Positions 1 through 64,000 of a DNA stretch of 64,000 nt are shown here, in pieces. The stretch spans positions 6,488-70,487 of the forward strand of contig URMA01000004.1 of the NCBI GenBank assembly GCA_900548875.1. The letters run 5' to 3'. The notes beneath the pieces are model-generated. The model had not been told where the DNA came from, ran no database searches, and was given only the letters and a program-made list of their open reading frames with translations. Positions within the stretch are counted from its first letter, which is position 1. Every line of letters begins with the position of its first letter. This DNA comes from an uncultured Porphyromonadaceae bacterium (GTDB lineage: Bacteria; Bacteroidota; Bacteroidia; Bacteroidales; Muribaculaceae). The position numbers and the translations under genes are program-made.

Positions 1-1
1 A

Positions 2-949
2 GGCATGGTGCTGTTTCTGGTTTCCATCTCCGGGCTGCTGAAAAAGATACAGACCATTTTCACGCCGCGTATCATCATCACTATTCTCGGACTGATTGGC
101 ATGACGCTCGCGCCGGTGTTCCTCGACCTCATCTTCAAAACCGGCAGTCCGCTGTTCAACTTCGGCTTTACCGTGATAGCCATCCTTGCCACCTTCATTC
201 TGAACAACCTGCTCAAAGGCATCTGGAAGTCGACCACCATCATCTTTACGGTCATTTTAGGCACTGCCGCCTACTACCTGTTCAACGAAATTCCGGCAAT
301 GCCCGACTACGACTACCGCATCACCCTCGACAGCCTGTTTATCCGGCCGGAATTTGAAGCCGGAACGATTCTTTCCTTCCTCATCTGCTTCTTTGCCCTT
401 CTTATCAATGAGTTGGGTTCTGTCCAGTCGGTGAAGGACATGACACAGGCCGACGAGCCGGACAAGCGCATAGCCCGCGGCAACGCCGTTGTCGGACTGG
501 GCAACACCCTGTCGGGAATACTCGGCATCATCGGTCCGGTGGACTTTTCCATCTCTCCGGGCATCATCGCCTCCACCGGCTGTGCCTCGCGCTACACGAT
601 TATCCCCTGCGGAATAGGCCTAGTGCTGTGTGCCCTCAGCCCGTCGCTGGTTTCGGTGTTCACCCTGCTCCCCGACATCATCATCGGCATCATGCTCATG
701 TATATCGTCATCCTTCAGCTTGCCGCCGCCTTCAACCTGATTGTCGACACCGGTTCCGTACGCAATTTCGACCATGCGCTGACCATAGCCATTCCGATGG
801 GCATCGGACTTTTCGTTGCCCTGCTGCCACAGGATGCCGTCGCCGCTCTGCCGGCCATCCTGCAACCCGTGCTGTCAAACGGTTTCGTTGTCGGAGTGCT
901 GATTGTCGTCCTGCTCGAACACCTCGTTTTCAGAAACCGGCGGCGCTGA
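2..949 (+). CDS. NCS2-family (xanthine/uracil-type) permease, C-terminal fragment; 5' end lies outside the window
   Basis: The ORF is open to the window start. The protein is a polytopic membrane protein with NCS2-like motifs (..TGxxSR.., ..FG.., ..VDxxxxRN..). The call rests on family-level recognition only. Confidence 0.5.
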   Translation, partial: GMVLFLVSISGLLKKIQTIFTPRIIITILGLIGMTLAPVFLDLIFKTGSPLFNFGFTVIAILATFILNNLLKGIWKSTTIIFTVILGTAAYYLFNEIPAMPDYDYRITLDSLFIRPEFEAGTILSFLICFFALLINELGSVQSVKDMTQADEPDKRIARGNAVVGLGNTLSGILGIIGPVDFSISPGIIASTGCASRYTIIPCGIGLVLCALSPSLVSVFTLLPDIIIGIMLMYIVILQLAAAFNLIVDTGSVRNFDHALTIAIPMGIGLFVALLPQDAVAALPAILQPVLSNGFVVGVLIVVLLEHLVFRNRRR

Positions 950-1096
950 CAGTCCAACTTTTCGACCATTCTTTTGGCCGAATTTTCCTTTTTGTTTTGC
1001 CATTAGTTTTTTCCGGGCAAAAAACTAAACTTTCAAGTTACAATAATGTTTTTCTATTATTAATTTCGTCCTGCGAAAAAGATTAACATTATTGAT

Positions 1097-2548
1097 ATGC
1101 AACACAAAACCAAGGGATTATTTCTATCTGCACTGACAGTCGTTTTCACGTCACTCTGCAGCGTTGCCAACGAGCCCCTTTCCCTCGACTCTTGCCGGAA
1201 TATGGCATTACGCAACAACAAGACAATGCAAATTGCCCAGGAAAAGCTGAAAGCAGCCGAATATCAGAAGAAGGAAGCCTTTGCCGCCTATTTGCCGGGC
1301 TTTGACTTTACGGGCACCTATTTCTACAATCAGAAGGAACTTTCGTTGCTTTCGGGCGACCAGATGCTCCCCACCAAGTCATTCAATCCGCAGACCGGAC
1401 AATATGACTACAACATTCTCGTCGGCGCCGACGGAACCCCCGTGCTAACCCCCGACGGCCAACCGATTCCGACACAAGTGGCAGTTATCCCGAAAGAAGC
1501 AATGACATTCGACATACATAACGTATTCGGCGGAGCCGTAACGCTCACGCAGCCTATCTTCATGGGCGGAAAAATCATTGCCCTGAACAAAATGGCCGAT
1601 TACGCCAAGGAACTTGCCGGCGAAATGCAGAAAACGGCTGAAAAGGAAGTCATCTACGCCGTCGACGCCGCCTACTGGCAAGTGGTTTCGCTGGGCGAAA
1701 AGAAAAAGCTTGCCGACAGCTACATCGAACTGCTCGACACGCTCCAGCGCAACGTGAAGGCAATGATTGCCGAAGGCGTGGCCACAAAATCCGACCTGCT
1801 CACCGTGGAAGTAAAACTCAACGAAGCCAACATCGACCAGATGAAAGTGGACAACGGACTGTCGCTTTCGCGCATGGCACTCGCCCAAATCTGCGGACTG
1901 CCGCTCGACTCGCAGCCGACACTCGTCGACGAATACAACGACGTGAAGGAATTCAAGTCGCTGCCTTCCAACAGCTACAACATGAACGACGTCTATGCCA
2001 ACCGTTCCGACCTCCGCAGTCTGGAACTGGCGGTGAAAGTGTTCGAACAGAAACAGAACGTGGCACGCTCGGAAATGCTTCCGAACATTGCCCTCATCGG
2101 GTCCTACGGATTCTCCAACCCCAACCTGTTCAACGGATTTGAAAAGAAGTTCAACGGCATGTTCAGCGTAGGCGCCATGGTAAAAATCCCGCTGTGGCAC
2201 TGGGGCGGCAACTACAACAAGTTCCGCAACGCCAAGAGCGAAACCGTCATCAAGCAGCTCGAACTGGAAGATGCCAAGGAAAAAGTGGAACTGCAGGTAA
2301 ATCAGGCCGCCTTCAAGGCCAAAGAAGCCGCCAAGACACTTGAAATGGCAAAATCCAACCTCGACAAGGCTGAAGAGAACCTGCGCCAGGCACAAATCGG
2401 CTACAAGGAAGGCGTGATGCCCATCGACAACGTGATGGCCGCACAGACCGCATGGCTGAAAGCCAACTCCGAACATATCGATGCAGGTATCGACGTGCAG
2501 CTCTGCGACGTCTATCTGTCGAAAGTATTGGGAACCCTTACATACTAA
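1097..2548 (+). CDS. TolC-family outer membrane efflux protein
   Basis: The protein has an N-terminal signal peptide. Two long coiled-coil/beta-barrel repeat halves are typical of outer membrane factor (TolC) proteins. It is the first gene of an operon with HlyD and ABC-2 permeases. Confidence 0.8.
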   Translation: MQHKTKGLFLSALTVVFTSLCSVANEPLSLDSCRNMALRNNKTMQIAQEKLKAAEYQKKEAFAAYLPGFDFTGTYFYNQKELSLLSGDQMLPTKSFNPQTGQYDYNILVGADGTPVLTPDGQPIPTQVAVIPKEAMTFDIHNVFGGAVTLTQPIFMGGKIIALNKMADYAKELAGEMQKTAEKEVIYAVDAAYWQVVSLGEKKKLADSYIELLDTLQRNVKAMIAEGVATKSDLLTVEVKLNEANIDQMKVDNGLSLSRMALAQICGLPLDSQPTLVDEYNDVKEFKSLPSNSYNMNDVYANRSDLRSLELAVKVFEQKQNVARSEMLPNIALIGSYGFSNPNLFNGFEKKFNGMFSVGAMVKIPLWHWGGNYNKFRNAKSETVIKQLELEDAKEKVELQVNQAAFKAKEAAKTLEMAKSNLDKAEENLRQAQIGYKEGVMPIDNVMAAQTAWLKANSEHIDAGIDVQLCDVYLSKVLGTLTY

Positions 2549-2591
2549 CACCTCATTTTTTCAGAATCAAAAAAGGAATTAAAATATAAAT

Positions 2592-3611
2592 ATGGAAAAC
2601 TTGAATTTCAATCAGGAAAGCGAACTGGTGATAAAGAAAAAAGAACGCTCGCTATTCGTTGCCATCGGTGTTGCTATCATCGTTGTTATCATTCTTGGCA
2701 TAATCGGCTTCATTGTCATCAAGCCTGCTCCGGAAATGGCACAGGGACAAGTGGAAGCTACATCCGTACGCGTTTCGGGACTTCTTCCGGGACGTGTTGA
2801 AAAGTTCTATGTAACGGAAGGACAGAGCGTCCACGCCGGCGACACACTTGCCAAAATCCACTCGGCAACCGTCGACGCCAAACTGGCTCAGGCCCTCGCC
2901 ATGCAGGATGCCGCCGACGCACAACGCCAAAAAGCCAATGCCGGCGCCCGCTCGCAAGTGCTGACTGCCGCCTACGACCTCTGGCAACAGGCCAAAGCGT
3001 CGCTCGACATTCACAAAAAGACATACGACCGACTTGAATCGCTCTACAAGCAGAATGTAGTTCCGGCACAGAAGCGCGACGAAGCCAAAGCCGCCTACGA
3101 TGCCGCCGTTGCGGCTGAAAGTGCCGCCCGCTCGCAGTATGAAATGGCAAAGGAAGGCGCACAGCGCGAAGACAAGATGGCCGCGGAAGCCATGGCCAAC
3201 GCAGCCAAAGGCACCGTGCAGGAAGTGGAATCCATTCTGAACGACCAGTACCTGCTGGCGCCATGCGACGGTGAAATTTCCGATATTTTCCCGAACGTAG
3301 GCGAGCTCGTGTCGACAGGTACTCCGATTATGAACGTGCTGAAGACCGACGACCAATGGATGGTGTTCAACGTGCGTGAAACCCGCCTTCAGGATCTGAA
3401 AATGGGAGCCAAGGTTTCCGTCAAGATTCCGGCACTGGGCATCGACAACGCACAGGCAGAAGTTTACTTCATCAAGGACAGAGGCGAATATGCCGTATGG
3501 CGTGCCACAAAAGTAACGGGCGAATTCGACAGCCGTACATTCGAAGTGCGTCTGCGCCCCGTCGAAAAGATCAAGGACCTGCGTCCGGGCATGAGTGTCA
3601 TTCTTGAGTAA
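2592..3611 (+). CDS. HlyD-family membrane fusion (periplasmic adaptor) protein
   Basis: It has a single N-terminal TM helix, an Ala/Gln-rich coiled-coil region and a C-terminal beta-barrel segment. It lies 44 nt after the TolC-like gene. Confidence 0.8.
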   Translation: MENLNFNQESELVIKKKERSLFVAIGVAIIVVIILGIIGFIVIKPAPEMAQGQVEATSVRVSGLLPGRVEKFYVTEGQSVHAGDTLAKIHSATVDAKLAQALAMQDAADAQRQKANAGARSQVLTAAYDLWQQAKASLDIHKKTYDRLESLYKQNVVPAQKRDEAKAAYDAAVAAESAARSQYEMAKEGAQREDKMAAEAMANAAKGTVQEVESILNDQYLLAPCDGEISDIFPNVGELVSTGTPIMNVLKTDDQWMVFNVRETRLQDLKMGAKVSVKIPALGIDNAQAEVYFIKDRGEYAVWRATKVTGEFDSRTFEVRLRPVEKIKDLRPGMSVILE

Positions 3612-3626
3612 ACGGTTGCGGAACCC

Positions 3627-4838
3627 ATGTTCCGCCTCCCTCTTTTCACCATTTTGTGTTTTTTGGAAATTATGTTTAAAACTGCATTTATAAATTCACT
3701 GAAACGCGGCGTGCGCAAGCTCACGGAACGGCGGCTATACATTTTCGCGATGGTAGTCATTCCCCTCTTCGTGACCTTCTTCCTGCTCGGACTGATGAAA
3801 AACGGCCTGCCGAACCACATCCCGACTGCCATTGTCGACCTCGACAATTCGACAGCTTCGCGCGAAGTGGTACGCACCCTCCACAGTTCGGTGGAAGTGG
3901 ACCTCAACCACAAGGTGAACAGCTATGTCGAAGCCTACGAACTGATGCAGAAAGGGGAAATCTACGGATTCTTCATCATTCCCCACAACTTCATGCGGGA
4001 TGCCATGTCGGGACGGGAACCACAGATTGCCTACTACACCAACAGCACGTTCTACGTTCCCGGCTCACTGCTCTACCGCAGTCTGCGCACCACCTCCACA
4101 CTTACTTCGGCTTCCATTGTCAAAGCCTATCTGGTAAGTTCGGGAGCTACCGAGAAGCAGGCGATGGACCTGCTGCAACCGGTTCAACTGCTGACAAATC
4201 CGGTGCACAACCCGTGGACGAACTACTCCATATATCTGGTCAATTCGTTTGCCCCCTGTGCACTGGCACTGATGATACTGCTCGTCACCATATTCAGTAT
4301 CTGCCACGAAGAAAAGATGGGCACCTCACGCGAATGGCTGAAAACGGCCGACGGCTCGATGTATGTGGCTCTGCTGGGCAAACTGCTGCCGCAGACGCTT
4401 ATTTTCGCCACCGTAGGATTTCTGATTCAGTCCATCCTCTACGGCTATTGCCATTACCCGCTCAACTGCAACCCGTGGAACATGATTGGCGCAATGATTC
4501 TGTTCGTGATGGCCACCCAGGCATTCGGAGTGATGATTGCCGGCGTCATGCCCAACCTTCGTTTGGGACTGAGCATCGCTTCGCTCATCGGCATCCTGTC
4601 GTTCTCCGTCGGTGCATTCTCGTTTCCGCTGGAAGACATGTACAGCCCGATTGCCATATTCGCCTACATTCTCCCGGTGCGCTACTACTTTTTGATTTAT
4701 GTGGACCAGGCTCTCAACGGATTCCCCATCTACTTCTCCCGCTTCTACTATGCCGCCCTGCTCGCATTCCTGCTGCTTCCGGCACTGGTGTTGAAACGCT
4801 TGAAGAAAGCCAACATGAATCCGGTCTATGTGCCTTAA
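3627..4838 (+). CDS. ABC-2 type transporter permease (YbhS/YhhJ-like); the start could instead be the internal Met at 3672
   Basis: A large N-terminal periplasmic domain is followed by a 6-TM ABC-2 permease core. The gene sits directly downstream of HlyD. Confidence 0.75.
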   Translation: MFRLPLFTILCFLEIMFKTAFINSLKRGVRKLTERRLYIFAMVVIPLFVTFFLLGLMKNGLPNHIPTAIVDLDNSTASREVVRTLHSSVEVDLNHKVNSYVEAYELMQKGEIYGFFIIPHNFMRDAMSGREPQIAYYTNSTFYVPGSLLYRSLRTTSTLTSASIVKAYLVSSGATEKQAMDLLQPVQLLTNPVHNPWTNYSIYLVNSFAPCALALMILLVTIFSICHEEKMGTSREWLKTADGSMYVALLGKLLPQTLIFATVGFLIQSILYGYCHYPLNCNPWNMIGAMILFVMATQAFGVMIAGVMPNLRLGLSIASLIGILSFSVGAFSFPLEDMYSPIAIFAYILPVRYYFLIYVDQALNGFPIYFSRFYYAALLAFLLLPALVLKRLKKANMNPVYVP

Positions 4839-4850
4839 TACCCCTATCGC

Positions 4851-6053
4851 ATGAAACGTCTGAAAAAATTCTATTTCGACATATACAGAGCATTCAAGAA
4901 CGAATTCAAGTTCGTTATCAAGGACAAGGGTCTGCTGATCTTCCTGTTCCTTGTGCCGCTGCTCTATCCGATTGTTTATGCGCTCATCTATAATCCGGAA
5001 CTGACGCGCGACGTGCCGGTAGCGATTGTCGACGACAGCCGTTCGGTGAAAAGCCGCGAACTGGCACGCAAAATCGACGCCTCGGAATCGGCCATGGTAG
5101 CCGGCTATGCCGCCGACATGGAAGAGGCAAAACGCTGGATAGCCGAAAAACGGTGCTACGGAATTGTGCACATTGACCGCGATTTCGACCGCAACATCGT
5201 CCGAGGCGAACAGGGCACCGTGAGCCTCTACTGCGACATGTCGCTGCTCATCCGCTACAAGTCGCTGCTCGTAGCCCTGACCGAATCGACCATGGACCTT
5301 GGCTCGGATATCCGCATTGAAAAGATGTACAGTCTCGGAGCCGACGCGCCGAAAGTGCCGCCGACAGTATCCAGCACCTATTTTGCTTTGGGTAATCCCG
5401 AACAAGGCTTCGCCACCTTCCTGCTTCCGGCCATCCTTATCCTCATCGTGCAGCAGACCATCATTCTTTCCGTCTGCATGATGGGCGGCGCCATCTACGA
5501 ACGCCGTCGCCGCTACGGAGACGTGGACCCCTACGACACTCGGAATTCAGGAGCCGTCAGCCGTATGCTCGGAAAGGCAATGGCTTTCATCATCCTCTAT
5601 CTCGGCCAACTGGTTTATCTGCTCTATTTCGTACCGAAATTCTTCAGCTATCCGCAGTATGCCAACCTGTTTGAGGTGGTTCTCCTCTGCGTGCCCTATC
5701 TGTTTGCCGCCGTATTCTTCGGAATGACATTGCAGGTCATCGTACGCGAACGCGAGACGTCGTTTGTGCTGATAGTCGTAACTTCGGTCATCTTCCTGTT
5801 CCTTTCAGGCATTCCCTGGCCGCTCTACGACATGAGTCCCCTCTACCGCTTTGTCAGCGCATGCTGCCCGTCAACCTGGGCCATGCAGGCATTTGTACGC
5901 ATGAACGCCAACGGAGCTTCGCTCGGCGATGTCAACCACGAATACATGATGCTGTGGCTGAACGCCATCGGCTACTTCTTCATCGCCCTGTTTATCAACA
6001 AGGCTTCAGTGGGACACCACGTCCGCCAATATTCGCCGGAAAAAGCGCAATAG
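4851..6053 (+). CDS. ABC-2 type transporter permease (second paralog)
   Basis: It has the same architecture as the preceding gene and is the last gene of the operon. An intrinsic terminator follows. Confidence 0.75.
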   Translation: MKRLKKFYFDIYRAFKNEFKFVIKDKGLLIFLFLVPLLYPIVYALIYNPELTRDVPVAIVDDSRSVKSRELARKIDASESAMVAGYAADMEEAKRWIAEKRCYGIVHIDRDFDRNIVRGEQGTVSLYCDMSLLIRYKSLLVALTESTMDLGSDIRIEKMYSLGADAPKVPPTVSSTYFALGNPEQGFATFLLPAILILIVQQTIILSVCMMGGAIYERRRRYGDVDPYDTRNSGAVSRMLGKAMAFIILYLGQLVYLLYFVPKFFSYPQYANLFEVVLLCVPYLFAAVFFGMTLQVIVRERETSFVLIVVTSVIFLFLSGIPWPLYDMSPLYRFVSACCPSTWAMQAFVRMNANGASLGDVNHEYMMLWLNAIGYFFIALFINKASVGHHVRQYSPEKAQ

Positions 6054-6072
6054 TCCGGCGCAACCGAATTAA

Positions 6073-6122
6073 ACCGGCATTATCCCTGTTTCAATGGCAG
6101 GAATAATGCCGGTTTCTCATTC
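6073..6122 (+). terminator. Rho-independent terminator after the efflux operon
   Basis: A hairpin (accggcattat ... ataatgccggt) is followed by a T-rich tract. Confidence 0.6.
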
Positions 6123-6316
6123 TATCCAACCTTCCGACGGACAAGATATGACAACCGACAATTTTCTCATCCAAAATTTGTTAATTGTTTTGAAAATAAT
6201 TTATACCTTTGCGCTTTCTTTTAACCCAAATCCGCCATAAAGGACTGTTTTGGGTTTAGTGGACAGGTGTTTGCCTGCAGGTGAAAAATGATTGTAATAA
6301 CAGGTTTTTAAAGTAA

Positions 6317-8011
6317 ATGGAGATTCTATCTAAAGTTGATTTCAAGCCGAAATTGCTTTCGACTCTGAAAAACTACAACGCAGCGCGTTTTAAGGATGAT
6401 TTGATTGCCGGCATCGTGGTCGGCATTGTGGCATTGCCGCTTGCCGTGGCATTCGGTATCGCTTCGGGCGTCACACCGACAGTCGGCCTCATCACTGCCG
6501 TCATCGGCGGTTTCCTTGTGTCGGCTCTCGGTGGCAGCACGGTGCAGATCGGCGGCCCGACGGGCGCATTCATCGTCATTATCTACGGCATTATCCAGCA
6601 GTTCGGACTGACGGGACTGGCCATCGCCACTTTCCTTGCCGGACTGATTCTTGTTTTTTTGGGAATTTTCCGTCTGGGCACGGTCATCAAGTTTATCCCC
6701 TATCCGATTGTCATCGGCTTTACCTCGGGTATCGCCGTCACCATATTCTCCACACAGATTACCGACTTCTTCGGACTCCAGACGGGAGCCCTTCCGTCGG
6801 ACTTTCTCTCGAAATGGGGCGTATATATCAGCCATTTCGGCACCATGCACTGGCCTACGCTCGTCGTGGGACTCGTGTCGCTGGTCATCATTGCCGGCAT
6901 GCCCTACATTTCCAAACGTCTGCCGGGCGCGCTGATTGCCATTGTGGTAGTGACGGCCGTAGTCTATGTGCTTCGCGAACACTTCGGCCTGACCGGCATT
7001 GAAACCATCGGCGACCGCTTCGCCAACCTGTCGGGAGCCATTCCTACACCCCACTCCATCGGAGTCAACATTGAAACCATCAACGCCCTGCTCCCGTCGG
7101 CATTCACCATCGCCATGCTGGGCGCCATCGAGTCGCTGCTGTCGGCTACCGTGGCCGACGGTGCGACCAGCACAACCACCAACTCCAACACGGAACTCAT
7201 CGGACAGGGCATCGCCAACATCGTCGTGCCGTTTTTCGGCGGTATTCCCGTCACAGGTGCCATCGCGCGTACGATGACCAACATCAGTAACGGTGGACGC
7301 ACACCGGTGGCCGGCATTATCCATGCCATTGTCCTGCTGCTGATATTCCTGTTCCTGATGCCGCTTATCAACCTCGTACCGATGGCCTGTCTGGCAGGCG
7401 TGCTGATTATGGTTGCCTACAACATGAGCGGCTGGCGCACGGTGAAAGCCATTCTCAAGACTCCGAAATCGGATGTTACGGTCATGATTGTTACTTTTGT
7501 ACTTACCGTGATTTTCGACCTCACGATTGCCATTGAAATCGGCCTGCTGCTTGCCATCCTGCTCTTCCTGCGCCGTGTGATGGAGAACACGCAAATCCGC
7601 CACGTCGGTGAGCAAATCGACATTGCCGAAGGTGCGGAAGTGACCACCCACGAGGTGCTCGACCTGGAAAAGGGAGTGGAAGTCTACGAAATCGACGGCC
7701 CGTTCTTCTTCGGAGTGGCCACGAAATTCGACGAAATGATGCGCTCGATGGGCGACAAGCCGAAGGTCCGCATCCTGCGCATGCGCAAGGTGCCGTTCAT
7801 CGACTCCACGGCCATCCACAACCTGGAAATCCTTATCCAGTCGTCGCAGAAGGAAGGAATCCACGTCGTGCTTTCGGGAGTCAACCCGAACGTGCATGCC
7901 GTGCTTGAACGCGCCAACATCGAGGACCTGATTGGCAAGGACCACGTTTGCGACCACATCACCAAAGCCGTGGTAATGGCCAACAAGATTGCCCGCGGCG
8001 AAAAAGACTGA
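6317..8011 (+). CDS. SulP-family inorganic anion (sulfate) permease with C-terminal STAS domain
   Basis: The N-terminal motif IAGIVVGIVALPLAVAFGIASGV and ~11 TM helices fit SulP. The C-terminal ~130 aa have STAS-like features (..IDSTAIHNLE..). Confidence 0.85.
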   Translation: MEILSKVDFKPKLLSTLKNYNAARFKDDLIAGIVVGIVALPLAVAFGIASGVTPTVGLITAVIGGFLVSALGGSTVQIGGPTGAFIVIIYGIIQQFGLTGLAIATFLAGLILVFLGIFRLGTVIKFIPYPIVIGFTSGIAVTIFSTQITDFFGLQTGALPSDFLSKWGVYISHFGTMHWPTLVVGLVSLVIIAGMPYISKRLPGALIAIVVVTAVVYVLREHFGLTGIETIGDRFANLSGAIPTPHSIGVNIETINALLPSAFTIAMLGAIESLLSATVADGATSTTTNSNTELIGQGIANIVVPFFGGIPVTGAIARTMTNISNGGRTPVAGIIHAIVLLLIFLFLMPLINLVPMACLAGVLIMVAYNMSGWRTVKAILKTPKSDVTVMIVTFVLTVIFDLTIAIEIGLLLAILLFLRRVMENTQIRHVGEQIDIAEGAEVTTHEVLDLEKGVEVYEIDGPFFFGVATKFDEMMRSMGDKPKVRILRMRKVPFIDSTAIHNLEILIQSSQKEGIHVVLSGVNPNVHAVLERANIEDLIGKDHVCDHITKAVVMANKIARGEKD

Positions 8012-8018
8012 TTTTTCC

Positions 8019-9365
8019 ATGAACCGACGTATCCTACAGCTTGCCCTGCCCTCTATCGTTTCCAACATAGTGGTGCCGCTGCTCGGACTGATGGACCTTA
8101 CCATTGCCGGGCATCTGGGAGCTACGTCCTTTATCGGGGCGATTGCCGTAGGAGCGATGATGTTCAACCTCACCTACTGGAATTTCGGCTTTCTCCGGAT
8201 GGGGACAAGCGGAATGACGGCACAAGCCTTCGGACGTGGCGACACGTCGGAGGCTTTTCGTGTTCTGGTGCGTGCCGCCACATTGGGAACACTGCTCGGA
8301 CTCGTCATCATTGCCCTGCAGTTTCCGCTGCAATGGCTGCTGCTTCTTGCCATTGGCCCGAGCCCGGAAGTGACAGAACTGGCGCGAAGCTATTTCTACA
8401 TCTGCGTCTGGGGCGCACCTGCCATGCTCGCCACCATGAGCCTGTCGGGCTGGTTTCTGGGCATGCAGAATTCCGTCTATCCGATGACGGTTTCGATTTT
8501 TGTCAACATCCTCAACATCACGGCGAGCCTGGCATGCGTGTTTCTGCTCGACATGGGATTCCGCGGCGTTGCCGTGGGCACGCTCGTGTCGCAATGGGGA
8601 GGGCTGCTGCTTTCGCTGTTCATGATGACCCGGCTGATACGCCGCCACGGCATCCGCCTTCCGCAATCGGATACGGGGAGCAGAAGCGCGGCATGGATGC
8701 GTATGCTCGATGTGGCGGACATGGGGAAATTCTTCACCGTCAACCGCGACATCTTTCTGCGCAGCCTCTGCCTGATGCTGGTCACGCTGTTTTTCACTTC
8801 GGCCGGAGCACGGAGCGGCGACCTCACGCTGGCCGTCAATGCTCTGATTATGCAGCTTTTCGTGCTGTATTCCTACTTTATGGACGGGTTTGCCTTTGCC
8901 GGCGAAGCCTTGGTAGGACGCTACACGGGCGAACGCAACGCCACCGAACTCCGGCGCTGCATCCGCGGACTTTTCCTGTGGGGCACGGTTGTCATGACCG
9001 TCTTTGCCCTCGCCTACGGACTGGCAGGCAGCGAAATCATGTCGCTGCTCACCGACGACCACGCCGTAGTGCAGCATGCCGCCGGCTACCGCTGGTGGAG
9101 CGTCGTCATTCCTATTGTCGGTATGGGTGCTTTCATTTGGGACGGTGTCTATATCGGCCTGACCGCCACCCGCCAGATGCTCATTGCCCTGTTCTCCGCC
9201 ACGATTGCCTTTTTCGGGCTCTACTACGGCCTGTCGCTTCTCTCGCCCGACGGATTCTTTGCCGACCCGAACAACATCCTTTGGATTTCCTTCATCGCCT
9301 ACCTCTTCACCCGCTCCGCCGCCCAGTCGCTGATGGCTCCCCGCCTCCGCCGCCGGGCGTTTTAA
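8019..9365 (+). CDS. MATE-family efflux transporter (DinF/NorM-like)
   Basis: The N-terminal motif LALPSIVSNIVVPLLGLMDLTIAGHLG is characteristic of MATE proteins, and there are 12 predicted TM helices. The start was chosen at MNRRIL just after the SulP stop. The ORF track extends to 7989. Confidence 0.8.
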   Translation: MNRRILQLALPSIVSNIVVPLLGLMDLTIAGHLGATSFIGAIAVGAMMFNLTYWNFGFLRMGTSGMTAQAFGRGDTSEAFRVLVRAATLGTLLGLVIIALQFPLQWLLLLAIGPSPEVTELARSYFYICVWGAPAMLATMSLSGWFLGMQNSVYPMTVSIFVNILNITASLACVFLLDMGFRGVAVGTLVSQWGGLLLSLFMMTRLIRRHGIRLPQSDTGSRSAAWMRMLDVADMGKFFTVNRDIFLRSLCLMLVTLFFTSAGARSGDLTLAVNALIMQLFVLYSYFMDGFAFAGEALVGRYTGERNATELRRCIRGLFLWGTVVMTVFALAYGLAGSEIMSLLTDDHAVVQHAAGYRWWSVVIPIVGMGAFIWDGVYIGLTATRQMLIALFSATIAFFGLYYGLSLLSPDGFFADPNNILWISFIAYLFTRSAAQSLMAPRLRRRAF

Positions 9366-9423
9366 TCAGCCTTCCCGAAAGGTTTTCCCAATGATAGAAA
9401 GGCGGAAGAAAACTTTGCGGCGA

Positions 9424-9459
9424 AACTTTGCTGTTTTTCGGCTGAATATACTAATTTTG
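9424..9459 (+). promoter_or_regulatory. Bacteroidetes sigma-A type promoter for aspS (-33 TTTG at 9427-9430; -7 TAATTTTG at 9452-9459)
   Basis: There is an exact TAnnTTTG match. TTTG lies 21 nt upstream. The elements sit ~65 nt upstream of the aspS ATG. Confidence 0.55.
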
Positions 9460-9522
9460 CAGAATGTTACGATATTGCCCTAACTGGGCTGAATGTTGAA
9501 AAATTATCTAAACTCAAATAGT

Positions 9523-11280
9523 ATGTATAGAACGAAAACTTGTGGAGAACTTCGTCTGGCAAATGCCGGTGAAGTTGTTACATTGGCAGGTTGGGTACAA
9601 CGTACGCGTAAAATGGGCGGTATGACTTTCGTCGACCTCCGCGACCGCTACGGCATTACTCAGCTCGTGTTCAACAACGAGGTAAACGCCGAGTTGTGTG
9701 AGGCTGCCAACCATCTCGGACGTGAATTTGTGATTCAGGTTACCGGTACGGTTTCCGAACGTTCGAGCAAAAACGCAAACATCCCGACGGGTGAAATCGA
9801 AATCATTGCAAGCGAGCTGAAAGTGCTCAACAAGAGCGACGTTCCGCCGTTTACAATTGAAGACAACACCGACGGCGGCGACGACTTGCGCATGAAATAC
9901 CGTTACCTCGACCTTCGCCGTACAGCAGTCCGCAAGAATCTCGAACTGCGCCACAAGATGACAATGGAAGTGCGCCGTTACCTCGACAGCAAGGGCTTCC
10001 TCGAAGTGGAAACTCCGATGCTCATCGGTTCTACTCCGGAAGGCGCACGCGACTTCGTTGTTCCGTCGCGCATGAACCCGGGACAGTTCTACGCTCTACC
10101 TCAATCACCGCAAACGCTGAAGCAGTTGCTGATGGTGTCGGGCTTCGACCGCTATTTCCAAATCGTGAAATGTTTCCGCGACGAAGACCTCCGCGCCGAC
10201 CGTCAGCCGGAATTTACGCAAATCGACTGCGAAATGAGCTTCGTGGAGCAGGAAGACATCATCGAAACATTTGAAGGCATGGCCAAACACCTGTTCAAGG
10301 AACTGCGCGGCGTTGAACTGACTGAACCGTTCATCCGCATGCCGTGGGCCGATGCCATGAAATATTACGGAAGCGACAAGCCAGACTTGCGTTTCGGCAT
10401 GAAGTTCGTCGAACTGATGGACATCATGAAAGGTCACGGCTTCTCCGTATTCGACAATGCCGCTTACATCGGCGGTATCTGTGCCGAAGGAGCAGCTACC
10501 TACACTCGCAAGCAGCTCGACCAGCTCACTGAATTCGTTAAACGTCCGCAAATCGGCGCTAAGGGTATGGTTTATGCCCGTGTAGAAGCTGACGGCAACG
10601 TGAAGTCGAGCGTCGACAAGTTCTATACACAGGAAGTGCTCCAGCAGATGAAGGAAGCCTTCGGTGCAAAACCGGGCGACCTTATCCTCATCCTCAGCGG
10701 CGACGATGCTATGAAGACCCGCAAACAGCTTTGCGAACTCCGTCTTGAAATGGGACGCCAGCTCGGACTCCGCGACAAGGACAAATTCGCTTGCCTTTGG
10801 GTGGTTGACTTCCCGATGTTCGAATGGAGCGAAGAAGAAGGCCGCTTGATGGCTATGCACCATCCGTTCACTCACCCGAAAGACGAAGATATTCCATTGC
10901 TCGACACTGACCCGGCAGCCGTACGCGCCGATGCCTACGACATGGTTATCAACGGTGTTGAAGTAGGTGGTGGTTCTATCCGTATCCACGACTCTGCTTT
11001 GCAGGCTAAGATGTTCGAAATCCTCGGCTTCACTCCGGAAAAGGCACAGGAACAATTCGGCTTCCTGATGAACGCCTTCAAGTTCGGTGCGCCTCCTCAC
11101 GGAGGTTTGGCTTACGGTCTCGACCGTTGGGTATCGCTGTTTGCCGGATTGGATTCTATCCGCGACTGCATCGCATTCCCGAAAAACAACAGCGGACGCG
11201 ATGTCATGCTCGACGCTCCTGCCGCACTCGACCAGAAACAGCTCGACGAGCTTAACCTCGTTATCGACATCAAGGAATAA
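9523..11280 (+). CDS. aspS: Aspartate--tRNA ligase
   Basis: The N-terminal OB-fold motif ([11 protein letters not shown]...[22 protein letters not shown]) and the class II aaRS motifs (..[16 protein letters not shown].., ..GGGSIRIHD..) are both present. Length is 585 aa. Confidence 0.95.
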
Positions 11281-11304
11281 CATTTCGTTCCTGTCAACAT
11301 ATCC

Positions 11305-11342
11305 CTGCGCCGCACTCCACCGAGTCGCGGCGCAGTTTTTTC
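11305..11342 (+). terminator. Rho-independent terminator after aspS
   Basis: A GC-rich hairpin (ctgcgccgc ... gcggcgcag) is followed by TTTTTT. Confidence 0.7.
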
Positions 11343-11349
11343 ATAGGGT

Positions 11350-11500
11350 TAGCGGTTAGGGGTTATAGGTTAGAGTATATTTTTCTGACAGAGAACAGAA
11401 GAACATAATTTCCCCTATTTGCCACGAAAATCCGCCGACAACACTAACCTATAACCTCTAAACCATAACCCAAGTATGTCTTTTTGTTCTTCTGTCTAAA
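11350..11500. repeat. MITE-like small repeat element with GACAGAAGAACA-type terminal inverted repeats (one copy of a dispersed family)
   Basis: Left end is ..ctgacagagaacagaagaacat.. and right end is ..gtctttttgttcttctgtctaaaag. There are internal inverted ggttataggttagag / ctaacctataacctc blocks. Related copies occur at 37.2-37.9 kb, 42.3-42.6 kb and 56.74-56.82 kb. Confidence 0.6.
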
Positions 11501-11544
11501 AGTTAAAAAGCCATCGACCGCATATCGCAAACAGAAAAACTGCA

Positions 11545-11665
11545 TTTTTCATTTGTCTTTTCTCTCAACTTGCACCATCTTTTCATAAGATAGGCGGCGT
11601 TTCGGAAATACAAAATTGAATAAATTCATTTTGTATTTCTCTCAACTTGCACTATCTTTGTACCC
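11545..11665 (+). promoter_or_regulatory. Tandemly duplicated promoter cassette upstream of the nif3-like gene (downstream copy -7 TATCTTTG at 11653-11660)
   Basis: There are two copies of ..tctctcaacttgcacYatcttt.. The upstream copy reads tcttttc (degenerate -7). The downstream copy is an exact TAnnTTTG 19 nt before the ATG. Confidence 0.5.
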
Positions 11666-11678
11666 GAAATTGTGATAA

Positions 11679-12773
11679 ATGAAAATTCGCTGTATTTTAG
11701 ACGCGATTGAGGAATTTGCCCCTCGCGCTTTGCAGGAAGACTACGACAACGCAGGACTGCAGGCAGGCGATTCGGCAAAGGACTGTACGGGAGTGCTCTT
11801 GACGCTTGACGTGACCGAAGGTTCGGTGGAAGAAGCCATAGAGCGCGACTGTAACCTTATCATATCTCATCATCCCCTACTTTTTAAAGGCGTAAAATGT
11901 ATTTCTCCCGCTACAGAAACGGGCAGAATCCTCATGAAAGCTATTCGGAACGGAGTGGCCATCTATGCGGCGCACACGAATTTGGACAATGCCTGGGGCG
12001 GCGTGTCGTTCCGCATGGCGGAAAAACTGGGCATGACCTCCGTACGGGTACTGCAACCGCAGGAAGGACGCCTTTCCAAAATTGTGACATTCGTACCCGA
12101 CTCTCACCGTCAGGCAGTGGAAGAGGCGCTGTTTGCCGCAGGAGCAGGCTGCATAGGCAACTACGACTCTTGCAGCTATACGCTTCAAGGCATGGGCTCT
12201 TTCCGTCCGCTGGACGGCGCAAACCCGTATGTGGGCGAGCGCGGAACGGTACACCACGAAGCGGAAACGCGCGTTGAAGTCATCATCCCGTCGTGGCTGA
12301 CTGCGAAAGCCGTCAGTGCCCTGCTGAAAGCCCACCCCTACGAGGAACCGGCCTACGATGTCATCCCTCTGGCAAACGCCGACCGCTACAGCGGCTCGGG
12401 AGCTGTAGGCGAAATTGAGCTGACCACCGTCGGGAAGCTGCTGGAACGGCTTCAAGCCGTGTTCGGCACAAAAGCGATCCGCTACTCTGGCGACAAGGAA
12501 AAGGCGGTGAGCCGCGTGGCTCTTTGCGGCGGAAGCGGTGCATTTCTCACCGGCGACGCTATTGCTGCCGGTGCCGACATCTACATCACAGGGGACCTTA
12601 AATATCACGACTTTACCACCTTTGCCGGACAGATTGCGCTTGCCGACATCGGACACTACGAAAGCGAACAGTGTGCGAAGGAGATTTTCGGCGGCATCCT
12701 GCGCGAACGCTTCCCGCAACTGCCTGTCGTGATGGCTGAAACAGACATAAATCCGATTAATTATCATATTTAA
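11679..12773 (+). CDS. Nif3-like dinuclear metal center protein (YqfO/GTP cyclohydrolase 1 type 2 homolog family)
   Basis: Both the N-terminus (..NAGLQAG..) and the C-terminal half match the NIF3 family. Length is 364 aa. Confidence 0.85.
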   Translation: MKIRCILDAIEEFAPRALQEDYDNAGLQAGDSAKDCTGVLLTLDVTEGSVEEAIERDCNLIISHHPLLFKGVKCISPATETGRILMKAIRNGVAIYAAHTNLDNAWGGVSFRMAEKLGMTSVRVLQPQEGRLSKIVTFVPDSHRQAVEEALFAAGAGCIGNYDSCSYTLQGMGSFRPLDGANPYVGERGTVHHEAETRVEVIIPSWLTAKAVSALLKAHPYEEPAYDVIPLANADRYSGSGAVGEIELTTVGKLLERLQAVFGTKAIRYSGDKEKAVSRVALCGGSGAFLTGDAIAAGADIYITGDLKYHDFTTFAGQIALADIGHYESEQCAKEIFGGILRERFPQLPVVMAETDINPINYHI

Positions 12774-12776
12774 GCT

Positions 12777-13547
12777 ATGGCAACAGAGAATACTAAAGAA
12801 AAGAAAGAATTGACTGTCGAAGAACGCCTTAAAGCCGTTTACGACCTCCAGACACTGTTATCGGAAATCGACCGCATCAAGACGCTCCGCGGCGAACTTC
12901 CTCTCGAAGTGAAGGACTTGGAGGACGAAATCGAGGGACTGAAAACCCGTATCGCCAAATTTAAGGAAGAGGCTGAAGAACTGCGCAAGAGCGTAAACCA
13001 AAAGAAAGTCGAAATCCAACAGGCTCAAGCTGAAATTGCAAAATATTCGGAACAACAGAACAACGTACGCAACAATAAGGAATTCGACTTCCTCGCCAAG
13101 GAAATCGGCTACAAGCAACTGGAAATCGAACTTTGCGAAAAGCGTATCCGCGAATATAGCGAACAGGCTGACCGCAAACTTCAGGATGTTGCCGATGCAG
13201 AAAGCAACCTCGACGACAAGGAACACATCCTTGAAGAGAAAAAATCGGAACTCGACGAAATCATCGCCGAAACAAAGCAGGACGAAGAAAAGCTCCGCAT
13301 CCGTGCCAAGGAACTGGAAGCCAACATCGAGCCGCGTCTTCTCAAAGCCTTCAAGCGCATCCGTAGCAACGCCCGCAACGGTCTGGGCATCGTAACTATC
13401 CAACGTGGTGCCTGCGGCGGCTGCTTCAACCGTATCCCGGCACAGCGCCAGATGGAAATCAAGATGCACAAGAAAATCATCGTTTGCGAATACTGCGGAC
13501 GTATCATGATTGACCCGGAACTCGCCGGCGAACCAGAAACAGTATAA
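12777..13547 (+). CDS. Coiled-coil protein with C-terminal C4 zinc ribbon (COG1579-like), the usual partner of Nif3
   Basis: The long Glu/Lys-rich coiled coil ends with CGGCFNRIPAQ...CEYCGRI (CxxC...CxxC). The start lies 4 nt after the nif3 stop. Confidence 0.75.
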   Translation: MATENTKEKKELTVEERLKAVYDLQTLLSEIDRIKTLRGELPLEVKDLEDEIEGLKTRIAKFKEEAEELRKSVNQKKVEIQQAQAEIAKYSEQQNNVRNNKEFDFLAKEIGYKQLEIELCEKRIREYSEQADRKLQDVADAESNLDDKEHILEEKKSELDEIIAETKQDEEKLRIRAKELEANIEPRLLKAFKRIRSNARNGLGIVTIQRGACGGCFNRIPAQRQMEIKMHKKIIVCEYCGRIMIDPELAGEPETV

Positions 13548-13566
13548 CGGAATTTTCAATCAACCC

Positions 13567-13618
13567 CATAAAACGCGTCAGCCTCCCGAACTCGGTTCAG
13601 GAGGCTGACGTTTTTTAT
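13567..13618. terminator. Bidirectional intrinsic terminator
   Basis: A perfect long palindrome (aaaacgcgtcagcctcc ... ggaggctgacgtttttt) is flanked by A-rich and T-rich tracts. Confidence 0.7.
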
Positions 13619-13689
13619 GGCCGGTAGGTGCTCAAAAACACGACAAAACACCAGAATCTACAATAATATTGCGAAAAAAGTAAACATCT

Positions 13690-14892
13690 ATGATTAGTGT
13701 GAAAGTAAAATTCCGTCCTTCAACCGTCGTGGGTAAGGAAGGCGTTATCTATTATCAGATTATCCAAAACCGTATCGTTCGCCAACTGACAACAAGCTAC
13801 CGAATCTTCCCCTGTGAATGGGACGGACCGAACGCACGGCTCATTATCGGCAACACGGCCCGAAGCAACCAGCTGCTTTCGCTGAAAAGCCACATTGATT
13901 GGGACCTCCGGCGAATCAATATGATTATCAGCCGGTTGACACAAGACAATCAGCCCTTCTCCGCCAACGACATCATTGCAGCGTTTCAAACCCGGACTGA
14001 CGAACTGTCGTTAGCCAATTTTATGGAAAGCATTATAGCCCAACTGAAACAGATGGGCAAATTGCGAACAGCCGAAACCTATACGGCAACCCTCCGCAGC
14101 TTCATGCGGTTTCGCAACGATGCCGATGTGCTGTTGGACGAAATAACACCCGAACTGATTGCAATGTACGAAGCCTATCTGCAAAACAACGGAGTGGTAA
14201 GAAACACCAGCTCATTTTATTTGCGCATTTTCCGTGCCGTCTACAACCGTGCTGTCGGGAAAGACCTCGTCCGGCAACGGAATCCATTTAAGAATGTCTA
14301 TACGGGAGTGGACAAAACCGTGAAACGGGCCCTTCCCCTCTCTGCCATCCGTCGGATAAAAAATCTCGACTTGACCCGGCTTCCGAAATTGGAATTTGCC
14401 CGTGACATGTTCCTATTCTCATTCTACACGCGAGGGATGTCGTTCATCGACATGGCTTTTCTAAAAAAGACCGATCTCCAGAACGGATATTTGAAATATC
14501 GCCGCCACAAAACCAAACAACAGCTCCTTATCCGTTGGGAAAAATGCATGCAAGAAATTCTCTCATTGCACCCAACCGACAAAGCAAGCCCCTATCTTCT
14601 CCCCATAGTGAAACAGCCCTACGACAATGCCAGGAAATGTTATCGGAATACAATGGCTTCCATCAATGTTCAGCTAAAAAAGATAGCTGAACTTACCAAC
14701 GTAGCCTTTCCATTAAGCCTCTATTGTGCCCGCCATTCATGGGCAAGCATAGCACACAGCAAAAACATACCAATTTCCATTATCAGCGAAGGTATGGGAC
14801 ACGACTCTGAAGCAACCACATTAATCTATTTAGCATCAATCGACAATACCACCATCGACAACGCCAACGCTAAAATATTGAAAGATTTATAA
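13690..14892 (+). CDS. Site-specific tyrosine recombinase/integrase (Bacteroides-type, with N-terminal arm-binding domain)
   Basis: The C-terminal catalytic region carries RHSWAS...H..E and a LIYL tyrosine. Length (400 aa) and the N-terminal region are typical of Bacteroidales integrases and invertases. It sits at the boundary of a low-GC island. Confidence 0.85.
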   Translation: MISVKVKFRPSTVVGKEGVIYYQIIQNRIVRQLTTSYRIFPCEWDGPNARLIIGNTARSNQLLSLKSHIDWDLRRINMIISRLTQDNQPFSANDIIAAFQTRTDELSLANFMESIIAQLKQMGKLRTAETYTATLRSFMRFRNDADVLLDEITPELIAMYEAYLQNNGVVRNTSSFYLRIFRAVYNRAVGKDLVRQRNPFKNVYTGVDKTVKRALPLSAIRRIKNLDLTRLPKLEFARDMFLFSFYTRGMSFIDMAFLKKTDLQNGYLKYRRHKTKQQLLIRWEKCMQEILSLHPTDKASPYLLPIVKQPYDNARKCYRNTMASINVQLKKIAELTNVAFPLSLYCARHSWASIAHSKNIPISIISEGMGHDSEATTLIYLASIDNTTIDNANAKILKDL

Positions 14893-14917
14893 AGAGTTTT
14901 GTTTAGAAAATTACAGC

Positions 14918-14934
14918 ATCTCTATTTAAGAGAC
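14918..14934. repeat. Inverted repeat IR-L (atctctatttaagagac) of a putative invertible DNA switch
   Basis: The 15 bp core tctctatttaagaga is the exact reverse complement of the core at 15090-15104. Confidence 0.55.
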
Positions 14935-14947
14935 GTATTAATTATCA

Positions 14948-14955
14948 CAAAATTA
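14948..14955 (-). promoter_or_regulatory. Consensus -7 promoter element TAATTTTG on the minus strand inside the IR-bracketed segment. It currently faces the recombinase, i.e. the OFF orientation relative to the island operon.
   Basis: The match to TAnnTTTG is exact. It lies 13 nt from IR-L. After inversion it would lie ~14 nt from IR-R, reading into the 15136 gene. Confidence 0.45.
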
Positions 14956-15088
14956 GAAAATTCTTTCATATAAAAAAAATTCAAATCAATTTTAAGTACA
15001 CAATAAATGTAAATTTTTGTTTTGTTTAGAAAATTTCGATAATATCATTTATATTCATCTGATTTAATGTAGGGAACAAACACACTAT

Positions 15089-15105
15089 ATCTCTTAAATA
15101 GAGAC
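15089..15105. repeat. Inverted repeat IR-R (atctcttaaatagagac) of the putative invertible switch
   Basis: It is the reverse complement of the IR-L core. It lies 31 nt upstream of the ATG at 15136. Confidence 0.55.
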
Positions 15106-15135
15106 AATAAAGTCTAATACATAAAAATTACTACT

Positions 15136-16212
15136 ATGTACAATGAGAAAATTGAAGCACTCATTAATGCAGCCTTAACAGATGGAGTATTAACAGAAAA
15201 AGAAAAACAAGTACTTTTCAAAAATGCAGAAGCCCAGGGTATAGATCGTGATGAATTCGAAATGGTCTTAGAAGCACGATTACACGAAATGAAAAAAGCT
15301 GCACAAAAAGAGACAACATCTCCAAAATCTAACAAATTTGGAGATGTCAAAAAATGTCCAGCTTGCGGTGCGCTTATACAATCATTTCAAACTAAGTGCA
15401 GTGAATGTGGACATGAATTTAGTAATATTGGTGCTGTCACTTCTGCCCAGAGATTATTTGATTTACTTCAAGCTGCAGAAATGCGAAAATCAGAGCAAAT
15501 TTCAGCGCATAATCAAGAAAAAGCCAGACGTCTTGAAGAATTATCGAAACGTCACAATAGCGATAGCTCTTTCACTAAAATTTTTGGAGGAAATTCACGA
15601 AAAGAAACTCAAGATGAAGAACGTGAAGATTTGATACGAGAACTCAACAACAATTTAGCCATCATTGAAAAAAGTGCAGAACAAGAGAAGTTAGCTATTA
15701 TCAAAAACTTCCCAGTACCGAATACAGGTGAAGACTTAATTGAATTGCTTGCCATGACAACAAGTAATGCATATGATAACGATGGAGTCATAGGATTAGA
15801 AGAAGAGGCATGGCTACAAAAAACAGATCAAATATATCAAAAAGTTATTGCCTGTTCAGCTAATGACAAACCATTGTTAAAAAAAGCAACTCACATGGTT
15901 ACCTCTCTTATGCGACGTTTGCCTAATCAAGCTAACTATAAACATTTCACAAAAATCCCGACTGAAATGAGGACAATATTAGAGGAGGAGTTAAAAGTTG
16001 AACGAAAACACAAACAAGAACAGAACAAACAACTGATTTTATCAGTTCTGAAAGTCTATGGCACCATTGCTTGCATTGCCTTGTTATTATGTATTATTTT
16101 CTCATATATAGAAGAGCCCAGTGTAGCAGTATTATTTTTTATTATTGCAATTATCACAGTTTTCTTGGGATACAAAGCTTTTAAAAAGAAGAAAAACGAC
16201 AATCTTTTCTAA
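15136..16212 (+). CDS. Membrane protein with an N-terminal TerB-like domain, a C4 zinc ribbon, an acidic coiled-coil region and a C-terminal 2-TM anchor (YdjG-like?)
   Basis: The N-terminal ~60 aa read ..LTDGVLTEKEKQVLFKNAEAQGIDRDEFEMVL.. and fit the TerB/DjlA-N pattern. Next comes KCPACG...CSECGH. The C-terminal ~60 aa form two hydrophobic helices followed by KKKK. GC is ~33%. Confidence 0.6.
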   Translation: MYNEKIEALINAALTDGVLTEKEKQVLFKNAEAQGIDRDEFEMVLEARLHEMKKAAQKETTSPKSNKFGDVKKCPACGALIQSFQTKCSECGHEFSNIGAVTSAQRLFDLLQAAEMRKSEQISAHNQEKARRLEELSKRHNSDSSFTKIFGGNSRKETQDEEREDLIRELNNNLAIIEKSAEQEKLAIIKNFPVPNTGEDLIELLAMTTSNAYDNDGVIGLEEEAWLQKTDQIYQKVIACSANDKPLLKKATHMVTSLMRRLPNQANYKHFTKIPTEMRTILEEELKVERKHKQEQNKQLILSVLKVYGTIACIALLLCIIFSYIEEPSVAVLFFIIAIITVFLGYKAFKKKKNDNLF

Positions 16213-16241
16213 TATTAAATACTAATCAAGAACTAATTACT

Positions 16242-17579
16242 ATGGGATTATTCAGCAACAGAAGTAAGTCTGGTGGGATTCTTAATGTAATACGCTGCGA
16301 CGAACAAGAATATTTAGTATGGAAATGGCGTCCAGAAGGACAAGAAGTAAATTCAACGACTCGAGAGAATTCAATCCGATACGGAAGTTCATTAAGAGTA
16401 AAAGACGGAGAATTAGCCGTTTTTGTCTACAAGCAGAAAGATGGTTCTATGCAAGACTTCATTTTGGGACCTTATGATGGAACTATTAAAACTGCAAATT
16501 TCCCCGTATTGTCAAACATTGTCGGATTGGCATTTGGAGGAGATTCTCCTTTCCAAGCTGAAATATATTTTATAAATCTAGCAGGTAATGTACAAATCAA
16601 GTTTGGAATTCCATACTTTGACGTATACGATCCGCGTTTTCTTGATTTTGGAGTACCTATGTCTGTACGAGGTACTATAACCTTTAATATTACTGATTAT
16701 AAAGGTTTCATCAAACTTAACCGATTAATAAATTTCGAACTTGAAGATTTCAAGAAACAGATAAAGGATGCCGTAACAAAATACGTCAAGCAGGTAGTAA
16801 GTAATTGTCCGTCAGACAATGGGATACCAGTACTGCAAATAGAGCGAAAAATACTTGAAATCAATGACATTGTTGCCGCTTATCTTAGCAAACGACTACA
16901 AGCTGATTTTGGAGTAAACATGAAAGGCCTTGATATAGCCAATATAGAAATTGACAAAGAATCTGATGGGTATAGAGCATTAATAGCAGTTACTGCAGAG
17001 CAAACTGCGAAAACAGTGTTTGCACAAACTGATGTCAACATACAAAATTTGCAAGATACTCAGCGTATCAATGCGAAAAACTCAGAAGAGACATTACGCA
17101 TCCAAAGAGAAGAAGCACAACGTGCCCAACGTTTACAGACAGAAACAAATTTCATGGGCGCACATGCCATAGACCAACAAACAGATGTCTTGAGAACTGC
17201 TGCTTCCAACCTTGGAGAAATGGGGAACTTAGGAAATGGAGGAATGAATCCAGCAGGCATGATGACCGGTATGATGATGGGAACTGCCATGGGAGGACAA
17301 ATGGCCAATATGATGAATCAGATGGGACATCAAGCCCAACAACAGTCCATGACACCACCTCCTCCGCCAACCTCAAATTATATGTTATATGTAAATGGAG
17401 CACAAAGTGGACCGTTTAATCTTGCCCAATTACAACAATTGGCGCAAACAGGTCAATTTACCCCACAAACATACGTTTGGAAACAAGGAATGGCAAATTG
17501 GTTACCAGCTGAACAAATTGCAGAATTGTCAGGAATATTTGTTCAACAAACCCCACCACCTCCTCCTGTTATGCCATAG
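16242..17579 (+). CDS. SPFH/Band-7 (Band_7_1-like) domain protein with a Gly/Met/Gln-rich linker, proline runs and a C-terminal GYF_2 (DUF4339) domain
   Basis: The N-terminal ~280 aa resemble the bacterial Band_7_1 SPFH family (YdjI-like). The C-terminus reads YMLYVNGAQSGPFNLAQLQQLAQTGQFTPQTYVWKQGMANWLPAEQIAEL, which matches the DUF4339 pattern. It is flanked by PPPPP runs. Confidence 0.6.
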   Translation: MGLFSNRSKSGGILNVIRCDEQEYLVWKWRPEGQEVNSTTRENSIRYGSSLRVKDGELAVFVYKQKDGSMQDFILGPYDGTIKTANFPVLSNIVGLAFGGDSPFQAEIYFINLAGNVQIKFGIPYFDVYDPRFLDFGVPMSVRGTITFNITDYKGFIKLNRLINFELEDFKKQIKDAVTKYVKQVVSNCPSDNGIPVLQIERKILEINDIVAAYLSKRLQADFGVNMKGLDIANIEIDKESDGYRALIAVTAEQTAKTVFAQTDVNIQNLQDTQRINAKNSEETLRIQREEAQRAQRLQTETNFMGAHAIDQQTDVLRTAASNLGEMGNLGNGGMNPAGMMTGMMMGTAMGGQMANMMNQMGHQAQQQSMTPPPPPTSNYMLYVNGAQSGPFNLAQLQQLAQTGQFTPQTYVWKQGMANWLPAEQIAELSGIFVQQTPPPPPVMP

Positions 17580-17628
17580 ATATACATAATTAATAAGTAA
17601 ATATATAAACAATTCATATAATTTTAAT

Positions 17629-17973
17629 ATGGACGATAACAGCTTTTCTTCCATCGATCGACTTATGGAGTTTGGTATGAGCATGGGCATTGCACAACAA
17701 ATGATAAACACCATGAATCAATCTTTAAATTCGATGTATGTTCCCAACGCAGGTCAAAAAATAAGTCCAACAAAAAATGGATACTATATCATCATTGACA
17801 ATCGTCAATTAGGTCCACTTAATGAGGATGAAATTTCCATTTTAGCAAAAAATGGCCGCTTGTCAGAAAATGATTTTGTGTGGAAGGAAGGAATGACTGG
17901 TTGGCGATTGGCAAAAGAAATTCCAGAAATATACAAATATATAATTTTATACTACAAACCATATGAAGATTGA
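17629..17973 (+). CDS. Small protein with a C-terminal GYF_2 (DUF4339) domain
   Basis: The motif ..GYYIIIDNRQLGPLNEDEISILAKNGRLSENDFVWKEGMTGWRLAKEIPEI.. matches the tail of the preceding protein. Confidence 0.55.
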   Translation: MDDNSFSSIDRLMEFGMSMGIAQQMINTMNQSLNSMYVPNAGQKISPTKNGYYIIIDNRQLGPLNEDEISILAKNGRLSENDFVWKEGMTGWRLAKEIPEIYKYIILYYKPYED

Positions 17974-18313
17974 CTTTATAAACACGATTATAAGTTGCTG
18001 TTTAACTGCTCTTTTGACATATATATGCTATTCAATATGTAAGTATACTGAATTCCAAACACTGCTTATCATCGGCTCTTCTATAATTTTTATCCTATTG
18101 TCTATACCATCAATAGCTATAAAAATTCCCAATTATTCCAGGACTTCTATTTTACTTAAAATCACATCTGTAATATTTTGGAGTATAGCTATCATTACAA
18201 ACATTATTTTTGCACTTAGCAATTTTAGCAATTCTTCATATATTATTACAAACGGAATAATACTAATATTGTTTATTTTAACATATTCATCTATATATCG
18301 AACTAAACAATAA
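17963..18313 (+). CDS. Small integral membrane protein (3 predicted TM helices), last gene of the island operon
   Basis: It overlaps the preceding gene by 11 nt. The protein is strongly hydrophobic and has low GC. No family was recognised. Confidence 0.45.
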   Translation: MKIDFINTIISCCLTALLTYICYSICKYTEFQTLLIIGSSIIFILLSIPSIAIKIPNYSRTSILLKITSVIFWSIAIITNIIFALSNFSNSSYIITNGIILILFILTYSSIYRTKQ

Positions 18314-18317
18314 CACT

Positions 18318-18372
18318 AAAAACGTCAGAACCCCAAGTGTTTGAAAAAGGCATTTGGGATTTTGACGTTTTA
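18318..18372. terminator. Bidirectional intrinsic terminator at the right island boundary
   Basis: The sequence aaaacgtca ... tgacgtttt forms a palindrome with an inner ccccaagtg/catttggg stem. It serves the island operon (+) and the convergent dehydrogenase gene (-). Confidence 0.6.
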
Positions 18373-18415
18373 TATTATCAGTTGGCGGAAGTGGACGGAG
18401 CCGCTCCCGTGGGGA

Positions 18416-19612
18416 CTATACTTCCAAGTCGCCGTTGATGATTTCGTGCCAGGGCAGACCTTGGATGTTGAGCTGTTCCATGAACGGATCCGGATCGAAC
18501 TCTTCCACATTCCATACGCCCGGACGCTTCCAAAGGCCCTTTAGGAACATCATTGCACCAATCATGGCCGGAACACCGGTCGTGTAGCTTACGGCCTGCA
18601 TGCCGGTTTCTTCGTAGGCGGCATGGTGAGAGCAGTTGTTGTAGACGTAGTAGGTCATCGGTTTTCCGTCCTTACCCTTACCGCTGATGCGGCAGCCGAT
18701 GGATGTTTCGCCGGTATAGTTGGCTCCCAACTCCTTCGGATTAGGCAACACGGCCTTCAGGAACTGGATAGGCACGATTTCCATGCCATTGTAGACAATC
18801 GGCTTGATGCTTGCCATGCCGATGTCCTGAATCACGCGCAGGTGTGTGAGGTATTCCTGTCCGAAAGTCATCCAGAAACGTGCGCGTTTCAGTGTCGGGT
18901 AGTTCTTCACCAGGCTTTCCAGCTCTTCGTGATACATCAGATAGGATTCGCGCGGACCGATGTTCGGATACGTAAGCGGCTTGTGAACCGACAGCGGGTC
19001 AGTTTCCTTCCATTCGCCGTTTTCATAGTATTTTCCGCGTTGTGTAATCTCACGGATATTGATTTCCGGATTGAAGTTGGTGGCGAAAGCCTTGCCGTGG
19101 TTACCCGCATTGCAGTCCACAATGTCGAGATGCTCCATTTCCGAGAAATAATGTTTGGCGGCATAAGCGGTATATACGCCCGAAACGCCCGGGTCGAAAC
19201 CGCAGCCGAGAATTGCCGTCAAACCGGCCTTTTCGAAGCGGTCCTTATACGCCCACTGCCAGCTATACTGATATTTGGCTTCATCAAGCGGCTCATAATT
19301 GGCCGTGTCGAGATAGTTTACACCACATTCCAGACAAGCGTCCATAATTGTCAAATCCTGATAAGGAAGCGCCACATTGATGACGATATCAGGTTGGTGT
19401 TTCTTGAACAGCTCAACCAGTTGCGGCACGCTGTCGGCATCAACACAGTCGGTCACGACATTGTCCTTGCCGATGGCTTTTGCAATATCGTCGCATTTGA
19501 CCTTTGTGCGCGAAGCGAGTACAATCTCGTTGAACACATCGGGATTCTGGGCACATTTGTGCGCCACTACGGTACCTACACCGCCAGCCCCAATAATTAA
19601 GACTTTTGCCAT
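18416..19612 (-). CDS. Saccharopine dehydrogenase family protein, probably carboxynorspermidine/carboxyspermidine dehydrogenase
   Basis: The N-terminus reads MAKVLIIGAGGVGTVVAHKCAQNPDVF..IVLASRT..KC, a Rossmann motif very similar to known carboxynorspermidine synthases. Length is 398 aa. Confidence 0.7.
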   Translation of the reverse strand: MAKVLIIGAGGVGTVVAHKCAQNPDVFNEIVLASRTKVKCDDIAKAIGKDNVVTDCVDADSVPQLVELFKKHQPDIVINVALPYQDLTIMDACLECGVNYLDTANYEPLDEAKYQYSWQWAYKDRFEKAGLTAILGCGFDPGVSGVYTAYAAKHYFSEMEHLDIVDCNAGNHGKAFATNFNPEINIREITQRGKYYENGEWKETDPLSVHKPLTYPNIGPRESYLMYHEELESLVKNYPTLKRARFWMTFGQEYLTHLRVIQDIGMASIKPIVYNGMEIVPIQFLKAVLPNPKELGANYTGETSIGCRISGKGKDGKPMTYYVYNNCSHHAAYEETGMQAVSYTTGVPAMIGAMMFLKGLWKRPGVWNVEEFDPDPFMEQLNIQGLPWHEIINGDLEV

Positions 19613-19667
19613 TTTCTATTAAAATATGAGTTAAACGTAGTTTGAATTATTTTCTCTCTTTTACATG

Positions 19668-21017
19668 TTACATCAACGCCGTGCACACGCCCATGTAGAT
19701 CATCATGCCGATAATGTCGTTGGTGATGGTGATAAACGGACCAGTGGCAATGGCAGGGTCAACTTTCAGCTTCTCCAGCGTCAGCGGTACGAATGTGCCG
19801 AAAATGGCGGCAAACATGACCACGGCAAAGAGCGACACCGATACGGAAATCGTTGTCTGCATGGTGGGATGGAAGAAGAAAAAGTTGTAGGCAAACACCA
19901 ACAGCGAAATGATGCAGGCATTGATCAGCGCCACGCCCATTTCCTTGAAAATCTGCTTGGCGGAATTGCGCAGTTCCAGCGAACCGTTGGCAAGACCCTG
20001 CACCACAATAGCCGACGACTGAATGCCGACGTTTCCGCCCGTACCGCCGATAAGCGGGATGAACAGCGCCATGGCGGGATTCATCGCCAAATTTGACTCG
20101 AAATTTCCCAGAATCAGCGAGTTCGACAAACCGCCAATCATACCGATGAGCAGCCACGGCAGGCGCGCCTTGGTCTGGTCGAGGAGTTTGTCGCTGGTTT
20201 CAACGTCGCTCGAAAGACCGGAAGCCAACTGGTAGTCGCGTTCGGTCTGTTCACGAGCCTCATCCATTACGTCGTCGAAGGTAATCCGGCCTACAAGACG
20301 TCCGATGGAGTCAACGACCGGCATCACAGCGAGATTATATTTTTCAAAGTCAAGCACCACATCGTCGATCGGGTCATCGGCCTTCACATAGAAGGGGTCG
20401 GTGGTCATCACATGTTTAATTTTGGAGATCGACGGGTGGGTAATCAGTTTTTTCAACGGAAGAATGCCGCGGAGCTTGTTGTCGTCGTCCACAACATAGA
20501 CATTGAATATCTCGTCCATATCCTCGGCCTGCTCACGCATGCGCTTTACGCATTCGGGCATGCTCCAGTTTTCATTGACGACAATCATTTCCGTGCCCAT
20601 GATACTGCCGGCAGTACCCTCGTCGTACTTCATCAGGTCGATAATCGAACCGGCCTGTTCCACGTCGTCCACGTGGGAGAGCACCTCTTCCTGGTCCTCC
20701 TTGTCGAGTTCCTGAATAAGGTCGACGGCATCGTCGGTATCCAAGTGTTCGACAAAGTGCTTGGCAATATCCTTGTTCGGAATGTTTTCCAGCAATTGGT
20801 GGCGGACATCTTCGTCCAACTCCATCAACGTGTCGGCAGCCATATCGCCGTCGAGCAGCGACAGTATGAATTCAGCCTCCGGATATTCCAGATGCTGTAT
20901 GAGTTCCGCAATGTCAGCAGGGTGGAAGTCTTTCAGCAACTCACGCACCTTTTCGCTGTCGGACTTCGATATCAGATCCTCAATTTCGCTGAGAAATTCT
21001 TCAGTAAACTCTTTCAT
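19668..21017 (-). CDS. mgtE: Magnesium transporter MgtE
   Basis: The order is an N-terminal MgtE-N domain, tandem CBS domains, then a C-terminal 5-TM domain. Acidic residues are typical. Length is 449 aa. Confidence 0.85.
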   Translation of the reverse strand: MKEFTEEFLSEIEDLISKSDSEKVRELLKDFHPADIAELIQHLEYPEAEFILSLLDGDMAADTLMELDEDVRHQLLENIPNKDIAKHFVEHLDTDDAVDLIQELDKEDQEEVLSHVDDVEQAGSIIDLMKYDEGTAGSIMGTEMIVVNENWSMPECVKRMREQAEDMDEIFNVYVVDDDNKLRGILPLKKLITHPSISKIKHVMTTDPFYVKADDPIDDVVLDFEKYNLAVMPVVDSIGRLVGRITFDDVMDEAREQTERDYQLASGLSSDVETSDKLLDQTKARLPWLLIGMIGGLSNSLILGNFESNLAMNPAMALFIPLIGGTGGNVGIQSSAIVVQGLANGSLELRNSAKQIFKEMGVALINACIISLLVFAYNFFFFHPTMQTTISVSVSLFAVVMFAAIFGTFVPLTLEKLKVDPAIATGPFITITNDIIGMMIYMGVCTALM

Positions 21018-21020
21018 AAC

Positions 21021-21791
21021 CTACTCTCCTTTCAACAGATTGGTCAAACGGATAAATTCAGCCACCGAAAGCTGTTCGGGGCGCTTGTTGAAAATTTCGT
21101 CGGCAAGCACTTCAGGATTTTTGGCCAACGAACGCAAGGAGTTGCGAAGAGTCTTGCGGCGCTGTCCGAAAGAAATCTTGACAATGCTTTTAAACATGGC
21201 CTCATCACAGCCCAATTCGCGCACATTGTTGCGCACCAGACGGATAACTCCCGACTTGACCTTTGGAGGCGGATTGAACACATGTTCGGAAACCGTAAAC
21301 AGATACTCAATGTCATACCACGCCTGCAACAGCACCGACAGGATGCCGTAAGTCTTGGAACCGGGACCGGCGGCAATACGCTCCGCCACTTCTTTCTGAA
21401 GCATACCGCTACAGCACACTACCTGGTCACGATAGTCGAGCACCTTAAAAAAGATCTGCGACGAGATATTGTAGGGATAGTTGCCAATGATACAAAATTG
21501 CCCACTATACATGGAGGCAAGATCCAGCTGAAGGAAGTCCTCACCAATCACTTTCCCCTCCAATTCGGGGAAATGGGCGTGGAGATAATCCACCGACTCC
21601 CTGTCGAGCTCCACCACTTTCAAGTCGTGGCCCTTTGCCAACAAATACTGGGTAAGCACTCCCATGCCCGGTCCAACTTCCAGAACAGGTGTACCTACAT
21701 AATCCTTCAACGTATCGGCAATACGCTCTGCAACTGACAAGTCCGTTAGGAAATGCTGACCTAAGAACTTTTTGGGTTTTACTTTCTGCAT
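21021..21791 (-). CDS. rsmA: 16S rRNA (adenine1518-N6/adenine1519-N6)-dimethyltransferase
   Basis: The N-terminus reads ..KKFLGQHFLTD... A SAM-binding motif (VLEVGPGMGVLT) is present. Length is 256 aa. The start lies 4 nt after the mgtE stop. Confidence 0.9.
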   Translation of the reverse strand: MQKVKPKKFLGQHFLTDLSVAERIADTLKDYVGTPVLEVGPGMGVLTQYLLAKGHDLKVVELDRESVDYLHAHFPELEGKVIGEDFLQLDLASMYSGQFCIIGNYPYNISSQIFFKVLDYRDQVVCCSGMLQKEVAERIAAGPGSKTYGILSVLLQAWYDIEYLFTVSEHVFNPPPKVKSGVIRLVRNNVRELGCDEAMFKSIVKISFGQRRKTLRNSLRSLAKNPEVLADEIFNKRPEQLSVAEFIRLTNLLKGE

Positions 21792-21984
21792 TACAGTGTC
21801 CTTGTTTTAAAAAGACAAGAAGGAATAAATTCCTTTGAATTTCACACACATTAGTTGCGCGCCCTCCTCCGAGCATAGCCTTCAGAGAAAAGCACTGTTT
21901 GTACAGCCGGCAATCCGGAATTTGTTAGAATGCCGCCGCCGTTTTTCAGATAATGCCTCGACTGAACAAAAGGAAATCCGACAA

Positions 21985-22170
21985 TGTCACCTTTCCTTTT
22001 CTCTCAACTTGCACCATCTTTGTAGAAGATAGGATACGCCTTGGCATAAAACTCAAACAAGTTTGGTTTTCTGCACTCGGCTTTCACTATCTTTTAATAA
22101 CATAGGCTGCGTTTCGGAAAAGAAAATTGAGCAAGCTCTTTCCTTTTCCCTCAACTTGCACTATCTTTGC
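21985..22170 (+). promoter_or_regulatory. Promoter region with three repeats of the promoter cassette (-7-like motifs). The downstream exact TATCTTTG is at 22162-22169.
   Basis: The motifs are ..ctcaacttgcaccatctttgtag.., ..ctttcactatcttttaat.. and ..ctcaacttgcactatctttgcaa... The aaacaagtttggttttctgca block is also seen at 46.99 kb. Confidence 0.45.
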
Positions 22171-23219
22171 AATTCGCAAAGATAATTAATATTTTGGAAA
22201 AATTCAACATTAAAAAGCAGATTGGAAATGTCTTCAGAATAGGCATTCCATTAGCCATTGGAGTTGGTTTGTTCTACTGGCTATACACAAATATGGACGT
22301 CAACGAAGTAAAGAATATTCTTCGTTACAATGTCAACTATTTCTGGATAGCCTTGATGATGGTTATCAGTACGTTCAGTCATATTTTCCGGGGCTACCGC
22401 TGGCAACTGCAACTGCGTGCACTGGGCATCAATGCCCCTGCCAACGCACTGGTGGCATCGATATTCGGAACGTATGCCGTCAACCTGATTTTTCCGCGTC
22501 TGGGCGAAGTGTGGCGATGCGGCTATATCGCACAGCGTGAAAAGGCTCCTTTCACGAAAGTTGTGGGCTCAATGGTTGCCGACCGCCTTTCGGATTCCGT
22601 GACGGTGCTGGTGCTGACGTTCATAGCCCTGCTTTTGGCCGGTCCGGCTTTCGACAAGTTTTTCGCCACCTTTCCGCAAGTGAAGGAAAGCCTGTGGCAC
22701 ATTGTCACATCTCCGACCGTGTGGACAGCACTGATTGTCGCCGCAGTGGCGATTGTGTTGATTTTCCGCTTCAGCAAGTCAAACAAGATCATAATGAAAA
22801 TAAAGGGGATGGTGTCCAATATCTGGCAAGGTATCTACGGAATCACCCAAATGGACGGAAAATGGATGTTCCTGCTCTACACAGTACTCATTTGGGGCTG
22901 CTATTTCATCCAGCTCTACGTCTGCTTCTTTGCCTTTGATTTCACCAGTGGCCTGAGCATCGTTGCGGCACTGGTCTGCTTCGTGCTGAGCAGCATCAGC
23001 ATGGGCATACCGACCAACGGCGGCCTGGGGGCATGGCACATCGCCATCATCTTCGGACTCTCGCTCTACGGTGTAGGACAATTCTCCGTCGAGAACCCCG
23101 ACTCGCAGGCTTCCGCCTTTGCCATGCTCGTTTGGGGCTCACAAACGCTCCTGCTGATAGCGTTAGGCATCTATGCCTTTATTTTCATCACATTCGAAAA
23201 AAAGCGTATGAACAAGTAA
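22167..23219 (+). CDS. UPF0104 / flippase-like (lysylphosphatidylglycerol synthase TM-domain) family membrane protein. The true start is probably downstream, e.g. TTG at 22194.
   Basis: It has 8-9 TM helices and a motif ..RGYRWQLQLRALG... The TTG at 22167 in the ORF track overlaps the -7 promoter box, so it cannot be the real initiation codon. Confidence 0.65.
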   Translation: MQFAKIINILEKFNIKKQIGNVFRIGIPLAIGVGLFYWLYTNMDVNEVKNILRYNVNYFWIALMMVISTFSHIFRGYRWQLQLRALGINAPANALVASIFGTYAVNLIFPRLGEVWRCGYIAQREKAPFTKVVGSMVADRLSDSVTVLVLTFIALLLAGPAFDKFFATFPQVKESLWHIVTSPTVWTALIVAAVAIVLIFRFSKSNKIIMKIKGMVSNIWQGIYGITQMDGKWMFLLYTVLIWGCYFIQLYVCFFAFDFTSGLSIVAALVCFVLSSISMGIPTNGGLGAWHIAIIFGLSLYGVGQFSVENPDSQASAFAMLVWGSQTLLLIALGIYAFIFITFEKKRMNK

Positions 23220-23234
23220 AAACAGAAAGGGAAA

Positions 23235-23786
23235 ATGGCAATTATACTGAATGACAGCTTCGAGGAAGACGAGTCGAAGCAGACGGAAACGGAGCCTTCA
23301 CCACAGAAGGACGAGCCGGAAAAGAAAGGGAATGATGCCGACGACAACGAGGACGACATATATATCCGCCCCACATCGAAACGAAGACGCGGAAAAACAA
23401 TCATCACGGTGCTCATCACTGCAGCTGTCGTTCTGGCCGGAGTTTTCATCTACGATGCCTTTTTCAGGGAAATCGTGAAGGACGGATGCGTTCGGGGATA
23501 TATCCTGAAAATCGAACAGGCCAACAACACGTTCGATTCCTACGAAGCTGTAATGGTGCTCGACTATCCGCAGGAAATAAACGACAGCACCACGCTCATT
23601 TTCAACTTTTCCACACAAGACTACGAGACGGCAAAAAAGCTCTACCGCTCGATGAAAAGCGACAGCCTGGTGGTACTGAACTACAAACGGTACAACAACC
23701 GCGTATTCTGGAGAGGGAAAACCAATGTCATTGCCTTTAAAGCCGAGTGCGTAAAGCCGACCCCCAAGTCAAGAAAAAAGAACTGA
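23235..23786 (+). CDS. Hypothetical protein with an acidic disordered N-terminus, one TM helix and a C-terminal globular domain
   Basis: This is an ORF-only call. It is co-directional with the preceding gene and starts 16 nt after it. Confidence 0.4.
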   Translation: MAIILNDSFEEDESKQTETEPSPQKDEPEKKGNDADDNEDDIYIRPTSKRRRGKTIITVLITAAVVLAGVFIYDAFFREIVKDGCVRGYILKIEQANNTFDSYEAVMVLDYPQEINDSTTLIFNFSTQDYETAKKLYRSMKSDSLVVLNYKRYNNRVFWRGKTNVIAFKAECVKPTPKSRKKN

Positions 23787-23789
23787 CGT

Positions 23790-25630
23790 ATAAAAATACA
23801 ATAGGAGCAACACTTCGTATTGCCCCTATCATTATCAAGTGCTAAGCACTGACATAACTTCCCCCTGTTTCCCAACAGAGAAAAGGGTTGATATAATAGT
23901 GATTGGTTTTGTTACCCTAAATTAATCCTTTTTATAATATTGAACAAGCATACACCTGTTTTTTTACGAAAAAATACAGAAAGCATAGACTAAATCAAGA
24001 AAAAAGTTAGAAAAACCACACCGTCCGAAGAACACGACAAAGCCGCCGGGCAATTTCCACCAAGATTCCATATCCACGCTGACAATGACGTCACAAAGCA
24101 GGCAGACGTTCCGGCCCCCAATATTTCTAACATACGGCAAAAATCATTAGCAATAAATATTCAAGAATAACAATATAAAATACAGTCACGTTTTCCACAA
24201 TCAAGCAAGCGAAAAAGAAAAAAGCCGATCGACTCTTCGACCGGATTTAATTCTTTGTTGCTTACAAGAAGCAACTCTTTTTACAAACCTAACATAAAAC
24301 CATTTTTACACTGCATTACGTTTCACAACGGAATGAGTATTTAATACTCCATATTTATTTTCGTAGTGTTAACCATTATTGAAAGTGTTATCTTAACTTT
24401 CACATCACAAAGGTACAACGAAAAACAAGCGTGTGTATGCTCATATAAATAAAAATATAAACTAATATCAGGTAAATATAATATTAATATATTGTAATAC
24501 AATTATTTATTATTATAGTAGAGCCAATCAAATATAAATAATTTTATAAGTATAATAGGGATATAAAACAAGAGGAAATAAGGGAATCTGACGCAGAGGA
24601 GTTAAGTGTTCTTATCATTCATTACCTGTAAGGATCTGCACCGGCCCGAAGAACTATTTTCATCCACATGAAAGGGCATATCCGGCTGACAACGGACAGA
24701 AACATTCACCTGCCCTACTCCCGACAGTTCTGCCACCACACCCAAGCAGCAATGGCCAGAAAACAAAAAAGCTCATCATAAGATGAACTTCAATTGCAGT
24801 TGCCAAAGCAACTTTTTACAAACCTAACATAAAACCATTTTTTCAAATTCATATGCCGTTTCACAACGGCATATAAGAACTATGATACTCCATATAGTGT
24901 TTAACCATTATCAAATCTTTCGATTTGACATTACAAAGATATACCCCATTTTCTCAAATTATACCACCCCATAAATAGCGATATAAGCATTTAAGGCAGA
25001 GATATAAGTACATTCATTTGTCATTCAGATATTTGCGCACAGATAACATAGGGAACAAATATAAATCATTTCACAGCATAACATAATATACCAAGGTAAA
25101 TTGCAATCGATTTCACCCGCCCGGCACCTCGAACTTCCGTGACATCAGCGGACTCCTGGGAGGTAAATTGTAACCGATTTTGCCCGCCAGGCATTATCCA
25201 ACGAGCCCTCCCCCAAGAACGTAGCAGACAGACAAAATAAAAAAGCTCACCAACAAGGATGAGCTTTTGTTTCTTTGTTGCTTACAAGAAGCAACTTTTT
25301 TACAAACCTAACATAAAACCATTAAAGAAATTACTTTCCGTTTCACAACGTCCGAGTAATTAAAAATACTCCATATATCGTAGTGTTTAACCATTATCAG
25401 ATTTTGTCAAGAACAGCTCTTTGTTTTTGACACTACAAAGTTAAGACGATTTCCAACGGATTAAACCACTACATCAATATAAATATAAATAGTTTACGGT
25501 AATATATAAACATATTACTACTGATATGCAATATATTACACTATAATCAGGACAAGATAAATATAAATAAAAATATCAAATCATACAGCTATAAACAAAA
25601 CTGCTCAAACATCATTAAAGGCCATTATTT
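23790..25630. repeat. ORF-free AT-rich region containing three tandem paralogous ~0.5 kb units. Each unit ends in a double hairpin terminator and a conserved ~130 bp module.
   Basis: The conserved module is ..ttgttgcttacaagaagcaac(t)cttttt acaaacctaacataaaaccat ... cgtttcacaacgg ... atactccatat ... gtgtttaaccattat.. It recurs at ~24.25, ~24.79 and ~25.27 kb. Each copy is preceded by a second hairpin (aagctca..tgagctt type) and by a ~100 bp GC-richer block. Confidence 0.6.
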
Positions 25631-27198
25631 CAATCAATCACCCCGATTTTCATGATCTGTTTCTCAAAATTTTCGCGGTCAATGGCCTTGTTTCGCATCT
25701 TATTTCGATAGGCGTAAACCGTGTTTACCGAATATTTGAGGAATTCGGCAATCTTCGTATTGTCATCAAGCCCCATACGATGCAGCGCGTAAATACGCAG
25801 TTCAGCCGTCAGCATGCCCAATTCCGGTACGACAATACGTTCCTCCGGTCTTAACAGCGCATTGACATCATCGACAAAAGTAGTGTAAATTTTCAGAAAG
25901 GCATTGTCAAATTCCCGATAAAAGCCACGATGCTGTTCATCGGAAAAGCGTGCAGACTTCGTCATTTTCAGCAAATCCTCCACCTGCCCGGATACAAGTT
26001 TCCGATTGACAAGTTTCGTAAACGAATCCAGACGTTTCATATAGACGGAGCTCAATTCAAGGAATTGTCCCATATATTCGTCTTTCGCCACGTTGGCATC
26101 ATGAAGCTTCTTTCGGTCCGTAGACAGTTTTCGCATCTGCTTGACAAGGAAAAACACGGTAATCAGCAAACCAATCAGCAACAGACTGACAATCACTATA
26201 TAGGCTACCAACAAATTTTCATGCGACTTGACCTCTGCCCGATGAGCGCCTTCGATAACCGGCAACATGCGGGAAGCATTGTAGACACGCACCTGCGCAT
26301 TACAGAAGGCAGCATCCTCAATTGAGGAAAAAATGTAGCGATAGGCACGCTCAATGTCGCCCTTGTCGTAAACCAACATCGATAATTCGTACATCGACTG
26401 ATTTTCCTTGACAGAACACTGCAAATCGGAAATAGCGGAAAGCGCATAAAACTTCATACTCTCGTCCGTATTGCCTTCAGCATTGAGAGTGGAGGCCAAC
26501 AGACCTGCGGCAATGGCATATTCATTGCTGGTTTCCGGCAATTCGGACAATAAATCACCCAAAACGAGTTTAGCCGACACATTCTTTTTATCCCATAAAG
26601 CCTGCTCAGCCTCATACAGACGGCGCGTAATCGACCCTTCCGGCAAGGAAGCAATCCACTCCTTACGCAATTGATTGGTCGTATTATAATAATGACTGTA
26701 ATAAATACTTCCACGGTTAATGGAATTCAAGGCGAAGGAATAAATGCGATAGCCGCATTCATAATAGGCGGAATGCAAAGAATCGGGCAACTGGCTGAAA
26801 TCAATGGAATTATATTCCGAAGAGACCTCCGAATAAAAGCCCACAATCATTTCCGGACGAAGCCGTTTCAATTTAAGATGAATCGCCTTGCCGGGATTGC
26901 CGAGTGTATCGGCCACGCCGATAGCCTGCGAATAATAATAGACAGCGGAATCGGCCTTGAACAGCGTGAATTCATCGCCCAACTTTTCAAGACAGACCAA
27001 TTGCGCAGACTTGTCAGAACCCGCACGGTTCAAAATTGTCTTCAAACTGTCGATACGGGCATATTTCGCCTTGTCAAAAATGTTTTTTTGGGCAATCATC
27101 TTGTCCAGACGCTGTATTTCAGGCAAATTCGCCGAAGCACTGAACACACCGAGGACAGCAGATAACAGGGTTAGAATAATGGTTAAACGTTTAGGCAT
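25630..27198 (-). CDS. Membrane-anchored TPR-like sensor/regulator with C-terminal HTH (Bacteroidetes DUF6377-like family)
   Basis: The order is signal peptide, ~300 aa TPR-like periplasmic domain, one TM helix (VAYIVIVSLLLIGLLITVFFLV), a cytoplasmic coiled coil, then a C-terminal HTH (..KYSVNTVYAYRNKMRNKA..). Confidence 0.6.
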   Translation of the reverse strand: MPKRLTIILTLLSAVLGVFSASANLPEIQRLDKMIAQKNIFDKAKYARIDSLKTILNRAGSDKSAQLVCLEKLGDEFTLFKADSAVYYYSQAIGVADTLGNPGKAIHLKLKRLRPEMIVGFYSEVSSEYNSIDFSQLPDSLHSAYYECGYRIYSFALNSINRGSIYYSHYYNTTNQLRKEWIASLPEGSITRRLYEAEQALWDKKNVSAKLVLGDLLSELPETSNEYAIAAGLLASTLNAEGNTDESMKFYALSAISDLQCSVKENQSMYELSMLVYDKGDIERAYRYIFSSIEDAAFCNAQVRVYNASRMLPVIEGAHRAEVKSHENLLVAYIVIVSLLLIGLLITVFFLVKQMRKLSTDRKKLHDANVAKDEYMGQFLELSSVYMKRLDSFTKLVNRKLVSGQVEDLLKMTKSARFSDEQHRGFYREFDNAFLKIYTTFVDDVNALLRPEERIVVPELGMLTAELRIYALHRMGLDDNTKIAEFLKYSVNTVYAYRNKMRNKAIDRENFEKQIMKIGVID

Positions 27199-27346
27199 TG
27201 TAAAAAAATATAATTCAGTTTCAAAGATAATTAATTTGGCGACAACTAAATAAGTTTCGTAAATATAAATGCAAGAATTAACTAAAAAACCTGCCGAACA
27301 GAGGTCGAAAACATTTTTTCAGATAGGATTCAAATGAGGATGACAA

Positions 27347-28708
27347 TTGAAAAGCATTAATTACCTTTGCAAAATGATTGACAAGAACTACATATCGCAC
27401 TATAAAGCGACCATCCGGCTCGGTCTGCCCATTGTGGTAGGCCAGTTAGGTGTCATTATCCTCGGTTTTGCCGACACGATGATGGTGGGACACTACGACA
27501 CCCATTCGCTGGCGGCAGCGTCGTTTGTCAACAACCTGTTCACACTCGTCACCATCATGCTTCTGGGATTTTCCTATGGAATCACGCCCCTCGTCGGTGC
27601 GCTGTTTTCACAATGTAAATTCTTCAAGGTCGGCGAAACGGTCAGAAATGCCCTGATAGCCAACAGCATTTATGGCATTCTGCTCACCGGAATCATGCTG
27701 GTGCTCTACTTTTTCATCGACCGCATGGGACAACCGGCTGAACTGCTGTCACTTATCCGTCCCTACTATATCACCATACTCATTTCCATGATTTTTGTCG
27801 TCGTATTCAACGTGTTCCGACAGTTTACCGACGGCATCATGCGCACCTCCATTGCCATGTGGATACTGATAGGCGGCAACATACTGAACATCGTGTTCAA
27901 CTATCTGCTCATCTACGGAAAATTCGGTTTTCCCGAATGGGGACTGCTCGGCGCCGGTATCAGCACGTTGGGTTCACGCATCGTCATGGCACTTGTATAT
28001 GCACTGTTGTTCCTGTCAGCCAAAGCGTTCGCCGGCTATCGCGAAGGATTCTTCAGAGGGCAGACACATCCCGACAGCATCCTGACAATAGCGCGCATAT
28101 CTACGCCCGTCTCCCTGCAAATGGGCATGGAAACAGGCTCGTTCACCATCAGCGCCATCATGGTTGGCTGGTTAGGCGCCATTGAGCTGGCAAGCTACCA
28201 GGTGATGGTCACCATCGGCACATTGGGATTCATGTTCTACTACAGCATCGGAGCGGCCATTGCCATCCGCATCTCGTCATTTATGGGAGCCGCCGACATG
28301 AAGGGAGTGAAAATGGCGGCAACGTCGGGCTATCATATTCTGCTGCTGCTCGGTGCCATCGCCTCCACCGTATTTTTCACGCTCGACGACGAACTGATAT
28401 CCATCTTTTCCGACGACGAAGCCGTACGCACCATGGCAGCCACGCTCATCGCTCCGCTGATACTCTATCAGTTTGGCGACGCCACGCAAATCTGCTTTGC
28501 CAACGCCCTGCGCGGCACTTCACATGTCGTTTCGATGATTTGGATTGCATTTTTCAGCTATATGGTCGTAGGGATTCCTACCGCCTACCTGCTGGGATTT
28601 CCGCTCGGTTTCGGAGAAAAAGGCATCTTTTATTCCTTCTCGGCCGGTTTATTTACCGCCGCCATTCTCTTCTATCTGCAATTCAGGAAAGTGACACGCT
28701 TGGGTTAA
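27347..28708 (+). CDS. MATE-family efflux transporter (second paralog)
   Basis: The N-terminal motif is LGLPIVVGQLGVIILGFADTMMVGH, and there are 12 TM helices. An alternative start is the Met at 27374. Confidence 0.8.
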   Translation: MKSINYLCKMIDKNYISHYKATIRLGLPIVVGQLGVIILGFADTMMVGHYDTHSLAAASFVNNLFTLVTIMLLGFSYGITPLVGALFSQCKFFKVGETVRNALIANSIYGILLTGIMLVLYFFIDRMGQPAELLSLIRPYYITILISMIFVVVFNVFRQFTDGIMRTSIAMWILIGGNILNIVFNYLLIYGKFGFPEWGLLGAGISTLGSRIVMALVYALLFLSAKAFAGYREGFFRGQTHPDSILTIARISTPVSLQMGMETGSFTISAIMVGWLGAIELASYQVMVTIGTLGFMFYYSIGAAIAIRISSFMGAADMKGVKMAATSGYHILLLLGAIASTVFFTLDDELISIFSDDEAVRTMAATLIAPLILYQFGDATQICFANALRGTSHVVSMIWIAFFSYMVVGIPTAYLLGFPLGFGEKGIFYSFSAGLFTAAILFYLQFRKVTRLG

Positions 28709-29415
28709 AACCACAGCGAGAACTGCTGCAACGGCAATTTCCGATTGGCTACGATTACCCCTATTTTCCCATTGGTAAAACTCATGCCGTACTCCATGGA
28801 ACGGACCACTCCCGACCACAAGCTGTAGACTTCGGAACTGGAAGCCATGTTGCGCATGACTATCACTCCGTTTCGGCCAACTACCGTCTGAAGGAATTGG
28901 GCCACAGCCGGAAGATTGTCGGCCGCCACGGCATTGACAATGACAAACGGACGTTCCACCACCTGCAAATAGTTGCTGATACAGTCATCGACATTACCGA
29001 ACGCATGAATGCGCGCACTGTTTCCTTGCACCACGTCCTTCACAATCGAATATTCCCTTGCTTTGGGCTCCAACAGCCACAGCTGCGACTTGCTGGATGC
29101 CGACAAGGCACAAATGGCCGAAACCCCATAATTCGAGCCAAATTGAATGATGGCAGTAGGGTTGAAGAAATTTACCACCCGGAAAATCAGCCGGGCATTT
29201 TTATTCGACAGCACCTTCCGGCTGCTGATGCCCTCCTCCACCATGCGCACGAGCGCCAGATTCCGCCCGTCGCGTATCGTCTGATAGGCATAGTAGCCCG
29301 ACCGCTCGCGCAACACCTTGAGCACAAAACGGAAAGCAAAGGGTGAATGGATTCCATACCCTTTGCTTCTACGGTAACGGTCGAGTGCCGTGTAATATCT
29401 TTTGATTCTCAACAT
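28705..29415 (-). CDS. Hypothetical protein, possibly a Rossmann-like methyltransferase-fold protein, translationally coupled to the YfhO gene
   Basis: This is an ORF-only call. It lies 4 nt downstream of the YfhO gene on the same strand. No confident motif was found. Confidence 0.35.
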   Translation of the reverse strand: MLRIKRYYTALDRYRRSKGYGIHSPFAFRFVLKVLRERSGYYAYQTIRDGRNLALVRMVEEGISSRKVLSNKNARLIFRVVNFFNPTAIIQFGSNYGVSAICALSASSKSQLWLLEPKAREYSIVKDVVQGNSARIHAFGNVDDCISNYLQVVERPFVIVNAVAADNLPAVAQFLQTVVGRNGVIVMRNMASSSEVYSLWSGVVRSMEYGMSFTNGKIGVIVANRKLPLQQFSLWF

Positions 29416-29418
29416 CCG

Positions 29419-31998
29419 CTATTCTTTCTTTTTACAGCAGCCTCCCCTGCCCAGCAGCAGGAACGCGCCGATTAAAGCCAGATAAATCAGCACAACGGAA
29501 GCATAGGCAATAGTTTCTGTCGTGTGAACCGACTGCGGATCAAAGCGGAATACCACCGCATGTTCTCCAGCCGGAAGCTGTAAGGCACGGAGCACGTAGT
29601 TGACCCGGCCGACAGGCACTTCCTTGCCGTCGACAGTAGCCGTCCAGCCCCACGGGAAATAGATTTCAGAAAATACCGCCAGTCCGCCGTTGCGGCTTAT
29701 CGTCTTATAATGGAGTTCGTTCGGCTTATAAACGGTTTCAATAATCGTATCGCCCGGCATAACGGTCTTCGCTTCGCCCAGCACGGAGCGGAACGACTCG
29801 TCGGCAACGGCTCCGACAGCCGTATGCAGCGTGTCGAGCACTGCCATTTCAGCCTGCGCGCCTTTCACATACGTCACTTTGTCGACAAACCAGCCATTTC
29901 CGAGTGCTTCAGGATTGACGTGGGCAGTCGTATCGTCGACGATCAGATATTTGGCGTTCAGCATGTTCAGCACCTCTATGTTGTTTTTGGAAATCTGACG
30001 GTCGATCAAATCCTGATAACGGGTAAGCTTCGCGGCATGGTAACCGCCGATACACTTGTGGAAATACGACGGCATGGCATCGCCAAAACGCGTGAGATCC
30101 ATGACACGGTAGTTCATCGCCGTATCCTTCAGAATCTGCAAGTCTACCGGGCGCGGCTCTATTGTCTGCTGCGCCATCAGCGGCTTCATGGAGAACGACT
30201 TCGTATTGAGATAACGCTTGTCAACCGGATACATATCAATCAGCACCACCACAAGCAACGCTCCACACAGTGCCTCTTTCTTCAAAATGTTCTTGAAATA
30301 CAGCCAGAAGAGACCGGCACCGATAACCAGGAACACAAAACTACGCAACGCATCGGCACTGACCATCGACATGCGGGCGTCCTGAAGGCTTGCATACAGC
30401 GGACTCAGGTCGTAGCCCTGTGCCGAATATTCGGCAAACATGTCTGCCTCCATCTGCGAAATGCCGCTTCCAAACACGCTCGGCACCATCATGCCCAACA
30501 GGCAGAAGAAAATGGAAATGCCGAAAGAAGCAAAGAATTCCTTCGAATGAAGCTTGAAGAAATCGGGTGTCGTCACAATTTTCTGCAAGGCAAGTGCCGC
30601 CAGCAAAGGCATCGTGAATTCGGCTATCACGAGAATGCTCGCCACCGTACGGAACTTGTTGTACAACGGGAAATAGTCGATAAACAAGTCGGTGAGCCAC
30701 ATCATGTTGTGTCCCCACGACAATGCCACCGACAGCACAGTGACGATGAAAAGTGCCCATTTCACAGGACCCTTCACGATGAAAAGGCCTAAAATGAACA
30801 GTGCAAAAATCAGTGCACCCACATATACCGGCCCGTTGGTCATCGGCTGGTCGCCGAAATACTGCGGGAACATTTGCAGGTTACTGTATGTCTGATAGTC
30901 GATTTTTCCTTTCTGATAATCCTCTTTCACCTTCTCGACATCGGCCATCGAGGTCTGCAAGTTCTCGCCGTCGGTCGGAATAATCGTCGCACCGCCCTTG
31001 ATGTTGGGTATCAGCAACGAGAAAGTTTCGCTGAGGCCATAGCTCCATTGCGTGATATAATCCTTGTCGAGACCTCCCTTCGTGGTGTTGGAAGTGGCTT
31101 CAGCCAGTTCCGAATGGCCTCCGCGCATGGTCTGCTTGCTGTACTCATACGTGTTGTAAAGGCTCGGCAAATTGGCGCCGACAGCCAGCAGAGCCGCAAC
31201 GACCAGTACCCCCGTGGCCTTAGCCCATTTTTTCAAGGTCTTTGCACGCTTGTGTTCCACAAAGAAGGCAATGACCAGCGCCACGATGACAAACAGGAAA
31301 TAGTAGGTCATCTGAATATGGTTGGCGGCAATCTGAAGCATGGCAAAAAATGCGGCAAGCACACCGCCACCGACATATTTGCCCCGATAGCAGAGAATTA
31401 TGCCCGCAATTGTAGGCGGAACGTAAGCCAACGTGGAGAATTTCCAGATATGTCCGGCACCGATAATGATGAAGAAATACGACGAGAATCCATAAGCAAT
31501 CGCCCCCAAAAGCGCCACATACCAGCGGGTTCGCATGGCGAGCATCAGGATATAGAAGCCGAGCATCATGATAAATACCAGATTGGCCGGATTCGGCAGC
31601 CAAAGGCTGTAGGCGCGTTCTACGCTGGAAATCAGTTTGGAACTTCCGTAGGATGGCGAAATCTGGAACGTAGGCATACCGGAAAACAGCGAGTTGGTCC
31701 AGCGTGTGGTTTCGCCGGTCGCTTCCGCAAAAGCCGCCGCTTCATGACCGTTGGCCACGCCCTGCATCGTATCATGCTGACGGAGCACATTTCCTTCAAA
31801 CACATCCGGATAGAAGTAGACGAGCGTTATCACAAGAAGAATACCCACGCCCAACAGCGAGCGCAGAAATCCTTTGCTCCCGAACAGGCGGCGGAAACCG
31901 CATCCGCATGTCTTCGGTTCTTTATTTTCTTTCTTTTCTACGGACTCCATATTACTTCGTTTTAAAAATTCATCGTAAAAGTACACAAAAGCCGCCAA
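29419..31998 (-). CDS. YfhO-family integral membrane protein (putative membrane glycosyltransferase)
   Basis: It is ~850 aa. About 13 TM helices lie in the N-terminal two thirds and a soluble domain forms the C-terminus. Size and topology are typical of YfhO. The start may be the downstream Met (MESVEKK, 31950). Confidence 0.65.
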   Translation of the reverse strand: MAAFVYFYDEFLKRSNMESVEKKENKEPKTCGCGFRRLFGSKGFLRSLLGVGILLVITLVYFYPDVFEGNVLRQHDTMQGVANGHEAAAFAEATGETTRWTNSLFSGMPTFQISPSYGSSKLISSVERAYSLWLPNPANLVFIMMLGFYILMLAMRTRWYVALLGAIAYGFSSYFFIIIGAGHIWKFSTLAYVPPTIAGIILCYRGKYVGGGVLAAFFAMLQIAANHIQMTYYFLFVIVALVIAFFVEHKRAKTLKKWAKATGVLVVAALLAVGANLPSLYNTYEYSKQTMRGGHSELAEATSNTTKGGLDKDYITQWSYGLSETFSLLIPNIKGGATIIPTDGENLQTSMADVEKVKEDYQKGKIDYQTYSNLQMFPQYFGDQPMTNGPVYVGALIFALFILGLFIVKGPVKWALFIVTVLSVALSWGHNMMWLTDLFIDYFPLYNKFRTVASILVIAEFTMPLLAALALQKIVTTPDFFKLHSKEFFASFGISIFFCLLGMMVPSVFGSGISQMEADMFAEYSAQGYDLSPLYASLQDARMSMVSADALRSFVFLVIGAGLFWLYFKNILKKEALCGALLVVVLIDMYPVDKRYLNTKSFSMKPLMAQQTIEPRPVDLQILKDTAMNYRVMDLTRFGDAMPSYFHKCIGGYHAAKLTRYQDLIDRQISKNNIEVLNMLNAKYLIVDDTTAHVNPEALGNGWFVDKVTYVKGAQAEMAVLDTLHTAVGAVADESFRSVLGEAKTVMPGDTIIETVYKPNELHYKTISRNGGLAVFSEIYFPWGWTATVDGKEVPVGRVNYVLRALQLPAGEHAVVFRFDPQSVHTTETIAYASVVLIYLALIGAFLLLGRGGCCKKKE

Positions 31999-32097
31999 AC
32001 AGCAAAAAACGCAACTGCATATCAGGCTGTTTGGGGCAAAAAAAGTCCTCTCGCGGCCGGCAAGAGGACAAAATCGGCTAAAATTCGCCGCTATGCG

Positions 32098-32568
32098 TTA
32101 TTTTCCGTCTTGAAACTGAATAGGAATTTCGCGGTTCATGCTCTGGTCAAGCGAAATCAGCGTTTCAGTAGCCACAACGCCATGAATCATCTGAATCTTG
32201 TCGTTGAGCAGTTCCATCAGATGCTGGTTGTCGCGGGCATAAAGCTTGATAAGCATCGTGTACGGACCGGTCGTAAAGTGACATTCCACCACTTCCGGAA
32301 TCTTTTCCAATTCCGGCACCACATCCTTATACATGGAACCCTTTTCAAGTTTCACTCCGATATATGTACATGTAGCATATCCCAACACTTTCGGATTCAC
32401 ATGGTAGCCCGAACCGGTGATGACCTTCAAGTCAATCATCCGTTGGATGCGCTGATGAATCGCCGCGCGCGAAACGCCGCAGACTACAGCCACATCTTTC
32501 GACGGGATACGTGCATTTTTCATTACTATTTCAAGTATTTTTCGATCAAGATTGTCTATTTTTTCCAT
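32098..32568 (-). CDS. Lrp/AsnC-family transcriptional regulator
   Basis: The N-terminal HTH (..LDRKILEIVMKNARIPSKDVAVVCGVSRAAIHQRIQRM..) is followed by a C-terminal RAM domain. The start was set at MEKIDNL to give the typical ~156 aa length. Confidence 0.85.
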   Translation of the reverse strand: MEKIDNLDRKILEIVMKNARIPSKDVAVVCGVSRAAIHQRIQRMIDLKVITGSGYHVNPKVLGYATCTYIGVKLEKGSMYKDVVPELEKIPEVVECHFTTGPYTMLIKLYARDNQHLMELLNDKIQMIHGVVATETLISLDQSMNREIPIQFQDGK

Positions 32569-32795
32569 TTGTTCTCTAATTTTATTCGCAAATATATAGC
32601 ATTTTTTCATAAAAACCACCATAATTGTTTACAAAATATCACGATTATGCGCAAAAACATACAAATTCTGCGGTTTTTTGCCGATTCGGCACGATTTTAA
32701 TCAGTAAAATTCTTTTTTCCCGATTTTTTCATTTTGCTATTTCAAAAAAGTATACCTTTGTCGTCGATTTGTTTTAGGTATAAATTTTTGACATT

Positions 32796-33146
32796 ATGGT
32801 ATTCCAATGCGCTATTATTTTTGGCTGCCTGGCACTGGGCGAACTCATCGTCTGGGCAACAGGCATCAAATTGCCGTCAAGTATCATCGGCATGCTGCTG
32901 CTGACACTTTTCCTGCAATTGAAGTGGATTAAGCTTCGTTGGGTGGAAGGCATTTCCAACTTCCTCGTGAAAAATCTCGGATTCTTTTTCGTTCCGCCGG
33001 GTGTAGCCCTCATGCTCTACCTCGACATCATCAAGGCACAGCTCATCCCTATCCTCGTTGCCTCGATTGTGAGCATGATCATTGTCATTGTTGTTACCGG
33101 ATGGATTCACCAACTCGTCAGAAAATTTCAAAATGGAATACATTAA
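32796..33146 (+). CDS. lrgA: CidA/LrgA-family holin-like protein
   Basis: The protein is 116 aa with 4 TM helices and a typical LrgA sequence. It is divergent from the Lrp-family regulator. Confidence 0.8.
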   Translation: MVFQCAIIFGCLALGELIVWATGIKLPSSIIGMLLLTLFLQLKWIKLRWVEGISNFLVKNLGFFFVPPGVALMLYLDIIKAQLIPILVASIVSMIIVIVVTGWIHQLVRKFQNGIH

Positions 33147-33828
33147 CAACCCCTACTTCCTGCTTGCGCTCACTTTCTGCATCTACGCCATAGCGCAAAT
33201 CATCCAAGTGCGTACACACAGCTCGCTGTTCAACCCGATTCTGGTGACCATCGCACTAATTATCGTTTTCCTGCTTTTCAACGACATCTCGTTTGAAACC
33301 TATACCAAAGCCGGACACTATATCGAGTTCTGGCTGAAGCCGGCAGTAGTTGCGCTCGGCGTGCCTCTTTACAAGCAGTTGTCCACCATCCGCAAACAGA
33401 TTTTGCCCATTATGCTTTCAGCGTTGGGCGGCTGTATTGCCGGTGTCATCTCCGTCGTGCTCATAGCCGACCTGTTCGGAGCATCACGTGAAGTCGTGAT
33501 GTCGCTCGCCGCCAAATCAGTGACCACACCGATTGCCATGGAGGTAACGGCTTCGTTGGGCGGCATTCCGTCGCTGACGGCCGCCGTCGTAGTCAGCATC
33601 GGCATTTTCGGAGGTTTGACAGGATTCAGCGTCATGCGCCTGTCGCATGTCAACAGCCCTATCGCCCAAGGGCTTTCGCTCGGAACGGCCGCCCACGCCG
33701 TAGGAACTTCGCGTGCCATCACCGTCAGCGACCGCTACGGAGCATTCGCCAGCCTCGGCCTTACCCTCAACGGCATTTTCACAGCCCTGCTCACACCAAC
33801 GATCCTCCGATTGTTGGGATATTTTTAA
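33133..33828 (+). CDS. lrgB: LrgB-family (CidB/LrgB) membrane protein
   Basis: It overlaps the lrgA stop by 14 nt and has ~7 TM helices. The start was chosen at MEYINNPYF. Confidence 0.8.
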   Translation: MEYINNPYFLLALTFCIYAIAQIIQVRTHSSLFNPILVTIALIIVFLLFNDISFETYTKAGHYIEFWLKPAVVALGVPLYKQLSTIRKQILPIMLSALGGCIAGVISVVLIADLFGASREVVMSLAAKSVTTPIAMEVTASLGGIPSLTAAVVVSIGIFGGLTGFSVMRLSHVNSPIAQGLSLGTAAHAVGTSRAITVSDRYGAFASLGLTLNGIFTALLTPTILRLLGYF

Positions 33829-33919
33829 ACCAACCTCTATCCATACAAATACAGATGCGGCAACTACCATTCATCGATGATAGCTGCCGCACGTTGTATT
33901 CTATAAATTCGTTTCGGGT

Positions 33920-34930
33920 TTAAATTTCTATCAATTCGTCGTAGCCGAAATCGCGGATGGCGGTTGTGCCGATGACGCTGTCCCAACGCATGGGGCTGAT
34001 GCCGTTGCCGGGGCGTTTTGTGGTGATGTTCTCTTCGGTCAGCACTTCCCCCTTGCGGATATCGCGCGCCGCCACGATACTCTTGCGGGCAATGTCCATA
34101 TTCTTCCGTTCCGAAGGGCTGACATGCTTGTGGCCGTCGCCCAACGCCTGCTCAATGTTGCGGATGGCGTCGACCATTGCTTTCAGTTCGTCGGGTTCGA
34201 GCGAAGCCTTGTGGTCAGGGCCTTCCATCGTCTTGTCGAGCGTAAAGTGCTTTTCAATCACCCTTGCACCCAATGCCACGGCGGCTATCGGCACTTCAAT
34301 GCCTTTCGTATGGTCGGAATAGCCTACCTCCACGCCCAGCGAACGGCGCAAATCGTCCATGGCACGCAGATTGACATCACACATCGGTGTCGGATACTCC
34401 GTATTGCAATGAAGCACAATGACATCGCTGCGCTTCACTCCGCCCTGCTCCAGCACCTGCAACGCCGCTTCCACTTCCTCGATCTCGCACATGCCGGTAG
34501 AAAGAATCACCGGACGGTGTTTCGACGCAATTTTGCGGAGATACGGCAAATTGGTGATTTCGCCCGAAGGAATCTTGTAATAGTCCATGTCGAGCGGCTC
34601 CAGCACGTCAATCGAAACGAGGTCGAACGGCGTACTCATGAAACCGATGCCCACCTTGTCGCAGTATTCCTTCAGCGGCTTGTAGTCGGTAAGCGGCAGG
34701 TGGATGGCCTTGCACATCTCCAACTGACTCTCGGCGGCACCCGTCGTTTCCTTCTGATATTCCGCTTTCGGAGCAAAGGTGGAAATCACCAGTTCGGGTT
34801 TTGCTGTCTGAAATTTCACATAGTCGGCGCCGGCACGCTTCGCCTCGTCGACCATTTTTATTGCCAGTTCATAGCTGCCGTTGTGGTTCACACCGGCTTC
34901 GGCTATGATAATTACTTTCTTATTGTTCAT
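33920..34930 (-). CDS. NeuB-family nonulosonic acid synthase (N-acetylneuraminate / pseudaminic / legionaminic acid synthase-like) with C-terminal SAF domain
   Basis: The N-terminus is ..VIIIAEAGVNHNGS... A TIM-barrel NeuB core is followed by a C-terminal antifreeze-like (SAF) region. Length is 336 aa. Confidence 0.85.
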   Translation of the reverse strand: MNNKKVIIIAEAGVNHNGSYELAIKMVDEAKRAGADYVKFQTAKPELVISTFAPKAEYQKETTGAAESQLEMCKAIHLPLTDYKPLKEYCDKVGIGFMSTPFDLVSIDVLEPLDMDYYKIPSGEITNLPYLRKIASKHRPVILSTGMCEIEEVEAALQVLEQGGVKRSDVIVLHCNTEYPTPMCDVNLRAMDDLRRSLGVEVGYSDHTKGIEVPIAAVALGARVIEKHFTLDKTMEGPDHKASLEPDELKAMVDAIRNIEQALGDGHKHVSPSERKNMDIARKSIVAARDIRKGEVLTEENITTKRPGNGISPMRWDSVIGTTAIRDFGYDELIEI

Positions 34931-35876
34931 CGTTGAAAAACATTACTTCACTGAAATAGCGTGCCATCAGCGCACGGTCGCGCCAGTTGTGGCACGGGGC
35001 TGCCTTTTCGCCGGCAGCTTCGGCAAGCAGCATCGACGGGATGTCGGCACCGGCATGGATGGAACAAACCACACCGCCTCCCAGCCGCGGATTGATTTCC
35101 ATCAGCAGATAGCGGCCCGTAGCCTTGTCGAAAAGAAACTGCAACGTGACAGGTCCACGGAAGCCCAACCGACGCAAAATCGAGTCGGAAGCCTCCAGAA
35201 GTTCGTCGATGCGGCGTGTTTCCGTACGGTCGACTTCGCCGCCGGAGGTGGAAATACGGATACGCGGAACGGCACACAGCACTTCGCCGTCGACCGTCGA
35301 CACGTAACAGTCCACCGTATATTCTTCTCTGTCGGCAATGTATTCCTGAATCAGATAACGGTCGAAATGTCCCACTTTCTCCAGTTCCTCCTGGCTGTTC
35401 ACCACCACAATGCCCTTTGAGGCCGACCCTTCGCGCGGCTTCATGATGGCCGGGAAACGGCAATTGTCGGGTGTATAGGTTTCGGGGATGCGGATGCCTT
35501 CCCTGACAAAGAGTTCGGCCGCCACCGCCTTGTCGAACATGGCATGCGCCACCTCGAACGGCGACACAGGCACAAACACCTGCGGACAGCGTTCCTTCAG
35601 TCGGGAAGCTACCTCAATGGCACCGTCGACAAACGGCAGAACGATGTCGACCGCCTCGTCGGCCACCGTCTGTACCAGATGGTCGAGCGCATCGGCATCG
35701 CGCCAACGGCGGCCCGCAATGATGCGTCCTTCGCAGGCGATAGGCACCGTCGGGATAATTTCATAGCTGAGAATAACGACTTCCACTCCCCGCCGACGTC
35801 CGGCTTCCTTCAGCAGCCGCGCCAGCGAAACGCGCTTCGCGCCGCCCAGCATCAATATCGTGACCTTTCCGTTCAT
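34920..35876 (-). CDS. ATP-grasp domain protein (carbamoyl-phosphate-synthase-L-like)
   Basis: The motif pattern is ATP-grasp (..KPREGSASKGIVVV.., ..EYTVDCY..). It overlaps the NeuB start by 11 nt. The start was chosen at MNGKVTIL. Confidence 0.65.
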   Translation of the reverse strand: MNGKVTILMLGGAKRVSLARLLKEAGRRRGVEVVILSYEIIPTVPIACEGRIIAGRRWRDADALDHLVQTVADEAVDIVLPFVDGAIEVASRLKERCPQVFVPVSPFEVAHAMFDKAVAAELFVREGIRIPETYTPDNCRFPAIMKPREGSASKGIVVVNSQEELEKVGHFDRYLIQEYIADREEYTVDCYVSTVDGEVLCAVPRIRISTSGGEVDRTETRRIDELLEASDSILRRLGFRGPVTLQFLFDKATGRYLLMEINPRLGGGVVCSIHAGADIPSMLLAEAAGEKAAPCHNWRDRALMARYFSEVMFFNDEQ

Positions 35877-36850
35877 CGGTTGTAGATATCGTATTTGTAT
35901 TTGGCAAGATTTTCCGGATTGGAGAACCATTCAATGGTTTCCTTCAGCCCGTCGGCAAGCGAGTACTGCGGCCGCCAGTCGGTCAGGCTACAGATTTTCG
36001 TATTGTCGCCGAACAGGCGGAACACTTCCGAATTTTTCGGACGGATACGCGCCGGGTCCTGCACCCAGGTAATGTCGGCCCCCATCAGTTCGGCGATGAG
36101 GTTCAGCGTGTCCTGCATCGAAATCTCACTTTTGCTGCAAATGTTGATTTCCTGTCCTTCGATTCCTGCAGTTCGGGCAAGGGCGATAAAGCCACGGCAA
36201 GTGTCCTTCACATAGTTGAAGTCGCGTGTCGGTGTCAAGTCGCCCACCTTTATTTCGCGCACGCCGTTGGCAATCTGCGTGATAATCGTAGGAATAATGG
36301 CGCGTGCCGACTGGCGCGGACCGTAGGTATTGAACGGCCGGGCCACTACTACCGGCAGATTGAACGCATTGTGGAAACTCTCAGCAATCGCGTCCGCCCC
36401 GATTTTCGTAGCCGAATAGGGCGACTGCGGCTGCTTCGGATGCTTCTCGTCGATAGGCACATAGCGGGCCGTGCCGTAGACTTCGGAGGTGGAAGTGACA
36501 ATCAGCCGTTCCACTCCGGCTTCACGTGCCGCCTGACAGATATTGAGCGTGCCTTTGATATTCGTGTCCACATAGCTGTCGGGAGCCACATAGCTGTAAG
36601 GAATGGCAATCAGTGCGGCAAGGTGGAATATCGTGTCACAGCCACGAGCCGCCTCACGGCAGAAGTTCGGGTCGCGCACGTCGCCGCTCAGCACTTCCAG
36701 ATTTTCGTGCTTTATGCCGTCGAGCCAACCCCAATAGTTAAACGAGTTGTAAACACTCAAAGCCTTCACTTCACAACCTTCTGCAAGGAGCATCTCCGTC
36801 AGGTGTGAGCCGATAAAACCGTCGGCACCGGTCACCAATACTTTTTTCAT
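35873..36850 (-). CDS. SDR-family NAD-dependent sugar epimerase/dehydratase
   Basis: GADGFIGSH is a Rossmann motif and YxxxK (YSATK) is the catalytic motif. The 325 aa length is typical of NDP-sugar 4,6-dehydratase/epimerase enzymes. Confidence 0.8.
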   Translation of the reverse strand: MKKVLVTGADGFIGSHLTEMLLAEGCEVKALSVYNSFNYWGWLDGIKHENLEVLSGDVRDPNFCREAARGCDTIFHLAALIAIPYSYVAPDSYVDTNIKGTLNICQAAREAGVERLIVTSTSEVYGTARYVPIDEKHPKQPQSPYSATKIGADAIAESFHNAFNLPVVVARPFNTYGPRQSARAIIPTIITQIANGVREIKVGDLTPTRDFNYVKDTCRGFIALARTAGIEGQEINICSKSEISMQDTLNLIAELMGADITWVQDPARIRPKNSEVFRLFGDNTKICSLTDWRPQYSLADGLKETIEWFSNPENLAKYKYDIYNR

Positions 36851-37041
36851 ATTGCAGCTATTATTCTTTTTATGCCCTAAAATTAATCATAACTGCCGAC
36901 AATTCGGGCAAGCAACCCCTCAAAAATGGATAAAAACGCTCAAATGCCCACTTTTTTCACCTCCGCGCAAAAAAAGTAGCCGAAAAATTTGGCAGTTCCA
37001 CAAAAGCGCCCTACCTTTGCAAAGCATTTGAAAAAATGTCT

Positions 37042-37116
37042 TCGGGGTGTAGCGCAGTCCGGTTAGCGCACCTGCTTTGGGAGCAGGGGGTCCCAAGTTC
37101 GAATCTTGGTACCCCG
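37042..37116 (+). tRNA. tRNA-Pro (anticodon TGG)
   Basis: The cloverleaf folds by hand. The acceptor stem is cggggtg/taccccg and the D-arm is gcgc/gcgc. The anticodon stem cctgc/gcagg carries the loop ttTGGga. The T-arm is ccaag-ttcgaat-cttgg. The discriminator is A and CCA is not encoded. Confidence 0.85.
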
Positions 37117-37239
37117 ACAATGAACGACTTAACAGCAATGTTGAGTCGTTTTTTGTTTATCTCCCCCTTTCAACGGATCAACGTTCTCGCACCAATTATG
37201 GGTCAACGTAAAAATCTGAGGGGAAATTTAAGGAAATAG

Positions 37240-37960
37240 TATCTTTGCCAGAAAGAACAAAAAAACGGATAAGAGCATCCTCAAATTTATGTCTTTATGT
37301 TCTTCTGTCGGAGAAATTTATTTTTGACAAAAGAACACAAGAACAGAAATCATATTTTTATAGACACCTGACACACAACACCTTCAACATTATAAAAATT
37401 TTGTCCTTTTGTTCTTCTGTCCCCAAAAACTCTCCCACCAGCACAGAAGAACACTCTAACGCATTTTATTTTTGACAGAAGAACAGAAAGACATATTTTG
37501 AAAGCGCTGCCAAGTGGCGTCCTCCACTTAGAAAGAGGAGGTGGGCGGAGCCCGGAGGAGTATGAACGCCAACATTGGGTTGGAGATTAGCGTTTGTAAA
37601 CTGTAAATCCTTGGAAAATGTTCATGCTCCCCAGTCTGTGTTCATTCCCCTCAGTCGCAAGCGACGGCTCCCCTATCTTAGGTGAGCACAGGCTAACGCG
37701 TTGATTATCTTATATTTGATTTTTCGACAGAAGAACACAAGAACAGAAATCATATTTTTATAAGAGCTTGACACATAGCACTTTCAGCATCATAAAAATT
37801 TTGTCCTTTTGTTCTTCTGTCAAAAAAACTCCCCCATCAACGACCTGAAAACTGCGTTTTCGTTTGCCTCTCCGCTCTGCTTTTCGTATCTTTGGATAAG
37901 ATTGGAGGCGGCTCGGGATAAAAAATATCTGAAACAAGTTTCAATATTTTATTCTCCGCT
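37240..37960. repeat. Cluster of MITE-like modules (GACAGAAGAACA family) immediately 3' of tRNA-Pro. It includes a duplicated ~110 bp unit (37.32-37.43 and 37.72-37.83 kb) and a ~200 bp GC-richer module (37.49-37.70 kb).
   Basis: Repeated blocks are tttttgacaaaagaacacaagaacagaaatcatatttttata...ttttgtccttttgttcttctgtc. The module gaaagcgctgccaagtggcgtcctcc...ttaggtgagcacaggctaacgcg has an inverted partial copy at 42.38-42.47 kb. Confidence 0.6.
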
Positions 37961-38131
37961 CACCTTTTGCTATCTATTCTTATGGAAATTCCAGTAGCAA
38001 ACTTGAAAACTTCGTTTCCGTTTTCCACTGCACTCGCCTTGCACTATCTTTACATCCGACAAAATACAGATAACATATCAGGCAAATATCGGGCCTGGCT
38101 GCAAACCTTTACAAAAACCTACAAACGTACA

Positions 38132-39682
38132 ATGAACCAATTATTACTGACATCTCTACTTGCCGGCATTGCTACAACCGGCATTTCGGCCCAACAGCAA
38201 TCGCCGAACATCGTACTGATTATGTGCGACGACATGGGCTACTCCGATTTGGGCTGCTACGGCAGTGAAATCAAGACCCCGAACATCGACCGCCTCGCCG
38301 AACAGGGCATACGGTTCAACCAGTTCAAGAACACGGGAAGAAGCTGTCCGAGCCGGGCCGCTCTGCTGACGGGCTATTATCAACACGAAGTGGGCATGGG
38401 CTGGATGACGGCCGTCGACGAACATCGTCCCGGCTACCGCGGACAAATTGACCACGAACATCCGACTATTGCCGAAGAACTGAAAAACCGAGGCTACGCC
38501 ACATATATGAGCGGAAAATGGCACGTTACGGTCGACGGAGCGTTCGACAGTCCCAACGGAAGCTACCCGACACAGCGCGGATTCGACCGCTACTACGGTT
38601 GTCTGAGCGGCGGCGGAAGCTACTATACCCCCACTCCGCTCTACAACGACCTTGACCCCATAACGGAATATCCCGACGGATACTACTATACCCACGCGAT
38701 CACCGACTCTGCGGTTGCGTTCATCGAACGCCACGACCTCCGCAAGCCAATGTTCCTCTATGTGGCACACTATGCTCCCCACCTGCCGCTCAATGCTCCG
38801 GCCGAAGCCGTGGAAAAGTGCATGGACCGCTATAAGGCCGGATTCGATGTGCTTCGACGCCAACGCTTTGAAAAGCAGAAACAGCTCGTACTTGTGCCCG
38901 ACACGATGCAGCTGCCGCTCTTCGACAAGGAATTTAACGGGAAACACCCGAAATGGGAAGACCTGACCGACAACCAGCGGCAAAAATGGACCAAGGACAT
39001 GGCCACTTACGCTGCCATGATTGAAATCATGGACGAGGGTGTGGGCAAAGTGGTGGACGCCGTGAAAAAGAAAGGCATGCTCGACAATACGGTGTTCATA
39101 TTCCTCAGCGACAACGGAGCCACCAGCGAAGGCGGATATATCAACCAACTGCGTGCCGATCTCTCCAACACGCCCTACCGCAGCTACAAGCGCTGGTGCT
39201 ATCAGGGAGGGACAAGCACTCCTTTCATTTTCAGCTACGGCAACAAAAAAATGCAAAAAGGCAAAGGAAGCATCTGCAACCAGCCGGCACACATTATCGA
39301 CATCATGCCTACCTGTCTGGCACTTGCGGGCGACACGGCCAACCCACGTCCCGGCACGAGCCTGCTGCCGGCCCTCTACGGCGACAGCCTCCAGCCACGC
39401 ACGCTCTACTTCGAGCATCAGACTTCCTGTGCCATCATCGACGGCAACTGGAAACTCGTCAAGGAAAACCGCGACACCCCCTGGGAACTCTACAACCTGA
39501 CTACCGATCCCTATGAAACCGACGACCTTGCCCGACGCCGCCCGGAAATCGTGGAACAGTTGGAAGCAAAATGGGTAGAATGGGGAAACACCCACAAGGT
39601 ATTCCCGCTCGACACCAAACCCTGGGGCGACCGCATCAAATTCTACCTCGAAAAGAATCCCGACCAGCGGGGAGAGAACTAA
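38132..39682 (+). CDS. Arylsulfatase-family sulfatase with signal peptide
   Basis: The sulfatase signature C-x-P-x-R is present (SCPSRAALLTGYY), together with the ..MCDDMGYSDLGCYG.. metal-binding region. The start was chosen at MNQLLLTSLLAGIA (signal peptide). The ORF track begins at 37967. Confidence 0.85.
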   Translation: MNQLLLTSLLAGIATTGISAQQQSPNIVLIMCDDMGYSDLGCYGSEIKTPNIDRLAEQGIRFNQFKNTGRSCPSRAALLTGYYQHEVGMGWMTAVDEHRPGYRGQIDHEHPTIAEELKNRGYATYMSGKWHVTVDGAFDSPNGSYPTQRGFDRYYGCLSGGGSYYTPTPLYNDLDPITEYPDGYYYTHAITDSAVAFIERHDLRKPMFLYVAHYAPHLPLNAPAEAVEKCMDRYKAGFDVLRRQRFEKQKQLVLVPDTMQLPLFDKEFNGKHPKWEDLTDNQRQKWTKDMATYAAMIEIMDEGVGKVVDAVKKKGMLDNTVFIFLSDNGATSEGGYINQLRADLSNTPYRSYKRWCYQGGTSTPFIFSYGNKKMQKGKGSICNQPAHIIDIMPTCLALAGDTANPRPGTSLLPALYGDSLQPRTLYFEHQTSCAIIDGNWKLVKENRDTPWELYNLTTDPYETDDLARRRPEIVEQLEAKWVEWGNTHKVFPLDTKPWGDRIKFYLEKNPDQRGEN

Positions 39683-39816
39683 CCCCAGTTACCCCCCCCC
39701 AAAACACCCTCTTTAAAATCATAGAATCAGCGGCAAGAGCAATTTCCCAATTACTCTTGCCGCTGATTTTTCAACTTATCTTTAAATTTCAATCAAATCG
39801 TTTGAATAGCCAGAGG

Positions 39817-40353
39817 CTAAAACTCATAGCCGATGTGCAGGGCATATCCTCCTGACCAGTATGCGCCAAAATTCATATCCAAACCACAAGACAAATTCAA
39901 TGCGCTTTTTTCAGTTAATGCAATACGCAATCCCAGCATCATCATTTCATAGAAAGAAACATCCTCAATATTAACAAAAGAACTGCCTATCCGGTATACA
40001 AAAAATGGAGTGACGCGCCTGTCTAAAAAATTAACCCGGGCTTCCGCAAATACCGGCAAATGCCAATAATTATATTTAGGGCTGACTCCCAACGCCAGTC
40101 CGCCTCCCAAAAAGAAATAATCGTTAAACTGATAGCCATGCGTCGTCGACACACTTACCCAGTCACCGTCAACCCAATCGTCTGTATCGCCATCTACATC
40201 GAAAGCATACCCCATGTTCACAAAACAGTTATATCCCCGCAACGTGCGGCGTTGCTCTTTCTTGCTCAAACCAGCATTGTCCGCTGGCTCGTATGCCACT
40301 GCCGGTAGCGAAGCCAATACCGCTAACAGCAATAATAAAATTCTTGTTTTCAT
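39817..40353 (-). CDS. Small outer-membrane beta-barrel protein (OmpA-like / porin family)
   Basis: A signal peptide (MKTRILLLLLAVLASLPAVA) is followed by alternating hydrophobic beta strands and a C-terminal ..YEF. Length is 178 aa. Confidence 0.6.
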   Translation of the reverse strand: MKTRILLLLLAVLASLPAVAYEPADNAGLSKKEQRRTLRGYNCFVNMGYAFDVDGDTDDWVDGDWVSVSTTHGYQFNDYFFLGGGLALGVSPKYNYWHLPVFAEARVNFLDRRVTPFFVYRIGSSFVNIEDVSFYEMMMLGLRIALTEKSALNLSCGLDMNFGAYWSGGYALHIGYEF

Positions 40354-40572
40354 AGTTATATCGCTTTTTGGTTATATTCAAAGGATACAAAAGGCTGTTC
40401 GGAATAAAAAGCCGAAACAAGTTTCAATATTTTATTTCTCCCTTTTCACTGTTTCTTTACAAATATAAGAATTCACACCCTAAAAGACCACAAATCGGCA
40501 TAAATCATCTTGCCATTAAAACACTAATAACCAATTGATTAAAAAAATATTTTTACACTTCTACAAATCAAA

Positions 40573-42237
40573 CTATTTTTCAGGGGCAGAAGATTCGGCA
40601 TTATCTACAAAGTGAGCGATAAATTCTTTTAAAGGCTCTGAGATTCCCAACTTTTTTGAAATGCGCAGTTTTTTCGTGCTGACATAGTTCGGATTCGTAT
40701 ATCCCATACAAATGGCTATTTCAATATAAGAATAACCGCAACACATCAAGCCGACAATGTGCAGTTCGTCGTCCGACAGATCGGGGCACCGCTCCTTGAG
40801 GCGTGACAAAATATTGCCGTATTTTGAATTGACAAAATACTGAAAATCCTTCCAAAAATCATCCGGAAGTCGGGTTTTCTTTATACGCTCCTTGAATTTA
40901 TTGAAAAAAATGCCCGGCTGCTGATTGTAGCGATGGGAAAGATCTATAAAATATCGGATATTGTCAATCACTTGCGACAAAATGCCTTGCAACATCATGG
41001 CATCCTGCGACTTATCGTTAATAATATTTCGCGATGTGGAGACAACCGTTTGCAGCTGTTCGATAAGCAACTGCTGTTCGCGGAGCTTGGCTTTGCGCTT
41101 CAGCCAATAAATCCATCCGAACAATAGAATGACAGCAATAACGGCAACGATGAAATAGGCGAATGTCTTTTCTCTTTTAAGGCTGACGGTCTGCAACAAA
41201 AGTTGCTGACGGTCGAAACGCTTCTCTGTTTCAAACAGTTCCACCTGTCGGGCGTTTTCAATGATTGTATCTGCCAACTTGCTTGAACGGTCATTATAGT
41301 AGAATGCACTTTTGTAATCGTTTTGTGCCAACGCAATTTCCGTTTCCGCCATCAGTCTCTGCAATCGATCGCGATCCGAGAGATTTTCCGTCGGCAGCTT
41401 GCGGAAAAAGTATAAGGCAGAATCCAGATTCCCGATTTTGGCATAGGCACAGCATAAGTCGTAGTCAACATTTGCAACCAACGGTATTTTTTCCTGAAAC
41501 CGGCTGGCCAGACGCCCTATCGCTATCGCCTCCCGATCCTTATTCTCCGACTCATAAGCACGGGCCTTTGTCGCCAATGCCATATATAGTTTCACACTGT
41601 CGCCAACTGTTCTCGCCAAATCAGCCATTATATCCATATAGTAGTAGGCACTGTCCATATTATAGACACGTAAACTGGAAGAAAGACCCGAAAGACAAGA
41701 AAGCTGATATTTCGTATTGCCGGACTTTTTATAATTGGACAACGCCTTCCGCAATTTAGATATATGTTCTTGATTTTGAATATAGGAATAAGTATATACC
41801 TCAGCCATACGGAGATTGACATAACCGATAAAATCATAGTTGGATGTATCAGCTATCGACTCTGCCTGCTTGTAGAAACGCAACGCCTCCTCTTTTTCTC
41901 CCATTTCGTAGAGAACGGCTCCCTTAAACAGAAGGGAACGTGCATAGTTAGCCCTGTTGTCCGTTGATTTATAGTAGTCCACGGCTATATTGATTAGCGA
42001 ATCATTTTTTGCACGGACATTACATTTATACATCGCCTGCGACATCAGCAAACTGTAGAGCGCGCAGTTCTCCCCGCCGGAAAGGCTATCGGGATTGACG
42101 GAACGCAGTATGACATAAGCGTTGTCAGGACGGGTTTCTACCAAACTGTCGGCCAACACCAGACGGCTGTCGACCTTTCGCGAACATCCGACAACACACA
42201 ACGCAAGCAGCAAAGCAAAACAAAGAAGTTTTTTCAT
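40573..42237 (-). CDS. Lipoprotein-anchored TPR-domain regulator with internal TM helix and C-terminal LuxR-type HTH
   Basis: A lipobox (LALCVVGCS) is followed by TPR-like repeats, a TM helix (FAYFIVAVIAVILLFGWIYWL), a coiled coil, then a LuxR/GerE HTH (..LSDDELHIVGLMCCGYSYIEIAICMGYTNPNYVSTKKLRISKKLG..). It is a paralog-like architecture of the 25630-27198 gene. Confidence 0.65.
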   Translation of the reverse strand: MKKLLCFALLLALCVVGCSRKVDSRLVLADSLVETRPDNAYVILRSVNPDSLSGGENCALYSLLMSQAMYKCNVRAKNDSLINIAVDYYKSTDNRANYARSLLFKGAVLYEMGEKEEALRFYKQAESIADTSNYDFIGYVNLRMAEVYTYSYIQNQEHISKLRKALSNYKKSGNTKYQLSCLSGLSSSLRVYNMDSAYYYMDIMADLARTVGDSVKLYMALATKARAYESENKDREAIAIGRLASRFQEKIPLVANVDYDLCCAYAKIGNLDSALYFFRKLPTENLSDRDRLQRLMAETEIALAQNDYKSAFYYNDRSSKLADTIIENARQVELFETEKRFDRQQLLLQTVSLKREKTFAYFIVAVIAVILLFGWIYWLKRKAKLREQQLLIEQLQTVVSTSRNIINDKSQDAMMLQGILSQVIDNIRYFIDLSHRYNQQPGIFFNKFKERIKKTRLPDDFWKDFQYFVNSKYGNILSRLKERCPDLSDDELHIVGLMCCGYSYIEIAICMGYTNPNYVSTKKLRISKKLGISEPLKEFIAHFVDNAESSAPEK

Positions 42238-42289
42238 CGTTCTTAGAGTAGGCTAAAGTTTTTTGATACTGCTTTACAAATTTAGAATT

Positions 42290-42620
42290 TTCTGACAATA
42301 TATCAAATAGGAAGGTTTACAGTTTGTGGTTTACAGAGCTCCGCAAACCGCTGTTGGCGTTCATGACAGAATTTGTTTTCGACATAAGAACACAAGGACA
42401 TAAGATAATCACCCGCGTTAGCCTGTGCTCACCTTAGCGGAGGACGCCACTTGACAGCGCCTTCAAAATTATGTCTTTCTGTTCTTCTGTCGGAAATCTT
42501 TTTGACATAAGAACACAAGGACACAATTCCCCTTGTTTGTCGAGAACAATCCCCCGACTACTCTCACCCATAACCCCTAATCTATAACCCCAATATGTTC
42601 TTCTGTCAGGAGCAACGCTC
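42290..42620. repeat. Second cluster of GACAGAAGAACA-family modules, in inverted orientation relative to the 37.5-37.8 kb cluster
   Basis: The reverse complement of 42.37-42.47 kb matches gacagaagaacagaaagacata.ttttgaa.gcgctg.caagtggcgtcctcc...taaggtgagcacaggctaacgcg at 37.47-37.70 kb. The match has module insertion/deletion differences. There is also a ..ataacccctaatctataacccc.. block, as at 11.45 kb. Confidence 0.6.
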
Positions 42621-42727
42621 CGCGAGGCCGTATAAAAACAAGCAAGGGGCGGTGCCTCACGGCATTGCCCCTTGATAAGCATATTATGAAAACTTTATTT
42701 AAAGGAATTGATTGTTATCTGCTTTAA

Positions 42728-44803
42728 TTAAAAGAAAGTCAATGAATTGTTTTCAATATCCTTGTTTTCTTTCAAGATATCCAAAGCCATCTGTGAAACC
42801 GCACGTGCGCCGATGATCGAAGAATAGCGGTCGGCCAATTGTTGCGGAGTGAGGCTTGAACTTGACTTCTCGATTTTTTTCACTTCATACACGAACACAC
42901 CCTGCTCGCCTTTCACCGGACCGTTGAGCGAACCCTGCTTAGCATAAGGAGCCTGACCGGTAAGGCATTTTTCCATCGCGCGGAGCGGCATGATGAAATC
43001 CTGAGAGAAGGTAACGACTACAGCTGTGTCGACCGGCACATTCACTGCGGCAGCATAGCCCTGAAGACCCTTGCCCTTGCCGGCATTGAACTTAGCCACC
43101 AATGCTTCAGCCTTCTTGTCGTTGCGAACGCGAGTTTCTACAATCGTGCGGACACTTGCATCACTCAGCGGCATATAGCCTGCCGGAATAACTTCGTCAA
43201 GAGTAAGGGCAATCATCTTGTCGTTGCCTTCCTTGTCGAATACCGGAGAAACCGAACCAGCTTCTGCACCAAACGCCCATTGAATCATCTTACGAGTTGA
43301 CTCGATGCGGTTGATTTGCGGGTCGTTGGCCGTGATAGTAGCTTCGAGCGGCTGATAGCCTGCTGCGACAGCGTTTTCTATAAATGACTTGTTTACGTTG
43401 TTCTTGTTAACATATTCCTGCAATCCGGCGCGAAGATTGTCGACAGTCTTGTCGCTCGGATAAACATGGTAGGTAACCTCGGCAATGTCGTACATCTGCT
43501 TCGGCGCAGCTTTTTTCACTACTTTATAGATCAGTGCACCGTATTCGTTGCTGTCGAGCACGAAATAGTCGGCACCGGCTTCCATCAATTTCTTCTTGGC
43601 AGTTTCAGCCTGCTCAGTGTTGCCCATCTGCAAGGTGTTGAGGGCGAAGTTTTCCTGACCGGCAACCGTCTTACCGTTGACTACTTCAGCGAATGCCTTG
43701 CCGGAATTCAACAGGTTGAGCACAGAATCCTGCGATGCCTTGTTGCCCTGAACCTGAACCATGTTGACTGTAATCGTATCAACATCCATCTTCTTGCCCA
43801 AAAGTTTAGTGACGCTGTGAACATCGGCACGGAAAGCCGGAGTAGAAACAGCACCGACAGCAGCTTCAGCAAGGAAGTTCTTGGTTGCTACGTCGACATC
43901 GTTGGCGCGCACCGTACGTTCGGCAATAGAAACTTCCGAAATGTTGCGGATGGCGTTTACACCTTCATTGGCTTTCAGTTTTGCAACCACTGTGTCCATC
44001 AAAGCCTGTGCAGCAGCCAAATCGGCAGCCGACGGAGCAATATTAACAGCAATGTAGTGGATTTTGCGAAGTTCTTCTTCCGTCTTAAACTGATATTTGT
44101 CTTCATTGTAACGGGCCTTCAGATCTTCTTCGCTGACAGGATAGTCCTTGTTGTCGAGAGAAGTGTAAGGAACGTTTACGAGGTCGATAGTCGAAGCTGT
44201 CGACATTTCAGCGGCAAGCGCTTCCTTGTCGAGGTCGTTAGCCTGGATGGCACCTGCGAGCAGCGTACCGAATTTCTGATATTTCAACTGTTGGTCGATA
44301 TTGCGTTCCATTTCCAACCACTGTGCCTTCAGCGGCTCAACATCCTGCGGATTCAAGCCATATTTGCCGGGGTTGAAAAGCATATCGTGAAGCATTGCAG
44401 GAGAATCGGCTCCCATCTGTGCAGCAAACTGGGCTACTGCCGGAATAGCGTTTGCACCTGTCATAGCTTCTGTAAGCTCTTTGTTGGTAACTTGAATACC
44501 CAACGCTTCCACTTCATCGTTCAACAGTTGCTCGTTGATCATTTCGTTGAGCACCTGCATTTGGACTACTGCACCGTCGAATTTCTGGTTTGACTGCTGC
44601 AAACGCTGGTTATACTCTTCATTGCGACGTTGGAAATCGACGATACTGATTTTCGTACCGTCAACGTTCGCTACGGTAGTGCCGCTACCAAAGAATGAGC
44701 GGCCGGAGTTCAAGAAGTCACCGATGATAAATGCCAAAAGGGCTACACCGATAACTACGAGTAACAATACGGATTTACTCCTGATTTTCTCTAATGTTGC
44801 CAT
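42728..44803 (-). CDS. Peptidyl-prolyl cis-trans isomerase, PpiD/SurA-like periplasmic chaperone
   Basis: A short N-terminal tail and TM anchor precede a SurA-N-like domain and a parvulin-type PPIase region. Length is 691 aa, typical of Bacteroidales PpiD-like proteins. Confidence 0.7.
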   Translation of the reverse strand: MATLEKIRSKSVLLLVVIGVALLAFIIGDFLNSGRSFFGSGTTVANVDGTKISIVDFQRRNEEYNQRLQQSNQKFDGAVVQMQVLNEMINEQLLNDEVEALGIQVTNKELTEAMTGANAIPAVAQFAAQMGADSPAMLHDMLFNPGKYGLNPQDVEPLKAQWLEMERNIDQQLKYQKFGTLLAGAIQANDLDKEALAAEMSTASTIDLVNVPYTSLDNKDYPVSEEDLKARYNEDKYQFKTEEELRKIHYIAVNIAPSAADLAAAQALMDTVVAKLKANEGVNAIRNISEVSIAERTVRANDVDVATKNFLAEAAVGAVSTPAFRADVHSVTKLLGKKMDVDTITVNMVQVQGNKASQDSVLNLLNSGKAFAEVVNGKTVAGQENFALNTLQMGNTEQAETAKKKLMEAGADYFVLDSNEYGALIYKVVKKAAPKQMYDIAEVTYHVYPSDKTVDNLRAGLQEYVNKNNVNKSFIENAVAAGYQPLEATITANDPQINRIESTRKMIQWAFGAEAGSVSPVFDKEGNDKMIALTLDEVIPAGYMPLSDASVRTIVETRVRNDKKAEALVAKFNAGKGKGLQGYAAAVNVPVDTAVVVTFSQDFIMPLRAMEKCLTGQAPYAKQGSLNGPVKGEQGVFVYEVKKIEKSSSSLTPQQLADRYSSIIGARAVSQMALDILKENKDIENNSLTFF

Positions 44804-45099
44804 TTATTTTTGTAGTTTTTAATTTTTTACGCATTAAAATAATTGCAGAAGCAACACGAAAACTCATATATATACTTCTACAAAGTAGCACGCAAAGATA
44901 CCAAAATTCATTAATAATACAAAAACTATTCTTTTTTTTCGCTTTTTATTTGAAAAACAACGGGTTTTAGGGGCATTTTAGCGACAATTTTCTGCTATAA
45001 AACATAATATTGCGAACAATGGCCGGACGTCGCTTGTTGTATAGGCGAACATGGCTGCAAAGACTGAATCCCGGCGGAGGTGCGGAAAACCGGCAATTT

Positions 45100-45240
45100 G
45101 AAAAACTGCGTTTTTCACTTGTCTATTCTCTCGGCTTGCACTATCTTTTCATAAGACAGGCTGCGCCTCGGATTAGACAAATTTGAAAAACTGTGTTTTT
45201 CACTTGTCTATTCTCTCGGCTTGCACTATCTTTGCAGGCG
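45100..45240 (+). promoter_or_regulatory. Tandemly duplicated promoter cassette upstream of metK (downstream copy -7 TATCTTTG at 45227-45234)
   Basis: There are two ~70 bp copies of gaaaaactgYgtttttcacttgtctattctctcggcttgcactatcttt... The first ends tcttttc and the second ends tctttgc (exact TAnnTTTG). The distance to the metK ATG is ~130 nt. Confidence 0.5.
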
Positions 45241-45366
45241 GAAATTAAGTATTAACCCTGTGGAAAAATTTGGCTGCTTGCAACCACATTAAAAAATGCT
45301 AAAACTGCAAATCCCCCTCAGATTTCCAGCCAATTTAGCTTTTCCACTTTAAAACAAAATGGAAAG

Positions 45367-46656
45367 ATGAACTATCTATTCACATCGGAATCGGTGTCGG
45401 AAGGACACCCTGACAAAGTGGCGGATCAAATTTCTGACGCCATTCTTGACAAACTGCTTGCTTATGACCCGGAATCGAAGGTTGCGTGCGAAACGCTCGT
45501 GACTACGGGACAGGTTGTAATTGCCGGCGAAGTGAAATCGGAAGCCTACATCGACATGATGGACACGGCCCGCAGCGTAATCAACCGTATCGGCTACAAC
45601 AAGAGCGAATACAAATTCGACGGCGAATCGTGCGGCGTTCTGCTGGCTATCCACGAACAGTCGAAGGACATCAACCGGGGCGTTGACCGTGGAAACAGGG
45701 AAGACCAAGGAGCCGGCGACCAAGGCATGATGTTCGGTTATGCCTGCAACGAAACGGAAAACTACATGCCGCTGACGCTCGACCTGGCTCATGCCATCCT
45801 CCGCGAACTTGCCGCTATCCGCCGCGAAGGCAAGGTGATGACCTATCTGCGCCCTGACTCAAAAAGTCAGGTGACGGTGGAATACGACGAGCACAACAAG
45901 CCGGTGCGTGTTCACACCATCGTTGTCAGCACACAGCACGACGACTTTATCCAACCGGCCGACAACTCTGACGCCGCTCAGGCGGAAGCCGACCGACAAA
46001 TGGTGGACGTCATCTACAACGACGTCAAGAACATCCTGCTGCCGCGCATCATCCGGACATTGCCCAAACGCATACAGAACATGTTCGACGACCAACTGAT
46101 TCTTCACGTGAATCCTACTGGAAAATTCGTTATCGGCGGACCGAACGGCGACACGGGCCTTACCGGACGTAAAATCATCGTTGATACTTACGGAGGCCGC
46201 GGTGCTCACGGCGGCGGTGCCTTCTCGGGAAAAGACCCTTCGAAGGTGGACCGCTCGGCAGCCTACGCCACCCGACATATTGCGAAAAACATCGTTGCAG
46301 CCGGTCTGGCCGACGAAGCTCTCGTGCAGGTGGCCTACGCCATCGGTGTTGCCCAACCGGTCAGCCTGTGCGTAAACACCTACGGAACAGCGAAAGTCAA
46401 CCTGTCGGATGCAGAAATTTCCGCCCGTATCAGCCAACTGTTCGACATGCGTCCGGCAGCTATCGAGGAACGCCTCGGACTGCGCCAGCCTATCTACGAA
46501 GAAACGGCCGCCTACGGACACATGGGACGCAAGCCGGAAGTGATCGACAAGCACTTCAAGTCGTTCTACAACGGCGACAAGGTTGTCAGAGTAGAACTTT
46601 TCAGCTGGGAAAAGCTCGACTATGTCGACAAAATCCGCAAAGCATTCGGACTGTAA
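45367..46656 (+). CDS. metK: S-adenosylmethionine synthetase
   Basis: The N-terminus is ..[24 protein letters not shown]... The GAGDQG motif and the ..[22 protein letters not shown].. signature are present. Length is 429 aa. Confidence 0.95.
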
Positions 46657-46675
46657 TCAACACAACCACCATACG

Positions 46676-46717
46676 AAAAACTCCCGGACAACCATCGTAT
46701 TGCCCGGGAGTTTTTGT
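46676..46717 (+). terminator. Rho-independent terminator after metK
   Basis: A hairpin (ctcccgg ... ccgggag) is followed by TTTTTG. Confidence 0.65.
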
Positions 46718-46735
46718 ATACCCCTAACGCCCATG

Positions 46736-46946
46736 TACGAATAAGCATAAAAATTTAGCTTATTCGTACACTTGATTATAATCTATTGTTTTCCAATTAA
46801 TTAAACCTGTAAAATAATTTCAAAACACGGTCAAAAGCACTATCTCTCCCGCTTATTTCACACTAAAAACGACCATTTCAGCCCTAAAATGACAAAATAA
46901 GCATATTTAAATATGCTTATCTTTACAAATATTGTTATTTTAAATA
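46736..46946. repeat. Direct repeat DR-1 (~210 bp) flanking the AAA/DUF4143 ATPase gene
   Basis: It is ~90% identical to 48516-48726. It begins with the palindrome gtacgaataagc-ataaaaattta-gcttattcgtac and ends with the perfect 24 bp palindrome ataagcatatttaaatatgcttat. Confidence 0.7.
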
Positions 46947-47056
46947 TTATTTCGTATATTTGCAGAACACAGGAGACGCCTCTGCAGAAAACTTAAACAA
47001 GTTTGGTTTTCTGCATCCGGCTTTCGCCATATTTGCAACAACAAAATCACATTCAC

Positions 47057-48517
47057 ATGAAGCAACCCAACGAACTGATTAAGGAACAGGTAATAAAACG
47101 AATGTCGTTCGATAATCCCTGGTGGATTTCCGTCTCCATTTCCAACGACTATAAAGCCATGCAACCACGAGCCTATCTTCCCGATTTCTACGACATGGTT
47201 GCCAACATGTCCATCCGTCGTGCAACAATACTGATGGGGCCGCGGCGTGTGGGAAAAACCGTCATGATTTTTCACACTATTGACCGCCTTATCAAAAGCG
47301 GAATCAATCCACAGAAAATCATCTATATATCCATCGATACACCCATATACAACAATATCTCGCTGGAAGAACTATTTCATTATGCACGCCAAGCATTGAA
47401 ACAGGAGGATTGCTTAGAAGGTTTTTACGTGTTTTTTGATGAAATCCAATATTTAAAAGATTGGGAAATTCACTTAAAATCACTGGTTGACAGCTATCGC
47501 TCCGTGAAATTTGTGGCTTCAGGTTCAGCGGCTGCTGCGCTGAAAATGAAAAGCAACGAAAGCGGAGCCGGACGTTTTTCCGACTTCACCCTCCCCCCTC
47601 TTACTTTTTTCGAATATCTCAAACTCATAGGACAAGGTTCCATCATTGTCAAAAACAACAGTAAAACAATACCGGTTGACACTATCGACATCACGCGCCT
47701 CAACCAGCTTTTCATCGATTACATAAACTACGGTGGCTATCCGGAAGTAGTGGTTTCGGACGAAATACGTGCCAACCCCGGACAATACATCCGCCACGAC
47801 ATTATTGACAAAGTGCTGTTGCGCGACCTGCCCAGCCTTTATGGAATCAAGGACATCCAAGAATTGAACAAACTGTTTGTCCACATAGCTTTTCTTTCCG
47901 GGAATGAATTTTCGTATGAAAGTTTGTCACAAGAAGCCGGAATCAAGAAGGAGACACTCAAAAAGTATCTCGAATATCTCGAAGCCGCCTTCCTCATCAA
48001 AGTTGTCAATCGTATTGACCAAAATGCCAAACGCATGCAACGGGTTACGTCCTTCAAAATATACCTGACCAACCCGTCGCTCCGCTGTGCCTTGTTTACG
48101 CCTATTTCCGACAACGACGAATGCATTGGGAACATGGTCGAAACTGCCATCTTTTCGCAATGGGTACAAGGCGGGAAAAGCGATTTCTATTATGCCAATT
48201 GGGCCAAAGGAAGAGAAAAAGGTGAAGTTGACCTCGTATGGACCGATCCTGCCACCCAAAAGGCTTTTTCGTTAGCGGAAATCAAATGGACTGACCGATT
48301 TGCGGAAACTCCAAGCGAACTGAAATCGCTCTATCATTTTTTAGGAAGCAATCCCGATGTACGAAAAATAATTGTAACATCAAAAACCATCAGCAGAGTG
48401 TATAACAGTTCTAAAGGACAAATTCTGTTTGTTCCTGCAGCACTTTACGCTTATTGGATTTCAGCTTATCTATATAACTCACAGAAAAAGATACATGAAA
48501 AGGATAATGCAATGTAA
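47057..48517 (+). CDS. AAA+ ATPase with C-terminal DUF4143 domain (COG1373-type ATP-binding protein)
   Basis: Walker A is GPRRVGKT and Walker B is ..VFFDEIQY... The C-terminal region matches the DUF4143 pattern. The start was chosen at MKQPNELI. The ORF track begins at 47003. Confidence 0.75.
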   Translation: MKQPNELIKEQVIKRMSFDNPWWISVSISNDYKAMQPRAYLPDFYDMVANMSIRRATILMGPRRVGKTVMIFHTIDRLIKSGINPQKIIYISIDTPIYNNISLEELFHYARQALKQEDCLEGFYVFFDEIQYLKDWEIHLKSLVDSYRSVKFVASGSAAAALKMKSNESGAGRFSDFTLPPLTFFEYLKLIGQGSIIVKNNSKTIPVDTIDITRLNQLFIDYINYGGYPEVVVSDEIRANPGQYIRHDIIDKVLLRDLPSLYGIKDIQELNKLFVHIAFLSGNEFSYESLSQEAGIKKETLKKYLEYLEAAFLIKVVNRIDQNAKRMQRVTSFKIYLTNPSLRCALFTPISDNDECIGNMVETAIFSQWVQGGKSDFYYANWAKGREKGEVDLVWTDPATQKAFSLAEIKWTDRFAETPSELKSLYHFLGSNPDVRKIIVTSKTISRVYNSSKGQILFVPAALYAYWISAYLYNSQKKIHEKDNAM

Positions 48518-48726
48518 AAATAAGCATAAAAATTTCGCTTATTCGTGCATTTGATTATAATATACTATTTTTCAATTAGTTACATATGCAAAATAATTTC
48601 AAAACACGGTCAAAAGCACTATCTCTCCCGCTTATTTTACACTAAAAACGACCATTTCAGCACTAAAATGATAGAATAAGCCTATTTAAACATGCTTATT
48701 TTTACAAATATTGTTATTTTAAACAT
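48516..48726. repeat. Direct repeat DR-2 (~210 bp), copy of DR-1, immediately after the ATPase stop
   Basis: See DR-1. The terminal palindrome is slightly degraded here (ataagcctatttaaacatgcttat). Confidence 0.7.
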
Positions 48727-48746
48727 ATACAAACATACTTAATACA

Positions 48747-48776
48747 GAAAAGCCAAGATCGGAATCTTGGCTTTTT
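48747..48776. terminator. Bidirectional intrinsic terminator
   Basis: The palindrome aaaagccaagat-cgga-atcttggctttt serves the ATPase gene (+) and the convergent 48803-50209 gene (-). Confidence 0.65.
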
Positions 48777-48802
48777 CTATATTGGCACTCTAACTACTGC
48801 AT

Positions 48803-50209
48803 CTACGCCGTCTGCACGATGCGCAGGTGGGCTTTCGGGTAGCGGAGGGTCATGCAGCTGGCTTCGGTCAGCACAATGGCGTCGGTATTACGCACGCCGG
48901 CCGACTTCAGGTTGAGCTCCTCGGTCGAGAACGGAATATGGCTGTATTTCTGCAAATATTCCGGGTCGATAATCATACCGTTGTTTTCCATTCCGCATTC
49001 GTCGAACACCTCCGACAACAGTACATAGAGCTTGCCGAACTTCGAACGGATTTCCGAGAAGTCGATACCCCATTTCACGATATCCTCACCGGCCATCACC
49101 ACTTTCGTGGAGTCCAGTTTGTTGAGCTGTTCAATCAGCCCCGAACCGCCGATGAGCACCTTACGCTTGTTGCCGGCATTGCCCGTGAACGCCTGCCGCA
49201 TCATGGAAATGACGGCATCCTGATTCAATTCACCCGACTTGTAGGTAAATTCGCCGCCGGCCTGTCCCCAGATTCCGCCCGTCAGGAATATTTCCTCATG
49301 CTTGGTCTGATCCTCCACACGGCCCTTGACACCGAAAAGGAAGTTTTTCTCCATGCCCAGACGCATGTCGTAGACCGCCGCTTCCTCCTGGTCGCTGAAC
49401 GTCCACCCCACTTCCTTGTTGGCGATTTTTTGCAGGGTGCTCTGTTCGATCTGCATCTTGAAAATCTGGCAATAGTTCTGGCACTTTACCGGCAACGCTT
49501 CGAACTGCGCCGTCTGCACATCCAATTCTCCGGCGGCACGCCCCATTCTCACGAGCATCGTTCCCGTCGGTATGGTCGGAATACAGTTGGTGAATCCGTC
49601 GGCAGTCTTGCCGTTGGGAGTGACGGCCTCCAAATAGTTTTCACTGGTGGATTTCGACACGACGTACAGCACCAAATCCTGCGATGACTGCGTCACACCG
49701 TCGGGCTCAAAGCCGCGCACGCCACGCACCAACAGCGTTTCCGACTCTTCAAACAAGTCGATATTGTCCACCGTCAGGCGTGCCCGCTGGAAACGCTTGT
49801 CGCCCGTCGTGTCGACACCCGTAAATTCGGAAGTGGTGAGTGCCGATGTCGGACGGGTATCCACCGAATAATAGTCGACCACCATGCTTCCGCTGCGTTT
49901 CGCACCCGCCCAACGCGACAACTGGTCGATAGGCGTAGCCATCGGACGAATCTTGACGATACGGCGGTCGATTTCGTTCAGCAGCAGTTCGGGCGATTCA
50001 CGCTGCGCAAGGGCACGCGTCAGGGGTTCATCCGTCACATGCTTTCCTCCGGCCACACCCGGAATGACAGCCATCGCAAGCGACAGGCCCGAAGAATCGT
50101 AGAACACAAGCACGCCCACCGCCAACAGCACCAGCAGAAACAATAGTGTTTCGGGGCAGAGCAGACGGTCCATCAGTTGTTGAAATTTTTCTTTCGTTGT
50201 GTTTTTCAT
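48803..50209 (-). CDS. Hypothetical membrane-anchored protein (N-terminal cytoplasmic tail + 1 TM + large periplasmic domain)
   Basis: This is an ORF-only call. It is the last gene of a co-directional cluster with the TPR protein and OMP upstream. Confidence 0.45.
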   Translation of the reverse strand: MKNTTKEKFQQLMDRLLCPETLLFLLVLLAVGVLVFYDSSGLSLAMAVIPGVAGGKHVTDEPLTRALAQRESPELLLNEIDRRIVKIRPMATPIDQLSRWAGAKRSGSMVVDYYSVDTRPTSALTTSEFTGVDTTGDKRFQRARLTVDNIDLFEESETLLVRGVRGFEPDGVTQSSQDLVLYVVSKSTSENYLEAVTPNGKTADGFTNCIPTIPTGTMLVRMGRAAGELDVQTAQFEALPVKCQNYCQIFKMQIEQSTLQKIANKEVGWTFSDQEEAAVYDMRLGMEKNFLFGVKGRVEDQTKHEEIFLTGGIWGQAGGEFTYKSGELNQDAVISMMRQAFTGNAGNKRKVLIGGSGLIEQLNKLDSTKVVMAGEDIVKWGIDFSEIRSKFGKLYVLLSEVFDECGMENNGMIIDPEYLQKYSHIPFSTEELNLKSAGVRNTDAIVLTEASCMTLRYPKAHLRIVQTA

Positions 50210-50260
50210 AGCAATAAATAATTTAAGTTAATCAGACGGTTATTTTTCGTTTCACAAAGC

Positions 50261-50608
50261 CTAATCCCACACGCTCCGACGAATATGGCGGAGCAACGGC
50301 AAGTCGGGGTCCTCTTCTATCCCGCCGTCGTCGCAGGGATTTACGGTGTCGAACGAGCGACGGCGCACTTCAATCTGTTCGTTCCTGCCTTCCACATAGC
50401 CCTCCTGACGCGCCTGTGCTACATCGGCTTCATGGCGCAGCCCACGGTAGACCAGTTCGAGCAGACTGTCCGTGACTTCCGGCACACCGCCCACCGCCTC
50501 CACCATACTGTCGAGCACATCCTCCGCTTCCGCATGACGCTCGGCAAGAAACTGCAGCACACGGTCGTCGACGGCCGGCTGCGTTTTTTCCATTTTCTGT
50601 TCTTCCAT
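50261..50608 (-). CDS. Small acidic hypothetical protein
   Basis: The ORF encodes 115 aa and is co-directional between the OMP and the membrane-anchored protein. About 25% of residues are Asp/Glu. The call is uncertain. Confidence 0.3.
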   Translation of the reverse strand: MEEQKMEKTQPAVDDRVLQFLAERHAEAEDVLDSMVEAVGGVPEVTDSLLELVYRGLRHEADVAQARQEGYVEGRNEQIEVRRRSFDTVNPCDDGGIEEDPDLPLLRHIRRSVWD

Positions 50609-50755
50609 ACGTTTTCAGTTTTAAGGTTCAACACTGCAAAGCTACAATGCCCTGCCCCACTGATATCGCAAAAAAGAGCAAACCGCCGGACAAAAAAATC
50701 GGCAGAGCGTTTCCGCCCTGCCGACTTCCAGCCGCCAAACAGCGACCCTTTATCC

Positions 50756-52588
50756 TTAGAAATTCACAGCTGCCCCTACAAGGAAATTGAAGCGCTGCGC
50801 ATACATACCGTAATACAGTTGCTGACGACGGTTCAACAGGTTGTTCAGGCGGCAATAGGCCGAGAACATATCCGTAAACCGGTAAGAAGCACCGAAACCG
50901 AGATCGGAGAAGGTACCCAAATCAATTGTCGTTTCCGACATCATGGCTGCCGGCTCTTCCGAACCTATCATCGGATAGTAGTGCGTATTCAAAACGCGGC
51001 GTCCGCCCATAAAGCGGTAGTCGACATAAAGGTCAAGCTGACGGATTGGCGTTACCTTCAACTTGGCATCCACCACATGCTCCGGACGGTTATCGGCAAG
51101 CTGATAGCCCGACTTCGTGCCTTGAGGAGCAAACGTATAGGCAGCCTTGAATTCCACCTTGTCGGAATAGTTGTAGGCCGTTTTCAATCCCATTTTAGCC
51201 CCGCTCATATTAACTGCCTGATAGGTAGTGGCAGCTGTCGGTTCGGGGAAATTCTTATTGTTGTCGACAGATGTAAAGGCAGTCACCAACGCATCTCTGA
51301 CAACCGCAAAACCGACAAACGGCGTAATGGTAAATCCTTTGAACAGTCCGAAATTCAATCCGGCTTCCGCATCGACCAGCGTGTAGCTTGTCGGAAGCAT
51401 CAGCGACGGGTTCACATAACGGTTGCGCGCTGCCACGTTGTGGAACGTATGAATCTCGTTACCGCCCACTGCCGAAGCATACAGGCTGAACATGCGGCTC
51501 ATTTCCCAGTCGAAACGCACGTCGGGAGCGATACGGAAGAAGGTACCGTTGTCAAACGAAAGGTCGACATGCGCGCCGATACGCAGGTTCATGTTGTCGG
51601 TACGATGGCTGTAGTACGGAGTGACACTCAGCATGCCGAAGCTCTTGCCGCCGGCATCGTTCAGCACCATTTCGTGGTAGACCGAAGGCTGGTCGTCGCG
51701 GAACACCACATCCAGCGCCTCCGTATTGCGATAGCCCAACATCTGGAAACCCAAGTCGACACCCGCGAAATCAGCATCGCCCAACAGGAATTCGGCACCG
51801 CCGTCAAGATTCAGCAGGTTCTCCGTAAGTCCGTTGCCCAGCACTCCGTTTTCGTCCGTAGCGTTCCAGAAGCCGTACTTGTTGCCAAAATAGTTGTATT
51901 CGGCACCGATATAATAACTTACCTGATTGTCGTTCACGCTTTTTCCACGCCACATGGCGTTTACGTTAAACTCATTGACCACCTGACGGGTATTGCCCGG
52001 AGTTCTCAATCCTGCCCCATAGTAGTTGAAACGGTCGAAATGATAGGAAGTTCCTGCCGTCAGCCCCCCCTTGCTGAACATGTTGCTGAAATCCAGTCCC
52101 ACGCGGTCCTCTATCACATACTGGCGGGAATACTTGTACGCCTCATTGATGTTTTTATAGAGTCCGTCGGTAAGGCCGCTCGTCGAATTGTGCTGCAACC
52201 ATACGCCCAACTGCGTCTTGTCCGTCTTAACAATACGGTAACCGGCATTGCCGACAATGTTCAGATAGTTGCCCATTCCGAACGTAGCATAGCCGCGCTT
52301 GTCAAGGTATCTGAATTTTTCGGCGAAATCGTCCACGGTCTGTGTCACCACAAAAGGATCCACCTTGGCCGGAATCGCCCAGTCGCTGTAGTTCAGCGAA
52401 ATTTTCGTCTGCTTTTCTTCGAGCGTGGCCGGGTTTGTGCCCAGACGTGTCGACTTCAGCAGTTCGGGCTGATAGTCAGTTTCCACCACGATTGCCTTAT
52501 GCAATTCCTCGTCGCCCGACTGTGCCATGGCCGGGAAAAGCACTCCCGACAATGCCAATGACATATATACTATTAACGTTTTCTTCAT
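50756..52588 (-). CDS. Putative outer-membrane beta-barrel protein (porin-like, Bacteroidetes-specific family)
   Basis: A signal peptide (MKKTLIVYMSLALSGVLFPAMA) is present. The pattern is amphipathic beta strands rich in Tyr/Gly/Asn. The C-terminal residue is Phe (..GAAVNF). Length is 610 aa. Confidence 0.6.
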   Translation of the reverse strand: MKKTLIVYMSLALSGVLFPAMAQSGDEELHKAIVVETDYQPELLKSTRLGTNPATLEEKQTKISLNYSDWAIPAKVDPFVVTQTVDDFAEKFRYLDKRGYATFGMGNYLNIVGNAGYRIVKTDKTQLGVWLQHNSTSGLTDGLYKNINEAYKYSRQYVIEDRVGLDFSNMFSKGGLTAGTSYHFDRFNYYGAGLRTPGNTRQVVNEFNVNAMWRGKSVNDNQVSYYIGAEYNYFGNKYGFWNATDENGVLGNGLTENLLNLDGGAEFLLGDADFAGVDLGFQMLGYRNTEALDVVFRDDQPSVYHEMVLNDAGGKSFGMLSVTPYYSHRTDNMNLRIGAHVDLSFDNGTFFRIAPDVRFDWEMSRMFSLYASAVGGNEIHTFHNVAARNRYVNPSLMLPTSYTLVDAEAGLNFGLFKGFTITPFVGFAVVRDALVTAFTSVDNNKNFPEPTAATTYQAVNMSGAKMGLKTAYNYSDKVEFKAAYTFAPQGTKSGYQLADNRPEHVVDAKLKVTPIRQLDLYVDYRFMGGRRVLNTHYYPMIGSEEPAAMMSETTIDLGTFSDLGFGASYRFTDMFSAYCRLNNLLNRRQQLYYGMYAQRFNFLVGAAVNF

Positions 52589-52604
52589 AACTGCTCCAAA
52601 CGAA

Positions 52605-55589
52605 TTAGTTCTTCAATTTTTTCAACCTTGATTCGACCATCTCAAAAATGTCGGCTTCCTTGCCCGGATAGTTTTCCTGCAAGCTTTCCAGATATTCGCG
52701 CGCCTGGAACTTGTCGCCCTGCGCCGCATAAATGTCGGAAAGGAGAATAAAGCCGCGAGCCAGCCAGTACTGGTGAGGCGTACCCGAATCCGACAGCTTG
52801 TTCAGCACATCGAGCGCCTTCGAGTTATCGCCCCGCTCATGGTAAAGTTCAGCCAGACGATAGGCGGCAATCGAACCGTAGAGAGTTTCCATGCTCGAAG
52901 TGAGGCTCTTGTAGTCGTCGATAGCCTTCGCCTTGTTGCCCAAAGCCTGATAAGCCGTACCGCGGGAGTAAACCACTTCCGCACGCATATCGCTGTCGAG
53001 CCCCGTTGCAAGCAACGCATCGGCCGCTTCCACCACCTTGGCATCGTCGCCCTTGTCGCGGGCAATACGGAGCATACCCAGCTGTGCCGCCTTCTTGTTG
53101 GCTGCCGTGGTCGCCTTTGTCAAGAGTTTTTCGTAGCTCTGCTGAGCCGCATCAAGATTGCCTTCGGCCAACAGGAGTTCGCCTTCCATAGCCAATGCCG
53201 TTTCAGCGAAACCGCCGTCGGGAGCTTCCTTCAGCGCCTTCTGCACATAGCCGAGAGCTTCTTTTTTCTTGCCATTCTTATAGGCATTCTCGGCAAGATA
53301 ATAGTTGGCCTGTCCGGAATACGGTCCGGAAGGATATTTTTCCAGATAATTTGTCAACTGTTTTGTGCTGCCGTCAGCCACATACGCATTTTCCGCATTT
53401 TCAAAAGTCAGACGGTTCACCTCGTTGGCGTCAATCTTATAGTCGATGTTCACCGAAGCGACAAACTGCGTGAATGCCGACAGGTTGTTGTCCTGAATAG
53501 CCAGCACCTTCAAGTCCTCCAGTGCCACCTTGGCTTCTTCGCTCGTAGGATAGTTGCGCACGAGAGTCTTGTATTCCTCTATTGCCTGGTTGCGCTGCTT
53601 CAAGGTATTCAGCAGAACAGCGTACTGCAACTGGCCCTTTCTTGCTTCGGCAGTCTGCGGATAGTCGTTCAGCAATCGGCGGAATCCCTTCTTGGCGTTG
53701 TCGTAATCTTCCAGTGCGATATAGGCCTGCACCTTTTCATACTGCGCCTTCGAAGCATAGGCCGACGACGGATATTTCTCAATCAGTTCGTTCATAGCGG
53801 AGATTTTCGCATCGTGACGGCGCTGAAGTCCCAGCATGAAACCTTTCTGATACATCGAATAGTCGCTCTGTGCCGTTCCTGCGGCAAGAGCCTTGTCGTA
53901 GTACGAAAGCGCACCGGCATAGTCGCGCCCGTAGTAGCGGCAATCGCCGATACGGTTGTAGGAGTCGGCGAGCAGTTCCTTGTCGAGCGATTTCACGCCC
54001 ACCACCTTGCGGAACGCATCTTCCGCCTGACTGTAATTCTTTTCGGCCATGCACACATAACCGAGGCTGTAGTTGGCAGTGGCATAATTTTCACCGCTTG
54101 TCCCCGTATTGCGCAGGTAGTTCTGGTAATATTTCTTTGCCTTAGCCATATTGCCGGCAGAATAGTTGGCTTCGCCCAGCCACAAGTTCACTTCATTGGC
54201 AATTTCACTGTCATAACTGCCCAACTGCTCCGCCTTTTCAAGATAGGTGATTGCATTCTCGGCATTGCCGTTCTTCTGTTCGCGGACACCCAGACGGTAA
54301 AGCACATTGAGCTTTGCCTTCAGCATCTTGCCCGACGGCTTCTGAATGGCGTTGATTGTTGCCAGCGCGTTGTCGTAGTCCTTGTTTGAGAGGTAAGAGC
54401 TGATGATATAGTCCTCCACATTGGAAGCATATTTCGACTGAGGAAATTTGTTCAGAAAATCGCGGAACACCTTGATGGAATTGGCAAACGGAGCATTTCC
54501 GCCACGGCTCTGCGAAATGGCGTAGTTGTAGAATGCCGTTTCCTGCACGTCGCGGTCGTAATCCATTTTGTAGGCCTTTTCAAAAGCCATGGAAGCGGCT
54601 GTCATGTTGCCGTTGCGAAGGTAAGCTTGACCGATATAGAGATATGCACTTTGAGCCAATGCATCACTTTCCCCTACTACACCGTCCAAGTGTTCCACAG
54701 CCGAAGCATTGTCGCCTTCGCGATATTCGGCCACACCCAAAATATAGAGCGAGGAACGTTGCGGCTCGTCGATGCTGTCTAGATATTTCGTAAGCAGGTC
54801 AATGGCCCGTGCATTGTTGCCCAGGTAATATTCGCTCTCACCGACAATGCGCAGCAGTTCCGCCTCCATTTCCGGCGAAAGTTCCGCTTTTTGCAGTTTC
54901 TTGCCGATGGCCACTACGTTGGCATAGTCGCTCTCGCTGTAACGGATCTGACAGATATAGTATTGGGCGCTCTCGCCCATCTTGCTGCGGGGAGAAACCT
55001 TGCGGAAACCTTCTTCCGCTTTCTTGTAGTCACCTTTGGCATAAAGGATATAGGCCGTGTAGAAATCCACCTCGTTGCTATACTTGGAGTTGCCGCGAAG
55101 ACGTTCAAACCCCCGTTCCGCCTGGTCGTAGTCACCTTTTTTCAGGCAGCAGAACGAAGTGCGGTAAATCAGGTCGGCGGCTTCCGTCTTGCCGAACACC
55201 TTCGCCGACAGCCGATCGTACTCGACATACGCCTTTTCATAGTCGCCCTTGAAGAAATAGTAGTCGCCTATCGTCATCCGAACTTGAAAACGATGGACAG
55301 AGGCCGGATGGTTTTCCAAATAGGCCCGCAACGCCTCCACACTGTCCTTGTCGCCACGCTTGTACTTGGCCATGGCGATATAGTAGTCGACATCCTCGAC
55401 CGTCAGTTCGGGAATGGACTGGCGTTTCGCCTCCTTCAGCTGGTCGATGCAGCCCGTATAATTCTGATTGTTGTACATCTGCACGCCTCGGGCAACATAC
55501 CCTTCCGCATCAGTATTGTTCAGCTGAGCCTGCCCGGGAACGGCCATCGCCGAAGCCAGACACAATAGCGCATAATGGTATTTCTTCAT
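52605..55589 (-). CDS. Large tetratricopeptide-repeat (TPR) protein with signal peptide
   Basis: It has a signal peptide followed by >15 TPR-like repeats (recurrent ..A.Y..G..Y...Y.A...F.. pattern). It is 994 aa and lies immediately upstream of the OMP gene (SprE/PorW-like architecture, unverified). Confidence 0.65.
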   Translation of the reverse strand: MKKYHYALLCLASAMAVPGQAQLNNTDAEGYVARGVQMYNNQNYTGCIDQLKEAKRQSIPELTVEDVDYYIAMAKYKRGDKDSVEALRAYLENHPASVHRFQVRMTIGDYYFFKGDYEKAYVEYDRLSAKVFGKTEAADLIYRTSFCCLKKGDYDQAERGFERLRGNSKYSNEVDFYTAYILYAKGDYKKAEEGFRKVSPRSKMGESAQYYICQIRYSESDYANVVAIGKKLQKAELSPEMEAELLRIVGESEYYLGNNARAIDLLTKYLDSIDEPQRSSLYILGVAEYREGDNASAVEHLDGVVGESDALAQSAYLYIGQAYLRNGNMTAASMAFEKAYKMDYDRDVQETAFYNYAISQSRGGNAPFANSIKVFRDFLNKFPQSKYASNVEDYIISSYLSNKDYDNALATINAIQKPSGKMLKAKLNVLYRLGVREQKNGNAENAITYLEKAEQLGSYDSEIANEVNLWLGEANYSAGNMAKAKKYYQNYLRNTGTSGENYATANYSLGYVCMAEKNYSQAEDAFRKVVGVKSLDKELLADSYNRIGDCRYYGRDYAGALSYYDKALAAGTAQSDYSMYQKGFMLGLQRRHDAKISAMNELIEKYPSSAYASKAQYEKVQAYIALEDYDNAKKGFRRLLNDYPQTAEARKGQLQYAVLLNTLKQRNQAIEEYKTLVRNYPTSEEAKVALEDLKVLAIQDNNLSAFTQFVASVNIDYKIDANEVNRLTFENAENAYVADGSTKQLTNYLEKYPSGPYSGQANYYLAENAYKNGKKKEALGYVQKALKEAPDGGFAETALAMEGELLLAEGNLDAAQQSYEKLLTKATTAANKKAAQLGMLRIARDKGDDAKVVEAADALLATGLDSDMRAEVVYSRGTAYQALGNKAKAIDDYKSLTSSMETLYGSIAAYRLAELYHERGDNSKALDVLNKLSDSGTPHQYWLARGFILLSDIYAAQGDKFQAREYLESLQENYPGKEADIFEMVESRLKKLKN

Positions 55590-55661
55590 TTGTCTATCTC
55601 GTTATTCTATGCTAATTATAACGTTGGTTTTATGCAATCTGTTCAGAAACGCAAATCCGCC

Positions 55662-56645
55662 TTATTTGCGCGAACGCAGCGAATAGGTACGCGAGCGCAG
55701 CATTTGGGTAAACGATTCCAAATCCGTATATTTTTTCTGTTCTTCCGGAGTTATGATGTCACCCACGGAAATATGGTAAGTCGTGTCGTGATGGCTGAAC
55801 ACCTCACTCGGCAGGCGCACGGTGCGAAGTTGCCAGCAGACAACACCGAGGATATTGAACAGCCAGCTGTTCCGTCCATGAAAGAATACAGGAACCACCG
55901 GCACGTTCAGTTGCTGTATCAGCCGCATGACCGACGGCTGCCACGGACGGTCCTCCAATTGCAGTTTCCAGTTCAGTTTCGACATGGCTCCGGCAGGGAA
56001 AAAGCCCAGCGGATGGCCACGTTTTACATGAATCATAGCTTCCTTGATACCGTGCATCGTGATGGCACGCTTTTCCGGATCGTTGGAAGCAAGAGGGTCA
56101 ACGGCAATAAAATTGGGACGCATACCCCGGATATGATTCAGAATCAGATTTACCATCACTTTGTAGTCCTCACGCCGCGATGCGAACAGGTCAATCAGCA
56201 TAATGCCGTCGACCGCACCGAACGGATGATTGGACACGGTGATGAACGCTCCTTCCGGAAGATTCTCCAGCACCTGTGCATTGTCTACTCTGACTGAAAT
56301 GCGGAAATCATCAAGTATGCCTCTGACGAAAGGCGCGCCGGGAGTATTCAGATTTCTATGATGAAAATAGTTGACATCGTCCAACTTCAGAACCTTCATC
56401 AGCCACCGCACAATTTTCGGATGCTTCCGTGCTACAGGAGCCATTCGGCACAAGTCGTAGTAGTCAAGCACCGTCCGCTTTTTCGTTTCGTCGTCTCCGT
56501 CATAATCCGGAGCCTTTCCTGTTATTCGCCCCCTCCGGTCCAACGCCGGCCCTTCGCGATAGGGATTTTCCTGAGTTGCTTTCACAGGCGCCTCTTTCCA
56601 CGGAATAAACAATTCTGTCTGATTAGCCTTGGACTTTTCTTGCAT
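55662..56645 (-). CDS. Lysophospholipid/1-acyl-glycerol-3-phosphate acyltransferase family protein (PlsC-like)
   Basis: The acyltransferase motif is NHPFGAVDG (an HxxxxD-type variant). The ..FPAG.. motif is downstream. Length is 327 aa. Confidence 0.65.
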   Translation of the reverse strand: MQEKSKANQTELFIPWKEAPVKATQENPYREGPALDRRGRITGKAPDYDGDDETKKRTVLDYYDLCRMAPVARKHPKIVRWLMKVLKLDDVNYFHHRNLNTPGAPFVRGILDDFRISVRVDNAQVLENLPEGAFITVSNHPFGAVDGIMLIDLFASRREDYKVMVNLILNHIRGMRPNFIAVDPLASNDPEKRAITMHGIKEAMIHVKRGHPLGFFPAGAMSKLNWKLQLEDRPWQPSVMRLIQQLNVPVVPVFFHGRNSWLFNILGVVCWQLRTVRLPSEVFSHHDTTYHISVGDIITPEEQKKYTDLESFTQMLRSRTYSLRSRK

Positions 56646-56739
56646 TGTTTTACGTCTTTATTAGTATGCAAATATAATATCTTTTGCAGGAACGGCAAAA
56701 AACAACTGAAAGTTTGGCTTTTCTCCCCTCACCTTTCGC

Positions 56740-56820
56740 TATATTATGACAGAAGAACAAAAGAACAGATCTTAAAATTGATAGGCGGGAAAAATTTTGT
56801 TCTTCTGTTCTTCTGTCTAT
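56740..56820. repeat. Short GACAGAAGAACA-family MITE-like element
   Basis: The sequence is gacagaagaacaaaagaacag...ttttgttcttctgttcttctgtc, with inverted ends ~75 bp apart. Confidence 0.5.
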
Positions 56821-56855
56821 ATTAACCTTTCACTATCTTTACCAAAAAAATCAGA

Positions 56856-57941
56856 ATGAACACACTTAAAACCATTTTTACAGCGGCATTGCTTGCCTTT
56901 TGTGCAAGTCCTTCGACTTTTGCAGAACAGTTTGTACCGGCCAACGACAATCATATCACCTACACCGGACGCATAGATTTCAGCAACCCACTCGCCCCAC
57001 GCTTTACGTATCCGGGAGTCAGTGCTGCCCTCAATTTTGAAGGCACGACATTGAAAATGAAGGCAAAACCGGGCAGCGGTTACTTCATGGTGGAAATCGA
57101 CGACCGCCATCCGTTTAAAATCAATTTCACGGAAACCGACACGGTAATGACACTGGCAAACTCGCTGGGCAAGGGTAAACACTCGGCACGCATCTCGTAC
57201 GCCGTGGAGGGCTACAGCTTCAACCCTGAATTCCGCGGATTCTATATTGACGACAACGCACGTCTGCTCGATGCTCCCAAACGCCCGGAACGGCGCATTG
57301 AATTCATCGGCAATTCCATCACCTGCGGCTATGGCATCGAAGGAGAAAACGGCAAGGAAGACTTTTCTTTCCGCACTGAAAACCATTTCTATTCCTATGC
57401 AACACTGACTGCACGCGCGCTGAATGCGGAACACGTTGTAGTGGCACGCTCGGGCTACGGCATTTATCGCAACTATGGTGGTCCGAAAGAAGGAAATCCC
57501 AATTGCATCCCGGCTCTCTACGAACGCACGCTCTTCAACGACTCGACTGTCATGTGGGATTTCAACCGCTTCCGTCCGCAAGTGGTATGTGTGAACCTCG
57601 GCACCAACGATGTCAGCCTGCGTGTCATTGACCGCGAACGCCTGACGGTGGCCTATCGCGACTTCATCAAGCGCCTGCGCGGATATTATCCGGAAGCAAA
57701 AATCGTGATGCTCACCGGCTGCATGGCTTTCGGCGACGGACTGAAGGCGTTGAAGGAAACGCTTGATGCGGTGGTGAAAGAAGCCAACGATAACGGCGAC
57801 AAGAATGTCTACCGCTTCGACATGTCGCAACAGGACGGCACACTCGGCTACGGCTCGGACTACCATCCGTCGATGCGACAGGCACAGAAGATGGCCGACG
57901 AGCTTATCCCCTACCTGCGAGAACTGATGGACTGGGAATAA
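56856..57941 (+). CDS. SGNH/GDSL hydrolase family esterase with N-terminal beta-sandwich domain (CE2-like acetylesterase)
   Basis: It has a signal peptide. The catalytic block is GNSITCGYG (GDS(L)-type Ser). The C-terminal D..H pair is (..GSDYHPS..). Confidence 0.7.
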   Translation: MNTLKTIFTAALLAFCASPSTFAEQFVPANDNHITYTGRIDFSNPLAPRFTYPGVSAALNFEGTTLKMKAKPGSGYFMVEIDDRHPFKINFTETDTVMTLANSLGKGKHSARISYAVEGYSFNPEFRGFYIDDNARLLDAPKRPERRIEFIGNSITCGYGIEGENGKEDFSFRTENHFYSYATLTARALNAEHVVVARSGYGIYRNYGGPKEGNPNCIPALYERTLFNDSTVMWDFNRFRPQVVCVNLGTNDVSLRVIDRERLTVAYRDFIKRLRGYYPEAKIVMLTGCMAFGDGLKALKETLDAVVKEANDNGDKNVYRFDMSQQDGTLGYGSDYHPSMRQAQKMADELIPYLRELMDWE

Positions 57942-57944
57942 CGG

Positions 57945-59831
57945 CTATTCTACGTTTTTCACATATTCGTACAACTGACGATAGAAGGCATGCCGCGACA
58001 AGGTGGCGGCATCGCCGAGAATCACGAGCTTCATACGGGCGCGCGTGACGGCTACGTTCATGCGCCGCAAATCGGAAAGGAAGCCGATTTGCCCGTCGTC
58101 GTTGCTGCGCACAAGACTGATGAAGACCACATCGCGCTCCTGTCCTTGAAATCCGTCAACGGTATTGGCACTCAACAGGTTGCGTACAGGACGCAACACG
58201 CTGCTGGCCTTGATGAGCCGCCGCAGGTACTGCACCTGTGCCTTGTAGGGGGAAATCAGTCCGAAATCTATCCGTTCGTCCAATATGCGTTCTATGCCAA
58301 TGCGCTGCACATAACGCTCCAATTCGGCAATGAAAAATTCACCTTCGGCTTTATTGATACGGCTGTTGCTTGCCGTGACAAACTCCTCCTTGAAATCCAT
58401 TTCCGAGGTATCAATCCACTCCATCGGACGGTCATAATCAAGAATGCCGCGGAAGCGCACATCGGGAGCCGCCACAAGTTTGCCGCCATAGAACCAGTCG
58501 GACGAAAAGCGCATGATGCTTTCATTCATGCGATACTGCACAGTCAGCAGGGAAACCGTCTGCGGCTTGGTTTCTATGATATGCTCCATCAGCGTACGTC
58601 CCAGCCCGCCACGCATGGCCTCGACACACTTCACCGTCGGAGGAAGCTGGCAATGGTCACCGGCAAGCACCACCCGGTCGGCCTTCCGTATAGCAATCCA
58701 GGCAGCAGCTTCAAGAGCCTGACCGGCCTCATCGATAAATAGCGTAGAGAAACGGCGTCCGCCCAACAGACGGTGGTTACTGCCCACCAGCGTTGACGCC
58801 ACGACACGGGCACTTTCGAAAAGTTCGTTGTTGATAGTCAGTTCAAGCTCCACAGCACGGGCACGCAAATGCCGCATACGGTTGCGTACAGCCTCACGCT
58901 CGTCACGCCCGTGACGCCGCATCGTGGATGTCAGTTCGCGCATGGCTTTCCGTACACCCCAGAGTTCAGGATAAAGGGCATGACCTTCAAACTGACGTTC
59001 GTAAGTGAACGACAGCATCTTGTCGTTGACACGCGTAGGATTACCGATACGCAGGACAGGCACACCACGGTCGACAAGTTTCTCGCTAATCCAGTCGACA
59101 GCCGTATTGCTCTGCGCGCAGACAAGCACCTGCGTTTCACGGTGGAGCGTTTCGTAGACGGCCTCGACGAGAGTCGTGGTCTTGCCCGTTCCGGGAGGGC
59201 CGTGAACGATGGCCACATCACGGCAGTTCAGCACCTTGTTGACAGCGGAATCCTGGCTGCTGTTCAGCCAGGGGAAACGGACAGGAAACAACTGACGGAA
59301 ACCGGCAGCCACCGGCCCGCCCAAAATGTCGCGCAACTCGGCCAGACGGGTACCCTTGGCACGAATAACATCTTCCAAGGCTTCGAACATCGCACGATAA
59401 GATGTTTCGTCGAAATACAGCTGCACGCCCAACGACCGCTCACCGGAAATTTCCTGCAGGCAATGTGCTCCGGGCAGAGCAACCACCATACGGTTCCCTT
59501 CCACATAGCTTACGCCGGCGGTAAAGTTCTTGAAACGCACCCGTCCGTCGAAGCCTTCCGTGAAGAAACACACCTGACGGCCATATTCAAACGCATGCTC
59601 CACCTCCGTATCTTCCGGACGGAATATCTCCACGACAAACTGATTGACCGAGTTGTAGTAGTTCCGCCCGACCGTCACCGGATACCAGCACAGTCCGCGC
59701 GCCACTTTCCGCTGTATGCCCGCTTCCTCCGTCTGCCGTTTGAATTCTTCCTTCTCGTACTCATACTCCATCCGCAGAAGCAGCTGCTGCCGCTGGAAAT
59801 GATTGCCCGCTACCGACTGAATTTCACTCAT
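57945..59831 (-). CDS. Superfamily-1 helicase, AAA_11/AAA_12 (Upf1/DNA2/IGHMBP2-like) type
   Basis: Walker A is GPPGTGKT. The DEAGQ (..FIDEAGQALE..) motif is present. The C-terminal helicase motifs are ..VDGFQGQERDVVFISLVRSN.. and ..NVAVTRAR... Length is 628 aa. Confidence 0.75.
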   Translation of the reverse strand: MSEIQSVAGNHFQRQQLLLRMEYEYEKEEFKRQTEEAGIQRKVARGLCWYPVTVGRNYYNSVNQFVVEIFRPEDTEVEHAFEYGRQVCFFTEGFDGRVRFKNFTAGVSYVEGNRMVVALPGAHCLQEISGERSLGVQLYFDETSYRAMFEALEDVIRAKGTRLAELRDILGGPVAAGFRQLFPVRFPWLNSSQDSAVNKVLNCRDVAIVHGPPGTGKTTTLVEAVYETLHRETQVLVCAQSNTAVDWISEKLVDRGVPVLRIGNPTRVNDKMLSFTYERQFEGHALYPELWGVRKAMRELTSTMRRHGRDEREAVRNRMRHLRARAVELELTINNELFESARVVASTLVGSNHRLLGGRRFSTLFIDEAGQALEAAAWIAIRKADRVVLAGDHCQLPPTVKCVEAMRGGLGRTLMEHIIETKPQTVSLLTVQYRMNESIMRFSSDWFYGGKLVAAPDVRFRGILDYDRPMEWIDTSEMDFKEEFVTASNSRINKAEGEFFIAELERYVQRIGIERILDERIDFGLISPYKAQVQYLRRLIKASSVLRPVRNLLSANTVDGFQGQERDVVFISLVRSNDDGQIGFLSDLRRMNVAVTRARMKLVILGDAATLSRHAFYRQLYEYVKNVE

Positions 59832-59961
59832 CGCTGTCCGTTTTTCTCGTTAATTTCTGCAAAGGTAAGCATTTCACCCATACCCACGAAAAAAGTCGGG
59901 GATGCAATCCCAACGACTGCATCCCCGACTCCATATCGGTAAAAGGTCAATCGACAGCTGC

Positions 59962-62502
59962 CTAATGCACCATCACCTTCATCACCTTTTCATTCATCCG
60001 TACAATGTAGACACCGGCAGGAACTGCGAAAGTCTTCACACCTTCCTGCATTTCCGTTGCCAACAGCGTACGTCCTGCCATATCGACAATCGTAAGTTCT
60101 GCCGGAACCGAAGCCGTAACCTGAACAGCGCCCGAAACGCCTACAGCCGTAAATGCATCAGCTTCCACTTCACCGACACCCGACTGGGCATTGAACGTAT
60201 ATTCCGCCATTTCCGAAACGCCCGACTTATAAACGGCCTTAATACCTACCGTATGTTCGCCGGCTGTCAGACCGGTAAAGGCAAACTGTGTTTCTTGCGG
60301 TTCACCTTTCAGTTCACCGTCAAGATATACCTCATAATGGAGCACATTGCCCACATCTACCATTGAATCGGAATCATCGCTCGGACCTACATAGAAGTCA
60401 TCCACCTGAGCCAGGAACGCATCAGTTGAAATATAATTTACAGCCAAATATACTGTCTGACCTGCATAAGCCGACAAATCAAGCGTATAAACCGTCCATT
60501 CTTCATAAGGCAATTCAACTTCATCCAGTACTGTAAATGAATCTAAATCCTGTGATGTAGAGATACAGAAACGAACAGTTTCCGGATATTGTGCATAAGC
60601 TTTCGCTGTCAATTGCCAAACATAACCGTCTCTTATTGTCTGAGCCGGAGAAATCAACCATTTATCGGCTTGAGCCATTTGCGGAGAGAAGAAAATGACT
60701 GTCTTGTCGCCCGTTGGAGCCATAATGGCCGGATCGGTCGGAGCCATTGCCGGAACAGTCTTGTATGGATTGAACACCATCGGCGCGATTGCTGTCGGAT
60801 TGTATGCGTCGCCCGAACCCGGGAAGGAAACGATATTCGAAGCAGAGCCCAAAGCGATAGGATAAACCGGCAACTTGTCGTTGTCAACAGTCAGCCATTC
60901 GCCGAACTCACCGGTCACAAAGTCTCCATAGTCTTCAAAACTGTCAGAGAAGCCCAAATCCTGATTCCATTTCACCAATGCATCATATACAGTTCCTTCT
61001 TCGGTCAAATCAACGGTAATATTATACGGCAAGAACAGATGTTCCTTCAATTCAATATTCTTATCCATATCATCTGACACAACAATTTCTTCACGATATG
61101 TGTCATAAACAGGATTCTCTATCGACAAGGTGTACTTTCCAGCTGGTAACGATTCAAGCACAATTTTTCCGTCCTGAACCTTGGCTGAAATCAAATCGCC
61201 ATTGTCCATATTCAAAATATCAACGTCAAATCCATCTGCGCTTACTTCATTATTTGTTGTCACATTCAACGTTACACGATGACAATTCTCATTACTTATT
61301 GCCAGTTCCATTGTCGAGATTTCTGTTTCCGTCAGTCTGTAAACAGCCTTCACGCCAAAAGTATGGTTGCCTTCTTCCACATTTTCCAGCGTATAGCTGT
61401 AGCTTTCCGTTTCGCCTACTTTCGTACCGTCCTGATAAATCTCAAACTTTTCGTTCGGATTGGCCGGAGATTTCTGCACACGGCGAAGTTTGAATGTCTC
61501 ATCGTAGTACGACGGCTGACCAACATAGAAATCATCCACCATAAGCATGAACGCACCGTAACGGTTTGCGTTCGCTATATAGTGAATGGCAATTTTCACT
61601 GCCTGTCCTGCATAAGCCGACAAGTCATATTCTTTTGCCACCCATTCCTCATATTCGACAGTTTCATAGTTTCCTGCTGATATGATGGTAAAATCGTCGG
61701 CAGTCGGGTTTTCAACGGTTGTGATGCCCACCTGGAAACGTTCGGCATAAACGTCAGCAGCCTTAGCCATAAAACGTAGAATATTGTCATTGCCGACGGT
61801 GATAGTCGGAGAAATCAACCAGTCGTCATTAGCCTCACCCGAATTGGTGCGGACAAAACCCACATACTGGTTACCGCTGTACGGACGCAGCACCGGGTAT
61901 TCGTACCACCAAGTAGGAACAACCGTCAACGGATTCACAATTGTAGCATACTGAAGTGCACCGCGGTTGTTATAGCTTCCGGCCAATATGGCAGCCGCCT
62001 GCTTGTCATTGTCAATACCTGTCCAGTCGCCAAATGAAATAGACCAGTCGGGATGACCTTCAAAATCATCGAAAAACGCCGGTTTTTCCTTATTCCAGGT
62101 CAACGTTACATCGTTTTTGCCGGTAAACACATCATGTTCAATGCTACCTGTCAACGAGAACGGTTGGCGTACAGCCTCCTGCAATTCAATGTCAAGCGTA
62201 ATGTCGCCGGTTACTTCTACGGTCTCGTCATAAACGGCATAACCCTCTTTTTCAACAACGATTCTATGTGTGGCACTATAGACATTCAGCGTGCACTGTC
62301 CGTCAGCCGACAATGTTGTTTCACTTGTACTGTAAGTAAATCCCCAATCAGGAATTTCCAAACCAACCACCAGGCCTTCAACCGACTCGCCTGTGACCGT
62401 TTTTACATTAATCGTCATTTTGTTGTCGCGTGTCTGTGCGGACAGCGAGCCGAACAGCCCACACAATGCGAACAAGGTAAAAATAATGGATAAACGTTTC
62501 AT
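59962..62502 (-). CDS. T9SS-secreted multidomain protein (carboxypeptidase-regulatory-like/Ig-like domains + MAM/choice-of-anchor-type domains) with Por-secretion C-terminal sorting domain
   Basis: It has a signal peptide. The C-terminal ~80 aa (..ELTIVDMAGRTLLATEMQEGVKTFAVPAGVYIVRMNEKVMKVMVH) match the T9SS CTD pattern. Internal motifs duplicate (..DDFYVG.. appears twice). Confidence 0.7.
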   Translation of the reverse strand: MKRLSIIFTLFALCGLFGSLSAQTRDNKMTINVKTVTGESVEGLVVGLEIPDWGFTYSTSETTLSADGQCTLNVYSATHRIVVEKEGYAVYDETVEVTGDITLDIELQEAVRQPFSLTGSIEHDVFTGKNDVTLTWNKEKPAFFDDFEGHPDWSISFGDWTGIDNDKQAAAILAGSYNNRGALQYATIVNPLTVVPTWWYEYPVLRPYSGNQYVGFVRTNSGEANDDWLISPTITVGNDNILRFMAKAADVYAERFQVGITTVENPTADDFTIISAGNYETVEYEEWVAKEYDLSAYAGQAVKIAIHYIANANRYGAFMLMVDDFYVGQPSYYDETFKLRRVQKSPANPNEKFEIYQDGTKVGETESYSYTLENVEEGNHTFGVKAVYRLTETEISTMELAISNENCHRVTLNVTTNNEVSADGFDVDILNMDNGDLISAKVQDGKIVLESLPAGKYTLSIENPVYDTYREEIVVSDDMDKNIELKEHLFLPYNITVDLTEEGTVYDALVKWNQDLGFSDSFEDYGDFVTGEFGEWLTVDNDKLPVYPIALGSASNIVSFPGSGDAYNPTAIAPMVFNPYKTVPAMAPTDPAIMAPTGDKTVIFFSPQMAQADKWLISPAQTIRDGYVWQLTAKAYAQYPETVRFCISTSQDLDSFTVLDEVELPYEEWTVYTLDLSAYAGQTVYLAVNYISTDAFLAQVDDFYVGPSDDSDSMVDVGNVLHYEVYLDGELKGEPQETQFAFTGLTAGEHTVGIKAVYKSGVSEMAEYTFNAQSGVGEVEADAFTAVGVSGAVQVTASVPAELTIVDMAGRTLLATEMQEGVKTFAVPAGVYIVRMNEKVMKVMVH

Positions 62503-62751
62503 TTTTATTTATTCTAATATTCTTTTACAAAATATGGGTCAGACAAAAAAATGGCTTGTTTTTGAAAGGAATTGTATTTATACTCCGACAACCAACAAAG
62601 ATAGTGTTTTTATTGTAGTTCCCCTATACAAATCACAATTATCACAAAAACAAGACAACATCTTTTCTTACAAAAGTTACAGGTGTCGGCAACTTTTTTT
62701 CACTGCCGGCACCTGTTCCTGTTTGCTGGCGACAATTTTGTCAGCCATCTA

Positions 62752-64000
62752 TCATTTCACATATACTTTCACGCGGTTTACAAGGTATATGCCTTCCACA
62801 AGTCCTTCGATAAGCGTCTTGCCTTCGTTCACTTCCACTGAGCGAATCAGACGGCCGCCCAAATCGTAAACAGAAACAATTGCCTTACCCGGAGCAACCA
62901 CTTCGATAGCGTTGTTGACTCCCTTCACATACAGACCGTCGACAGTCACCATACCTACTCCTGAAATCTGTTCCAATGCGATGTCCAGTACGACACTGCC
63001 TTCATCGAATGTGATGCCTGACTTTTGATAGCTATTGTAGCCTTCCAAAGAAGCTGACAATGCATATTCCATAGAGTCGTCGGCAATCTCAAATGAGTAA
63101 GCACCGTTTTCGTCTGTTGTCATTTCCCATTCTGAGAACCAGTCGTCAGACAAAACAACGCGTACACCGGCAAGAGGTTCGTTCGTCTTGGAATCAGTAA
63201 TGACACCGCTGATTGTAAGTTTCTCCAATGCAATGTCGCGGACAATGTCACCGTCGGCAACCGATACGTTTTCTTCCGTATAAGTCTTGTAACCGGCAAC
63301 GTAAGCCGTCAGCGTATAAGCCAATCCGGTTTCTGTCACTTCGAATGAATAGTGTCCTTCAGCATCAGTCATACCAAAGAAAATCACTCCACCCGACTGC
63401 ATCATTACCTGAACGCCTTCAATCGGTTCATTAGTAGCAGCATCTGTTACAACACCACTCACTGTCGGAACGATAGGTTCCAATGCGATATTTTCAACAA
63501 TGCTGCCTTCAGCGAATGTAATACCGCTCTTTTCATACTTGTTGTAGCCTTCCAAAGAAGCTGTCAATGTATATTCTGCTGTATCGTCACCGATAACAAA
63601 CGAATATTTACCATTTTCGTCCGTTGTCACTTCTTCTTCCGTCCACCAGCCGTCGGACAACATTACGCGAACACCCGGAAGAGGTTCGTTTGTCTTGGCA
63701 TCCGTAACGACACCGCCGATAGTAAGTTTGTCCAATGCAATATTGCGGACAATATTGCCTTCAGCTACCGATACGTTTTCTTCCACATAAGTCTGATAAC
63801 CATAATAGCTTGCGCTCAATGTATAGACAAGATCCGGTTCTGAAACTTCGAATGAATACTTGCCCTGATTGTCGGTCATTCCCATAAACATAGTCCAACC
63901 TGACTGCATCATCACCTGAACATAGGCAATCGGAGCGCCGGTCTCAGCATCTGTCACAACACCGCTGACTGTTCTCGCACCATTCGAGAATACAATGTCC
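62752..64000 (-). CDS. T9SS-secreted repeat protein (three or more ~135 aa CarbopepD_reg-like repeats) with Por-secretion CTD; N-terminus lies beyond the window end
   Basis: The C-terminus ..IVSVYDLGGRLIRSVEVNEGKTLIEGLVEGIYLVNRVKVYVK is a T9SS CTD. The repeat ..SGVVTDAxTNEPxxGVxV...ENGKYSF...YTLTAS.EGY... occurs at least 3 times. The apparent Met at 63957 is an internal GTG Val. The frame stays open to the window edge. Confidence 0.7.
   Translation of the reverse strand, partial: DIVFSNGARTVSGVVTDAETGAPIAYVQVMMQSGWTMFMGMTDNQGKYSFEVSEPDLVYTLSASYYGYQTYVEENVSVAEGNIVRNIALDKLTIGGVVTDAKTNEPLPGVRVMLSDGWWTEEEVTTDENGKYSFVIGDDTAEYTLTASLEGYNKYEKSGITFAEGSIVENIALEPIVPTVSGVVTDAATNEPIEGVQVMMQSGGVIFFGMTDAEGHYSFEVTETGLAYTLTAYVAGYKTYTEENVSVADGDIVRDIALEKLTISGVITDSKTNEPLAGVRVVLSDDWFSEWEMTTDENGAYSFEIADDSMEYALSASLEGYNSYQKSGITFDEGSVVLDIALEQISGVGMVTVDGLYVKGVNNAIEVVAPGKAIVSVYDLGGRLIRSVEVNEGKTLIEGLVEGIYLVNRVKVYVK

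What the first reader, a model, noticed from the sequence alone, without database searches (positions are those of the whole stretch)
13620..18380. Integrase-linked, low-GC four-gene island encoding a TerB/zinc-ribbon membrane protein, an SPFH-GYF_2 protein, a GYF_2 protein and a 3-TM protein
The cargo after the recombinase, 14.9-18.3 kb, drops to roughly 33% GC against about 50-58% in flanking genes. A Bacteroides-type tyrosine recombinase starts the island, and strong bidirectional terminators delimit it at 13.57-13.62 kb and 18.32-18.37 kb. The cargo is a tightly packed co-directional operon with gaps of 30 and 50 nt and one 11 nt overlap. It encodes (a) a TerB-like N-domain + C4 zinc ribbon + C-terminal 2-TM protein, (b) an SPFH/Band_7_1-like protein with a low-complexity linker and a GYF_2 (DUF4339) tail, (c) a 114 aa GYF_2 protein and (d) a 116 aa 3-TM protein. 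The combination of a zinc-ribbon membrane protein, a membrane protein and an SPFH protein resembles the B. subtilis ydjGHI module, which anchors PspA during envelope stress. Here no PspA is present and GYF_2 domains are added. Horizontally acquired membrane-associated modules of this shape are candidate abortive-infection, anti-phage or envelope-stress systems. I do not recognise this exact architecture as a named system.
Basis: partly seen in the sequence, partly recalled or inferred. Interest (0 to 1): 0.8.

Follow-up and report, generated by a model that had tools for sequence, protein, structure and literature searches.

The report
Phase-variable island carrying SPFH-GYF membrane module
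A 4.76 kb strain-variable insertion in a gut Phocaeicola-like bacterium pairs a tyrosine recombinase and its flippable promoter (here pointing away from the cargo) with a horizontally acquired copy of a widespread but unstudied four-gene membrane-scaffold module.

Summary
Window 13619-18375 is a real, strain-variable insertion: conspecific contigs have an empty site, and the two hairpins are its att-like direct repeats. Band_7_1 (SPFH) and both GYF_2 domains are solid. The zinc ribbon is supported by invariant cysteines, and TerB is only a partial family-level match. The last protein has four hydrophobic segments, not three.

The recombinase belongs to a large Bacteroidales family followed by an invertible promoter. 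Here that is perfect 15-nt inverted repeats at 14919-14933 and 15090-15104, a 156-nt core, and a Bacteroides -7 box facing the recombinase, i.e. OFF for the cargo. 60 of 71 homologous loci share this anatomy. Both orientations occur in the family, but all 12 copies of this island are OFF.

The cargo A-B-C-D is a conserved module found in ordinary chromosomal contexts in Bacteroidota, Kapabacteria and Puniceicoccales. It sits behind this switch class in three independent low-GC contexts. Only B is homologous to the Bacillus YdjGHI proteins (YdjI). No known defence family matches.

The likely function is a phase-variable sub-membrane SPFH scaffold, anchored by A and D and cross-linked by GYF_2-polyproline contacts. 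That function is inferred. This is a new variant of a known kind.

The parts
13566..13620 (.). Left junction: terminator hairpin downstream of the Zn_ribbon_9 gene. The shared core TGACGTTTTTTAT lies at 13606-13618, and island DNA starts at 13619.
   Evidence: Inverted repeat I1 and the terminator scan. Alignment to the empty site ends at 13618.
13690..14892 (+). Tyrosine recombinase, 400 aa, with arm-binding, SAM-like and catalytic domains.
   Evidence: Pfam Phage_int_SAM_5 2.3e-20, Arm-DNA-bind_5 5.7e-7, Phage_integrase 4.5e-5. R248, K274, R348, H349, H371 and Y380 are near-invariant in 31 family members. 578 relatives were found in Bacteroidales genomes.
14899..14910 (+). Outer copy of the conserved motif TTGTTTAGAAAA (family consensus TGTTTAGCAAA), 8 nt left of the left inverted repeat. 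Possibly an arm-type or accessory binding site.
   Evidence: 17-nt direct repeat D9. The motif sits at the same place across the recombinase family. It occurs only twice in the 64 kb window, against 0.02 expected.
14919..14933 (.). Left inverted repeat TCTCTATTTAAGAGA, an imperfect palindrome.
   Evidence: I13, 100% complementary. 0 of 2000 shuffles reach 15 nt. The pattern is unique in the window. The arms co-vary with those of L019 at the same position.
14934..15089 (.). 156-nt invertible core. A Bacteroides -7 box (TAATTTTG) lies on the minus strand at 14948-14955 and faces the recombinase, which is OFF for the cargo. The inner copy of TTGTTTAGAAAA is at 15022-15033.
   Evidence: The -7 box lies about 14-25 nt from one end of the spacer in 55 of 60 family loci: 46 OFF and 9 ON. 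The anatomy is aligned. Inversion is shown between L062 and L085.
15090..15104 (.). Right inverted repeat TCTCTTAAATAGAGA, 31 nt upstream of the start codon of A.
15136..16212 (+). A, 358 aa. TerB-like helical hairpin (about 4-57), C4 zinc ribbon (74-94), conserved helical domain (about 103-261), and two C-terminal TM helices (about 299-351).
   Evidence: (AF2 pLDDT 80). 2476 homologues and 2946 cluster representatives, most sharing residues 1-120.
16242..17579 (+). B, 445 aa. Soluble YdjI-type SPFH (Band_7_1) domain, long helix, Met/Gly/Gln-rich linker, and a GYF_2 domain bracketed by two PPPPP runs.
   Evidence: 108 of 119 homologues have both proline runs; stomatin, HflK/C, flotillin and GltJ-GYF fold matches.
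17629..17973 (+). C, 114 aa. Free-standing paralogue of the B tail: a Met-rich helix plus GYF_2, without a proline run.
   Evidence: GYF_2 2e-15. B residues 340-439 align to C residues 13-111 at 33% identity.
17963..18313 (+). D, 116 aa. Small integral membrane protein with four hydrophobic segments. Its start overlaps the end of C by 11 nt.
   Evidence: Conserved next to C in every module copy examined. No Pfam, NCBIfam, PADLOC or PHROG hit.
18319..18375 (.). Right junction: island-borne hairpin whose stem base copies the left hairpin. The shared core TGACGTTTTATAT lies at 18363-18375, after which host sequence resumes.
   Evidence: I4. Alignment to the empty site resumes at 18363.

Best explanation
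Window 13619-18375 is a strain-variable insertion at the 3' edge of a terminator hairpin in a Phocaeicola-like Bacteroidaceae chromosome. It has three parts.

1. A tyrosine recombinase from a large Bacteroidales family.

2. Directly after its stop codon, that family's invertible promoter switch. It consists of perfect 15-nt inverted repeats with a TCTC-N7-GAGA-type core and a 156-nt core segment carrying a Bacteroides -7 box. In this copy the box faces the recombinase, so the downstream operon should be transcriptionally OFF until the segment flips.

3. A low-GC operon A-B-C-D, a horizontally acquired copy of a widespread conserved module.

Proposed working of the module (inferred):
- B is a soluble YdjI-type SPFH protein. 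Like other SPFH proteins, it would assemble into a ring or cage on the cytoplasmic face of the inner membrane.
- B has no membrane anchor of its own. It would be recruited by A (zinc ribbon and helical domain on a 2-TM anchor) and D (4 TM).
- The GYF_2 domains of B and C would bind the polyproline runs that bracket the GYF_2 domain of B. This would cross-link or cap the assembly.
- The result is a costly membrane-scaffold or envelope-protection state, expressed in only part of the population.

What is shown: the insertion polymorphism, the switch anatomy, its conservation across the family, inversion within the family, the domain content, and the conservation of the module.

What is inferred: the OFF state (from a promoter motif), that this recombinase flips this switch, every protein-protein contact, and the physiological role.
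For: Insertion:
- Empty, SusC/D-filled and alternative-cargo sites occur in conspecific contigs.
- The junctions share a 13-bp core.

Switch:
- The inverted repeat is perfect, and 0 of 2000 shuffles match it.
- Both motifs are unique in the 64 kb window.
- L019/L021 have co-varying arms and a 155-nt spacer at the same position.
- 60 of 71 usable homologous loci have an inverted repeat starting mostly 11-60 nt after the stop codon (a few up to about 130 nt), with a spacer mostly 136-174 nt (one of 231 nt). The -7 box is near one end in 55 of them (46 OFF, 9 ON).
- L062 and L085 have collinear flanks (95% and 82% identity), but their core segments are 94% identical only as reverse complements.
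- Catalytic residues are conserved.
- Published B. thetaiotaomicron loci have the same design: a recombinase, imperfect palindromes and a promoter that is OFF in the assembly (10.1101/521070; PMC4611039).

Cargo:
- Band_7_1 and GYF_2 domains, with SPFH and GYF fold matches.
- A-B-C-D is conserved in at least 8 unrelated contexts and 3 phyla.
- B is 73-87% identical across its listed homologues.
- Polyproline runs bracket GYF_2 in 108 of 119 homologues.
- A bacterial GYF domain binds a proline-rich sequence (PMC11135422).
- A fusion of GYF_2 to the A core exists in L016.
- YdjI needs membrane partners to reach the membrane (PMC8581546).
- The module recurs behind this switch class in three independent contexts: the window, L015/L112/L113 and L114.
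Against: - All 12 copies of this particular island (window, L001-L010, L111) are in one orientation, so inversion at this locus is not shown.
- The promoter is called from a -7 motif only. A TTTG lies 26 nt upstream, further than the roughly 19-21 nt usual for Bacteroides promoters (the usual spacing is from my own knowledge).
- Read-through from the recombinase gene could express the cargo in the OFF state.
- No interaction among A-D was tested.
- The AF2 model of B is poor overall (pLDDT 57).
- The model of A matches only generic helical hairpins.
- Native-GC copies of the module lack this switch, so phase variation is not a general property of the module.
- The att core does not resemble the inverted-repeat core. 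Which enzyme integrated the island is unknown.
Confidence: 0.6

Rival explanations
1. A-B-C-D is a new anti-phage (abortive-infection or exclusion) system. Phase variation limits its cost, as for phase-variable restriction systems.
For: - The first two cargo genes behind related switches include DrmD-like SNF2 helicases (5), type I/II methyltransferases, BrxC/PglY (2), Eco57I and MmeI.
- BT4014-13 restriction genes have the same design.
- A phage contig carrying a YonO-like RNA polymerase, Tad3 and MazG encodes a double-zinc-ribbon TM protein directly upstream of a Band_7_1+GYF_2 protein 49% identical to B.
- A has a TerB-like element.
Against: - No significant PADLOC hit for any of the four proteins.
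- None of the four proteins has a recognisable enzymatic or effector domain.
- B is unusually conserved (73-87%) and sits in ordinary chromosomal contexts in several phyla, unlike fast-evolving defence genes.
- No SPFH-based defence system was found in the literature search.
Confidence: 0.2
2. The module is a ZnR-GYF signalling or polarity switch in the manner of GltJ. It would recruit a proline-rich partner to a membrane site rather than protect the envelope.
For: - The only solved relative of B by sequence is the GltJ GYF domain (7z3c, E=3.7e-7).
- 44% of bacterial GYF proteins carry an adjacent zinc ribbon and are proposed to act as switches.
- Ser/Thr kinase genes lie near two native copies, L011 and L016.
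Against: - The zinc ribbon and GYF_2 are on separate proteins in this locus.
- The dominant conserved component is an SPFH scaffold.
- No GTPase or response partner is conserved in the neighbourhood.
Confidence: 0.1
3. It is an rAID-type cluster: recombinase-associated acquired interbacterial defence, whose cargo neutralises incoming toxins.
For: - The layout fits the published operational definition: a 5' tyrosine recombinase, at least 2 co-directional genes with GC at or below 41%, and a recombinase with higher GC than its cargo.
- The alternative cargo at the same site (L019) is an array of short low-GC genes.
Against: - The cargo has no immunity-family hits.
- It is not an array of unrelated short genes.
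- It lacks repeated intergenic motifs.
- It is a fixed four-gene module found intact elsewhere.
Confidence: 0.05
4. It is a plain integrated island with a constitutive operon. The inverted repeats would be incidental or an RNA or terminator structure, and the recombinase only an integrase.
For: - All 12 copies of the island have the same orientation.
- The insertion has att-like direct repeats.
Against: - The anatomy is conserved across the family, with arm co-variation and a positioned -7 box.
- Both orientations are observed in the family.
- Only 31 nt separate the right repeat from the start codon, which leaves no room for another promoter.
Confidence: 0.05

Closest known systems
Bacteroides tyrosine-recombinase invertible-promoter loci (BT1927 S-layer family, BT4014-13 restriction locus, B. 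fragilis Tsr19/Tsr26 loci)
   Same: - A recombinase gene sits next to a promoter segment of about 150-300 bp.
- The segment is flanked by imperfect palindromic inverted repeats with a variable centre.
- The promoter is often OFF in assemblies.
- The downstream operon is phase-variable.
   Different: - The repeat core is TCTC-N7-GAGA-type, not GTTAC-N7-GTAAC.
- The cargo is a cytoplasmic-membrane SPFH module rather than surface lipoproteins, OmpA, polysaccharide or restriction genes.
- The whole unit is a strain-variable insertion.
- Flipping at this locus has not been observed.
B. subtilis PspA-YdjGHI (SamGHI)
   Same: - A soluble Band_7_1 SPFH protein with a low-complexity C-terminal region.
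- It is encoded with a zinc-ribbon membrane protein and a second membrane protein.
- The SPFH protein depends on these partners to reach the membrane.
   Different: - There is no PspA.
- B ends in GYF_2 with polyproline runs rather than a zinc ribbon.
- A has one zinc ribbon plus helical domains, not two zinc ribbons plus an NTF2-like domain.
- D has no TPM domain.
- There is an extra free GYF_2 protein (C).
rAID-1 (recombinase-associated acquired interbacterial defence) of Bacteroidales
   Same: A 5' tyrosine recombinase followed by co-directional low-GC cargo, with recombinase GC higher than cargo GC. The system is mobile and strain-variable.
   Different: - The cargo here is a fixed four-gene module, not an array of orphan immunity genes.
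- No integron-like intergenic repeats are present.
- The rAID papers I searched contain no mention of an invertible promoter ('invert' occurs 0 times in PMC12247911).
- Recombinase identity to the rAID reference could not be measured.
GltJ ZnR-GYF switch of Myxococcus
   Same: A GYF_2-type domain; GltJ's is shown to bind a proline-rich sequence. It is functionally paired with a zinc ribbon and a membrane anchor.
   Different: - The domains here are split over three proteins.
- The likely proline-rich ligand is on the GYF protein itself.
- No MglA/MglB or AglZ context is present.
SPFH-NfeD operons (QmcA-YbbJ, stomatin-STOPP)
   Same: An SPFH scaffold encoded with small membrane partners. The B model matches QmcA, stomatin and HflK/C SPFH domains.
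   Different: No NfeD domain is present in A, C or D, and B has no membrane anchor of its own.

Membership tests
Bacteroidales recombinase-linked invertible promoter | Adjacent tyrosine recombinase with an intact catalytic set | tested here: met
   Pfam domains. R248, K274, R348, H349, H371 and Y380 are near-invariant in 31 homologues.
Bacteroidales recombinase-linked invertible promoter | Pair of inverted repeats flanking a segment of about 100-300 bp between the recombinase and the operon | tested here: met
   15-nt perfect inverted repeat with a 156-nt core. 0 of 2000 shuffles match it. The same anatomy is present in 60 of 71 homologous loci.
Bacteroidales recombinase-linked invertible promoter | Promoter inside the invertible segment | tested here: inconclusive
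   A TAnnTTTG -7 box lies at a conserved distance from one repeat. There is no transcript evidence, and the nearest TTTG lies 26 nt upstream of the -7 box.
Bacteroidales recombinase-linked invertible promoter | Both orientations exist in nature | tested here: inconclusive
   Shown for the family (L062 vs L085; 9 ON and 46 OFF loci). For this island, 12 of 12 copies are OFF. Raw reads could not be examined.
Bacteroidales recombinase-linked invertible promoter | Inversion depends on the adjacent recombinase | not testable with these tools
   This needs a deletion mutant.
PspA-YdjGHI (SamGHI) module | Soluble Band_7_1 SPFH protein (YdjI type) | tested here: met
   Band_7_1 E=1.5e-23. No hydrophobic segment. 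SPFH fold matches.
PspA-YdjGHI (SamGHI) module | PspA/IM30 gene in the operon | tested here: not met
   None of the five island proteins hits PspA_IM30.
PspA-YdjGHI (SamGHI) module | YdjG-type partner: two zinc ribbons, an NTF2-like domain and a TM segment | tested here: not met
   A has one zinc ribbon. Its AF2 model is helical apart from the ribbon and ends in two TM helices. The definition is from PMC11237479. The YdjG sequence itself was not available for comparison.
PspA-YdjGHI (SamGHI) module | YdjH-type partner with a TPM domain | tested here: not met
   No TPM_phosphatase hit in A, C or D. D is 116 aa and almost entirely hydrophobic segments.
rAID-1 | Recombinase at least 44% identical to BF9343_RS08045 | not testable with these tools
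   The reference sequence could not be fetched.
rAID-1 | At least 2 co-directional downstream genes with GC at or below 41% | tested here: met
   Four genes with GC 0.26-0.39.
rAID-1 | Array of short orphan immunity genes with conserved intergenic motifs | tested here: not met
   No immunity families found and no repeated intergenic motif in the cargo. The cargo is a fixed module found elsewhere.
Known or candidate anti-phage defence systems (PADLOC v2) | Significant match of any component to a defence-system model | tested here: not met
   Only weak hits to the N-terminal part of A (residues 7-171; best E=5.7e-4, PDC-S48). Nothing for B, C or D.
SPFH-NfeD operon | NfeD-domain partner | tested here: not met
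   No NfeD hit at E<=0.1 in A, C or D.
ZnR-GYF switch proteins (GltJ type) | Zinc ribbon and GYF_2 in one polypeptide, joined by a linker | tested here: not met
   In the window the zinc ribbon is on A and GYF_2 on B and C. A fused form exists in the L016 homologue.

The most novel reading that the evidence does not exclude
The recombinase-plus-inverton unit is a cargo-capturing, phase-variable expression platform: the same site and near-identical switch carry different low-GC cargos. Under this reading, A-B-C-D is a previously unrecognised SPFH-cage system that protects against phage or envelope attack, and its assembly is latched by GYF_2-polyproline contacts.
Probability: 0.17. Interest if true: 0.85.

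Novelty: new variant of a known kind. Interest (0 to 1): 0.55.

Why it matters
- **An unstudied, abundant module.** The A-B-C-D module is widespread: more than 8000 B homologues were scored, and the A family has 2946 cluster representatives. All A homologues that carry a name are annotated 'hypothetical protein'. No paper in the searched library describes the module.
- **A handle on its function.** Finding it repeatedly captured behind a Bacteroidales phase-variation switch suggests its expression is advantageous only some of the time. It also gives a direct experimental route: locked-ON against locked-OFF strains.
- **A wider cargo range for these switches.** The cargo now runs from surface structures and restriction systems to a cytoplasmic-membrane SPFH scaffold.
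- **A cargo-swapping hotspot.** One chromosomal site accepts different cargos behind near-identical recombinase-switch units. This bears on how rAID-like clusters are built.

Tried and rejected
- **Flipped orientation of this island.** All of L001-L010 are OFF. My metagenome scan used a junction pattern without flanking sequence. Because the repeats are perfect, its reverse complement equals the OFF-state left junction.
- **Model of B.** The AF2 model is of low confidence overall (pLDDT 57). Only its SPFH and GYF parts were used.
- **Family libraries.** PADLOC, PHROGs and NCBIfam gave no informative family for A-D. Rfam found nothing in 11-21 kb.
- **Other recombinase loci.** None of the 80 best recombinase-homologue loci from species-representative genomes carries A-D.
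- **rAID check.** L090 (P. plebeius DSM 17135) was examined as a possible published rAID cluster, but its cargo is a single 1666-aa ORF.
- **Native copies.** Native-GC copies of the module were searched for the same switch, and none has it.
- **Organism names.** Cluster look-ups gave no organism names. The host was placed only by AspS similarity: 93% to Phocaeicola barnesiae.

Full report

The gaps are 29 and 49 nt, and C and D overlap by 11 nt.

GC falls to 0.27-0.39 across 14.8-18.4 kb against about 0.47-0.62 around it. Third-position GC is 0.23-0.33 in A-D, 0.58-0.69 in neighbouring host genes, and 0.55 in the recombinase gene. Only the cargo is compositionally foreign.

Two hairpins bound the region. 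One is at 13566-13620 (26-nt arms, 88% complementary) and one at 18319-18371 (21-nt arms, 86%).

**2. Domain assignments**

- B has Band_7_1 (E=1.5e-23) and GYF_2 (1.1e-19). C has GYF_2 (2e-15).
- A has a sub-threshold Zn_ribbon_3 hit (1.1e-5), but CPxC...CxxC is invariant in 30 homologues.
- TerB is weak in the window protein (E=0.014, covering only the last 38 positions of the profile). At family level, 20 of 30 homologues hit TerB and 19 of 30 hit the related DUF533. 'One TerB-like helical hairpin' is the fair description.
- D has no family hit in any library. It has four hydrophobic segments, not three.
- A has two C-terminal TM helices. B and C have none.
- A moderate AF2 model of B matches the SPFH domains of stomatin, HflK/C, QmcA and flotillin (E about 1e-5, TM-score 0.64-0.71 on the target). 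It also matches the GYF domains of GltJ, GIGYF and Smy2.

**3. It is a true insertion**

I looked up the exact neighbouring Zn_ribbon_9 protein in public assemblies. This returned conspecific contigs with four states of the same site:
- empty (L022-L024, with a 111-nt gap to the saccharopine dehydrogenase gene);
- a SusC/SusD pair (L018);
- a 400-aa recombinase with a different low-GC cargo of short genes, including thioredoxin-like ones (L019-L021);
- the recombinase with A-D (window, L001-L010, later L111).

Alignment to the empty site ends at 13618 and resumes at 18363, with a 13-bp overlap. The junctions read as follows:
- empty: ...CTGACGTTTTTTAT|TGTCAGTTGGCGG
- window left: ...CTGACGTTTTTTAT|GGCCGGTAGG
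- window right: ...TTGACGTTTTATAT|TATCAGTTGGCGG

In L019 the right-hand copy is a 64-nt, 86% identical duplicate of the hairpin. Which enzyme made the insertion is not shown, and the att core does not resemble the inverted-repeat core described below.

The host's AspS is 93% identical to that of Phocaeicola barnesiae.

**4.

The 243-nt gap between the recombinase and A contains a perfect 15-nt inverted repeat. Its arms are TCTCTATTTAAGAGA (14919-14933) and TCTCTTAAATAGAGA (15090-15104), 156 nt apart. None of 2000 shuffles of the gap reaches 15 nt. The pattern occurs nowhere else in the 64 kb window.

Inside the core, on the minus strand at 14948-14955, lies a match to the Bacteroides -7 consensus TAnnTTTG (TAATTTTG). 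It faces the recombinase gene.

In L019/L021 the recombinase is 79-88% identical in protein sequence. The same position there holds a different repeat, CTCCTTGTAAGAGATG / CATCTCTTACAAGGAG, with a 155-nt spacer. The two arms have changed together.

A scan of species-representative genomes found 578 relatives of the recombinase, of which 80 loci were kept, all with Bacteroidales-type arrangement. The findings across those loci were:
- 60 of 71 loci with enough downstream DNA have a 12-25-nt inverted repeat. It starts mostly 11-60 nt after the stop codon (a few up to about 130 nt), with a spacer mostly 136-174 nt (one of 231 nt).
- 55 of the 60 have the -7 box about 14-25 nt from one end of the spacer. 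It faces the recombinase in 46 and the cargo in 9.
- L062 and L085 have collinear flanks (95% and 82% identity). Their 154-nt cores are 94% identical only as reverse complements, against 63% in the forward orientation. Inversion therefore does occur in this family.

A second conserved element, TGTTTAGCAAA, lies just outside the left repeat and again inside the core. In the window both copies read TTGTTTAGAAAA, at 14899-14910 and 15022-15033. The recombinase has an arm-binding domain, so these may be arm-type sites. That is inference.

Catalytic residues R248, K274, R348, H349, H371 and Y380 are near-invariant.

The design matches published B. thetaiotaomicron loci. Those have a tyrosine recombinase, imperfect palindromes with variable centres, and a promoter that is OFF in the assembly. 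One of them drives restriction genes (10.1101/521070; PMC4611039; PMC4747536).

One limit remains. All 12 copies of this particular island are in the OFF orientation, and my only metagenome scan used a non-diagnostic pattern. Flipping at this locus is therefore inferred, not seen.

**5. What the cargo is**

B has more than 8000 homologues. The 120 listed are 72-100% identical to it (73-87% for most) and share the Band_7_1+GYF_2 architecture. A has 2476 homologues, and every one that carries a name is called 'hypothetical protein'. The A family has 2946 cluster representatives at 50% identity, and most share only residues 1-120, the TerB-like hairpin plus zinc ribbon.

The order A-B-C-D recurs in unrelated chromosomal contexts without a recombinase and at native GC:
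- L011-L014 and L016/L017;
- Kapabacteria (L107);
- environmental Bacteroidota (L108/L109);
- Puniceicoccales (L110), sometimes with an extra gene of about 101 aa between B and C.

The C-terminus of A varies. It has two TM helices in some copies and none in others. In L016 an N-terminal proline-rich GYF_2 region is fused to the A core.

C is a paralogue of the tail of B: B residues 340-439 align to C residues 13-111 at 33% identity. In 108 of 119 B homologues, two runs of four or more prolines bracket the GYF_2 domain. None of 120 A homologues has such a run. A bacterial GYF domain (GltJ) binds a proline-rich sequence with micromolar affinity, and 44% of bacterial GYF proteins carry an adjacent zinc ribbon (PMC11135422).

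A phage contig carrying a YonO-like RNA polymerase, Tad3 and MazG encodes a double-zinc-ribbon TM protein immediately upstream of a Band_7_1+GYF_2 protein 49% identical to B.

**6. Link between the module and the switch**

None of the 80 best recombinase loci carries A-D. Even so, the low-GC lineage of the module lies behind this switch class in three independent contexts:
- the window;
- L015/L112/L113, inserted between UPF0102 and DUF1015 genes, with an 18-nt repeat (CTCTTTTGAAGAGAACTA / TAGATCTCTTCAAAAGAG, 148-nt spacer) directly upstream of A and no adjacent recombinase;
- L114, which has a recombinase 45% identical over its aligned segments, a perfect 21-nt repeat with a 144-nt spacer, an OFF-facing -7 box, and then two extra genes followed by A-D at lower GC than the recombinase.

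Native-GC copies lack the switch.

The first two cargo genes behind related switches include the following:
- DrmD-like SNF2 helicases (5);
- type I/II methyltransferases;
- BrxC/PglY (2);
- Eco57I and MmeI;
- FHA proteins (7);
- radical SAM enzymes;
- thioredoxins.

This recombinase family therefore often controls phage-defence-type cargo.

**7. Most likely mechanism**

The shown parts are the insertion, the switch anatomy and the module's conservation. The rest is inferred, as follows.
- The recombinase flips the 156-nt core. In the ON state the -7 box lies about 14 nt from the right repeat and reads through it into A, which starts 31 nt beyond.
- When expressed, B forms an SPFH ring or cage on the inner face of the membrane. 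All solved SPFH relatives matched form such assemblies.
- B has no anchor of its own, so it would need A and D to reach the membrane. YdjI needs YdjG and YdjH in the same way (PMC8581546).
- The GYF_2 domains of B and C engage the polyproline runs of B, cross-linking or capping the scaffold.
- C and D, which are translationally coupled, could form a membrane receptor for the tail of B.

The physiological output could be envelope-stress tolerance, phage exclusion or something else. It is unknown.

**8. Comparison with known systems**

The switch is a member of a known kind.

The YdjGHI comparison holds for B only. YdjG has two zinc ribbons, an NTF2-like domain and a TM segment. YdjH has a TPM domain. 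PspA is part of that operon (PMC11237479). None of these features is present here.

The layout meets two of the operational rAID-1 criteria, namely co-directional cargo with GC at or below 41%. It does not have rAID-1's defining content, immunity arrays and intergenic repeats. Identity to the reference recombinase could not be measured.

No PADLOC model matches, and no NfeD partner is present. Literature searches found nothing on Band_7_1+GYF_2 proteins and no SPFH-based defence system.

**9. Verdict**

The locus is a phase-variable, strain-variable cassette whose regulatory half is of a known kind. Its cargo is an abundant but uncharacterised SPFH-GYF_2 module. I rate it a new variant of a known kind, with moderate interest.

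Noticed in passing
window 13606-13618 (attB core); loci L018, L019-L021, L022-L024: The same chromosomal point, the 3' edge of the terminator hairpin, is an insertion hotspot. It is empty in some strains. Others hold a SusC/SusD pair with no recombinase, starting at exactly the same left junction, or a related recombinase-switch unit with a different low-GC cargo of short genes including thioredoxin-like ones.
   Followed up: partly
loci L025-L104 (first two genes after each switch): Relatives of this recombinase-switch unit often carry phage-defence-type cargo: DrmD-like SNF2 helicases, BrxC/PglY, type I/II methyltransferases, Eco57I/MmeI and DUF4391. They also carry FHA and radical-SAM proteins. 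This points to widespread phase-variable defence cassettes in Bacteroidales.
   Followed up: partly
window 14899-14910 and 15022-15033; same positions in about 40 family loci: A conserved TGTTTAGCAAA-type motif occurs once just outside the left inverted repeat and once inside the invertible core. The two copies are direct repeats in the OFF state and would be inverted in the ON state. They may be arm-type sites that bias the direction of flipping.
   Followed up: partly
L106 5217-7275 (IMG/VR contig, 62 kb): A phage with a YonO-like RNA polymerase, a Tad3 anti-Thoeris gene and MazG encodes a double-zinc-ribbon TM protein directly upstream of a Band_7_1+GYF_2 protein 49% identical to B. It has no counterparts of C or D.
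   Followed up: partly
window 11281-11678; L019, L022, L023: The gap between aspS and the NIF3-like gene is also strain-variable. Some conspecific contigs carry two extra genes there (156 and about 180 aa), and L023 has a third. Several also have a 219-aa gene with a faint Abi_2 hit upstream of aspS.
   Followed up: no
window 11528-11685 and 21967-22120: Four copies of a 45-67-nt element, in two tandem pairs, contain CTCAACTTGCACyATCTTTG. This includes a TAnnTTTG -7-like box. The first pair lies upstream of the NIF3-like gene. The element looks like a reused promoter module.
   Followed up: no
L011 3539-3764 and L012 3628-3853: Upstream of a native-GC copy of the module lies a different 13-nt inverted repeat, AAAATCAGTTCAC / GTGAACTGAATTT, with a 200-nt spacer. 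It is unrelated in sequence to the switch described here. Whether it is another invertible element is unknown.
   Followed up: no
L108 8531-8836, L110 2914-3219, L107 8623-8757: Environmental copies of the module carry an extra small gene between B and C (about 101 aa, or 44 aa in L107). The gut copies lack it.
   Followed up: no
L114 1-249 and 8401-9882: The third recombinase-linked copy of the module is bracketed by two 493-aa AAA-ATPase_like/PDDEXK_9 genes on the opposite strand. This suggests insertion within, or duplication of, that gene family.
   Followed up: no
L011 11660-12967, L016 9898-11202: Ser/Thr protein kinase genes lie within 1-3 kb of two unrelated native copies of the module. 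DUF6591 genes follow D in L011 and L107.
   Followed up: no

Follow-up and report, generated by a model that had tools for sequence, protein, structure and literature searches.

A very probable promoter inversion switch, oriented OFF, between a tyrosine recombinase and the SPFH/GYF operon of a strain-variable island in a Muribaculaceae bacterium

We analysed a 64,000-nucleotide stretch of contig URMA01000004.1 (assembly GCA_900548875.1), here called the window, from an uncultured Muribaculaceae bacterium. In it, a tyrosine recombinase gene, a short AT-rich intergenic region containing a perfect inverted repeat, and a downstream cargo operon together constitute a 4.75-kb island that varies between strains (Table 1). 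The homology of three empty-site strains (L118, L123 and L124) to the window breaks off at 13618 and picks up at 18363, and each of them retains a single copy of the repeat that bounds the island. An initial search seeded with 10 nt turned up no island-boundary repeats; the imperfect 13-nt direct repeat that flanks the island came to light through comparison with the empty site of these other strains. Given these flanking repeats, the recombinase may have a role in integration, in addition to inversion or in its place.

Table 1 Features of the island, with positions counted from the first base of the window
Feature	Position	Strand	Basis
Left copy of the 13-nt imperfect direct repeat (TGACGTTTTTTAT), island boundary	13606..13618		Inside the terminator of a Zn_ribbon_9 gene
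Tyrosine recombinase, 400 aa, putative invertase	13690..14892	+	Pfam: Arm-DNA-bind_5, Phage_int_SAM_5, Phage_integrase
Fixed outer accessory motif copy, core TGTTTAGAA at 14900-14908; family consensus TGTTTAGCAAA	14896..14912	+	17-nt repeat with inner copy
Left core site / inverted-repeat arm, TCTCT-ATTTA-AGAGA	14919..14933		Family consensus TCTCT-N5-AGAGA; contig L109 ends at 14933
Putative invertible promoter segment, 156 nt, now oriented away from cargo	14934..15089		Aligns with family cassette; homologous segments in both orientations elsewhere
Bacteroidetes -7 box TAATTTTG, toward recombinase (OFF)	14948..14955	-	Sole exact TAnnTTTG from left arm to ATG
Inner (mobile) accessory motif copy, core 15023-15031	15019..15035	+	17-nt repeat with outer copy
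Right core site / inverted-repeat arm, TCTCT-TAAAT-AGAGA	15090..15104		Perfect repeat pair
Cargo gene 1, 358 aa: TerB/DjlA-like N-terminus, zinc ribbon, hydrophobic C-terminal segment	15136..16212	+	Weak Pfam and NCBIfam matches
Cargo gene 2, 445 aa: SPFH (Band_7_1) and C-terminal GYF_2	16242..17579	+	Pfam 1.5e-23, 1.1e-19
Cargo gene 3, 114 aa: GYF_2 domain	17629..17973	+	Pfam E-value 2e-15
Possible cargo gene 4, 116-aa hydrophobic ORF	17963..18313	+	ORF only
Right copy of the direct repeat (TGACGTTTTATAT), island boundary	18363..18375		Empty-site comparison

The cargo differs between alleles at this position. Near-identical recombinases (88-98%) at the one chromosomal site, sharing a common left junction, accompany three unrelated cargo sets, and the alleles with SPFH and MmeI-type cargo have identical 15-nt core sites. 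The possible fourth gene of the operon in the window matches no family, and public gene calling on identical contigs does not include it. PADLOC, run on the cargo and the recombinase, returned nothing significant.

The preliminary description of this DNA took the gene adjacent to the repeat for a tyrosine recombinase, an identification that its three Pfam domains and intact catalytic residues bear out; R248, K274, R348, H371 and Y380 are invariant across 33 family members. Over its full 400 residues the protein shares 54-66% identity with the recombinases of 80 genome loci, and the family comprises at least 7,986 protein clusters at E ≤ 1e-60. Public databases label this family only as ‘site-specific integrase/XerD’. 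NCBIfam gave Xer-type matches only, far below threshold, and a PDB sequence search with the recombinase as query gave no match at E ≤ 0.01.

The inverted repeat (TCTCTATTTAAGAGA and its reverse complement) is perfect over 15 nt, and each arm is internally palindromic over 5 bp on either side of an asymmetric 5-nt centre. The repeat and its distances to the genes on either side, 26 nt from the recombinase stop to the left arm and 31 nt from the right arm to the first cargo ATG, are as previously described; the spacing between the arms is 156 nt rather than the 153 bp first given. The intergenic region has a G+C content of 21%. Perfect inverted repeats of at least 15 nt, with arms at least 40 nt apart, arose in 3 of 5000 dinucleotide-preserving shuffles of this region (~ 6e-4), which agrees with the earlier estimate of roughly 1e-3. 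No further copy of the 15-mer occurs in the 64-kb window, even with two mismatches allowed.

Both strands from the left arm to the ATG hold a single exact TAnnTTTG between them, TAATTTTG. The preliminary description had it as the sole consensus -7 box, on the minus strand and facing the recombinase, which is correct; its distance from the left arm is 14 nt, as against the 13 nt first given. Computed inversion moves the box to 15068-15075 on the plus strand, 14 nt from the right arm, as had been anticipated, and the current orientation is OFF, as stated there, in that the box points away from the operon. The promoter consensus within the segment extends to the -7 element only. At canonical spacing the -33 region is non-consensus, with TTTG 26 nt upstream of the -7 box, and the column that holds a conserved TTTG in the family is occupied by TATG in the window. 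Three boxes with one mismatch to the -7 consensus lie on the plus strand at 15010-15024 and face the cargo, so some expression in the ‘OFF’ state is possible.

A second repeated element accompanies the first. It is a perfect direct repeat of 17 nt, GTTTTGTTTAGAAAATT; one copy lies beyond the inverted repeat and the other between its arms, and each copy differs by one mismatch from the 9-nt core shared by related loci. The outer motif is found in 47 of 61 family loci, always on the same strand, with the left repeat following exactly 19 nt (in most loci 17-24 nt) after its start. The inner motif changes with orientation: in OFF loci (36) it is separated from the left repeat by ~ 90 nt and shares the strand of the outer copy, and in ON loci (9) the separation is ~ 60 nt and the strand is the opposite one.

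These 61 are the loci that have a TCTCT-N5-AGAGA pair, among those relatives of the recombinase whose downstream DNA was long enough. From the recombinase stop to the start of the pair is 23-129 nt (mostly 23-60), and the arms enclose about 140-240 nt (mostly 140-175), a pattern into which the window fits with its gap of 26 nt, segment of 156 nt and ATTTA/TAAAT centre. The central 5 nt are identical between the arms in 55 of 56 framed pairs, and 25 different pentamers occur across loci; matched centres combined with varied pentamers are the pattern expected of the crossover region of tyrosine recombinase core sites. TAnnTTTG lies 13-15 nt from one repeat and reads outward in 58 of the 61 loci, and the cassette runs in the order distal repeat, TGAnnATCA, TTTGCTAAACA, -7 box, proximal repeat.

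Both orientations occur within the family: the box faces the recombinase (OFF) in 49 loci and the cargo (ON) in 9. The segments of L052 and L075 are flipped between fixed flanks, with 94% identity when one is inverted and 65% when they are compared directly. Similarly, the L050 segment is 73-80% identical to those of eight loci when inverted and 51-57% when not, and further flipped pairs are L041/L045, L092/L093 and L053/L054. Locus L013, where the recombinase is only 56% identical to that of the window and the chromosomal surroundings are unrelated, has the identical 15-nt repeat pair; its cargo is a Type ISP restriction enzyme. The cargo across the family consists mostly of anti-phage genes, with restriction and other defence functions well represented.

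At the locus itself, all 13 assemblies that span it, from independent sources, are in the OFF state, and look-ups of contigs by exact protein found no assembly of the locus in the ON state. OFF predominance is normal for such switches (PMC8748976, PMC4747536). We also searched with the predicted inverted junction (...ACAGCATCTCTATTTAAGAGA joined to TATAGTGTGTTTG), a query made of the left flank, the repeat and the reverse complement of the segment end. It had no exact match in metagenome_contigs or genome_contigs, a search of low power because the metagenome collection holds one contig of the locus.

Two short-read contigs end where the two states would diverge, which is indirect evidence at this locus. 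Logan assembles with k = 31, and the reading of contig ends leans on this value. Logan contig L109, whose recombinase is 99% identical to that of the window, stops exactly on 14933, the final base of the left repeat, where the OFF (C...) and ON (T...) continuations part; this is the predicted ON/OFF branch point. Contig L116, from a sibling allele, ends one base later, where both continuations share one T, and its end is the predicted branch base of that allele. The evidence from contig ends consists of these two contigs, and a coverage gap or a co-occurring allele could also end a contig there.

How does the locus compare with the switches already described in Bacteroidales? The preliminary description had recognised the geometry of classic Bacteroides phase-variable promoters. 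The likeness in kind stands, but the repeat class differs from the published motifs with which it was compared, and a full-text literature search for the core sequence gave irrelevant matches only. The BT4014-BT4013 system (Porter et al. 2020, bioRxiv 10.1101/521070) has ~ 18-bp inverted repeats around a promoter close to consensus, which in the assembled genome points away from the cargo; its promoter inversion was confirmed by PCR and amplicon sequencing, with induction after phage exposure. There, too, the recombinase gene lies immediately upstream, but the cargo is restriction endonucleases, as opposed to the SPFH/GYF/zinc-ribbon membrane operon of the window. The ‘BT4014 ON’ primer (Table S6 of that study) matches the first cargo gene of locus L066 at 19 of 20 bases. 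L066 has the repeat ATCTCTTGATAAGAGA and a recombinase 55% identical to that of the window, and through this locus the B. thetaiotaomicron BT4014 switch can probably be placed in the TCTCT-N5-AGAGA family.

The switches with GTTAC-N7-GTAAC repeats (the BT1927 S-layer, Tsr25/26, and the capsular polysaccharide (CPS) loci of B. thetaiotaomicron and B. xylanisolvens; PMC4611039, PMC12118408) resemble the locus in their adjacent tyrosine recombinase, their internally palindromic repeats with a variable centre, and an internal Bacteroidetes promoter with ON/OFF control of what lies downstream. Their elements are longer (256-301 bp versus 156 nt) and their cargo, surface layers and capsules, is unlike that of the window. 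GTTAC-N7-GTAAC is absent from 13501-18500 and from the rest of the window. The Tsr19/BF2766 switches of B. fragilis and P. vulgatus (IVp-I/IVp-II) likewise have a tyrosine recombinase just upstream of the invertible promoter; they are strongly biased to OFF, with ~ 1% ON in culture, and are tied to a membrane-stress response (PMC4747536, PMC12940148). Their repeat, TACTTNNNANGTAANNGAA, does not occur at the locus, and the action of one Tsr19 enzyme extends to a second, distant promoter, whereas the window has no second site.

Antibiotic-resistance switches on Bacteroidales ICEs share with the locus the order of invertase, invertible promoter and exchangeable cargo, and exchange of the genes behind a switch already in place has occurred. 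Their promoter has -33 TTTG and -7 TANNTTTGY, and OFF is favoured in most samples (PMC8748976). The ICE invertases group with glycan-locus invertases on conjugative elements; the text of that paper does not give the repeat motifs (PMC8748976). Unlike these, the unit in the window is a 4.75-kb chromosomal islet without conjugation genes. A switch of the Mpi type, the serine-invertase system of B. fragilis capsule promoters, was rejected as a model for the locus on two counts: the recombinase is of the tyrosine type, and the repeat ARACGTWCGT is absent.

So, is this a promoter switch? We consider it highly likely that the region is a promoter inversion switch composed of the 400-aa recombinase and the 156-nt segment, with the cargo currently OFF, and the strongest support for a genuine DNA flip-flop, which the locus very probably is, comes from comparison with its relatives. 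The recombinase most likely acts on the two inverted core sites at 14919-14933 and 15090-15104, with the asymmetric 5-nt centre between the TCTCT and AGAGA arms setting their polarity. Recombination between the sites would flip the segment that bears the sole consensus promoter box. In the OFF state the promoter would fire toward the 3' end of the recombinase gene, leaving the cargo operon (15136-18313) with no consensus promoter; in the ON state the box at 15068-15075 would drive transcription through the right site into the operon, with a leader of ~ 55 nt. This particular copy can presumably still flip, the adjacent recombinase is the expected enzyme of the inversion, and cargo expression would follow orientation.

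The paired TGTTTAGCAAA motifs may be accessory, arm-type sites, possibly bound by the N-terminal arm-binding domain of the recombinase. Binding there would make the two orientation states structurally unequal and could bias the switch to OFF. The E. coli fim switch, where the tyrosine recombinases FimB and FimE invert a short promoter segment and accessory sites give directional bias, is alike in its working mode; it differs in its 9-bp repeats, its 314-bp element and its pair of recombinases, which lack an arm-binding N-terminal domain.

The most serious competing explanation makes the recombinase mainly the integrase of the 4.75-kb island, the segment a relic that does not flip, and the operon either silent or started elsewhere. 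We regard it as improbable, although several observations suit it: an imperfect direct repeat bounds the island and conspecific strains have the empty site, every assembly is OFF, and the arm-binding, SAM-like and catalytic architecture of the protein is also that of IntDOT-type integrases. Against it, the arms are still perfect and the recombinase is intact, with conserved catalytic residues; family members occur in both orientations, two contigs break at the predicted branch base, and the island's direct repeats bear no likeness to the TCTCT-N5-AGAGA core. Moreover, integration and inversion are mutually compatible roles.

Rather less credit is due to an RNA-level account, which we hold to be very improbable. 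The arms would pair in RNA as a leader stem, small RNA or attenuator, or each would be a small terminator hairpin, and their covariation would reflect RNA structure. The central pentamers of the arms do covary across loci, and a consensus scan marks the left arm with a T-run, on the minus strand, as terminator-like. Pairing in RNA cannot account for a segment that occurs in both orientations between fixed flanks, and it leaves the mirror-image positions of the promoter box and inner motif unexplained. The arms are exact Watson-Crick complements, with no G-U-type substitutions, and an Rfam scan of 14700-15400 found no match. The left arm of a switch could also act as a terminator while in the OFF state. 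Least probable of all is that a miniature transposable element supplied the two arms as its terminal inverted repeats, or that they match by chance in AT-rich DNA. The 186-nt unit is indeed AT-rich, but few shuffles reached 15 nt, the unit is single copy in the window and without target duplication (its flanks are ACAGCA and CAATAA), and in the family it always lies shortly downstream of a homologous recombinase gene. All three, RNA stem, miniature transposon and chance, were rejected.

Taken alone, the promoter switch described here is one more Bacteroidales inverton, of a kind catalogued in thousands, and it joins, as an ordinary member, a very large family of gut Bacteroidales switches that has little annotation and for the most part controls anti-phage genes. 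A more far-reaching interpretation has three parts: that recombinase and invertible promoter form a portable phase-variable expression platform with exchangeable cargo, that the SPFH-GYF/zinc-ribbon/membrane operon is a previously unrecognised phase-variable module for anti-phage defence or envelope protection, and that the paired TGTTTAGCAAA sites work as a directionality device of a new sort, keeping costly genes OFF by default. As a whole we find this doubtful, and offer it tentatively.

The recombinase family nonetheless marks a stereotyped cassette that is recognisable from sequence, with its TCTCT-N5-AGAGA core, promoter box 14 nt from a repeat, and outer and inner motifs, so orientation can be read directly from any assembly. 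Given the richness of the cargo in defence genes, the cassette could mark new phase-variable defence or envelope genes, for example the SPFH/GYF operon, and it could help in studying how gut bacteria hold costly defences OFF in most cells.

The AT-rich gap between the recombinase and the first cargo gene (21% G+C) contains a perfect 15-nt inverted repeat, both arms of which lie where the preliminary description had placed them, 26 nt past the recombinase ORF and 31 nt before the first downstream ORF. The distance between the arms is 156 nt rather than the 153 bp first given, and the box is 14 nt from the left repeat, not 13; it is indeed the sole exact TAnnTTTG from the left arm to the ATG. 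The repeat is improbable by chance, as had been argued: 3 of 5000 dinucleotide-preserving shuffles reached a perfect inverted repeat of ≥15 nt with arms ≥40 nt apart. Beyond its two arms, the 15-mer has no further copy in the 64-kb window with 2 mismatches allowed. Two features had escaped the preliminary description. Each arm is self-palindromic around an asymmetric centre (TCTCT-ATTTA-AGAGA), and a 17-nt perfect direct repeat has one copy outside the inverted repeat and one inside it. The minus strand of the left repeat (14917-14935) reads as a hairpin followed by a T-run and was flagged as terminator-like; it might stop the transcript of the OFF state, in which the box faces the recombinase, before it enters that gene antisense.

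Features of the switch, its island and other repeats in the window
Feature	Coordinates	Description
Island-bounding repeat, left	13606-13618	TGACGTTTTTTAT
Tyrosine recombinase	13690-14892	400 aa; Arm-DNA-bind_5, Phage_int_SAM_5, Phage_integrase
Outer 17-mer	14896-14912	GTTTTGTTTAGAAAATT
Left arm	14919-14933	TCTCTATTTAAGAGA
Promoter box	14955->14948	TAATTTTG, minus strand
Inner 17-mer	15019-15035	GTTTTGTTTAGAAAATT
Right arm	15090-15104	exact reverse complement of left arm
Cargo protein	15136-16212	358 aa; weak TerB/DjlA-like N-terminus, zinc ribbon, hydrophobic C-terminus
Cargo protein	16242-17579	445 aa; SPFH (Band_7_1) + GYF_2
Cargo protein	17629-17973	114 aa; GYF_2
Putative fourth cargo gene	17963-18313	116 aa; strongly hydrophobic; 11-nt overlap with GYF_2 gene end
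Island-bounding repeat, right	18363-18375	TGACGTTTTATAT
tRNA-Pro	37043-37118	
31-nt inverted repeat	37469-37499 / 37796-37826	87% match; arms 296 nt apart
Palindrome	46894-46923	contains AATAAGCAT core again
Second perfect 15-nt inverted repeat	48513-48527 / 48692-48706	TGTAAAAATAAGCAT; arms 164 nt apart

The recombinase residues R248, K274, R348, H371 and Y380 are invariant across 33 family members. At E≤1e-60 the recombinase family comprises at least 7,986 clusters, named in databases only as ‘site-specific integrase’ or ‘XerD’, and a sequence search with the window recombinase against solved structures gave no match. Cargo G+C is 35%, versus ~50% in the flanks, and the cargo proteins matched nothing in a search with defence-system models. 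The putative fourth cargo gene has no gene call in public annotations of identical contigs.

Does the same arrangement occur elsewhere? L013, a metagenome contig unrelated to the window, encodes a recombinase 56% identical to the window's, followed by the identical 15-nt pair, which here encloses another segment, of 169 nt, and by cargo in the form of a 1652-aa Type ISP restriction-modification enzyme. A scan of one genome per species recovered >578 recombinase relatives, and the best 80 (54-66% identity) were retained; among loci with enough downstream DNA, 61 (window and L013 counted) share the cassette. In these, a TCTCT-N5-AGAGA pair starts 23-129 nt (mostly 23-60) past the stop codon and encloses ~140-240 nt (mostly 140-175). 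The central pentamer is the same in both arms of 55 of 56 framed pairs and takes 25 different values over the loci. Core sites of the lox, FRT and dif types have conserved arms and a free but matched crossover centre, so fixed arms with a variable, matched centre are the pattern expected of a tyrosine-recombinase core site with its crossover region. In 58 of the 61 loci an outward-reading TAnnTTTG is placed 13-15 nt away from one repeat; it faces the recombinase, as in the window, in 49 and, in mirror image, the cargo (ON) in 9.

The segments of L052 and L075 are 94% identical with one reverse-complemented, versus 65% directly. That of L050 is inverted relative to eight close relatives, and homologous segments in L041/L045, L092/L093 and L053/L054 are likewise flipped between fixed flanks. 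Comparison of these loci shows that segments of the cassette family do invert; RNA structure, a transposon or chance could not account for the flipped segments and the recurrence of the cassette in 61 loci. The earlier reading of the window locus as an invertible promoter is supported by its match to a family with both orientations. The core-site flanks in L013 (5427-5651) are direct repeats (AAATATCCAAATCTCT...AGAGATGGTT at both) with only the central 5 nt inverted, an arrangement that a simple inverted-repeat model does not predict; L086-L088 also have the ATTTGGAT extension, on one side. L107 (ERZ28614407 scaffold_39101, 1-140) matches the window from 15056 on (right repeat and cargo), with unrelated DNA carrying a hairpin-like GTGGT...ACCAC in place of the remaining segment and the recombinase, and may be a truncated or rearranged switch copy.

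Alignment of family segments oriented by promoter gives a common order: distal repeat, TGAnnATCA, TTTGCTAAACA, a TTTG-containing element, the -7 box, a ~14-nt spacer and the proximal repeat. TTTGCTAAACA, represented in the window by the inner 17-mer, is strongly conserved. In 47 of the 61 loci an outer TGTTTAGCAAA copy begins 19 nt ahead of the left repeat, and its strand never varies. In OFF loci the inner copy is ~90 nt from the left repeat and on the strand of the outer copy, whereas in ON loci the distance is ~60 nt and the strand is the other one; no counterpart of the motif was found to the right of the switch in family loci. The two motifs may be accessory (arm-type) sites; the N-terminal domain of the recombinase is of the arm-binding kind. 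Their asymmetry could then bias the switch, in which case an excess of OFF such as the 49:9 seen here would be expected.

Promoters inverted by a neighbouring tyrosine recombinase are well described in Bacteroidales, where OFF usually predominates (PMC8748976, PMC4747536). The published repeat classes GTTAC-N7-GTAAC, TACTTNNNANGTAANNGAA, ARACGTWCGT/GTTCGTTTAA and GCTACTYRGNRAGTAGC are absent from the window locus, and TCTCT-N5-AGAGA appears set apart from these named classes, to which the comparison was limited. The BT4014-13 restriction-gene switch, whose inversion was verified by PCR and amplicon sequencing, likewise has an upstream recombinase, repeats of roughly 18 bp and a promoter that is OFF in the reference genome (Porter et al., bioRxiv 10.1101/521070). 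In L066, a member of the family, the first cargo gene matches the BT4014 gene primer of that study at 19 of 20 bases, a match that places the BT4014-13 switch, probably, in the TCTCT-N5-AGAGA family.

So, does the window locus itself flip? The preliminary description called for a read-level search for both orientations. In assemblies only OFF was seen: all 13 independent sources, recovered by exact-protein look-ups and collection scans, have the orientation of the window, and the predicted inverted junction had no exact match in the metagenome or genome collections. The power of the junction search is low because the metagenome collection holds just one contig of the locus. Two Logan contig ends bear on the question. 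L109 (run ERR11504625), with a recombinase 99% identical to that of the window, stops exactly at the final base of the left repeat, after which the OFF continuation is C and the predicted inverted continuation is T. L116 (run ERR13995521), a sibling allele whose OFF (TATTC) and ON (TGAAA) continuations have exactly one T in common, stops one base beyond the repeat. Logan assemblies use k = 31; if that holds here, a 15-nt repeat alone should leave the assembly graph unbroken, and two alternative continuations in the reads would end both contigs at exactly these bases, a coverage gap being the alternative. As indirect evidence, the two ends point to mixed orientation. The data support reading the window locus as a promoter inversion switch that is now OFF, the flipping of which we infer from its family.

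Comparison with the empty site sets the island at ~13619-18375, a 4.75-kb insertion of recombinase, switch and cargo (37% G+C) that lies between the copies of an imperfect 13-nt direct repeat, TGACGTTTT[T/A]TAT, in the terminator of the Zn_ribbon_9 gene. Strains with an identical Zn_ribbon_9 left neighbour show several states of this site. It is empty (~5330-5342) in L118, L123 and L124, which are conspecific with flanks 98.6-98.9% identical, and elsewhere holds the window's SPFH cargo, an MmeI/Eco57I-like methyltransferase pair (L112-L117), thioredoxin-like genes (L111, L120-L122) or, in one case, SusC/SusD (L119). The left junction is common to all three cargo alleles, with recombinases 88-98% identical to the window's; core sites are identical in the MmeI-type allele and variant in the third, thioredoxin-like one. 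Promoter segments and cargo are unrelated from allele to allele, and homology between the window and L112 stops ~37 nt right of the left repeat. Cargo could be exchanged either by site-specific recombination at the core site or by homologous recombination in the flanks. The stretch from aspartyl-tRNA synthetase to NIF3 is likewise strain-variable (L120, L123, L124 ~1100-2900; L119, L122 ~410-1070), with 156-185-aa ORFs beside a DUF6443 protein in some strains, an Abi_2-like gene in others and none of these in the window.

Other repeats and low-G+C tracts occur in the window. The 31-nt inverted repeat lies downstream of tRNA-Pro and upstream of a 571-aa ORF, with no adjacent recombinase; plus-strand TAnnTTTG boxes occur at 37467, overlapping its left arm, and at 37711, inside its segment, and a third, direct copy of the GACAGAAGAACA motif lies nearby (~37722). 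The TGTAAAAATAAGCAT repeat occupies a gene-free gap whose bordering ORFs are on opposite strands; its segment contains no promoter box, and there is no recombinase nearby. G+C falls to 35-40% at 24000-26000 and 40000-41000, versus ~50% for the window, and 23.8-25.6 kb has no large ORF.

First cargo genes of the wider family sort into ~28 unrelated groups, and those of defence type predominate: Type ISP restriction enzymes occur at 10 loci, PLD-nuclease/SNF2 helicases at 9 and MmeI-like methyltransferases at 5. Single loci carry Type III Mod, Type I HsdM, an FtsK-like ATPase, Hsp70 with a zinc ribbon, radical SAM and JAB proteins; FHA, DUF3575, MBOAT and unknown proteins are among the others. 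The cassette family to which the window switch belongs is large, stereotyped and poorly annotated, and is of interest for the exchange of cargo at one site, its defence-rich cargo and its paired accessory motifs.

Follow-up and report, generated by a model that had tools for sequence, protein, structure and literature searches.

In gut Bacteroidota, the regulation of glycan use is seen chiefly as a matter of transcription, in which PULs are controlled by SusR-like proteins, hybrid two-component systems, and ECF sigma factors. To our knowledge, the sRNA layers of this regulation (GibS, FopS, and SrcF) are recent finds, made only in cultured Bacteroides and Segatella. Sibling sRNAs that have a dedicated regulator and feed back on it are represented by Qrr1-5 with LuxO in Vibrio and by OmrA/OmrB with OmpR in enterobacteria, and a transcription factor gene lies beside its sRNA target in the pairs SgrR/SgrS, OxyR/OxyS, and GcvA/GcvB. 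LhrC sRNAs and csRNAs have C- or UCCC-rich seeds that target Shine-Dalgarno regions, which are largely missing in Bacteroidota. Multicopy examples are LhrC1-5 of Listeria, arranged in tandem under LisR, and the CiaR-dependent csRNAs of Streptococcus (PMC11697453).

The window analyzed here (the whole stretch of DNA, 64,000 nucleotides long) carries what reads as an array in which one sRNA gene is represented by three old, diverged paralogues, co-oriented with the SusR-family gene upstream of it (Table 1). Judged from its sequence, each unit is a complete minus-strand gene, with two operator-like boxes, a TAnnTTTG promoter, an RNA of ~170 to 195 nt, and an intrinsic terminator. This is an undescribed sRNA family in a known design, that of an sRNA with a dedicated regulator, and feedback on that regulator is probable.

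The array resembles Qrr1-5 and OmrA/OmrB in having several paralogous sRNA genes (in tandem in the case of OmrA/OmrB) with an identical seed and a diverged remainder, and it is predicted to share with them a regulator-dependent promoter for each copy and pairing with the mRNA of the sRNAs' own activator. It differs from them in phylum, sigma factor, and promoter type (TAnnTTTG), in having no Hfq, and in its regulator, which is a one-component membrane-spanning protein of the SusR type and not a response regulator. As with LhrC1-5 and the csRNAs, the genes are tandem or multicopy, each has its own promoter and terminator, and all would answer to one envelope-sensing regulator, but there is no relation to them in sequence or structure. 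The conserved adjacency of a regulator and the sRNA that it is proposed to control recalls SgrR/SgrS, OxyR/OxyS, and GcvA/GcvB; those pairs are divergently transcribed, whereas the array sRNA lies downstream in the same orientation and may share the regulator's transcript end.

Closer to hand are FopS and GibS of Bacteroides thetaiotaomicron (PMC11697453, PMC7366714), multicopy Bacteroidales sRNAs that, like the array sRNA as predicted, have a sigma-ABfr promoter, a conserved single-stranded seed of considerable length, and a Rho-independent terminator. They are linked to the control of glycan utilization and act at translation starts, and a similar role is proposed here. FopS consists of a 5' single-stranded stretch with one terminator hairpin and is dispersed in 12 to 15 copies per genome that are not tied to a SusR-like gene, unlike the array sRNA with its four helices and two internal single-stranded regions. 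No sequence is shared between the array sRNA and FopS or GibS in their published oligonucleotides and supplements, a comparison that stops short of the FopS R1 seed sequence itself. The four helices, the absence of an Rfam match, and the absence of the seed and its complement from the text of the FopS paper and its supplements all set the array sRNA apart from FopS and GibS. The regulator, for its part, has an architecture identical to that in the SusR regulons (SusR with susA and susB-G; PMC3878776), and two direct repeats ~77 bp apart upstream of TAnnTTTG are also predicted for SusR, SusR2, SusR3, and SusR4 (PMC3878776). Known or predicted targets of SusR-like proteins are glycoside hydrolase and susC/D operons, whereas the sole conserved neighbor and putative operator-bearing target here is a noncoding RNA.

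Table 1. Coordinates of the array, its regulator gene, and neighboring features in the window
Feature	Position	Strand	Remark
SusR-family regulator gene	25630..27198	-	522 aa; directly upstream of array, co-oriented
Predicted sRNA target site in regulator mRNA	27175..27208	-	-10 to +24 around start codon 27198-27196
Distal operator-like box	25560..25566 (unit 3, from -138), 25058-25064 (unit 2), 24531-24537 (unit 1)	-	TTATATT
Proximal operator-like box	25482..25488 (unit 3, from -60), 24980-24986 (unit 2), 24454-24460 (unit 1)	-	TTATATT
Predicted Bacteroidota -7 promoter box, unit 3	25436..25443	-	TAnnTTTG; TAACTTTG
Predicted -7 promoter boxes, units 2 and 1	24934-24941 (unit 2), 24408-24415 (unit 1)	-	TAnnTTTG; TATCTTTG (unit 2), TACCTTTG (unit 1)
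Predicted sRNA unit 3	25236..25428	-	~193 nt; predicted start ~25428 to U tract; closest unit to regulator
Predicted sRNA unit 2	24760..24926	-	~167 nt
Predicted sRNA unit 1	24215..24400	-	~186 nt
ss2 26-mer, putative seed	25297..25322 (unit 3), 24813-24838 (unit 2), 24278-24303 (unit 1)	-	AUGGUUUUAUGUUAGGUUUGUAAAAA; exact matches
Terminator stem P4, unit 3	25241..25268	-	Followed by UUUUUUAUUUU; terminator scan
Terminator stem P4, units 2 and 1	24768-24791 (unit 2), 24225-24244 (unit 1)	-	Terminator scan
GC-richer blocks	23985..24150 (downstream of unit 1), 24585-24760 (37-codon ORF inside), 25085-25232	none	45-54% GC
Fourth conserved structured block	23790..23945	-	Three hairpins including terminator

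The preliminary description of this DNA had pictured an ORF-free, AT-rich interval holding three plus-strand units of ~500 bp, each composed of a GC-richer block, two terminators, and a conserved module of ~130 bp. Between the convergent genes (ends at 23786 on the plus strand and 25630 on the minus strand) there is indeed no contained ORF of at least 60 aa, the largest being 58, 54, and 53 aa, and GC content falls locally to 12%. The tandem repetition at ~500 bp is confirmed by start-to-start distances of 535 and 484 bp, and one 26-mer occurs exactly in all three units versus zero expected by chance. Hairpins followed by T tracts are enriched as claimed (10 terminator-like sites versus 1.5 ± 1.2 in shuffles), and the ccgtt-tcac-aacgg hairpin is found in each of the three units. 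The recurring ATATAAATA motifs are also present and correspond to minus-strand YTATAT boxes whose positions are fixed; the region has 16 of these boxes on that strand and none on the plus strand.

The strand and the phasing of the units, by contrast, have to be revised. It is on the minus strand that a hairpin leads directly into a T6 run in all three units, and helices P3 and P4 of the predicted minus-strand RNA, seen as their reverse complement, are what was taken for a double plus-strand terminator. The module of ~130 bp and the two hairpins belong to a single predicted transcript, and the GC-richer block is intergenic. These blocks do have the composition ascribed to them, but the suggestion that they are diverged versions of one another with a shared core is not borne out by local alignment (P = 0.05 to 0.34 versus shuffles). 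Nor are they a component of a functional unit: they are the least conserved segments in relatives (0.44 to 0.54 identity) and constitute nonconserved filler between the genes. The AT-rich stretches described as spacers are more than that, holding the predicted promoters and the positioned operator-like boxes.

The predicted RNA comprises, in order, a 5' hairpin (P1), a first single-stranded region (AAUAAUGGUUAAACACUACGAUAU..AUGGAGUAUUAG; ss1), a hairpin (P2), a second region (AAUGGUUUUAUGUUAGGUUUGUAAA; ss2) that is unpaired in the consensus structure, a hairpin (P3), and the terminator (P4), with its 5' end predicted from the promoter motif alone. The TAnnTTTG motif, which is the promoter consensus of the Bacteroidota (PMC7366714), does not vary among the three aligned units and lies 8 nt before the conserved 5' hairpin, a distance that is fixed in the homologues. 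All three units match covariance model R1 (unit 3, 158.8 bits, E = 5e-29; unit 1, 149 bits, E = 5e-27; unit 2, 118.6 bits, E = 5e-21). Unit 2, in which the 5' hairpin is short (AAAUC-GAAA-GAUUU) and P3 is reduced in length, has a predicted folding energy of -48.2 kcal/mol (z = -5.05); the z-score for the fold of unit 1 is -2.88. The paralogous units are only 51 to 61% identical to one another, versus 86 to 94% for positional orthologues (L008_a, 87% to unit 3; L008_b, 86% to unit 2; L008_c, 94% to unit 1), and the seed is identical in all of them.

Homologues of this RNA were found at ~100 loci in Bacteroidales genomes and human gut metagenomes. A 20-mer scan of the genomes of 185,579 species returned 18 true loci, all of them in metagenome-assembled genomes of Bacteroidales, Muribaculaceae, or “Candidatus Limisoma.” In an alignment of 25 copies, 93.2% of helix cells are paired, versus 36 to 52% when the partners are slid, and 17 pairs show compensatory changes, values that none of 500 shuffles equaled. 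A homologue set collected through the protein and not through the RNA gave nearly the same picture (94.7% paired and 17 pairs with compensatory changes), the slid-partner control ranging over about 35 to 52% across both sets. Compensatory changes occur at all six pairs of P4 across homologues. Helix cells contain 84 G.U versus 11 A.C combinations, and pairing is 94.7% when read on the minus strand versus 86.6% on the plus strand; because G.U so outnumbers A.C, the sRNA is assigned to the minus strand. Phylogenetic footprinting separates the RNA genes (at least 0.9 identity) from the spacers (0.44 to 0.7). The first 20 nt of ss2 are identical in 25 of 25 aligned copies, although this invariance is partly built in because those loci were retrieved by searching for exactly this 20-mer. 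Support that is independent of this query comes from 64 metagenome loci found through the protein, the RNAs of which score up to 206 bits.

The covariation that the preliminary description had asked for in homologues therefore supports the helices, and its preference for tandem paralogous sRNA genes over peptide genes stands: the RNA is conserved, its helices covary around a conserved unpaired seed, and the small ORFs are not conserved in frame. A TAnnTTTG motif and a minus-strand terminator are predicted from the sequence in the three units and in all homologues. We also considered a type I toxin-antitoxin or small-protein gene and rejected it, as there is no ORF common to the three units and the frames within the RNA vary in position and length.

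Model R1 found no matches at more distant SusR-like loci (L021 to L026), and the RNA family as defined is thus confined to regulator orthologues of at least ~50% identity. Against Rfam 15 at the gathering threshold, the only matches in the window are a tRNA and a SAM-II riboswitch, both outside the array; at E ≤ 10, positions 23600 to 25800 gave chance-level matches only, the best being Phe_leader at 25.2 bits versus the 55 required. This comparison included Bacteroides-1, Bacteroides-2, and Bacteroidales-1, and it included FopS and GibS only if Rfam has them. Neither the seed, nor its complement, nor the ss1 motif turned up in any paper in a full-text literature search, and no account of the sRNA was found in the literature on DUF6377, on SusR together with sRNA, on FopS, on SrcF, or on Muribaculaceae sRNAs.

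The gene directly upstream of the array encodes a protein with a signal peptide, a periplasmic TPR sensor, one transmembrane helix (~aa 329 to 350), and a C-terminal SusR_C DNA-binding domain, the signal peptide and the helix having been read from the sequence. Residues 258 to 484 match Pfam PF19904 (DUF6377/SusR_C; E = 1.9e-74), and its homologues carry PF28559 (TPR_SusR) together with PF19904 (SusR_C), which is the architecture of the SusR family. The protein scores 439.8 bits against NCBIfam NF058541 (SusR_regulator), below the equivalog cutoff of 480. It is thus a member of the SusR family, with a score that does not reach equivalence to the starch/maltose regulator. A homologue of the regulator (50 to 88% identity) lies immediately upstream of the sRNA, in the same orientation, at 17 of 17 testable genome loci; conversely, of 65 metagenome loci reached by way of the regulator, 64 have the sRNA, the lone exception being a locus with a truncated regulator. 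At the linked loci, the sRNA lies ~150 to 200 nt downstream of the regulator. The sRNA is always paired with the SusR-family regulator in the gut Bacteroidales loci examined, whereas the genes downstream of the sRNA vary by lineage and are often convergent. As no obvious terminator follows the regulator gene ahead of unit 3, this unit could also arise by read-through, as a 3' untranslated region (UTR). This obligate link to the adjacent SusR-family gene and the complementarity of the sRNA to the translation start of that gene were both missed in the earlier reading of the sequence.

Each predicted promoter is preceded by two operator-like boxes, which are direct repeats about seven helical turns apart (at about -137 and -60), the distal one being 77 to 78 bp upstream of the proximal one in each unit. 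Across species, YTATAT starts exactly at -60 in 22 of 24 copies, and a box occurs at -135 to -138 in 21 of 24. The composite arrangement (box, 76 to 78 bp, box, ~39 bp, and TAnnTTTG) occurs three times on the two strands of the window, and these occurrences are the three units. Predicted operators of SusR-like proteins are direct repeats with centers 67 or 77 bp apart (PMC3878776), a spacing shared by the predicted sites of the three units and of most homologues; in one clade (L001, L006, L013, and L014) the spacing is 75 or 65 bp instead of 77. The same layout (TTATATT, 77 bp, TTATATT, and TAnnTTTG) precedes a GH97 gene beside a 42%-identical homologue of the regulator (L021) and, at L023, comes after the stop codon of a homologue with 40% identity. 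Such short, AT-rich boxes could also be used by some other factor. A single match to a box plus promoter at 37710 to 37760 on the plus strand looks like chance.

Complementarity to the regulator mRNA was found for both single-stranded regions. The ss1 segment AAUAAUGGUUAAAC is a 14-nt perfect complement of positions 27175 to 27188, and ss2 matches the regulator start in blocks of 10, 5, and 8 bp. The predicted duplex of ss2 with the regulator start has an energy of -23 to -26.5 kcal/mol (z = -6.1 versus shuffles), and the regulator start ranks first among 44 genes of the window (-26.5 kcal/mol versus a mean of -12.1 ± 3.5). Unrestricted duplex folding of whole RNAs gave meaningless long duplexes, and the pairing tests were confined to the seed. 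In several relatives, a complementary site lies at another position in the 5' UTR or first codons of the regulator (L035, z = -4.6; L036, P = 0.007; L096 and L093, P of about 0.04), and such a site (AACCAUUAU) also occurs in this part of the mRNA at L007/L034, L019, and L015. Complementarity is absent or insignificant at L080, L083, and L086, and pairing is not significant in the distant L023 module (P = 0.2). Since the complementarity is missing in several lineages, feedback cannot explain the invariance of ss2. That invariance across genera points to further conserved trans targets, or to a protein partner, outside the window, in which no PUL or susC genes were found as candidate targets.

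We favor a reading, to which we give a probability of about 0.65, in which the array consists of regulator-driven, trans-acting sRNA genes that work by antisense pairing and include the regulator among their targets, with both control and targets inferred. The membrane-bound regulator would sense a periplasmic glycan signal, bind both boxes in dimeric form, which is what predictions for SusR-like proteins suggest, and activate each sRNA promoter. Three copies would provide a higher or graded dose of the sRNA, which would base-pair through ss2 and ss1. The regulator mRNA would be one target, and pairing from -10 to +24 would hide its start codon and so produce negative feedback.

The invariance of ss2 even where complementarity to the regulator mRNA is missing would be better explained by a protein partner or a universal target, and this speaks for a minus-strand RNA that is not mainly antisense but is a protein-binding or decoy RNA, or a dual-function RNA with translated mini-ORFs. 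AAUAAUGGUU occurs twice per RNA, four (A/U)(U/A)GG motifs lie in an unpaired A/U-rich context, and multicopy sRNAs of Bacteroides bind the RRM protein RbpB (PMC11697453); in addition, the invariant AUG GUU UUA UGU UAG is a four-codon ORF with a Bacteroidota-like start context. The ORF in ss1, however, has a different frame and length from copy to copy (MVKHYDI*, MVNTTKINMEY*, and MVKHYE*), so conservation is at the nucleotide level. Together with a complementarity to the regulator start that is far above chance in the window genome and the lack of a protein partner encoded beside the locus, this makes such a role unlikely. In such a role, the repeated single-stranded motifs AUGGUU, AUGGAG, AUGGUU, and UAGGUU might tie up an RNA-binding protein or imitate the start of a coding sequence. 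A cis-acting element, either a triplicated 3' UTR or terminator region of the regulator or a leader or attenuator of the downstream gene, would fit the missing terminator after the regulator and the co-oriented genes that start 40 to 130 nt past the RNA terminator in some lineages. It is improbable given that every copy, including those internal to arrays, keeps its own TAnnTTTG motif and box pair and that the genes that follow are of unrelated kinds (NigD-like, cobalamin adenosyltransferase, UDP-GlcNAc 2-epimerase, polysaccharide export, and histidine kinase) and often convergent, as they are in the window.

The original proposal of plus-strand units, in which a GC-rich body followed by two terminators encodes sRNAs or tiny proteins, finds support in a P3 hairpin that is followed by a plus-strand T run in all units, a T-rich plus-strand tail after the P4 hairpin of unit 3, and the peptide FYKPNIKP, which plus-strand ORFs of units 1 and 3 (29 and 34 aa) have in common. 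This last peptide is no more than the invariant 26-mer read as codons, in a frame that is not open in unit 2 and has different start codons in units 1 and 3. The 37-codon ORF reported at 24668 to 24781 exists, but it sits in the least conserved segment, and we rejected it as a peptide gene in view of its hydrophilic product and nonconserved block. With GC-richer blocks that are neither similar to one another nor conserved, no plus-strand TAnnTTTG motif upstream versus three conserved minus-strand promoters, and the predominance of G.U over A.C, we regard plus-strand units as very improbable. Nonfunctional repeat DNA, whether a decayed gene, a prophage remnant, or a mobile repeat, is hardly credible: the region is AT rich, ORF free, and repetitive, and a phage capsid gene lies elsewhere in the window, but synteny with one gene family is fixed, no matches were found in 2.9 million viral contigs, and the inverted repeats typical of mobile elements are not found. 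The structure, far from being the decayed remnant without conservation that the preliminary description had named as its refutation, is kept with compensatory changes across genera.

If regulator-driven antisense sRNAs are the correct reading, the locus is a specific, testable case of a SusR-type sensor with an sRNA as its conserved output, the control being inferred, and it supplies a predicted promoter and operator, a seed, and, in the mRNA of the sensor itself, one concrete predicted target. Its carriers are frequent in human gut metagenomes and yet without any RNA biology, and the ~100 natural sequence variants could be used to define SusR-family operators. More tentatively, a subgroup of SusR-type regulators may have abandoned the direct control of PULs, with a dedicated sRNA (here triplicated) relaying the sugar signal post-transcriptionally to distant genes and shutting off the sensor. 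If so, a sensor-sRNA module would be common in abundant, uncultured human gut Bacteroidales, and the distinct RNA behind the 40%-identical homologue at L023 would make the module older and more varied than one RNA family. ORF-free, AT-rich gaps beside orphan SusR-like genes merit a systematic search for RNAs.

We also found a fourth conserved structured block at the end of the interval, downstream of unit 1, that is 84 to 97% identical in relatives and restricted to those of the window clade. With only 22.9 bits against R1, it is outside the family of the three units. Its predicted fold is more stable on the minus strand (-45.2 kcal/mol; z = -4.55) than on the plus strand (-31.5 kcal/mol), and it may represent a distinct sRNA.

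As stated in the preliminary description, the stretch separating the convergent genes that end at 23786 (plus strand) and 25630 (minus strand) has no internal ORF of at least 60 aa, is AT rich, and holds three tandem units. Its GC content drops to 12% in places, and the units are direct repeats whose starts lie 535 and 484 bp apart. A 26-mer (ATGGTTTTATGTTAGGTTTGTAAAAA, minus-strand reading) is identical in the three units (0 expected by chance) and has no further copy in the 64 kb, and terminator-like sites are enriched (10, versus 1.5 ± 1.2 in shuffles). The repeats, the invariant 26-mer, and the terminator enrichment thus indicate that the original observation was real.

Its reading on the plus strand has to be reversed. 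When the units are aligned on the minus strand, each has an invariant TAnnTTTG box, known from the housekeeping promoter of Bacteroidota as its -7 element (PMC7366714), followed by a conserved module of ~130 nt, a hairpin, and a GC-rich hairpin that runs directly into T6. The two consecutive plus-strand terminators proposed earlier are the last two hairpins of this minus-strand unit read backwards. The 130-bp module with its ccgtt-tcac-aacgg hairpin is present, but it forms the 5' two-thirds of the same transcript rather than a separate part. On sequence grounds, we show three complete sRNA genes on the minus strand, whose promoters and start sites are predicted.

Positions of the features found in the window
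Feature	Position	Strand	Sequence or score
TAnnTTTG box, unit 1	24408-24415	-	TACCTTTG
TAnnTTTG box, unit 2	24934-24941	-	TATCTTTG
TAnnTTTG box, unit 3	25436-25443	-	TAACTTTG
Predicted transcript, unit 1	~24400-24215	-	fold z = -2.88
Predicted transcript, unit 2	~24926-24760	-	fold z = -5.05
Predicted transcript, unit 3	~25428-25236	-	fold z = -1.85
33-nt direct repeat	25094-25126 / 25161-25193		85% identical
SusR-family regulator gene, 522 aa	25630-27198	-	E = 1.9e-74
Complement of ss1 segment (regulator codons 4-8)	27175-27188	-	14 nt, perfect
Predicted regulator promoter	27222-27229		TATCTTTG
Box before regulator promoter	27261-27270	-	TTTATATT
Possible fourth sRNA, ~150 nt	23790-23945	-	-45.2 kcal/mol, z = -4.55
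SAM-II (long-loop) riboswitch	45254-45312	+	63.1 bits
S-adenosylmethionine synthetase gene	45367-46656
SU10 major capsid protein family gene	48803-50209	-	E = 4.5e-50

The RNA has no match in Rfam 15. One genome per species, for 185,579 species, was searched for an exact 20-mer taken from the invariant stretch; of the 20 loci found, 18 are true, all in Bacteroidales MAGs (labeled Muribaculaceae, Candidatus Limisoma, Bacteroidales, or “Porphyromonadaceae/Prevotellaceae”). The other two, in a Clostridia MAG (L002, 6467-6486) and an Oscillospiraceae MAG (L016, 2771-2790), have no other feature of the RNA and are chance matches; in 596 Gb, a 20-mer should turn up by accident about that often. Three regulator-adjoining true copies lie on contigs of MAGs labeled Eubacterium sp. 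CAG:180 (L006), Senegalimassilia sp. (L013), and “bacterium” (L014), labels that probably reflect binning contamination. The host belongs to a Bacteroidales lineage that is uncultured and represented solely by MAGs and human-gut metagenomes.

All 18 loci share one layout: promoter box, 5' hairpin P1, single-stranded stretch ss1 (AAUAAUGGUUAAACACUACGAUAU..AUGGAGUAUUAG), hairpin P2 (apex CGUUGNGAAACG), invariant single-stranded stretch ss2, hairpin P3 (GUUGCUU..AAGCAAC), AAAGAAACAAAG, and terminator P4. In an alignment of 25 copies, 93.2% of the cells at 31 pairs are standard pairs, versus 36 to 52% with partners slid by 1 to 3 columns; 17 pairs show compensatory changes, and the observed covariation was reached in 0 of 500 shuffles. 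With the covariance model derived from these 25 copies, the window gives exactly three hits (158.8, 118.6, and 149 bits). A second set of 33 distinct RNAs, collected via the neighboring protein, also has 17 compensatory pairs, with the caveat that its alignment was fitted to the covariance model. Its helix cells are 94.7% paired when read on the minus strand of the window versus 86.6% on the other, with 84 G.U versus 11 A.C cells. The G.U excess and the higher minus-strand pairing settle the strand independently of the promoter argument.

The alternative that the units encode small peptides was tied to a 37-codon ORF, which lies in a nonconserved GC-richer block. ORFs inside the RNA vary in frame and length from copy to copy, and the plus-strand peptide motif FYKPNIKP is merely a back-translation of the invariant 26-mer, its frame being closed in unit 2; the peptide-coding reading is therefore rejected. 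The sRNA genes are at least 0.9 identical in a sister species (L008; regulator 88% identical) and four further relatives, the AT-rich upstream parts 0.6 to 0.85, and the GC-richer blocks 0.44 to 0.54 with many indels. The composition reported for these blocks holds (45 to 52% GC), but their supposed mutual similarity does not exceed chance (pairwise P = 0.05 to 0.34); they are intergenic filler. In the block that follows unit 3 there is a 33-nt direct repeat that the sister species lacks, a sign of recent local duplication in fast-evolving filler.

The 522-aa gene upstream of the array is a SusR-family regulator: it matches Pfam SusR_C/DUF6377, it scores 439.8 bits against NCBIfam SusR_regulator, under the equivalog cutoff of 480, and its homologues have the domains TPR_SusR and SusR_C. 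Wherever upstream sequence is present, at 17 genome loci, the RNA is preceded by a co-oriented homologue (50 to 88% identity) that ends 150 to 200 nt away. In the reverse test, a metagenome scan with the regulator alignment gave 79 loci, and the RNA was found in 64 of the 65 with at least 420 nt downstream. At the remaining one (L100), which may be a pseudogene or a misassembly, a truncated regulator ORF of 359 aa is followed by another gene. Genes downstream of the RNA are unrelated from lineage to lineage and often convergent. We show that the regulator-RNA pair is the only conserved part of the neighborhood and that the linkage is obligate. Tandem arrays of three are confined to the clade of the window (L008 and L027 to L033) and, separately, to L015. 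Positional orthologues are 86 to 94% identical and paralogues 51 to 61%; the triplication therefore predates the split of the two species.

The recurring ATATAAATA motifs of the preliminary description are real, but on the minus strand they are YTATAT boxes at fixed positions, not mere spacer. Of 24 copies, 22 have a box starting at -60 and 21 have another starting at -135 to -138, and the sequence between the two is not conserved. The spacing is 77 to 78 bp in all three units of the window (75 or 65 bp in one departing clade), and the 64 kb, searched on both strands, holds exactly three instances of the composite of box, 76 to 78 bp, box, ~39 bp, and TAnnTTTG. SusR-like operators predicted by Bacteroides comparative genomics are direct repeats with centers 67 or 77 bp apart (PMC3878776). 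From these positions we infer that the boxes are SusR-family operators and the sRNA genes the regulator's targets. Independent support comes from another locus (L021, 5160-5296), where TTATATT boxes 77 bp apart and a TATCTTTG promoter precede a GH97 alpha-glucosidase-type gene adjoining a SusR-like gene 42% identical to the regulator (close to Bacteroides sp. CAG:189).

At a further locus (L023, 4702-5130), two boxes 77 bp apart (starts 4711 and 4788) directly follow the stop codon of a syntenic SusR-like homologue (40% identical), and, just as in the window, a divergent MatE gene is present. Here the TTATATT/TAnnTTTG layout precedes a different structured RNA of ~285 nt, ending in a terminator and not detected by the covariance model, which suggests a sensor-plus-RNA module broader than this one RNA family. 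The window's regulator itself has a box upstream of its predicted promoter, starting at about -54 rather than -60 and with no partner 77 bp away.

The window was scanned for complementarity to the unpaired stretches of the RNA. The ss1 segment AAUAAUGGUUAAAC has a perfect complement early in the regulator gene, and ss2 can form blocks of 10, 5, and 8 bp with the regulator mRNA between -10 and +24, a duplex that takes in the start codon (-23 kcal/mol; z = -6.1 versus shuffled target). The regulator ranks first (-26.5 kcal/mol) among 44 window-gene translation starts (mean, -12.1 ± 3.5; next best, -19.3 kcal/mol), and its predicted 5' UTR is only ~16 nt. Other lineages have complementary sites at differing positions in the regulator 5' UTR or first codons: to ss1 at L035 (z = -4.6), to ss2 at L036 (P = 0.007), at L096 and L093 (P of about 0.04), and AACCAUUAU at L007/L034, L019, and L015. 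The same pairing test gave no significant complementarity to the regulator start region at L080, L083, and L086, and no significant feedback pairing was found at L023; negative feedback is therefore not universal. For this genome, modeled pairing makes negative feedback on the regulator well supported in silico. Feedback alone cannot explain the absolute invariance of ss2, and further conserved targets of ss2, or a protein partner, must exist.

As a possible mechanism, the regulator would sense a periplasmic glycan signal and bind both boxes, activating each sRNA promoter; the sRNAs would use ss2 and ss1 to base-pair with their targets, the regulator mRNA among them, so that a negative feedback loop would result, and triplication could raise or grade the dose. 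The design is like those of Qrr/LuxO, OmrA-B/OmpR, LhrC/LisR, and the multicopy FopS/GibS of Bacteroides, but the RNA differs from FopS/GibS in each test for them, and no Rfam family's test recovers it. The SusR family is so far tied to hydrolase and susC/D operons, not RNA, and the seed sequences or a SusR-linked sRNA appeared in no paper of the literature searched. We class the RNA as a new sRNA family: its regulatory design is of a known kind, whereas the type of regulator it is partnered with is new.

The block at 23790-23945, 84 to 97% conserved and confined to the window's clade, may be a fourth sRNA unrelated to the family. Its minus strand forms three hairpins, among them a 12-bp stem containing four G.U pairs and a terminator followed by a U run, and folds more stably than the plus strand (-31.5 kcal/mol). 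The promoter upstream is only near-consensus (TAATTTAG), and the UGGUUUU core of the family could base-pair with an unpaired AACAAAACCA in this block. Elsewhere in the window, a SAM-II riboswitch lies upstream of the S-adenosylmethionine synthetase gene, an ordinary, known arrangement. A 758-aa ORF with no Pfam match adjoins the capsid protein gene, and this region is probably phage derived or a prophage remnant.
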